Shown here piece by piece: positions 1 through 64,000 of a DNA stretch of 64,000 nucleotides. How positions within the stretch are numbered: position 1 is the first letter of the stretch; each line of letters begins with the position of its first letter. The position numbers were made by a program, and so were the translations under genes. Origin of the DNA: Pecten maximus (lineage: Eukaryota); assembly GCF_902652985.1 (NCBI RefSeq), contig NC_047019.1, positions 17,794,001-17,858,000 of the forward strand, in the 5' to 3' direction. The notes beneath the pieces were generated by a model. It was not told the origin of the DNA. It made no database searches and was given only the letters and a program-made list of their open reading frames with translations.

Positions 1-2568
1 AAATGTGCTTGACTGTGTTACTATATCGGCGGTACCATTGTCTAAAATTCAATGTTTGCCTTAAATATTTTAAGAAATAAAGTAGTCTGTATCTTCTATC
101 ATTCAAAATGTCTAAAATCCGGTGTTGGGGACAGAGGAAACTCGGACCAGCAAAACATCAATTAGAGGAAAATCATATACAATGTACATGTGTATGTAAT
201 GTTGATGTGTCGTTTTGCCACTTGATACGCATTATAGACTTAAACGTATCTTTCCAAAGTGGTCATATGACTGTCAAATCTGACCTACGATACACCGTTA
301 TCTGGCGGCGTCCACACGTGTGCTCAAGGTGACACAGAGTACCTCCAAAGTTATGAATGAGCTTGTTACATGTGTATTGTGCACACATGTGCTAACTTTC
401 GCGGGCTTTTGGTTGACACAGGTGTACTTGGATGATCGAACGGGCCACAACCAGTTCTCTGTCCTATGATTCATCTCGATATGAATATTCTGACGAAATT
501 ATAGTTAGGGTTAACACAAACTGGGGTTAAAGGTTTGTCCTATCTCAGAGTGATGTCGTTGATTTAGAGTGTATTTACTATCTGACCACAATACATGACA
601 CGGCGTCTCGCTGGTGGGGTCGACTTCAAATACAGGTCAAATGTGTTCCCGGGATTGTCAAGTGCCTAGTATTCTTATTGTCAACGTTGTGTTGTGTGTT
701 AACTCTGGTAATTTGTTTGACTTACTACTCAACAAGGACATCTTCACTTCCTTTTAATGACATCAACAACTCTGATATAATGTATAGACATATGTAAATA
801 ACTATACCGATAAACAATTTCAGAACACCAATTGTTCTTCGTAAGTTTTTCAAATAAATATTTTCTTCCTGTCGTTGAAATTTAAAGTATCTTCATTCAC
901 TTTAACTCTTAAATTGAATTTAAACATATATTAATATAATGTCAACAAGAATCTATTTTGATTACTCAAATGAGATATTTTATCCTACGTATACTTTGAC
1001 ATTTATTTCGTGAAAATAATTGAATGATTCACGTTTTTTTAAAGAGTTGAATGATTTAATCAAGTATAGCGGTTTTCATTGTGTTTCATAATTACGATTT
1101 AATCAACCTTTTCAAAAGGTAAAGGTTAATGAAATTGATGAAATCGTGATTATCACTCAGGGGATAGTATGAATGAAATATTGATTTTCATGAGTAGTAC
1201 TGACAGGTGTTCCGGAATGGTACGCGTGTCCTGCTACATCGTTGACACTCGTGTAATAGAGAACAAACTCAGATTATGTCACGTTCTCAAACGGAGAGCC
1301 AGGGTGGCGACATTGAAACCACCAAGTATCGAAAACGACTGTACTTCATATCGCACAAGGAAATGGAATGTTTAATTCCTAAGTATATAATTTCCTTATC
1401 TCATCTATTGAAACCATCTATTATAAGTTGTTTTTTCGTCAGCAAAGTAATCTGATATTGGAAGCAAGTCCTTGCATATCGAATATATTAACTATAACAT
1501 CTAAATACCGTAGGTATAAGCGGAAGTAATGATTTTACTATCAATAAATGGGAAATAAAAAATATAGTTAAAAATATTCAGGGCAAGTTGAACAAATACA
1601 AAAAATGTAGTTGACGTATTAGTGTATTTATTGTCTGTATGAAAAATGAAATTGAACCGATTATCAATAGTCGAGTTGACAACATAAAATTATATAAACA
1701 TGATGTTTGGCAATGAGAACACATAAAATGTACGTGAACATATATATACGGGCGAGTTGAACAATATATGGAATCTGCATATTATCCTTGATAAAAAGAA
1801 CGAATTGACCACAAATAATGAACACAAAATAGTCTGTGCATATTGATCGACGAATGGGCCATACTATGTATAGTGACAAGGTAACAATTTCAGTATGTCC
1901 ATTATGACGAATAGCCGTCACGTCTATAACACATAAGTGAGGATAGTTTGTATGAGACGTTTCTATTCCGATTCTCCACCAGTTAACGTCTCGTCCCGAT
2001 GGACCATTCCACTCATAGGTCGGTAGCTGACTATAAGTGTCTTATGGTGTTCGACGTGCGACTGAAGAAGACTGTCTGCAGCTTCAGTTGCAGAGATTCT
2101 GTCAGTTTGATTTTGTTTTTAGGTGTTTAACGTCTTTGCAAAAGTCGGAGTCATATGAAGACGGGTGTCAAGGAGGCGCCTATATCAGAAACCAAAGTAC
2201 AGAAAGACAGAGCAGTGAGACTCTGTCAGAAAGAATCCATATACAGGAACCATACACTATTTGTGTAGTCACTGCAGTTGGTGCAATGATCCCAATGTAC
2301 AATATTCGGTGGCGTCCAAGGTAAACGTACCTGCTGAAATGGGTTTTTTCTCCTCGTGACGATTTGATGTCTATGTCATCCATTGTGACGTCAGTTTGAA
2401 TTGGACTTGGTGTTCAACTATTTCAGATGTTAATTTATATGTACAGTATGCGTGAAAATGGGACTGACATTAGAACTCAATAATAGAAGTGTCACCAGCG
2501 ACCGACGCAGTTCAATTTCTCAGTTCCTACTACGAATATTCTTTGATGGTGATGTGGATTTGATACAC

Positions 2569-3243
2569 TTAGTGTGAATTGCTACTAGACGTTTCTGTGT
2601 CGGACAGAAATGTGACGGACCTGACCGGAGTTGCACGAAGGTTGGGTACCCCGTCTTCACGATCTCGTATGATCCCGAGGGTCCGACAGTCCCTATGATA
2701 TGACGATGTCCGGTGTTTGTTGAGAGGTGGAACCATGCTATCGCCCCAGTGACCAAATCTAACCTTATCTTTCCTCAACTGTGGAGACTTCAGTGCAGAT
2801 TTGGGCTGTTTCGGATACAATCCCACAACATCAGCCACTGTACCTTGTAGTTTCCTAGGAACTCTGATATGTCCTTCATCATGAACCACGTTTGCGTTAT
2901 TTCCGTAGGTATTGTTTGCTAACAGGAAGTCTTCAGAACATCGTATATCCAAACACGGAATATTACTTTCCGTAAATGTTTTAGATTCGTCATCATTTCT
3001 GTCAATGACAATGCTCTTAAATCCCATTAGATCCGCATATCCATCAATCTTAGTCGCATTCACAGAAAATACAATTCTCCCTCCATCTTTAGGGCTGTTG
3101 TATCGTGAACCCGTTTTTGTCCTGCTTCCACAAGGAATGGAACTCCTCTGACGAATCATAGTTCCGTGTTGGTGCCAACACCGTTCGGATCCAAAATGGC
3201 GGCTTTGCGCTCTTCTCGGTGAAATTTTAATCTTGTCATTCAA
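2569..3243 (-). CDS. Possible coding exon/ORF of unknown function (224 aa from TTG; first in-frame ATG at ~3159)
   Basis: Long non-repetitive open frame in AT-rich DNA with ordinary, low-structure composition. No recognised domain and no clear start or splice acceptor. Confidence 0.3.
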   Translation of the reverse strand: MNDKIKISPRRAQSRHFGSERCWHQHGTMIRQRSSIPCGSRTKTGSRYNSPKDGGRIVFSVNATKIDGYADLMGFKSIVIDRNDDESKTFTESNIPCLDIRCSEDFLLANNTYGNNANVVHDEGHIRVPRKLQGTVADVVGLYPKQPKSALKSPQLRKDKVRFGHWGDSMVPPLNKHRTSSYHRDCRTLGIIRDREDGVPNLRATPVRSVTFLSDTETSSSNSH

Positions 3244-4939
3244 ACTCTCTTGTCATTCCTCATTGTGACGTATTCATTGACAGAGTAGACACATTTGAAA
3301 CTTGATGAATGGGAAGTACATGAGTTTTTTATATAGTCTATTCACTTCCCGCAATGAGCGTTACTAACTTATAATCACTACTGCTAAGGTGCACATATTA
3401 TATCAAATACTGGTACTTGCGACAGGTGCAATTGGCAAAGTAAGGTCCAACACCTACTTAAGCCAGATTAATTACGCGTGTCAATTATTTCTTTTTCGCG
3501 ACCAAGTACCTGTATAGGAATACGGGGTAAGGCGAGCTGTTAATTTATCAGATTTAAAATACAAGTACCTATTTAAGTATGTAGCTATTGTATACTTATG
3601 TATAATCTGTGTATCGTCACACAAAGAAATGTCTCCGGACTCCGGGACGGTTTACAGATTAGGCAATCTCAATAGCAATTTACTTTCACGGCTGTATTCA
3701 CAAACTACACAGGACATTACACCACTGGAGCCATTCATGTCTGAAATTTACACGACAAATTCGATATTTTATCATTGTGGTGTATGTTATTGTACGTAAT
3801 GTATACAAGGTCTGATACTCTACCAGAAAAATTAAAATATCACATGAACAAGATGGTCCGCATCAATGACTGCTCATTGTGCTGCGTTCATTGAATATTC
3901 ACTGCGTTCGATACAAACGTTATTCTGTGGTGTCCTTATAAGTTATTTCTGTACCGTCTATGGTCCCGGTCTCATTCCAGTAAACCATGGAAATGCGTAT
4001 ACAATGAAATTATTCGAAAGTAAAGATATAATAAGCAGTATTCTATGACAGTTACTGATAATGTTCAATGTTCAATTAATCACTCATATACAATGAAATG
4101 TACTTTCCGTTCCCAAAATGGGCTTCCGGAATCGGAAACCGAATTTCCGGACTGGTGAGTACAAATAACGTTACGGAAATCCGTTCCCGTGCTATTCCGT
4201 CCGGACTGCGAGTTTTCCGGACTATCGGCGTCCGGATTATCGCGGGTCCACTGTAGTCAATGACAACATTGTAATGATGAACGTTATACGATATTGAATA
4301 ACAGGCCAGTGACTTCCCGAATGATGTGATCAGTACGTCAATACGTCGAAACTGGACAGTACAATAATTCTAAATCGCGGTGGAAAAGACCACTAATAAA
4401 AGTCCAGCGAGGGAGTATACATTTCGTGTATACCAGGGTCATTATGACCCAAAGATGCTCCGGACCAAACAAGAATCCATTTATTCGGACAGAGCTAGAT
4501 TTTTACAAATGTCATTGTTCCAATTGTTGAACCCGCCCTTCTGACAAAATTGTGTCAGCCCCGCACTATAGGAATATACTTTTGAATAGTTTATCTTTGT
4601 TTGTTCTATTCGGCTCTGTTCCATTGTCCACGAGAACTACCTGTAGCACTTTACTATACTATACTATATTTGATTAACATTAGGGTCCCAATAACGTCAA
4701 ATATTCTTTTTTACTCCGGTAGCTATTTCAAAATTGATGACGTATGATACTCAACAGAACAAACTCGCTTCAAAGCCATGTGAGCGTATGGCCAAACGTC
4801 TACACAATGCAGAGTAGTGAACCAAGGGACGTTGAAAAGTGACTGTCCTTTTACAGATCTTTGGTAGACACTTGTTGAACACACACACATGCATTATGTA
4901 TGCATTTGTCCGTTGTCTATCGACCGACCTTCCTTTCTT

Positions 4940-5660
4940 CATATGACCGTAGCTGTTGTGGGACCTTATCACAAATTGACAATGCCGTGACACTTGATGT
5001 TGGGACTCTTTCATTAATTTAATATGTCGTCACATGGCCATAGCTGTTGCGCGCCTCTATCACCAATTGGCATGGTGGCCACATGACCATAGCTGTTGTG
5101 GGGTTATATCATAAATGGACACCATCGCCAATTGACTGTAACATTTGCGATGCTCTATCATTAATGAGCAATGTCGTTTCATCATCAATGATCATCAGCG
5201 CCACATGACCAAATATTTAGCGTGGTTCTAGCATCAATGGGAAACGTTGCCACATGACCATAGCTATTGTTGGACTCTATCATCAATTGACAATGTCGTG
5301 GTACGACCATAGGTGTAATTGAATCTATCATCAATGAGCATCATCGCCACATGGCCATAGCTGTTGTGGGGTTTCATCATCAATTGACAATTCCGTGGTG
5401 TGACCCTAGCTGTTGAAGGACTCGTTCGTCAAGCGACAATTCCTTGGTATTGCCATAGCTGTTGTAGGGCTCTATCATAAATGGGCAACGTCGCCTTATG
5501 ACGATAGCTCTTGTGGGACTCTATATTCAATGGGCATTATCGCCACATGACCATAGGTGTTGTGGGGCTTTATCATCATTGGACAAAATTCCGTGGTGTT
5601 ATGCTAGCTGTTGTTGGACTCAATTGTCAATTCCGTGGTATGACTATCGTTGTTGTGGGA
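4940..5660. repeat. Degenerate tandem repeat, ~49-bp unit (CACATGACCATAGCTGTTGTGGGACTCTATCATCAATTGACAAT-like)
   Basis: The CATAGCTGTTG-like core recurs at 49-bp spacing (~5355, 5404, 5453, 5502, 5551). Confidence 0.85.
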
Positions 5661-6871
5661 AAAGAAATATAGAATTGTTGAAAATGAAGAACACATATTT
5701 TTTATGTTCTGCATTAACAACCGAGGGATGACTAGTTTTCTAAACATTGAACTTGTTGATGTGAAATCTACATTTTGATAATCTCAGTTAAACAGTGTCC
5801 AGGTCTGAGGAGTGTGTGTATGTGAAAGCTAATGTGTTGTTTGTTATGATGCTTTGCCCTCAAACTACTTTGCAGTACCAAACATTTCTCAATGAACACG
5901 ATCTTTTTATGTTACTGTTTGGGAGGGCATACATCTTCAGATATTATTGAAACGTAACACGCATATTTTATATCAACAATCGTTTTGACTTTTTGAATTA
6001 TATCCATTGTCCAACGTACCAATAATAAGAATACACGAGCTCGTCGTGTTGGTCCCAGCAAGTTTCCATAAAATACTTCCGATCGCGATGACTGGTGACT
6101 CACATGACATACCAAACATTGTAAAACAAATGCCCGGAGCTCACCTCAGGCCGTTAAGTCGCTGTAAACCTTCACTTGTTGCAGCGATGCAAACACCAAT
6201 AAAATAACGAAAGAACAAACAAACAGCTGCCGTATATCTTGTCCTTCCAATTTGAACGCTTAGAGAGCAGTGTCAATCCCAGAAGTGCCGTTAAACATGA
6301 ATGGAGATGGGATCTCGTGAGATCGTCTGTAAATCAGCCATTCACACAGACATGGATGACATTTCTCTCAAGGTCACGGTCATAGAGCTTGATCTCAAGT
6401 ACACTCATTGATCAAAATGTGATGTACAAATATAGTTCAGTAATTCCAATGTTTGACATAGTCTTCACAGTCATTATAACAATCGAAGTTATGTTTCTCT
6501 GGGTGTTTTTTTTATCTTGACGTCTGGCGCCCTTTATTCTAGAAAAACATATGAACAATAGTTTAGGTTTTACAACAATTATAAGGGAAGACACCACAGG
6601 GGCTTAAGATGTAGTGATCTAGGGGTCGGTCCCTAGGGTTGATTTTTCTTTCTATGTCGTAGGAACGTGTGTCAAGAAGCCCTTGTGGATCGAGCAGGCG
6701 ATCTCCATTCTCATTCACAACCTTAAAGTATAATACAACAAAAGTGTATCCATTGTTCGTTACATGTTACACTAGCCGACCAGTGATTGGAATATATTCT
6801 GTTCTGCTCAGTCTGTCTGATTTAATTTAGACCATAAGGTCCGTTCTTCCACAATACAAAAGCCTGTGTGA

Positions 6872-8815
6872 TATTGTACCAGGGGTACTATGAAGGATGT
6901 TTTACCAGAGGTACTATGAAGGATGTTTTACCAGGGGTACTGTGAAGGATGTTGTACCAGGGGTACTGTGAAGGATGTTGTACCAGGGGTTCTGTGAAGG
7001 ATGTTGTACCAGGGTTATTGTGAAGGATGTTGTACCAGAGGTACTATGAAGGATGTTGTATCAGGGGTTCTGTGAAGGATGTTGTACCAGGGGTACTGTG
7101 AAGGATGTTTTACCAGGGGTATGGTGAAGGATGTTGTACCAGGGGTACTGTGAAGGATGTTTTACCAGGGGTACTGTGAAGGATGTTTTACCAGGGGTAC
7201 TGTGAAGGATGTTGTACCAGGGGTATTGTGAAGGATGTTGTACCAGGGGTTCTGTGAAGGATGTTTTACCAGGGGTACTGTGAAGGATGTTGTACCAGGG
7301 GTATTGTGAAGGATGTTTTACCAGGGGTACTGTGAAGGATGTTGTACCAGGGGTACTGTGAAGGATGTTTTACCAGGGGTACTGTGAAGGATGTTTTACC
7401 AGGGGTACTGTGAAGGATGTTTTACCAGGGGTACTGTGAAGGATGTTGTACCAGGGGTACTATGAAGGATGTTTTACCAGGGGTACTATGAAGGATGTTT
7501 TACCAGGGGTACTATGAAGGATGTTTTACCAGGGGTACTGTGAAGGATGTTGTACCAGGGGTACTGTGAAGGATGTTGTACCAGGGGTATGGTGAATGAT
7601 GTTTTACCAGGGGTACTGTGAAGGATGTTGTACCAGGGGTACTGTGAAGGATGTTGTACCAGGGTACTGTGAAGGATGTTGTACCAGGGGTACTGTGAAG
7701 GATGTTGTACCAGGGGTATTGTGAAGGATGTTGTACCAGGGGTATTGTGAAGGATGTTGTACCAGGGGTATTGTGAAGGATGTTTTACCAGGGGTACTGT
7801 GAAGGATGTTTTACCAGGGTACTGTGAAGGATGTTGTACCAGGGGTATTGTGAAGGGATGTTGTACCAGGGGTATTGTGAAGGATGTTGTACCAGGGGTA
7901 TTGTGAAGGATGTTTTACCAGGGTACTGTGAAGGATGTTGTACCAGGGGTACTGTGAAGGATGTTGTACCAGGGGTATTGTGAAGGATGTTGTACCAGGG
8001 GTACTGTGAAGGATGTTGTACCAGAGGTACTGTGAAGGATGTTGTACCAGGGGTACTGTGAAGGATGTTGTACCAGGGGTTCTGTGAAGGATGTTGTACC
8101 AGGGGTACTGTGAAGGATGTTTTACCAGGGGTACTGTGAAGGATGTTGTACCAGGGGTTCTGTGAAGGATGTTGTACCAGGGGTACTGTGAAGGATGTTG
8201 TACCAGGGGTACTGTGAAGGATGTTGTACCAGGGTACTGTGAAGGATGTTGTACCAGGGGTATTGTGAAGGATGTTGTACCAGGGGTATGGTGAAGGATG
8301 TTGTACCAGGGGTATTGTGAAGGATGTTGTACCAGGGGTACTGTGAAGGATGTTGTACCAGGGGTACTGTGAAGGATGTTTTACCAGGGGTACTGTGAAG
8401 GATGTTGTACCAGGGGTACTGTGAAGGATGTTGTACCAGGGGTACTGTGAAGGATGTTGTACCAGGGGTACTGTGAAGGATGTTGTACCAGGGTACTGTG
8501 AAGGATGTTGTACCAGGGGTATTGTGAAGGATGTTGTACCAGGGGTACTGTGAAGGATGTTGTACCAGGGTACTGTGAAGGATGTTGTACCAGGGTATTG
8601 TGAAGGATGTTGTACCAGGGGTACTGTGAAGGATGTTGTACCAGGGTACTGTGAAGGATGTTGTACCAGGGGTATTGTGAAGGATGTTGTACCAGGGGTA
8701 CTGTGAAGGATGTTGTACCAGGGTACTGTGAAGGATGTTGTACCAGGGTATTGTGAAGGATGTTGTACCAGGGGTACTGTGAAGGATGTTGTACCAGGGG
8801 TACTGTGAAGGATGC
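6872..8815. repeat. Homogeneous minisatellite, 26-bp unit CCAGGGGTACTGTGAAGGATGTTGTA (~75 copies)
   Basis: Directly visible. Variants have GGG instead of GGGG, TTTTA/TTGTA and TACT/TATT. Confidence 0.98.
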
Positions 8816-9231
8816 ACCCACTTAATGTGATAATAGAGGTGTGGCAGAGGATAGGAATTGATGACCGACTTTAAACAGATAGAGGCCAATATATAGTTTT
8901 AATGTCCTTTTGGACATATGTGGATAAGCCCGGTGATATAATGTATAAATTAACCGTGAAAGCCACGTGGTGGTCAGTGTTGGATTTGTAAAGGTACGTT
9001 TTACTATGCCATGCGATACAATCTCTCAAATTAGTACCCGGTTTGCTCCATCTACTCTCCATCCATCTTAACATTTGGCTATCTTTTTGTCACTTTGGCG
9101 ACCTCTTGACCTTGTGCGATTTCAATATATACCTGGTCAGACCCATATTTACCACCATCACAATGGTTATCTACAAGTTAGATGGCTATTCTTGAGCAGG
9201 CCGATCCTTTGTTGAACTAAATGACAGTTAC

Positions 9232-9305
9232 TAGCCCAAGTTTCCTCTGACCCGGATACCATGTCCTACACCAGATGGTGTCAGGGCTAGAGGAAACTCG
9301 GGCTA
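9232..9305. mobile_element. Tiny (74 bp) non-autonomous TIR element with TAG...CTA ends
   Basis: TAGCCCAAGTTTCCTCT ... AGAGGAAACTCGGGCTA inverted repeats, flanked by GACAGTTAC / GACAGCTAC (9-bp TSD, 1 mismatch). A related end occurs at 63957. Confidence 0.7.
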
Positions 9306-9569
9306 GACAGCTACCTGATATGGGGAAATGACGTTAAGGAAGTCGAGTTAAGAGATTTCGTGTTTATGAGCTCATCTAATCACTATTTACATATACAAAT
9401 GCACCCTTATATTGAAAGGGGCTTCTATTAGATAAGCAAATATTTCCTGCAATTTCTAAATGAAACCTTATTTTTCGATCGAATTGGATGGAATATATGT
9501 ACTGCACATATATTACTACCAAATTCTCTGATAGAAATTGATATAATGATACATAAATCAATTCATCTT

Positions 9570-9880
9570 ATCGCCTTGGTAGACCAATGTTTGATAGCAC
9601 AGGGACTTGGCCCGAGATCCAACACTCCATGGTCCATATATTTATGTATCGCCTTGGTATAATATGGGACATATGGAGTTCGACATCGGACCGAGAAGGA
9701 CCACCTAGCCGCGCCCATGTCCGTCCCAGGGAGATGTCCGGCCCTGTGGACGTACCGGATGGATAGGACAAGACTCGCCTGAGGGGGACACAGGCACCGG
9801 AGGCACTCGACCACCGCCCCCCTCACGTCGCCTGAACACAGCTCACGCCGTGGAAGGAGACGTTAAACCACTAACCAACA
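9570..9880 (+). mobile_element. Probable tRNA-derived SINE
   Basis: GC-rich island with A-box-like TGGTAGACCAATG / TGGTATAATATGG, B-box-like GAGTTCGAC, and a 3' GACGTTAAAC-(CTAACCAAC) tail resembling the tail at ~26590. Confidence 0.45.
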
Positions 9881-10815
9881 TAATATGGAGCATGGGATCG
9901 GAATTATTACAATGTCCACTGGTTTGTTACATTAACCTGCAGCTATAATTTTCTAGAATGTATGTTCAAATATTTTTTGTCGCTAATATAGTAACTTACA
10001 ACAAGTGAAGGTGGTTATCGTAGGTAGGAAACTGAACAGTCATATGATTATTAACAATCTTTATTAAGATAACTAAAATTAACAAAAAATATATATAACT
10101 AACGCCTACAGTAAGTAACTTCTACGAACAAAATCAATATAAACCATAAAATCCCATTGTATAAGAGAATGTCATGGTTGTAAATTATTAATTATAGTCT
10201 ACAAGTTATAACGACAATATATGTTAGAACATGTAAATAATAAAATATCTTAAGCAAGTCTACTGCACGTTTTACCCTGAAAGAATCTGAGCTGGGATCC
10301 TGAACATAGTAAACGTAGACGATACCATAGTCAATATTGACCGAAATGTCCCCGTTATGAGATACCATGGTACCACGTCTGGTGATATATCCATTTACAT
10401 TTGATATAGTCATTTCACAGCTTTGTATCACAGCTTTAGGCACGTACACTTGTAAATATATGACACCAAATAATCCATATAAAAACATTAACGCATGCGC
10501 ACAATCACTACTTCCGGTTAATTTTATATCTACTGTTCCTGTTTTCTATCAAGTAAATTCAGGTTCACAGTAACTACAGTGTTAAGAGTACGACCCATCC
10601 ATTTCTAAATCAGCACCGACACTTCGACTTAGGCGTATAACACGAATCTTGGTCTAGATCGTCACAATATTAGAAACACTTTATCCTGACTTCCGGTGAT
10701 TGAAATATCTGCAATTGACATCCATTATCGAGGTCATGTGACACTCACACTTCATCAGTGGGTAGTTCAATGGCTCCTCTTCACCTTTACAAGTCGTTTT
10801 TTTCGATACCTGCTC

Positions 10816-11538
10816 TTAGCCCGCAATGAGAAGTGTTGTATAGTTCGAGTGGCGCATACCAAAACTACATCCCGACCCCCGGGACTGTCTGTTTGGTTGG
10901 TATGCTGCAGGGCCGGGATTTCGAGACTTGTCCTGTATGCTCCCACACCTAGGTCGAATGCTGTATGCTGGGGGTCTTGGGTTGTAGACTTCAGACTTGA
11001 TGACCCCATATGTCCCTGGGCCCGGGGATTTGCTATTACTTGCTGTCAGTGCTCGTCTGGTGCCTAAACTGTACATAGGAGCTTGTCTCTTACCACTCTG
11101 TACTGTTTTACCAATACCACCCGGCACTTTATAACAATTTGGCGCGGGTGTTCGTCCGGATTTCCTGCTTCGATGGCGACCCCCAAAGCTGAAGGCATTC
11201 CTAGGGTTAGAGTGCGACTTTTCGGTGTTGTACGCCCCTGGGCCAGGGCTGCCATGTTTGGACTTTGAAGGGTGACGCCCACTTATCGAATACTTGGGCG
11301 TACCATCAATCCCTGTCCTATACAGCTTGGAATTGGGAAAGTACTTACTCGGACCAGGACTTCGGTCCTTTTGGTTCCGTCCGACGCGATGACCAAAGGT
11401 ATGGGCAGGCTTCATCACATGAACACTCCGTGGGTCGTGAGATTTCTGCCCCACTAGACCAGGTAATCCGTAAACGGGCCCGGGACCCGAGAAGCTGGCT
11501 GCTATGGGGGCCCGAGGGCGGGTATGACGGTACGCCAT
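10816..11538 (-). CDS. ODF3: Outer dense fiber protein 3 / CIMAP1 family (SHIPPO-repeat) protein, divergent paralogue, 240 aa, single coding exon
   Basis: N-terminal PRAPIAAxxxGPGPxYGLP motif, repeated PGPGxY / PxYS(I/L) / FSFG units and C-terminal SFGMRHS. Collinear with 18360-19112. A splice acceptor (CTTCTGTACAG) lies just upstream of the ATG at ~11563, and AATAAA at 10065-10060. Confidence 0.9.
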   Translation of the reverse strand: MAYRHTRPRAPIAASFSGPGPVYGLPGLVGQKSHDPRSVHVMKPAHTFGHRVGRNQKDRSPGPSKYFPNSKLYRTGIDGTPKYSISGRHPSKSKHGSPGPGAYNTEKSHSNPRNAFSFGGRHRSRKSGRTPAPNCYKVPGGIGKTVQSGKRQAPMYSLGTRRALTASNSKSPGPGTYGVIKSEVYNPRPPAYSIRPRCGSIQDKSRNPGPAAYQPNRQSRGSGCSFGMRHSNYTTLLIAG

Positions 11539-12221
11539 ATCTTTAAAGGAAGCTCTATATCACCTGTACAGAAGAATCAGTTCATCTCCGCCTCAGAGAT
11601 ACACCTGTGTGGAATTTCCGAGTTAAAAATTTCCCTGGTTGCCGTCCAGTCTCATTAAACTTTCATATAATATGAACACTGTCGAGTCACTAACTCGAGT
11701 ATACGTCCGATTTACATGTGTTTATCACGGAAATGACTCTTACCAACGCTGTAAACACGTCGGGCCTCAATCAAAACAAGAGTTGCTATATAATATAAGT
11801 GTTACGTGAGCTAGTACTAATATCGTGTGTAAATTTATTCGTGTAGACTGCATGTAGTGACTCGAAAACTCTGAACCGGAATCGTTCACATACGACACCA
11901 GTTTTTAAAGGTCCCACCTATGTACATAGGTATTTCTATTCTAAGGTATTGTACAGGTAGACACGGTTCAATACACATGTCCGCGAGCATATGTTTGAAC
12001 TTTTATTGGCAGATTGTGGACATTTAAATATTGGTATTTGTTGACGAGAAGTCCACAATGGGATGACAAGGATAACGTCGACGTTGATAGCCGTGTGAAT
12101 ATCATAATTATCCCCAATCACACCTGTTAAATACCTCAAAATGTCAAAAAAATCAGTCTTTGATCTGATTATAACACTAGACTGATAATAAAATTGAATA
12201 GTTATTTACCAACAGCAACAG

Positions 12222-12235
12222 GTTGTCATAGAGAC
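12222..12235 (-). promoter_or_regulatory. RFX X-box at the putative 5' non-coding exon/promoter of the first ODF3 paralogue
   Basis: Minus-strand GTCTCTATGACAAC matches GTHNYYATRRNAAC exactly. It lies ~12 bp from a candidate splice donor (G|GTAAAT at 12209) that could join the acceptor at ~11563. Confidence 0.6.
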
Positions 12236-13045
12236 AATACAGTGAAAAAGGTAATAGTTGCGCAAAATCTTGAGTGAATTCCAATTATATAACAACAGGT
12301 TCAGAACTATTCACATTAAAGGAATAGATTAACGCTGATCTTCATTAAACCATTCAAAAAAGAATACCTAAAACGAAATAAAAAGTATAAAAGTCGGTCA
12401 AGTCATTACCGAGATTTTCTAGGTTGAATTCAAACAATGTAACTTCCGGGTTGGCCTAAACGAAAACATAAATTATAGTTACGTCATATGAGCAACATAT
12501 TCCAGGAAGTGCGGAAAGAATATTTATTATGTCACATTGGTTTATCTATTCATTTTCCCCAAATAGTGCGTGTACTTAATTCCAGGTTACTGTAGGAGCC
12601 ATTTTTTATTTCAGCACATATATAGTATTGGTATCTCGATTTCTCAGAGTAAGACCTGGTTGAACATGTCTCCAATTCCATGTGTTGGTTTTTCTTGGTT
12701 TCTAATTATGCATACTTAATTTGGAAAATGATCAATTGAATTAAATGGCAGAGATTTTTATACTTCAAACACGAACTTGAGCTATCGTAGACTCTACGGT
12801 GGCAGATACATGTACATGTATATAGGATCTTCTGTTTCGAACGAATATGTGTCGATATATACCTCCGATTACAAGTTATGATTAAATCAATGCATAACAA
12901 GGACTGGATAAAAACCGTGCTAACGCGTGTGACAATATGTACATAGTTACTGTAAGCACATAGGGTTACTATAAATACATTCTCTGTGAAAACCTTGATT
13001 ATGGGGATTAAAAAATAAGTATGGGTGTTTCTATCTCTGTTTACG

Positions 13046-16000
13046 GTTGCCCACTTCTACAGACGGAGCTCCGGATGTATATAGTTACCCCACTATTACA
13101 GTAGGGTGACCTAGATGTATATAGTTACCCCACTATTACAGTAGGGGGACCCGGATGTGTATAGTTACCCCACTATTACAGTAGGGGGACCCGGATGTAT
13201 ATAGTTACCCCACTATTACAGTAGGGGGACCCGGATGTATATAGTTGCCCCGCTATTACAGTAGGGGGACCCGGATGTATATAGTTACCCCACTATTACA
13301 GTAGGGGGACCCGGATGTGTATAGTTACCCCACTATTACAGTAGGGGGACCCGGATGTATATAGTTTACCCCACTATTACAGTAGGGGACCCGGATGTAT
13401 ATTAGTTACACCCGCTATTACAGTAGTAGGGGACCCGGATTTGTGTCTAGTTACCCCACTATTACAAGGTAGGGGGACCCGGATGATATATTACCCCCAC
13501 TATTACAGTCGGTGAACCTAGATGTTATATAGTTACCCCACTATTTACAGTAGGGGGACCCGGAACTTGTGTATAGTTACACCACTATTACAGTAGGGGG
13601 ACCCGGATTGTATATAGTTACCCCACTATTTACAGTATGGGAGACCCGGATGTGTATAGTACCCCACTATTTACATTAGTGGGGACCCGGATGTACTATA
13701 GTTACCCACTATTACCAGTAGGGTGACCTAGATGTTATCATAGTTTTACCCCCACTATTACAGTAGGGGGACCCGGATGTGTATAGTTACCCCACTATTA
13801 CAGTAGGGGGACCCGGATGTATATAGTTACCCCACTATTACAGTAGGGTGACCTAGATGTATATAGTTACCCCACTATTACAGTAGGGGGACCCGGATGT
13901 ATATAGTTGCCCCGCTATTACAGTAGGGGGACCCGGATGTGTATAGTTGTCCAACTATTACAGTAAGAGGCCCCGAATTTGTATAGTTGTCCCACTATTA
14001 CAGTAAGATGCCCCGAATTTGTATAGTTGTCCCACTAAATACAGTAAGAGGCCCCGGATGCCCACGGCTATCCCACTACTACAATATAGAACTTAACCGG
14101 ATGTATTTATGGTTGTCCTACCGCTACAGTATGCAACCAAGTGTGTCTTTGGTTACATTGATACAATATTTGTATCCGTGTGCTTATGGTTGCTCCACTA
14201 CTGCAGTATAGAGCCCGGATGTATTTGATTGCCCCAGTGGGTGTCTATGGTTGCCAACTACTAGAGAATAGAGCCCCAGATGATGGACCCCCGGATGTCT
14301 GTGGTTGTCCTATTGCAACCTGATACAGAATCGAGTCCCGGATGTCTTTGGTTGTCCCAACACTACAGCCCGAAGTTGCAGATGTGTGGCTACCACTACA
14401 GCACGGAGCCCCAAATGTGTGTGACTGTCCAACCACTACAATATGGAGTCCCAGATGACTGTTGATGTCCACCACTACAGTATGGAGCCCCGGATGTCTG
14501 TGTCTGTCTATCCATTACAGTATGAAGTCCCAGATGTTTGTTGATGTCCCACCACTACAATATGGAGCCCCAGATGACTGTTGATGTCCCACTACTACAG
14601 TATGAAGCCCCAGATGTTTGTTGATGTCCCACCACTACAATATGGAGCCCCAGATGACTGTTGATGTCCCACCACTACAGTATGGAGCCCCAGATGTTTG
14701 TTGATGTCCCACCACTACAATATGGAGCCCCAGATGACTGTGGATGTCCACCACTACAGTATGGAGCCCCAGATGACTGTTGATGTCCACCACTACAGTA
14801 TGGAGCCCCGGATGTCTGTTGATGTCCACCACTACAGTATGGAGACCCAGATGACTGTGTCTGTCTATCCATTACAGTATGGAGTCCCAGATGACTGTGG
14901 ATGTCCCACCACTACAATATGGAGCCCCGGTTGTCTGTGTCTGTCTATCCATTAGAGTATGGAGCCCCGGATGTCTGTGTCTGTCTATCCATTACAGTAT
15001 GAAGTCCCACATGTTTGTTGATGTCCCACCACTACAATATGGAGCCCCAGATGACTGTTGATGTCCACCACTACAGTATGGAGCCCATGATGACTGTTGA
15101 TGTCCACCACTACAGTATGGAGCCCATGATGACTGTTGATGTCCACCACTACAATATGGAGCCCCGGATGTCTGCGATGTCCCACCACTACAGTATGGAG
15201 CCCCGGATGTCTGTGTCTGTCTATCCATTACAGTATGAAGTCCCAGATGTTTGTTGATGCCCCACCACTACAATATGGAGTCCCAGATGACTGTTGATGT
15301 CCACAACTCCAATATGGAGCCCCGGATGTCTGTGATGTCCCACCACTACAGTATGGAGCCCCGGATGTCTGTGTCTGTCTATCCATTACAGTATGGAGTC
15401 CCAGATGTTTGTTGATGCCCCACCACTACAGTATGGAGTCCCAGATGACTGTTGATGTCCACCACTACAATATGGAGCCCCGGATGTCTGTGTCTGTCTA
15501 TCCATTACAGTATGAAGTCCCAGATGTTTGTTGATGCCCCACCACTACAGTATGGAGCCCCAGATGACTGTGTCTGTCTATATCCATTAGAGTATGGAGC
15601 CCCGGATGTCTGTGTCTGTCTATCCATTACAGTATGGAGTCCCAGATGTCTGTGGATGTCCCACCACTACAGTATGGAGTCCCAGATGACTATTGATGTC
15701 CCACCACTACAGTATGGAGTCCCAGATGTTTGTTGATGCCCCACCACTACAGTATGGAGTCCCAGATGACTGTTGATGTCCACCACTACAATATGGAGCC
15801 CCGGATGTCTGTTGATGCCCCACCACTACAGTATGGAGCCCCGGATGTCTGTGTCTGTCTATTCATTACAGTATGGAGTCCCAGATGACTGTGGATGCCC
15901 CACCACTACAGTATGGAGTCCCAGATGACTGTTGATGTCCACCACTACAATATGGAGCCCCGGATGTCTGTGATGTCCCACCACTACAGTATGGAGCCCC

Positions 16001-17310
16001 GGGTGTCTGTGATGTACCACTACTACAGTATGGAGCCCCAGATGTCTGTGGATGTCCCACCACTACAGTATGGAGCCCCAGATGACTGTGGATTTCCCAC
16101 CACTACAGTATGGAGCCCCGGGTGTCTGTGATGTCCCACCATTACAGTATGGAGTCCCAGATGTCTGTTGATGTTCCACTACTACAGTATGGAGCCCCGG
16201 ATGTCTGTAATGTCCCACCACTACAGTATGGAGTCCCAGATGACTATTGATGTCCCACAACTACAGTATGGAGTCCCAGATGACTGTGACTGCCCCACCA
16301 TTAGAGTATGGAGTCCCAGATGAATGTGGATGTCCCACCATTAGAGTATGGAGCCCCAGATGACTGTGGATTTCCCACCACTACAGCATGGAGCCCCGGG
16401 TGTCTGTGTCCCACTGGTCTGTGATGTCCCACCACTACAGTATGGAGTCCCAGATGACTGTGTCTGTCTATCCATTACAGTATGGAGTCCCAGATGTCTG
16501 TTGATGTCCACCACTACAGTATGGAGTCCCAGATGACTGTGGATTTCCCACCACTACAGTATGGAGCCCCGGATGTCTGTGAATGTTTAACCACTACAGC
16601 ATGGAGCCCGGATGTGTTTAGTTGTCCCACTTCTACAGCATGGAGGCCCGGATGTGTATAGTTGCCCAACCAATACAGCATAGAGTCCGGATGTGTTAGT
16701 TGCCCCACTACTAGAGCATGGAGCCCCGGATGTGTATAGTTGCCCCTACTACAGCATAAATCCGGATGTATATAGTCGCCCCAATTCTACATCATGGAGC
16801 CCTGGATGTATATACTCGCCCCACTACTACATCATGGAGCCCGGAAGTATATAGTCGCCCCACTACTACATCATGGAGCCCCGGATGTATATAGTCTCCT
16901 CATTACTACATCATGGAGCCCCGGATGTATATAGTCGCCCCACTACTACATCATGGAGCCCCGGATGTATATATTCGCCCCGCTACTACAGCATGGAGCC
17001 CGGATGTATATACTCGCCCCACTACAACATCATGGAGCCCCGGATGTATATAGTCGCCCCACTACAACATCATGGAGCCCCGGATGTATATAGTCTCCTC
17101 ACTACTACATCATGGAGCCCCGGATGTATATAGTCGCCCCACTACTACATCATGGAGTCCGGATGTATATAGTCGCCCCACTACTACATCATGGAGCCCC
17201 GGATGTATATATTCGCCCAGTACTACATCATGGAGCCCCGGATGTATATATTCGCCCCGCTACTACATCATGGAGCCCCAGATGTACATAGTCGCCCCAC
17301 TACTACAGTA
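13046..17310. repeat. Composite ~40-bp minisatellite with three related subfamily blocks
   Basis: Block A ~13070-14060 (CCGGATGTATATAGTTACCCCACTATTACAGTAGGGGGAC). Block B ~14430-16600 (CCACCACTACAGTATGGAGCCCCAGATGACTGTTGATGT). Block C ~16600-17310 (CCCACTACTACATCATGGAGCCCCGGATGTATATAGTCGC). Confidence 0.97.
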
Positions 17311-17687
17311 CATACGTATACATTATATCTGTGTTTGTTACATATCCGAGTCTTATCTGTGTGGCATGGACAAATAGTAGATGAAAGGAGGTGACACAGC
17401 TTGTTTTCAAGGTTGCGGGAAAACCAGTTTCCGAGCACAAGTATTTTTTCTTCTAAATTATACTTGCATGATTAAATTTGCATTTCATGCATTTCAATAA
17501 CTGTCAAATGGATTTGCTGGACGTAAAGTTCTAACCTATCGACTGCATATGTTAATACAGAATTAAAGAACCCGAGAAGCAAACTAAAAATAAGCATGAA
17601 AAGCTAAAAATGTTTACAGTACCATTTTGTAGTTTCAATGTAATTGCATTTCTATTAATGAAAAATGTGACTTTCGGTCAGCGAAAG

Positions 17688-17790
17688 GAAACGCTGACAC
17701 CATGTATAAACAAACACGAGAAAACGCTGACACCATGTATAAACAAACACGAGAAAACGCTGACACCATCTATAAACAAACGAGAAAACA
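17688..17790. repeat. 33-bp tandem repeat, ~3 copies (AAAACGCTGACACCATGTATAAACAAACACGAG)
   Basis: Directly visible; the translation repeats KTLTPCINKHE. Confidence 0.9.
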
Positions 17791-18359
17791 CTGCTAATGT
17801 GATTGACATTGAGCAATTTATTGTGCACAGAAAAGAAAAACTGGGCACATAACTGGATTACATACACCTATAAATTAAATACAAATCATCATATATATTT
17901 ATTCCGTGTCGTGAGCAGACGTTAAACTAACTGGACACGATATCACATCGGTCAGTTTTGACCATCGTAATTGGACATAACTCACCGGCAAATATCCCTA
18001 CAAAATACGGTAACATGTACACATCCTGTTTTCAGAAAGACTCGTAGTGAAGACTCTGGTATGTTTCAGACCAAAAAAAAGTAAAAACCGATTAAACCAT
18101 TTCAGTCTTTTACAAGGCACTAGTTATATCGCTATGACATGACGATGTCCGATTCTCGAGTCCCCTATTGTATGCAACGTGTGTTTCCAAGGAGAATGTC
18201 CACGATATATTTCCATGGATACCATCTCGGATTTCAAAGATTTTTCCTACGACACGAACTGATGACGAAGTACACAATATACATCGAACACACCCGATTC
18301 TGGATGAATGTTCAGCAATATCACTAACAAAGTCTCGAAAAACAGTAACCACCCCGGGT

Positions 18360-19112
18360 CTACTCCGCATCAACGATGAGTGGCGCGATGTACGGGGAGT
18401 GGTGAATCCCGAAGCTGTAGTTAGGAGCTGCCCTTTTGTTGATTCTGACCGTCTCCGGGGAGTGAGCCCCTGGGCCGGGTTTCTGTGTACTATCTCCGGG
18501 CATGGCATTGCGCGCGGTCATACTATACATCGGAGCCTTGTTTTTGTACGTACCAGGTGTGGTTGTTTTGTAAGTTCCGGGCCCGGGAGCCCCGGCAAGG
18601 TCTTCGCTAAAGTGGCCCCTGTTTTGGCGAGACTTCATGGAATATATTGGTGCCTGTGTCTTGCTGCTCTGTACGGTTTTACCAGTCATAGGTGGGAGAG
18701 AGTAGTGGTTAGGAGCGGGCACGTTATCCGTCCTTCGGTTCCGATGTCGGGCACCGAAGCTGTACGCAGCAGGACGGAAGTGGGCTTGAGGTCCAACATG
18801 TTCAGGGCTGTATGCCCCAGGTCCGGGGACATTGAAGGTGGTGAGTTCCCTCTGGCGACCGTACACGGAGTAGTGTGGAGTTCCGTCCTTACCGTCACGG
18901 TAGTACTTGGTGAGGAAGTAACAGGGGCCAGGACTACAGTCATCCGTGAACTTTCCGTGACGTGTTCCGAACGAATAAGATGACCCTTTATGATGGACAC
19001 TCCGAGGGTCATGACCTTTTCCACCAATGATTCCCGGGAGGCCGTAACAGGGCCCGGGGCTACTGTACATGGCCGCTATAGGGGCCCGAGGTTTCGTATA
19101 ATTGTACACCAT
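18360..19112 (-). CDS. ODF3: Outer dense fiber protein 3 / CIMAP1 family (SHIPPO-repeat) protein, canonical-type, 250 aa, intronless CDS
   Basis: Hallmark motifs PRAPIAAMYSSPGPCYGLP, HDPRS, SPGPCY, DGTPHYS, VPGPGAYSPE, FSEDL..PGPGTY, PGDSTQKPGPGAHSPE and YSFGIHHSPY. AATAAA on the minus strand at 17903-17898. Confidence 0.96.
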   Translation of the reverse strand: MVYNYTKPRAPIAAMYSSPGPCYGLPGIIGGKGHDPRSVHHKGSSYSFGTRHGKFTDDCSPGPCYFLTKYYRDGKDGTPHYSVYGRQRELTTFNVPGPGAYSPEHVGPQAHFRPAAYSFGARHRNRRTDNVPAPNHYSLPPMTGKTVQSSKTQAPIYSMKSRQNRGHFSEDLAGAPGPGTYKTTTPGTYKNKAPMYSMTARNAMPGDSTQKPGPGAHSPETVRINKRAAPNYSFGIHHSPYIAPLIVDAE

Positions 19113-19347
19113 TTTGCTAACGTTTTTCTTCCTACACTATTGCCGTAATGTACTCCAATTCACAGTTCTATTTTTCAAAAACACGAAATTCAGTTCATAT
19201 TTCTTACGTATCTTTTCCAAATCACAAAAAATACTTCTTCAATATCTTAGTGAAGATGATTCCTTGACGAGAAATATAAGTGTCGGTTGTGTTAGCTCCT
19301 TGTCGTGTGTTTAGACCATAATGTCTGATGTTTGACACTCAAAGCCG

Positions 19348-19361
19348 GTATCCTAGGTAAG
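19348..19361. promoter_or_regulatory. X-box-like palindrome upstream of the second ODF3 paralogue
   Basis: GTATCCTAGGTAAG resembles the RFX GTNNCCTAGGNAAC class with mismatches, ~240 bp upstream of the ATG. Confidence 0.35.
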
Positions 19362-20297
19362 GAACACACTAGAACGCTCCACACTTGGAAAGTTCGATAT
19401 ATACATGGACTCTATACATAATTAATCGCCAACCGTTAGCAGTCTGACAAATGAATGTTGGCGCGGTGCCTTACCAATTTCTATAGTCCGTCTATCAGCC
19501 ATTCTGTACTTTTCGATATAGTGGAGTTTTTATCGGGTATTTGGTTAGACCCAATTCAAAAGAAGTGTCTGCGCATGAGTTATCGATAAAATTGTATTTG
19601 GTATTATATTTTTCAATGGTTATCAAAGTGTGAGATCTGTAGATTGGTAACCAGTTAAATATACTAGACATATCCCATGGAAGAGCCAGTAAGCATGTCG
19701 GATTGTTTGACTGTTGAACAGTGACACGGTTAGGGTGACCAAATTAAGCCAGGGGAAACAGAGCTCTGTTACCAACACAAAGATGTATATATACTTTATA
19801 TGATTTTTTATAGAAAGCTCAATATATTGACGGACAATCGCCCATTGGCTGATTGATACAATGTAGGTATTACTGTCTTTCACTTAAGGTGGTAGTTCTC
19901 TTCTATATTTCAATGTATAAGTAATGTTACATGTAAATAATCAACATAAATATTTTATAACTAGTACCTAGAGTAGATATCGTGTAGTCAGCATATTTTA
20001 AACACTACAATATATAAATGTACATATTACAATTAATATATCACATTTCAAACCGGACTGTAGGCGGAGGCTGTACGTATAGCGATACAGGAGACCGTTA
20101 ATTATTGTCTGTTCAGTCGCGGAACATATATATGACCTATTGTCTCGTATTCATTGATATGTCAATACCATGAGTATAAAACCCTTTACAACTAACACAA
20201 TAGGTGGACCAACACATTGTACGGAGTTCATCATAATTAAAAAAAATGTCTTTCATGTAGATCAACGGGGATTTTGTTTGGAATTAGACAAGATTTA

Positions 20298-22020
20298 TAC
20301 AGCGGTGAGGGGTGGGCGAGGTTCCGGGGATGTTTTGGGTGTATGATAGACATTTCCCCGTACAGCGGTGAGGGGTGAGCGAGGTTCCGGGGTTGGTAGG
20401 GATGTATGATAGACATTTCCCCGTACAGCGGTGAGGTGTGGGCGAGGTTCCGGGGATGGTAGGGGTGTATGATAGACATTTCCCCGTACAGCGGTGAGGG
20501 GTGGGCGAGGTTCCGGGGATGGTAGGGGTGTGTGATAGACATTTCCCCGTACAGCGGTGAGGGGTGAGCGAGGTTCCGGGGATGGTAGGGGTGTGTGATA
20601 GACATTTCCCCGTACAGCGGTGAGGGGTGGGCGAGGTTCCGGGGATGGTAGGGGTGTGTGATAGACATTTCCCCGGACAGCGGTGAGGGGTGGGCGAGGT
20701 TCCAGGATGGTAGGGGTGTGTGATAGACATTTCCCCGTACAGCGGTGAGGGGTGGGCGAGGTTCCGGGGATGGTAGAGGTGTGTGATAGACATTTCCCCG
20801 TACAGCGGTGAGGGGTGAGCGAGGTTCCGGGGATGGTAGGGGTGTGTGATAGACATTTCCCCGTACAGCGGTGAGGGGTGGGCGATGTTCCGGGGATGGT
20901 AGGGGTGTGTGATAGACATTTCCCCGTACAGCGGTGAGGGGTGGGCGAGGTTCCGGGGATGGTAGGGGTGTGTGATAGACATTTCCCCGGACAGCGGTGA
21001 GGGGTGGGCGAGGTTCCGGGGATGGTAGGGGTGTGTGATAGACATTTCCCCGTACAGCGGTGAGGGGTGTGCGAGGTTCCGGGGATGGTAGGGGTGTGTG
21101 ATAGACATTTCCCCGTACAGCGGTGAGGGGTGTGCGAGGTTCCGGGGATGGTAGGGGTGTGTGATAGACATTTCCCCGGACAGCGGTGAGGGGTGGGCGA
21201 GGTTCCGGGGATGGTAGGGGTGTGTGATAGACATTTCCCCGTACAGCGGTGAGGGGTGGGCGAGGTTCCGGGGATGGTAGGGGTGTGTGATAGACATTTC
21301 CCCGTACAGCGGTGAGGGGTGGGCGAGGTTCCGGGGATGGTAGGGGTGTGTGATAGACATTTCCCCGTACAGCGGTGAGGGGTGTGCGAGGTTCCAGGGA
21401 TGTTTTGGGTGTATGATAGACATTTCCCCGTACAGCGGTGAGGGGTGGGCGAGGTTCCGGGGATGGTAGGGGTGTGTGATAGACATTTCCCCGTACAGCG
21501 GTGAGGGATGGGCGAGGTTCCGGGGATGGTAGGGGTGTGTGATAGACATTTCCCCGTACAGCGGTGAGGGGTGGGCGAGGTTCCGGGGATGGTAGGGGTG
21601 TGTGATAGACATTTCCCCGTACAGCGGTGAGGGGTGGGCGAGGTTCAGGGGATGGTAGGGGTGTGTGATAGACATTTCCCCGTACAGCGGTGAGGGGTGG
21701 GCGAGGTTCCGGGGATGGTAGGGGTGTGTGATAGACATTTCCCCGTACAGCGGTGAGGGGTGGGCGAGGTTCCGGGGATGTTTTGGGTGTATGATAGACA
21801 TTTCCCCGTACAGCGGTGAGGGGTGGGCGAGGTTCCGGGGATGGTAGGGGTGTGTGATAGACATTTCCCCGGACAGCGGTGAGGGGTGTGCGAGGTTCCA
21901 GGGATGTTTTGAGTGTATGATAGACATTTCCCCGTACAGCGGTGAGGGATGGGCGGGGTTCCGGGGATGGTAGGGGTGTATGATAGACATTTCCCCGTAC
22001 AGCGGTGAGGGGTGGGCGAA
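20298..22020. repeat. GC/G-rich minisatellite, 63-bp unit (~27 copies)
   Basis: Unit CAGCGGTGAGGGGTGGGCGAGGTTCCGGGGATGGTAGGGGTGTGTGATAGACATTTCCCCGTA; the ORF track shows a 21-aa periodicity. Confidence 0.98.
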
Positions 22021-22379
22021 GTCTCCATATATAGTCCGGAAGTCCGATATATAAATCAAGGCTACATAGATTAAGCACGGAAATCTCGTAATATGTGAGG
22101 CACGTGGATTATTAATCGTTTACCCTTAAGTTTCAATGAAGGTTTATATATTTACCAGGAATGCTTTGTCTTTGTCTAGTCGTTTGTTGGTTGAATGCTA
22201 CACATTGGTTTCATACTTATGGTTCACATTACGCTTTTGTTGATAGTTAAACTTGAAGAGAGTTGAAATTATCAACGCATAATACGACAATTTAAAAACT
22301 TTACCAACTTTTATTTAACACCATGCAACAATCTTCTAAAATAACATCATCCACCGGATTGTATCATAATCCCACGTAC

Positions 22380-22920
22380 GATATATCATATCTTCTTACT
22401 CATCATCACCCAACATATCGTCATCTAACTTATCAACATCTAACATATTATCATCTGTCTCATCATCATCTAACATATCATCAGCTGTCTCATCATCATA
22501 TAACATATCATCAACTAACCCATCATCATCTAACAGATCATCATTTTACTAATCATCTAACATATCATCATCTGACTCATCATCACCCAACATATCATCA
22601 GCTGTCTCATCATCATATAACATATCATCAACTAACCCATCATCATCTAACAGATCATCATTTTACTAATCATCTAACATATCGTCATCTGTCTCATCAT
22701 CATCTATCATATTATCATCTAACTCTTTATCATCGAACATACCATCATCTAACTCATTATCATATAACATATCATCTAACTAATCATCATCAAACATATC
22801 ATCTAATTCATCATCACCTAATATATTATCATCCAAGTATCAACGTATCATAAGAAATATCATCATCAGTTATATCATGTAGGTTATCATAAACACTATA
22901 TATTATCATCGAACATATAA
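22380..22920. repeat. Low-complexity (CAT)n-derived repeat, ~15-bp unit CATCATCTAACATAT
   Basis: Directly visible; accounts for the His-rich ORF. Confidence 0.9.
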
Positions 22921-23296
22921 TAATCAAACTTATGATCCAACATTAAACCATCAAAAATTAACTCGGACTTTCGGACTATTGGGCCGTCGGACTATCGGAC
23001 CTCCGGAGTAATGGAGTGACGGTAAAAGTGAGCGGACACCTTACTTCCGAATGAGTCAAGCCTTACCGGTTCAGCGGAGTGATGGACCGGAAGGGGTACA
23101 CTTCCTGGAGTCAGATGTTGCTCCGTGCAGTGGAAGGACTCGGGCATGACCCGTTTTCTGTGGATGGGTTGACGGGGAGGGGATTTAGACATGACCCTGT
23201 GCAGCGGATGGGTGGACGGAGAAAGGGTATCACTTCCGGGAGGTGGCTGGGGGTTTGTTGGAGTGTCAGATTTGACCCATATATGGATTACTGGAA

Positions 23297-23535
23297 GGGG
23301 GTATCCCTTCATGAGGAATCGGACATGGCTCCGCTCAGGTGAGGGGTTGACCCTGGTGAGGGGGGTATCCCTTCATGAGGAATCGGACATGGCTCCGCTC
23401 AGGGGGTTGACTCTGGTGAGGGGGTAATCATTCAGGAGGAGTCGGACATGGGTCTGCTCAGGTGAGGGGTTGACTGTGGTGAGGGGGTAATCCAGGAGAG
23501 TCGGACATGGCTCCGCTCAGGTGTGGGGTTGAGGG
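23297..23535. repeat. ~60-bp G-rich tandem repeat, ~4 copies
   Basis: GAGGAATCGGACATGGCTCCGCTCAGGTGAGGGGTTGAC recurs four times with divergence. Confidence 0.85.
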
Positions 23536-24535
23536 GAGGGTTTTCACCTGACTCGTACAACGAAACGCATTGATGGACGGTAAGGGATAAAAAAAATTGT
23601 AAAAAACATCAGCTACTGCAATACCCTCATCACGTTCGGCTGGTCAATACATTTACATGTTCACAGCTTTACCATGGTGGTATGTATTTTCTAACTAGGA
23701 CCAGACCGAAGGGATTAGGGGGTTCAAGTTCAATGTTACCAAAAAGCCCTGAGGCCTATAAGTATACAAGATATATAACATTTAACATTATACGCAATAA
23801 AGATGTTGAGGGGTAGAGGCTAAGGGGTGGTGTGTTGGCGAGTGGGGGTCGGGGATAGCACTGATGAAAACAAATACAGGTTAGTTGAATGAGAATTAGA
23901 TTTTATGAAGTATACATATACTAGCATAACGTAAAAGGTACCAGAAATAGATTTGGAAAGTGTACGTGTACACACACACACACCTGGCGGACATGTTACA
24001 ATCGTACGTGATAGTACATAGATGCACGTCCTTGGTTAGTCATCCAAGGTTAAAAAAAAACAAGGATACAATTCAATTACTGTGTTTAATTTAATAAATT
24101 ATTTAACTCACCAATATGCTAATATTGTTACTCACTGTCGCTAAATAATTTCACTAAAACCAGAACAAGTTATACGCTACATTACATGGTTTCTAAATGA
24201 TTTTTTTGTTAAATTCATCATGAACGAAATTGTAGACCACCTTATAACACAGTGACGACCCTTGTCTATTCGTTTGACCATCGAATCAATAGTTGATACA
24301 CACATACAGGTATTTGTGTATACACATGTGAATGTCCTAATAGGTAAAGTAAATTCGTTTTAAATCAACAAATCAATTGAGATCGGTGGAATTTCTTTTG
24401 TGGTGTGTTTTCAAGACCGGTATATAATCTCGACCATAAAGGTGAGAGCGAGTTTCCCGTGCGCTACCCTCGCCAACCCAGACTGTACTAAGTGTATAAG
24501 CGGACTGCCCGCTTCCGTTGAGCTAATCTTCCTAC

Positions 24536-24600
24536 GTTGCTAGGAGCGTAACCAATCAAACGACAGATATTCCATTTTCCAGAGCGACGGTTGTATAAAA
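24536..24600 (+). promoter_or_regulatory. Core promoter of arginine kinase: RFX-like half site, CCAAT box, TATA box
   Basis: GTTGCTAGG at 24536, CCAAT at 24552, TATAAAA at 24594-24600, about 100 bp upstream of the ATG at 24704. Confidence 0.6.
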
Positions 24601-24703
24601 GCAAGCGAGAAGTTATACCATGTATCGGAGGTACCTAGACCAGCTAAACACACAAACTAGTCAGCTCATCTCGGAACAGCAGCAAATTACACAAAAAACA
24701 AAA

Positions 24704-27700
24704 ATGTCGGCCGAGCCAGAATACAAGAAAATCCCAGTGGCTGAGTTATGGGCGAAACTTCAGGCAGCAAAAGATTGTAAATCTTTATTGAAAAAGCATC
24801 TTACCCAGGAAAGATATGATGCTTTGAAGGATTTGAAAACAAGCATTGGCGGTGACCTTGGGGATTGTATCCAGTCAGGTGAGGGACGTGAATTGCGTGC
24901 GTGTGTGTGCGAGTGCGTTTTACAAATTTGGAAATGTGATGTGATGTTCGCGCATTGCGCAAGAACTGATATACAGCGGAATGTGTTCCAACTTGTGTAG
25001 ATAAGGCAATGATCCGGACCCATAGCTTTGCTGAAGAAACGTGGAAAAGTATAATGTGAGGGAAATATTCTGAGAAAAATAATGTTTAAAAAGAGAACTA
25101 CATTGTACTTTGACTGTGAAATTAGTTTAAAACAACAGATGGATTAAAATATTATGTCGACATTCGATTACAATGCACAAGGAATACGTATTATTGGAAG
25201 TTTTTTAATGTAATATTTTTCTTACAACAAATGGTAACTAAACTGTGCTGTATATTTTGTGACTTTTTGTCCTCTCAATGATTTAAGTCTGTTAGAGTTA
25301 TTTCCCCTCAATAGTTTTACAGAAACTTAGTAAAAACACTTGGAAATGCGAATAAAACACGTATGAAACTACCATGGACGGAAGTCTGTGATTATGAACA
25401 TGTCCTCATGTTTAGATATAATGTTTATAATTTAAAGGTAAATAATTTTACATGTATTTTAACAGGTGCCTGTAGGGGACTGCATTGGGCCTCGATTGAA
25501 AATTTGTTGCCCTGTATTTTACCTGACCTTGGAAATGCACCACACAAGTGACAGCAAAGGTCCAAAACCAACTAGAATATCTAAGATTAATACATATAAA
25601 ATGTATTATGATGATGATAATTTATAAGTCATTCAGTCAAAGTAAAATCTCTTAAATGCATGCTACATACATTATGTTCACCGAATTTTCCCATTTTCAG
25701 AAAAGATACTGACAATTTTTTTCCCACTTTCGGACTGGGTCAAATTTCAAGAATACCTGGCAAAATACGGGTTTTGAGAGTACATGTATACAGTCACAGT
25801 AACCACACTGTGTAATGAATTATGATATACACCGATAAAATTTCTCGAACAAAATCGATAAGGAGACTGCATAATAGTGAAAATTTGTATCAATATAATA
25901 TTTGTATCTAAATTAACTTTAATCATAGTTATTTTTTCATTTGTTTCAAATTAAGCTTTAGATGTGAAAAAAAAATTGTTTTCTGAAAATTTGTTTTGCA
26001 ATGACTCGATCATCATGTTTGGAAAAACCACCACAAAATTGCCTATCATAAACCAGCCGGTCCGAGTATGGATTCGTTACCTAAAATTGCTTAAACAGTA
26101 AATCTTTCAATATGTTATTTAAAGTTGCATTGATTTATGACGGTTTCACTAAAATATTTTTACTGAAAGCAATTTGCTACTTAAAAACTTGCTGTTGCTC
26201 CATCAGAAGTATTGCATCGATTTTGGTACTTTCCCATGTCCAGATAAATCTTATTTTGGCATTAGTATGGTGTTTCATGATTGAATAAATGCGACTTGGA
26301 TACAAAAAATTTAAAGAGTTGAGTTTAAAGTGATTTTGGATTTTTTTTAGCAATAAAGTTATACCTCAATTGGCATGAAATTGTAATAGGCATTGGTGGT
26401 ATTATTGTTGTAATGTACTTTGTGTGTGTAGACTAGGGTTGTACCAGGCTCTCACTATATGTCCCAACCCCACTCCTATCATTTTTTAATTACATGGATT
26501 CATTTCCATGTATATATGTTTATATTATCTCCTGTTCAATACCACTAAAACAAGGCACATCCTTAAATGACCCTGGCTGTTAATAGGACGTTGAAAAAAA
26601 TAAACCAAACCAAACCAATATTAAACCAATACCACCAAGTTTGAGATTGTTATAGAAAATGTATATTTATATCCCCATTCCCACTCGGTAGATGATCATG
26701 TAACATACCAAGTGTATATGGCACATCACTAGAAGTAAGGAGATACTTAAAAATTAAAGACGTTGAGAACTATGAACTAATGAGTTAGTAATGAAGGAGT
26801 TTATTCATTATAAGAGTTGCTTTCCTCTGGTTATTTTGTTTTTTCTTTTGTCAAATTGATTGTTCAGTAAAACTATATAGATACGAGTAATGATACGCTT
26901 CCCTAAGATAAGATATGTATCGTGATAATCATCTCACGATACAATGTGTATCGCGCTACATTTATTTTGCAAATAATCAATGAAATAATTTAACACCATC
27001 TGTTTCAGTTACACGGAACTAAAAATGTTTCCAAATATGTGATTTAAATGAAATAGGCAGTTCTTTCCATTCTTAACAGTCACTTGATGAAAATACTTCT
27101 GCTACCATGTTGGTTTTGGGTGATACTAATTAGGCTTATTACCACGCAGAAACCGATAATGATCTGATCCATACGCATGCAAACATGGGTATTCCTGTCA
27201 TGTAAGAAATGAGAAAAATAAATCTGAACTGAATCATGCCATTTACACCGCGATGTATTGTCCCCACGGATCACTGTTGTAGCACCAATAGATATGTTTA
27301 CAATTATTGGCAAGTGGAGGAAGGGCATTCAGTTGTTGATCCTGGATTCTTATTGTCATTTTTGGTTTCAACTTAAACATGTACAGTGCACTCCAATTTC
27401 AAATGGGGTTTATACCCATTTTATATATGTAAATTAGACTGACCTTCTTCAGCTAGAAATAGAAATAAGATTTATAATTGATAATTATTGATCTCTTGGA
27501 TATATCTCATTGTAGAGTTTCAAAGTAAGGGCAGATAATCAAGTGTGCAATTTACAAAAACTTTTGGGCTGATAGCCAGTGAGACTTGTTTCAATTTTGA
27601 GTTGGATATTAAAGTAAACACCAGTTTTAAACATCAAAGATTCATATGCATTTTCAGCTGTATTCCTTATTATGAAGTGAACAATTTAAAAAAAAGTCTT

Positions 27701-30700
27701 TGAAAATTATTTAACATTTGTCCAAATTTGCAAAAATATGATTAAATAATTAAAATGTGATTTTTAAAAGAAAGTTGGAATACAAAACAGGACAGTGCAG
27801 TACAGTAAGCTAAGTAACTTATGATTGGATTTGCCTATATATGTCCATTTAGCATTATCAACCATAACTGCCAACTGAAAACAGTTCATGATCAATGCTC
27901 AAATGTTTTGTGTTCAGATTGTCTAAAAATATGCAATTTGTCACTACTGTCACTACTGACTATTAATTCATTTAGCATATGCAAGAATGTATGTAAAGAT
28001 GCCAAGAGATTATTTTCAAATTGACGGTTTAATTAACATTAATACCTGGTGTTTAGAAACATATCTTTTTCCATGTATTTCTAGGATGCCTGAACTTGGA
28101 CAGTGGAGTTGGTATTTACGCTTGCGACCCTGAAGGTTACGATACCTTTGCCCCTGTTCTCGATGCAGTCATTATGGACTACCATAAGGTCAAAAAGGTG
28201 GAGCACCCTGCTCCAGACTTTGGTGACTTGGACAACTTGGACTTGGGCAATCTGGACCCTGACAATGAGATGATTGTCAGTACCCGTGTCCGCGTGGGTA
28301 GGAGTCACTCCGGGTTCCCATTCCCACCTGCTGCTACCAAGGATGTAAGTTGTTAAAAATGATTGTTATCATCAGAAATACTATTGATTAAAGGAATATT
28401 TTCCTTAAGTTTTGATTTCATCAGATGTTTTTTGTCAAAAATGTACAAAAGTATCTACTCATGAAGAAAAGATATTTGATTGATGGAAATAAAATTCTTC
28501 ATAGATCTAGCTAGATCAATTTACAACTGCTTGTATGGCCCTGATTGTGTCATAACTGATTTGTATTTTATTATGAAATATTGGTGTACATAATCAAATT
28601 GACAGAAAATACTTATAAAAAATTTTGAAACTTTGTTGATTATGCCAATAAAAAGTTCTGGCTAATAAGAGATTATTTTTGTAATGTCTCCACAATGATT
28701 GAACCCCAGGACATCTAAGACACTAACATCTTGACATCCAAAGGTTATTTTGTTGCTGCATTTTCCCACTCATTTTAGATGCTGGTTTCTGTTGGACATT
28801 AGTTTTTATACGCCCGATGAAAGACGGGACGTATTTTGTTATGTTGGCGGGCGGGTGGGTGGGCACATATGGTGTCCGGACCATAACTCCAATACTACTT
28901 GACCCAGGCTCTCCATACTTGACACAAATATACATATTGATGAGCCGGGGGGTGTCGCATACCAAAATCATGCCCCTTACCCCCGTATTTGTGGAGCTAT
29001 TCCTCTTTGATGATTTTACTTGTCCGGACCATAACTCCAATACTACTTGACCCAGGCTCTCCATACTTGACACAAATATATATATTGATGAGCCGGAGTG
29101 TCGCATACCAAAATCATGCCCCTTACCCCTGTATTTGTGGAGCTATTCCTCTTTGATGATTTTACTTGTCCGGACCATAACTCCAATTCTATTCGACCCA
29201 GGCTCTCCATACTTGACACAAATATACATCTTGATGAGCCAGAGTGTCGCATACCAAAATCATGCCCCTTACCCCCGTATTTGCGGAGTTATTCCCCTTT
29301 GATGATTTTACTTCTGGCACATATGGTGTCCGGACCATATCTCCAGGACTACTCGACCCAGGCTCTCCATACTTGACACAAATGTACATCTTGATGAGCC
29401 GGAGTGTCACATACCAAAATCATGCCCCTTACCCCCGTATTTGCGGTGTTATTGCCCTTTGATGATTTTGTAATTGCTCACCATTCGGTTAATAATGGTA
29501 TTAGGAGGCTGATTCTTTGCAAAGAGGTTCTTTTAATGTATATATTCTGTATATAAACATGTAAACTAAGTTTTGTGTTGTTGTGTCTAAACCAAGGTTT
29601 CCCATATTTGCAACATATATACATCTCATCATTTAAAGTTGCCCTTCGGTTTCGACTACACACCATTATGTGTATCAATATCTCCTTCCAACTTCCCAAC
29701 AATGATACTTCATTTTAAAGCTTTACAACCTGTGAAACTACCCCCTTCCAAGTGTCAAATATTGCGGCGGGCGTATGCTGTGGCCCTCCAACGGGCCCTT
29801 GTTCATGTTTAAATTTGAGACTGGTTGTATAAATAAGACAAAGGAATACATAGATATAAAAAATGTTCCTTTTACATTTTGCTGTGTTGACTTTAGTCAA
29901 TACAGTCATACAAAGGAAAGGAACATTTCAAACACATAACATGTTCTTTCACAAATCATTTAATAATTTATTGCAGGAAAGTAGAAAAATTGTCATTATT
30001 TTTGTATAAAAAACATTTTGGTTAATTTTCAGTTAGAGAGAATTACTTTCAAATTACCTTTTTTTCATAATTCATGTATAGGCCTAGAGCTGATAATAGG
30101 TGCTTAAATGATCTGAAAATGAAATTGTAGATTATATATGGTTAGACCAACGGTAATGCTGAATAAGTCCAATATTAATGCTGAATAAGTGATGGTAAGC
30201 CCAATATTAATGCTGAAAAAGGGATGATCAGCTCAGTACTAATGCTAAATAACTGATGGTAAGCCCAACATTAATGCTGAATAAGGGATAAGCCCAATTA
30301 TATTGCTGAATATTGGATGACAAGCCCAATACTAATGCTAGATAAGTGATGGTAAACCCAATTATAATGCTAAAAAAGTGATGATAAGCCCAGTATTATA
30401 TTAATAATGCTAAATAAGGGATGATAAGCCCAATATTATATATAATAATGCTAAATAAGGAATGATAAGCCCAATATTATATATAATAATGCTGAATAAG
30501 TGATGGTTAGCCCAATAATAATGCTGAATAAGAGATAAGCCCAATAATAATGGTGAATAAGAGATAAGCCCAATAATAATGGTGAATGATGGTAAGCCCA
30601 AAAATAATGCTAAATAAGGTATGATTACCCCAATAATAACGTTGAATGAATAAGTGATCACAAGCCCAATATTAATGCTGAATAAGTGATGATAAGCCCA

Positions 30701-33700
30701 ATATTAATGCTGAATAAAGGGTAAGTCCAATATTAATGCTGAATAAGGGATAAGTCCAATATTAATGCTGAATAAGGGATAAGCCCAATATTAATGCTGA
30801 ATAACGGATAAGCCCGATATTAATGCTGAATAAGGAATAAGCCCGATATTAATGTTGAATGATGGTAAGCCCGATATTAATGCTGAATAAGGGATAAGCC
30901 CGATATTAATGCTGAATAAGGAATAAGCCCAATGATAATGTTGAATGATGGTAAACCCAATGATATTGCCGAATAAGTGATGATAAGCCCAATATTAATG
31001 CTGAATAACGGATAAGCCCGATATTAATGCTGAATAAGGAATAAGCCCAATGATAATGTTGAATGATGGTAAACCCAATGATATTGCTGAATAAGTGATG
31101 ACAAAATTACAGGATAGGTGCCTTTTTAGTATTTAGTCCCTTAATTTAAAATATTGATGTGAAAAAAAATTCTTCATTTACAGCAAAGGAAGAAAATGGA
31201 AGAAAAGACCATTGCAGCTCTAGAAACCCTGGATGGGGATCTTGCTGGCAAATACTTCTCCCTAGAGACAATGTCCAAGGACGACGAGAAACAGCTTATT
31301 GCTGATCATTTCCTCTTCAAGAATGATGACAGGTCTGAATTTTAATCTTTTATGCATGCTTTAATCATACTTCCTGCAAATAAGATTCAGCAGATATTAT
31401 ATCGGAGTTCATAAAACCACGGATAGAACTAAAAACCCTGTCTGTATTTTCATGCACCATTTACACTGAAGGCCGTTTTTACATTGTGAATTGGATTTTA
31501 TTGCAACTTGGAAAAACCTGATATTAGACATTATAACTGACACAATACAAGCTTGCATGTTGGATTATAATCTGACCCAACACAAACACATGCAACACAA
31601 TTTCAAATGATGCAAACTTATACAACTACTTGCTTTACTTTAGGTTTTTGAGGGAAGCTGGAGGTTACAACTTCTGGCCCGTTGGTCGCGGTATCTACTT
31701 CAGTACGGACAAGAAGTTCCTTACTTGGATCAACGAGGAGGACCATCTCCGTTTTATCTCTATGCAGATGGGTGGTGACCTCGGTGCTGTATACAAGAGA
31801 CTTATCAAAGTAAGGCCCAAGCTGAATAAGCTTGCATCAATTCCATAGTTCTTCAAGTGTATAACTGATGAAATGTCAATTATGTTAGATTAAATACAGA
31901 TAACAACTCAATAAGTTACATAAAAATAAACAGGTTTTGTTAGAATTATCCTTTTGGTAAGTATATAAAACAGCACAACTATTCTTGTCATCCTCTGAAG
32001 TTAATTAGATCAGATACTTCAATATTTATTATAAATCTATCTTAACAATGAGTTTACTTTTGGGTACAGTAAAACCCTGTTATATTGCCACCCTTTATAC
32101 CAACAAACTCGCGTATCACCATGAATTTATTCAGAACGGATTTCCTCCCATGCTAATGCACCTGTTTTACTGCCAAACTCGCATACCGCCATCCACCATC
32201 ATATTTCAACAACAAACGGTGAAAATAGTATCATCTTGACCTCGTTAACATCGCCAAATTGAGTCCGGAAGGACGTGTTTATTTAAGGAATAAACTGTCT
32301 TTTTTTGGTGTCTATGGTCGATAAATAGATGCCAGAGCTTTGCAAACAAACGTCATATATATGACACGACCATGTAAATATGTTATTGTTACGTGATTGA
32401 CTGCCGACTGACAGATAATTAGCTGTACACACCATGAGCGGGTGTACACACATGAAATCAATGAACCATGGCTATTGCTTTGTGGTCTTTCCTTAGGAAA
32501 GTTTCGTTAATTATGATGAATAAAACTCACTTTTGTGATAATGCTTCACGTTTTGTTAAAGTATCATGGAACTCTGTTACTCCAGAGACAAGAGTAAGAT
32601 GTTGGATACACAGAGGTATCATACCACGTAATGACAATGTTAACAATAACTGGAAACCCCAGACAAAGTTCGAAAAACATTACTCACGCGAGTTAATGAT
32701 GAAACGTCAAATTTCTAGAACACAAGCATTCTACAGCTGAATGGGACAATCAGAAATGTTTATCTCTTCAACAGTTTGTTTTGTCAGTTTGTCAGTTGAA
32801 GGCAAAACAGACAACAATTGGTACGTTTTTTCGGCGCTGGGTAGAACATGCACACAGTTAAACGAGGTAACAGTGAAAATCATGTTACGATTACTAGATC
32901 ATGTGATGCAAATTACTATGACATTATCTGGAAAATAATTTTAATTAATACTTATTTCTTATCAAAGCAGATATATGCGAAATTTGATGCAATATTTTGA
33001 TATGATTAAACTGTTTTTGATTTTCAAAGTCTACAATTGTTATGGAAGCACTATTTATAGTGTTTGGACAGCAAACTTGGGTATGAGCGGCAAACCCGAT
33101 ATACCTCCAAACTCGTTATATGCCAAAATCACAGAGAACAGAAGGTGGTGATAAAGTCAGGTTTTACTGTAGTTTAAAATTTCAAGTTCAAAAACTGGTG
33201 TCAAAATTAAAATTTCATGTGTGCATAGCTTAATTTTGTACATAAGTAAACAATATATATGATGGACAATTTTATTGACATTTAGTATTGCCTAATGTTT
33301 TTGTTTTAAAGTCTCAATATTGTTTGATATTGATTTTACTGTCATTAAAAAAAGGAAAAAAATGACTAATACTGCACCATGTCTAATCATCACATCACTG
33401 TTTGATTCCATTAGTCATAGCATAAAAATCATTTTGATGTAAAATTTATTGAATATTATATATTAAATATATATGTATTTAATATTGTATCTATAGGGTC
33501 TAGTAAGTAATAACGGTGGAATAGTCCAATATAGGTATCGGATCCTAACATTCAATATTGTATCTGTATATATATATCATATCATCTAATAGACGACTTC
33601 CACAATGATCATGTCAAAATATTGGGCCGACTGTCACTGCGCCATTGAAACATTCTTTTTAAGAACACTGATGTGGCGCAGCGGTATAAGCTGCAGGTAT

Positions 33701-35248
33701 TTCTGGCTAGTCGATTGGGTGACGTAGATCGCGAGTTTGAGGCCAGGTCAGGGCACGAGTCATAAAGTTGTCTTTCTTATTTGTTATATGCATATATATT
33801 ATAGAATCTGTGCTCTAGATCCCATACTATGTTAAGGAATTAAATTTGAAATAGATATTGTATGAATACTCGTTCACAATTTTTTTCTGGTTGTCCTCGG
33901 TCAGTATTTTTTCTCATGTTAATAAAACGATGTATTGACCTTATGAAAAGGCTATAATTGTATCTAAAAATCTAATTCCAGGCCTTAAAGACACTAAGCC
34001 AGAAGCTTGATTTTGCTCACAACAAGAAGTGTGGTTATGTTACCTTCTGTCCCACCAACCTTGGCACCACCTGCAGGGCTAGTGTCCACATCAAGGTCCC
34101 CAAGCTGGCTGCTGCTCCATCTACCGAAGGAAACAAGAGCAAGCTGGAAGACATCTGTGCTAAATTTAATTTGCAACCCAGAGGTGAGGATGTAATAGTG
34201 TCAAATCCTGGCTTGAAGATATGAAATGGTGTTGAAACAAGAGTTAACTGGTTTCTATGGTAACACAGTTCAACCAAACATCAAATACCTTACTGGTTTC
34301 TATGGTAACACAGTTCAACCAAACATCAAATACCATACTGGTTTCTATGGTAACACAGTTCAACCAAACATCTAGTACCTTACTGGTTTCTATGGTAACA
34401 CAGTTCAACCAAACATCTAGTACCTTACTGGTTTCTATGGTAACACAGTTCAACCAAACATCTAGTACCTTACTGGTTTCTATGGTAACACAGTTCAACC
34501 AAACATCTAGTACCTTACTGGTTTCTATGGTAACACAGTTCAACCAAACATCAAATACCTTACTGGTTTCTATGGTAACACAGTTCAACCAAACATCAAA
34601 TACCTTACTGGTTTCTATGGTAACACAGTTCAACCAAACATCAAATACCTTACTGGTTTCTATGGTAACACAGTTCAACCAAACATCTAGTACCTTACTG
34701 GTTTCTATGGTAACACAGTTCAACCAAACATCTAGTACCTTACTGGTTTCTATGGTAACACAGTTCAACCAAACATCTAGTACCTTACTGGTTTCTATGG
34801 TAACACAGTTCAACCAAACATCAAATACCTTACTGGTTTCTATGGTAACACAGTTCAACCAAACATCTAGTACCTTACTGGTTTCTATGGTAACACAGTT
34901 CAACCAAACATCTAGTATCTTACTGGTTTTATGGTAACACAGTTCAACCAAACATTAGTACTGCTGTTTAACATACATCTAATAATTAAATATTGGTTTC
35001 TTTTGTTTTGAAAAGATGGGAAGATTACAGTTAAATACAACATGAACTTTTTTCTGCACAAACACAGAATGATACTGACATTAACAATGTTTTAATTTAT
35101 TTCAGGAATCCACGGTGAGCACACAGAAAGTGTAGGAGGTGTGTATGATATCTCCAACAAGAGGAGACTGGGTCTGAGCGAGCTTGAGGCTATCATGGAA
35201 ATGAAGAACGGAATTGTAGAAGTCATGAAAGCAGAGAAAGCTTTATAG
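24704..35248 (+). CDS. AK: Arginine kinase (ATP:guanido phosphotransferase), 6 coding exons, 364 aa
   Basis: Exons 24704-24878, 28085-28344, 31184-31332, 31644-31809, 33982-34183 and 35106-35248. All introns are GT-AG with compatible phases; total 1095 nt ending in TAG. Motifs [66 protein letters not shown] and [21 protein letters not shown]. Residues equivalent to arginine-specific D62, Y68, R193, P272 and H315 (Limulus numbering) are present. Confidence 0.97.
26549..26618 (+). mobile_element. SINE 3' tail fragment
   Basis: CCTTAAATGACCCTGGCTGTTAATAGGACGTT followed by an (AAACC)n tail, a typical molluscan SINE 3' end. Confidence 0.55.
28803..29803 (+). mobile_element. Non-autonomous Helentron-associated (HINE / DINE-1 / pearl-like) element with internal ~146-160-bp tandem repeats, in AK intron 2
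   Basis: 5' T-run followed by subTIR ATACGCCCG (28808) and nearby IR CGGGACGTAT; short (GCGG/GTGG) microsatellite; ~4 central repeats starting ~28873, 29022, 29168 and 29328; 3' subTIR CGGGCGTAT (29768) followed by hairpin GGCCC-TCCAAC-GGGCC and CTTGTT. Confidence 0.8.
30155..31100. repeat. Degenerate AT-rich tandem repeat, ~29-35-bp unit (AAGCCCAATATTAATGCTGAATAAGGGAT), AK intron 2
   Basis: Directly visible. Confidence 0.92.
32067..33169. mobile_element. Non-autonomous Tc1/mariner-superfamily (pogo/Tigger-like) element in AK intron 4
   Basis: TA|CAGTAAAACCCTGTTATATTGCCACC ... GGTGGTGATAAAGTCAGGTTTTACTG|TA: imperfect TIRs with TA target duplication and no transposase ORF. Confidence 0.8.
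33670..33757 (+). mobile_element. tRNA-derived SINE head / tRNA-like remnant
   Basis: A-box TGGCGCAGCGG and degenerate B-box GAGTTTGAGGCC; no convincing cloverleaf. Confidence 0.45.
34248..34955. repeat. 45-bp minisatellite (~15.7 copies) in the last AK intron; each full unit carries the X-box GTTTCTATGGTAAC
   Basis: Unit CTGGTTTCTATGGTAACACAGTTCAACCAAACATC(TAG/AAA)TACCTTA. Motif starts at 34251 + 45n (n = 0-14), with a 1-nt-deleted copy at 34926. Confidence 0.98.
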
Positions 35249-37369
35249 ACTGAACTGAATTTTGTAAAAATATTGAAGGACCCAATATGACTATGTTAAA
35301 CAAATGTTATGTGTGACCAAAACTCCTAGAAAATGGTATGATATTGAATATGCTCTTGTCTAGATTGTTCTGCTGGAAAAGGGATGCTGCTGTCGATATA
35401 TTTGTGTGTTACATTAACATCAGCGGTTAGAACACCTGGGATCATATTGCCTCAAGAATTTGCCTCCGATGCCGAAAATGTTCTGTTACAATCTAGATCT
35501 GTGCGCTGAATTGATACCTGCATGTTAAGACCAGTTGTGGGATCCAGGATATGGTGCAGCAGTCTAGAAAAGGTGGAAATGATTCAATATTGTCACCATT
35601 TTCCTATTCCTTTGTATATATATTTATAAACTGTTATCCTCTAGTGTGAAATCCTTATGTGGGGTCTGCTAGATCACTTTCTGGAGATCCGATTGCTGGC
35701 TTACACCCTTTCATACTCACATCCTTCCATCCAATCAGTGGAAAGCCAGCCAGATGCATACATCTGATTGGTTGGTGGCCATCAAAGGCAACAAATCTAA
35801 TTGGTTGGTGGCCATGGGATGCTGATATCTGATTGGTTGATAGCCATCGGATGCACCTTGTTGTATAATGTATTTGCATAGTAATTAAAAAGCTGTGTGC
35901 CAAAATAAGCTGTGAGTAATAAATACAAAACGCATGTAGTCATTCCTGGAAATGAGACGTTAAAAAAAACAGACATTTTACAACTTATCTTCTTTTTTGC
36001 ATAAAATTTTGATGACTGGTCTGTAGTTAAGTTATTTCCCTTGTCACGCAAGTTTAATCAGCAGTGACAAATCATTTGGGGAATTATGCAGGGTTTACCC
36101 TCTTTTTGTTGGTTGTTTAACTTTTTACATTAGAAAGTGTTCATATTGATCTGATAAGGGTACGACTGTGATACTGGTGTACACTGCCGGAATGTCTGGG
36201 TCTTGTCTCGCAGGGGACAGGACTTTATGGCTAGTCTTCAGTTCTAGAGTTTCTATAATATTAAATTTGATTGTGATAATCAGTTTTTGTTTTGTTTTCT
36301 ATATTTATTAGAGCAATTATGGTTCTTCAACTTGTTATATTTTGCATATGACAGCAAGAAAATTGATATTTTTTCGATTTAGCCTTGTCCCATAAAATAA
36401 ACAAATGAAAGGAGAAAGGTGTTGTTTTAAGCTTTTGTTGGCCTGCTGAGTATGGTATTGGTGGTATTAGGGTTGTAAACACATTACTGTAATATTAGAT
36501 TTGTTTGATTAATGCAAACAAGATTTACAGATTTTGTTTGTTTTAGAGGTGTATTTTTAGTGCGACTAACTCAGTAGAGTTATTCTTATGACCGAAACAA
36601 AACAACTACGACAAAATAACAAAACCATATACTGAAGTCACATCAATAATGTACTATAAACTGACATAATTTACTGGACTCCAATACTAAAATACTTCAG
36701 TTGGAACTACTATGATGACACTGGTTTCAACAGCAATGTTATTATTTTTCCAATTGCATAACGGACATATGATTAAGAAATGTAACCTTTACTTATGGGC
36801 TGATTTGAATTCATTTTGCTTTCAACACAGCTTGGGTTTGGGGCTGCATATTAGTTACCACTAATTGGGGTTGAAATCTAATTCAAATTGCATGAAAGGC
36901 TTTATTCAGTACGAAGTTTTTAGAAAAGATCAAAATAATTGTTAACGATGCAGTTTTGGAATTATAAAAACAGACAAAACAGTAATAAGATGTATCTACA
37001 TTATGTACGATCACCACCAACATGACTGGTAGACAAAGACAAATTACTACCTGAAATGAGACGTTGCAATTTCCGTGCGTGCATAAGATTAACACGTAGA
37101 TAAACAGGACTCTGTAACGCCAATACAATCTTAATTGTCACGTCGGGCATATGTAACAGGTAAGTAGGGCACTATTGTTTCTGTTTACTAGCAGGATACA
37201 GATGACTGCTGAAAAAATGATAAGTTTCGGATAAACAGTACTCATGATATCGACGATGGATAGAAAACCTTCAAATCGTGAATAATTAACTTTCTTAGAA
37301 TAAGGATTAAGATGTTTTCTGATGAATGTGAAAAGAACACGCAATCATAAAATCAGAAATGAGTGCGCT

Positions 37370-61945: not shown

Positions 61946-63956
61946 AGACACCATGTCTACTCCAGTTCTATAATCAGACTACATCATATAGGTATATATA
62001 TATTAATACTTTGATGCTTTTAATATAATTTACATATAAATAAATACAAAATGTAGATTATTACAAATTATTTTTGTTTTGTTAATATTACTATTAACAT
62101 TTGTTTAGTCTACTAGGAATATTTATTTTATTGTTAATACATGGTAATAATGCATACATGTTAAATTTATATTTATTATCAGGTTTCTATGAAAGTTAAT
62201 TGCTCATTATTTCATATATTATTAAGGAGTAAGTAAATCGTATTTCATTTTAATAAGGAATTGGAAATTATTTCAATTAGAATATGTATTACAGTAAATG
62301 TACAAATGTACATATATCATGACTGTAAAGGAAGTTTAGATAATGTATCTATATTATGTTATTGATTATTCAAAATATTGAAAGTTTACAGTATTTAATG
62401 AATTATGTTTTTTTAATAAAACATTCTCTACATATATGTACTCAGTTCAGGCAAGTAATTATCAAATAAACATAATCATTTTAGTTTATATAGGTTATAT
62501 ATTTAAATGTATCATTAGAAAAATATACATTTACATCTGTTCATATTTACCAACATTAACTGGTTAAATTAATGTTCTGACATAATGTACACACAGGTAT
62601 GTAGTTCTGGACTACCCGTAATGAATGACAGTATCTGTTTAATTGCTATTATTATTGGTCATGCATGACTGACTCTGGCCTGACACACCTGAGAACTGTG
62701 CCAGGTGAGTTTTAGGAGCCAGCTACAGGTACTGTCCTGGGTTCACAGAAATATCTATGTCAATTTTGTTGAAGCTGTGCAAAGCAGGGTGTGTTATACC
62801 CTCAGGCCAATTAACAGAACAGTAAGATTATCTCCTGACTTGAAGGAAAGGATTGTAGATCTCCATCTGAGAGGCCTTAATTAGACCAAAATTACATGTA
62901 TAAACGAAATACCAGTGTAATTAAGGTGGAAATGTCAAGATAAGCTGTAAAACCATTAACAAATTGGTTAACAGGTTTAAGAAGACCAACTATTGAAATG
63001 AAGTCATTCTATACTGAAATAAGAAAGTAAAAATAAGCTGTTTCATATTACATTTTAACCTGTCGACTAAACCGTAAGTCATTGAGACCAAACGTATTTG
63101 CCGGTTTATGGAGGTGTCCGGTATGTAGAGGTACAATGTTGAGTGATATATATATAAGTTCAGAAAAATTAATGCAAATCAAATTAAGAAATGATGTAGT
63201 TCTTGTCTTGTTATATTAAAAAAAAAAGACATTGCTTTAAAAATTAATTGTAAAGAAAGAGATTAAACAAAATAAAAAAAATCAGTGTAATTCCAAATGG
63301 TATAATAAATGTAAATTCACCATTTCCAAGAACCAACCTACAGCCTTATACCCATAATTAGTTCACATTGTTCACGTCCAGGAAATAAGATTATAGAGCC
63401 TGAGGTACAATTTGCCTCAGGGCAGTTGGACACAGCAACCTATGTACCATTTACCTGTAAAACTCATGACCTGTTGGAACTACATCGTTTTCTATTCCCA
63501 TTCAGTCAATATCTATCATAATATGTGTCACTCATACATTTTGAATTGAAATGACCTGCCAAACATTTTACATAACAGATACAGGTCATGAATGTACAAT
63601 GGTTGTTCAAGTTAAATGTTCAAACTTAAAAAAAAATGACATAAGGCCAGCAGCAGTTGGTGTATGGAATGTTTGATAAGAATTTACTTAACTCAATCTA
63701 TGTTGATTTACATATTGCCTTCTTATACTCTATACATAATTCCATTATAATATCAAAGACATAAAGTAATAGTACCAGTTTGAAATAAAATGTTTTTTTT
63801 TCCAAATATTATTTTATAATAATGACTTATAACTGTTGTAAAAATACTGTAATAGGCCGGAATGGACAATCATATCATTTCAAAAGTGTCAGATATAGAC
63901 AGTCACAAGTCTGTACCTATATTCTATATGAGTTCTATATGACCTTGGTATAGATC

Positions 63957-64000
63957 AGCCTGAGTTTCCTTTAGCCCTGACACCATACCAGGCATGTATG
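63957..64000. mobile_element. End of the same small TIR element family as 9232-9305
   Basis: AGCCTGAGTTTCCTTTAGCCCTGACACCAT matches the reverse complement of the right arm of the 9232-9305 element with 2 mismatches. Confidence 0.6.

Follow-up and report, generated by a model that had tools for sequence, protein, structure and literature searches.

A 45-bp minisatellite with 15 X-box matches in the last intron of a Pecten maximus arginine kinase gene is probably an ordinary intronic VNTR

The last intron of an arginine kinase (AK) gene of Pecten maximus contains a head-to-tail array of 45-bp units in which an exact match to the degenerate 14-nt X-box consensus recurs 15 times. This array is probably an ordinary, young and neutral intronic VNTR whose unit happens to hold an X-box-like palindrome. 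Regarding its amplification and its neutrality, we infer that a piece of ~45 bp of the last AK intron was amplified head to tail via replication slippage or unequal exchange. The array would still be turning over, as seen in multi-unit blocks of two unit variants (A and B) and in edges that appear to differ between individuals, and it would be transcribed as part of the pre-mRNA and taken out by normal splicing. Each copy would have the motif because the amplified piece chanced to include an imperfect palindrome fitting the consensus, and the uniformity of the motif would then come from the whole unit being young or homogenised rather than from selection on the motif. The window, i.e. the whole stretch of DNA analysed, spans 64,000 nucleotides (C5:17,794,001-17,858,000), and positions given without a contig name refer to it. 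Genome-wide searches covered 3,983 contigs with a total of 918,306,378 bases and a maximum length of 60,076,705.

TRF reports the minisatellite at 34247-34961, with a period of 45, 15.9 copies, 97% matches and 0% indels. The first-pass annotation had described a 45-bp array with 15 exact X-boxes at 34248-34955, and both the array and the 15 matches to the X-box pattern GTHNYYATRRNAAC were recovered here. Every full unit (15/15) carries the 14-mer GTTTCTATGGTAAC, an exact match to this pattern. The matches begin at 34251, 34296 and so on up to 34881, at a spacing of exactly 45 bp, and number 15 on each strand because GTTTCTATGGTAAC is an imperfect palindrome. Three further matches lie elsewhere in the 64-kb window, where dinucleotide-preserving shuffles expect 0.79. 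The features of the locus are as follows:

33982-34183, plus strand: penultimate coding exon of arginine kinase, ending ...LQPRG (RNA contigs; Pfam PF00217, ATP-gua_Ptrans)
34184-35105, plus strand: last AK intron, of 922 nt and with GT..AG ends (X5 and X16 RNA contigs)
34247-34961, no strand assigned: 45-bp minisatellite, 15 full units and one truncated unit (TRF; unit listing)
34251-34894, no strand assigned: 15 copies of GTTTCTATGGTAAC, one per 45 bp (pattern search)
34922-34961, no strand assigned: terminal degenerate unit, the truncated 16th (unit listing; sequence)
35106-35248, plus strand: last coding part of arginine kinase, with the stop codon TAG at 35246-35248 (RNA contigs; Pfam PF00217; sequence)

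The position of the array within the gene follows from protein domains and RNA contigs. Pfam assigns the ORFs at 24599-24997, 28057-28353, 31576-31845, 33976-34221 and 35096-35245 to ATP:guanido phosphotransferases, through matches to the N- and C-terminal domains; the gene model was searched exon by exon rather than as a joined protein. In Logan contigs from the RNA runs X5 and X16, 34183 is joined to 35106, with 922 nt skipped and GT..AG ends; the last intron is therefore 34184-35105, and the array occupies 715 of its 922 nt. Downstream, the 3′ UTR reaches at least 35600. Exon contigs have depths of 4411 and 1524, and intronic pieces have depths of 4.6-16 in X5 and, for the multi-copy unit contig, 163 in X16. 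The RNA contigs show no alternative joints. Expression of AK is thus strong, and the array is simply intronic sequence, spliced out precisely. An Rfam search of the whole window at the gathering threshold gave no match to a structured RNA, in the intron or elsewhere. The array had also been placed near ODF3/CIMAP1 genes, and this location is confirmed: the minus strand encodes two intronless, SHIPPO-repeat (ODF3/CIMAP1-like) ORFs, one at 10819-11559 and one at 18363-19136 (Pfam), 15-23 kb upstream of the array.

Variation among the units bears on whether the motif itself has been maintained. Differences among the full units are confined to four sites of the unit: 37 and 39, which always change together between TAG and AAA, and 42 and 44, each altered in a single unit. 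The units are arranged in the order AA'BBBBAAABBBABB', in which A stands for ...CATCAAATACC... and B for ...CATCTAGTACC.... Such an order in A/B blocks is typical of slippage or unequal exchange. The 16th unit (34922-34961) has lost one nucleotide within the motif (GTTT-TATGGTAAC) and another further on (CAT-TAGTAC). The earlier statement that the motif is invariant, with variation in the spacer only, hence stands for the 15 full units and fails for the 16th. Even in the full units, the invariant block comprises positions 1-36, of which the motif takes up 5-18, and the 18 non-motif bases at 19-36 equal it in constancy. For three to four independent changes, the chance that all of them miss a 14-nt motif in a 45-nt unit is 0.33-0.23, and motif invariance is therefore no sign of selection. 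Variation within the array was accordingly rejected as a sign of selection on the motif on these two grounds, i.e. the small number of changes and the equal constancy of positions 19-36.

Contigs from further runs depart from the reference at the ends of the array. An X4 contig joins 34867 to 34956, skipping 88 bp, and lacks the last two units that the reference has, both of them mutated. In X6, contigs diverge from the reference precisely where the array begins (34247) and again at 35032 (70 bp past the array end). Either a divergent haplotype or an insertion could account for this, as could an artefact of the contigs; the 30-mer at the loose end does not occur in the reference genome with up to three mismatches. 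The unit-junction contig of X6 has ~10 times the depth of the flank, and the depth of the unit contig relative to the flank differs between runs. The X4 and X6 contigs, which come from short reads and give no allele length, suggest that the edges of the array are not fixed among individuals.

Other AK genes of the genome offer a comparison of the same intron. A search with the exon-5 ORF found four of them, three clustered at C5:13.30-13.33 Mb and one on C6, and an X-box was found within ~1.5 kb on either side of the matching exon in none of the four (0/4). The closest paralogue (64% identity; L054 870-1185, on C5 near 13.33 Mb) has an unrelated minisatellite of 28 bp x 10.9 in its homologous last intron. 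Minisatellites are therefore not special to this location, and the X-box was not inherited within the AK family. Searches for protein homologues with the same exon-5 ORF returned only AKs at up to 70% identity.

In its general traits, the array conforms to what is known of minisatellites: it consists of head-to-tail units in the range of 10-100 bp (45 bp x 15.9, 97%) and is locus-specific. It shares with intronic minisatellites and VNTRs the arrangement in head-to-tail units at a single locus, the high identity, the blocks of variants, the apparent differences at the edges and the removal by splicing. Nothing essential sets it apart from them, its sole special trait being a unit that matches a transcription-factor consensus. 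Several observations do count against the VNTR reading, namely the good X-box, the RFX domains encoded in the genome, the 15 phased sites, the two SHIPPO neighbours and an apparent density of X-box array loci 4-10 times that of two matched controls. The following paragraphs weigh these in turn.

Whether a unit with an X-box is a surprise depends on how frequently such units occur. The exact 14-mer GTTTCTATGGTAAC has 270 occurrences in the genome, versus 17 for its reverse, and at least eight other tandem arrays (nine sites fetched, with periods of 24-55 bp) hold it. These other arrays resemble the one in the AK intron in their unit length and in their 14-nt core, which is the same or similar, and their units and flanks are otherwise unrelated. 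X-box arrays have therefore arisen independently and are not one family. Examples are:

C2:9328818: X-box array with a 43-bp unit
C1:26875411: X-box array with a 44-bp unit
C1:6289905: X-box array with a 46-bp unit

X-box-like cores are thus frequent in independently arisen minisatellites of this genome. Pairs of X-boxes 6-66 nt apart number 5,445 genome-wide, and those in the first 32.6 Mb of C1 fall into ~25 separate loci, of which ~12 are arrays of at least four units; this extrapolates to several hundred X-box array loci across the genome. The published Pecten maximus annotation lists 174,931 simple repeats (PMC7191990), and several hundred loci among these would accordingly put an X-box in ~0.4% of arrays. 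Reading this genome in hundreds of windows of 64 kb can be expected to turn up dozens of X-box arrays; with ~4 genes within 25 kb on either side, chance alone would, by our estimate, place a few of these arrays close to a ciliary or sperm gene.

The same counts bear on a different reading, in which RFX proteins bind the array incidentally, without regulatory consequence and at most as a weak sink, or in which binding to X-box-like palindromes aids the origin or persistence of arrays genome-wide. We regard this as unlikely. The array has a sequence competent for binding, RFX genes are present in the genome, and X-box pairs are the most frequent among six patterns counted. They are 13 times as common as pairs of a control with swapped inner halves (GTHNRRATYYNAAC; 412 pairs) and four times as common as pairs of the reversed pattern. 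However, a second control with changed outer triplets (TGHNYYATRRNACA) yields 2,232 pairs and its reverse 4,694, so the excess is not robust. Across the six patterns, which range from 405 to 5,445 pairs (405-4,694 for those other than the X-box), the X-box is the highest but no outlier. A class-level enrichment of X-box arrays is hence not claimed, the initial 13- and fourfold values having been undercut by TGHNYYATRRNACA and its reverse. Counted by separate loci over the first 100 matches listed for each pattern, X-box arrays look 4-10 times denser than two matched controls, which could mean that they are not purely random.

Single matches give a similar picture. Genome-wide, GTHNYYATRRNAAC has 38,514 strand matches, compared with 12,542 for the reversed pattern and 7,559 for GTHNRRATYYNAAC, which makes single X-box matches 3-5 times commoner than the controls. 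Within the window, half-sites and sub-patterns of the X-box and of the control are about equally frequent. Low-order composition was considered as the source of the 3-5-fold excess and is unsupported by these counts, a result in favor of incidental binding. Against it, much of the single-site excess lies within dispersed satellites: many matches are spaced 127 or 169 bp apart, in satellite families carrying GTTACCATGGCAAC or GTTGCTATGGCAAC that recur at several loci and are interrelated (81-96% identity between loci). These satellites explain part of the excess. Units of this kind, 169 or 127 bp long and with a near-perfect X-box (GTTGCTATGGCAAC and GTTACCATGGCAAC, respectively), were seen at C1:2155575-2156259, C1:2745374-2745641, C1:1646732 and C1:506463.

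A further possibility is that the array is a homotypic RFX enhancer, in which RFX dimers on the 15 X-boxes of ciliated or spermatogenic cells would raise transcription of AK, of the SHIPPO/ODF3-like genes or of both, with an output that scales with the number of units. Such a role appears quite improbable, although parts of it are well founded. RFX DNA-binding domains are encoded at at least eight places in the genome, and RFX binding to the array is therefore physically plausible. The right half-site of the motif, GGTAAC (= GTTACC), is good, the left one, GTTTCT, is weaker, and the spacing between them is exact. Judged by established knowledge of X-boxes, binding of the motif in vitro is plausible; RFX could probably bind the array in vitro, and 15 in-phase sites would offer it high avidity. 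The 15 exact consensus matches at a fixed spacing of 45 bp and the neighbouring SHIPPO-repeat genes are in keeping with an enhancer. There are precedents for multiple sites as well: two X-boxes serve a small number of natural genes (PMC3245922), and in C. elegans a reporter can be driven by a synthetic tandem of three (bioRxiv 10.1101/2021.02.03.429678).

The location and history of the array speak against an enhancer. Among characterized C. elegans X-boxes, the majority lie within 250 bp upstream of the ATG, and scans of genomes with the X-box consensus have high false-positive rates (PMC1794439). The array is located in the last intron, ~10 kb downstream of the start codon and ~9.5 kb downstream of the first coding exon (~24700), and is thus not promoter-proximal. 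The AK 5′ region (22883-26000) contains no X-box even with up to one mismatch. Likeness to the X-box promoter elements of RFX/DAF-19 is found in the 14-nt imperfect palindrome fitting GTHNYYATRRNAAC and in the presence of multiple copies (PMC3245922, PMC1794439, bioRxiv 10.1101/2021.02.03.429678). Known X-boxes, however, number one to three per gene, lie mostly at -50 to -250 from the ATG and are conserved between species, while the array has 15 in a last intron and none in the matching regions of the paralogues. Additionally, the motif is not specially conserved within the array, the edges of the array appear to vary among individuals, and the rest of the genome has, by extrapolation, hundreds of arrays like it. 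Our literature search found nothing linking arginine kinase to RFX and cilia, nor X-boxes or RFX to bivalve repeats or transposable elements. Among functional VNTRs whose units contain transcription-factor sites, one comparison is MNS16A at human TERT, with GATA-1 sites, in which potential factor sites scale with copy number as they do in the array; for MNS16A, a promoter activity that depends on repeat number has been measured, whereas the array is known from its sequence (PMC5438627).

For AK and the ODF3 genes, the main proposal of the first-pass annotation had been an RFX enhancer tunable by copy number, or an RFX sink. No test came out in favor of this proposal: the array is in the last intron of a gene whose 5′ region lacks an X-box. 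The fallback offered alongside it, a recent amplification of a unit that holds the motif, agrees with the near-identical A and B units, the apparent differences at the edges, the absence of conservation specific to the motif, the X-box-free paralogues and the high base rate. A broader version of the functional idea is that the array belongs to a genome-wide set of independently arisen repeats with an X-box core that are occupied by RFX. The number of copies would then tune the RFX-dependent expression of nearby genes, here the highly expressed AK and the two SHIPPO genes, or the copies would buffer it by acting as a sink. We consider this version very doubtful.

The array might finally have come into the intron as a piece of a transposable element or of a dispersed satellite. 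For this one could cite that satellites of bivalves are often carried by mobile elements, as far as the part of the literature consulted goes, and that dispersed, X-box-bearing satellites of 127 and 169 bp exist in this very genome. Such an origin is nonetheless highly improbable, as all 15 occurrences of the 33-nt unit core in the 918-Mb genome (with up to three mismatches) are confined to the array, blastn with a unit dimer finds the array locus alone, the 151 bp 3′ of the array are single-copy, and neither unit nor flanks have any real similarity to other X-box arrays by blastn. An origin of this kind was accordingly rejected, and the unit is not the satellite of many loci that the earlier annotation had named as a possibility, its core, its dimer and the 3′ flank being unique in the genome.

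With the ordinary VNTR as the preferred reading, the array as it stands matters little, being another intronic VNTR in a genome full of such. It does serve as a reminder that, in a genome of 918 Mb, hundreds of tandem arrays will fit a degenerate 14-nt consensus, and it could be used as a polymorphic marker in Pecten maximus. If RFX binding were true, the array would be a natural, copy-number-variable homotypic cluster of X-boxes and would provide a handle on the recurrence of X-box-like cores in scallop repeats.

Some further observations concern the surroundings of the array. Single X-box matches, GTCTCTATGACAAC and GTATTTATAGTAAC, are located at 12222-12235 and 12965-12978 on the minus strand, ~0.7 and 1.4 kb upstream of the SHIPPO ORF at 10819-11559, and their location makes them better candidates than the intronic array for genuine RFX sites at a sperm-tail gene. 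At the second SHIPPO ORF (18363-19136), there are only sites with one mismatch, at 18028 and 18209, downstream of the ORF. TRF finds ~19 separate tandem arrays in the 64-kb window, a local load that favors the VNTR reading, and its density of minisatellites is unusual (5227-23532, 28873-31101, 37373-39452 and 58544-59304). Other arrays include one of 26 bp x 75 at 6870-8814, one with 40/119-bp units at 13071-17308 and, in the interval that separates AK from the second SHIPPO gene, one of 63 bp x 27 at 20298-22019. Several of the minisatellites yield long, spurious ORFs. An assembly gap of 198 N is present near 60220-60420. Downstream of the AK gene, the plus strand encodes an exon of a ubiquitin C-terminal hydrolase (UCH; 48652-49065) and, at 54824-55720, an ORF that contains a HEPN domain of the DZIP3 type.
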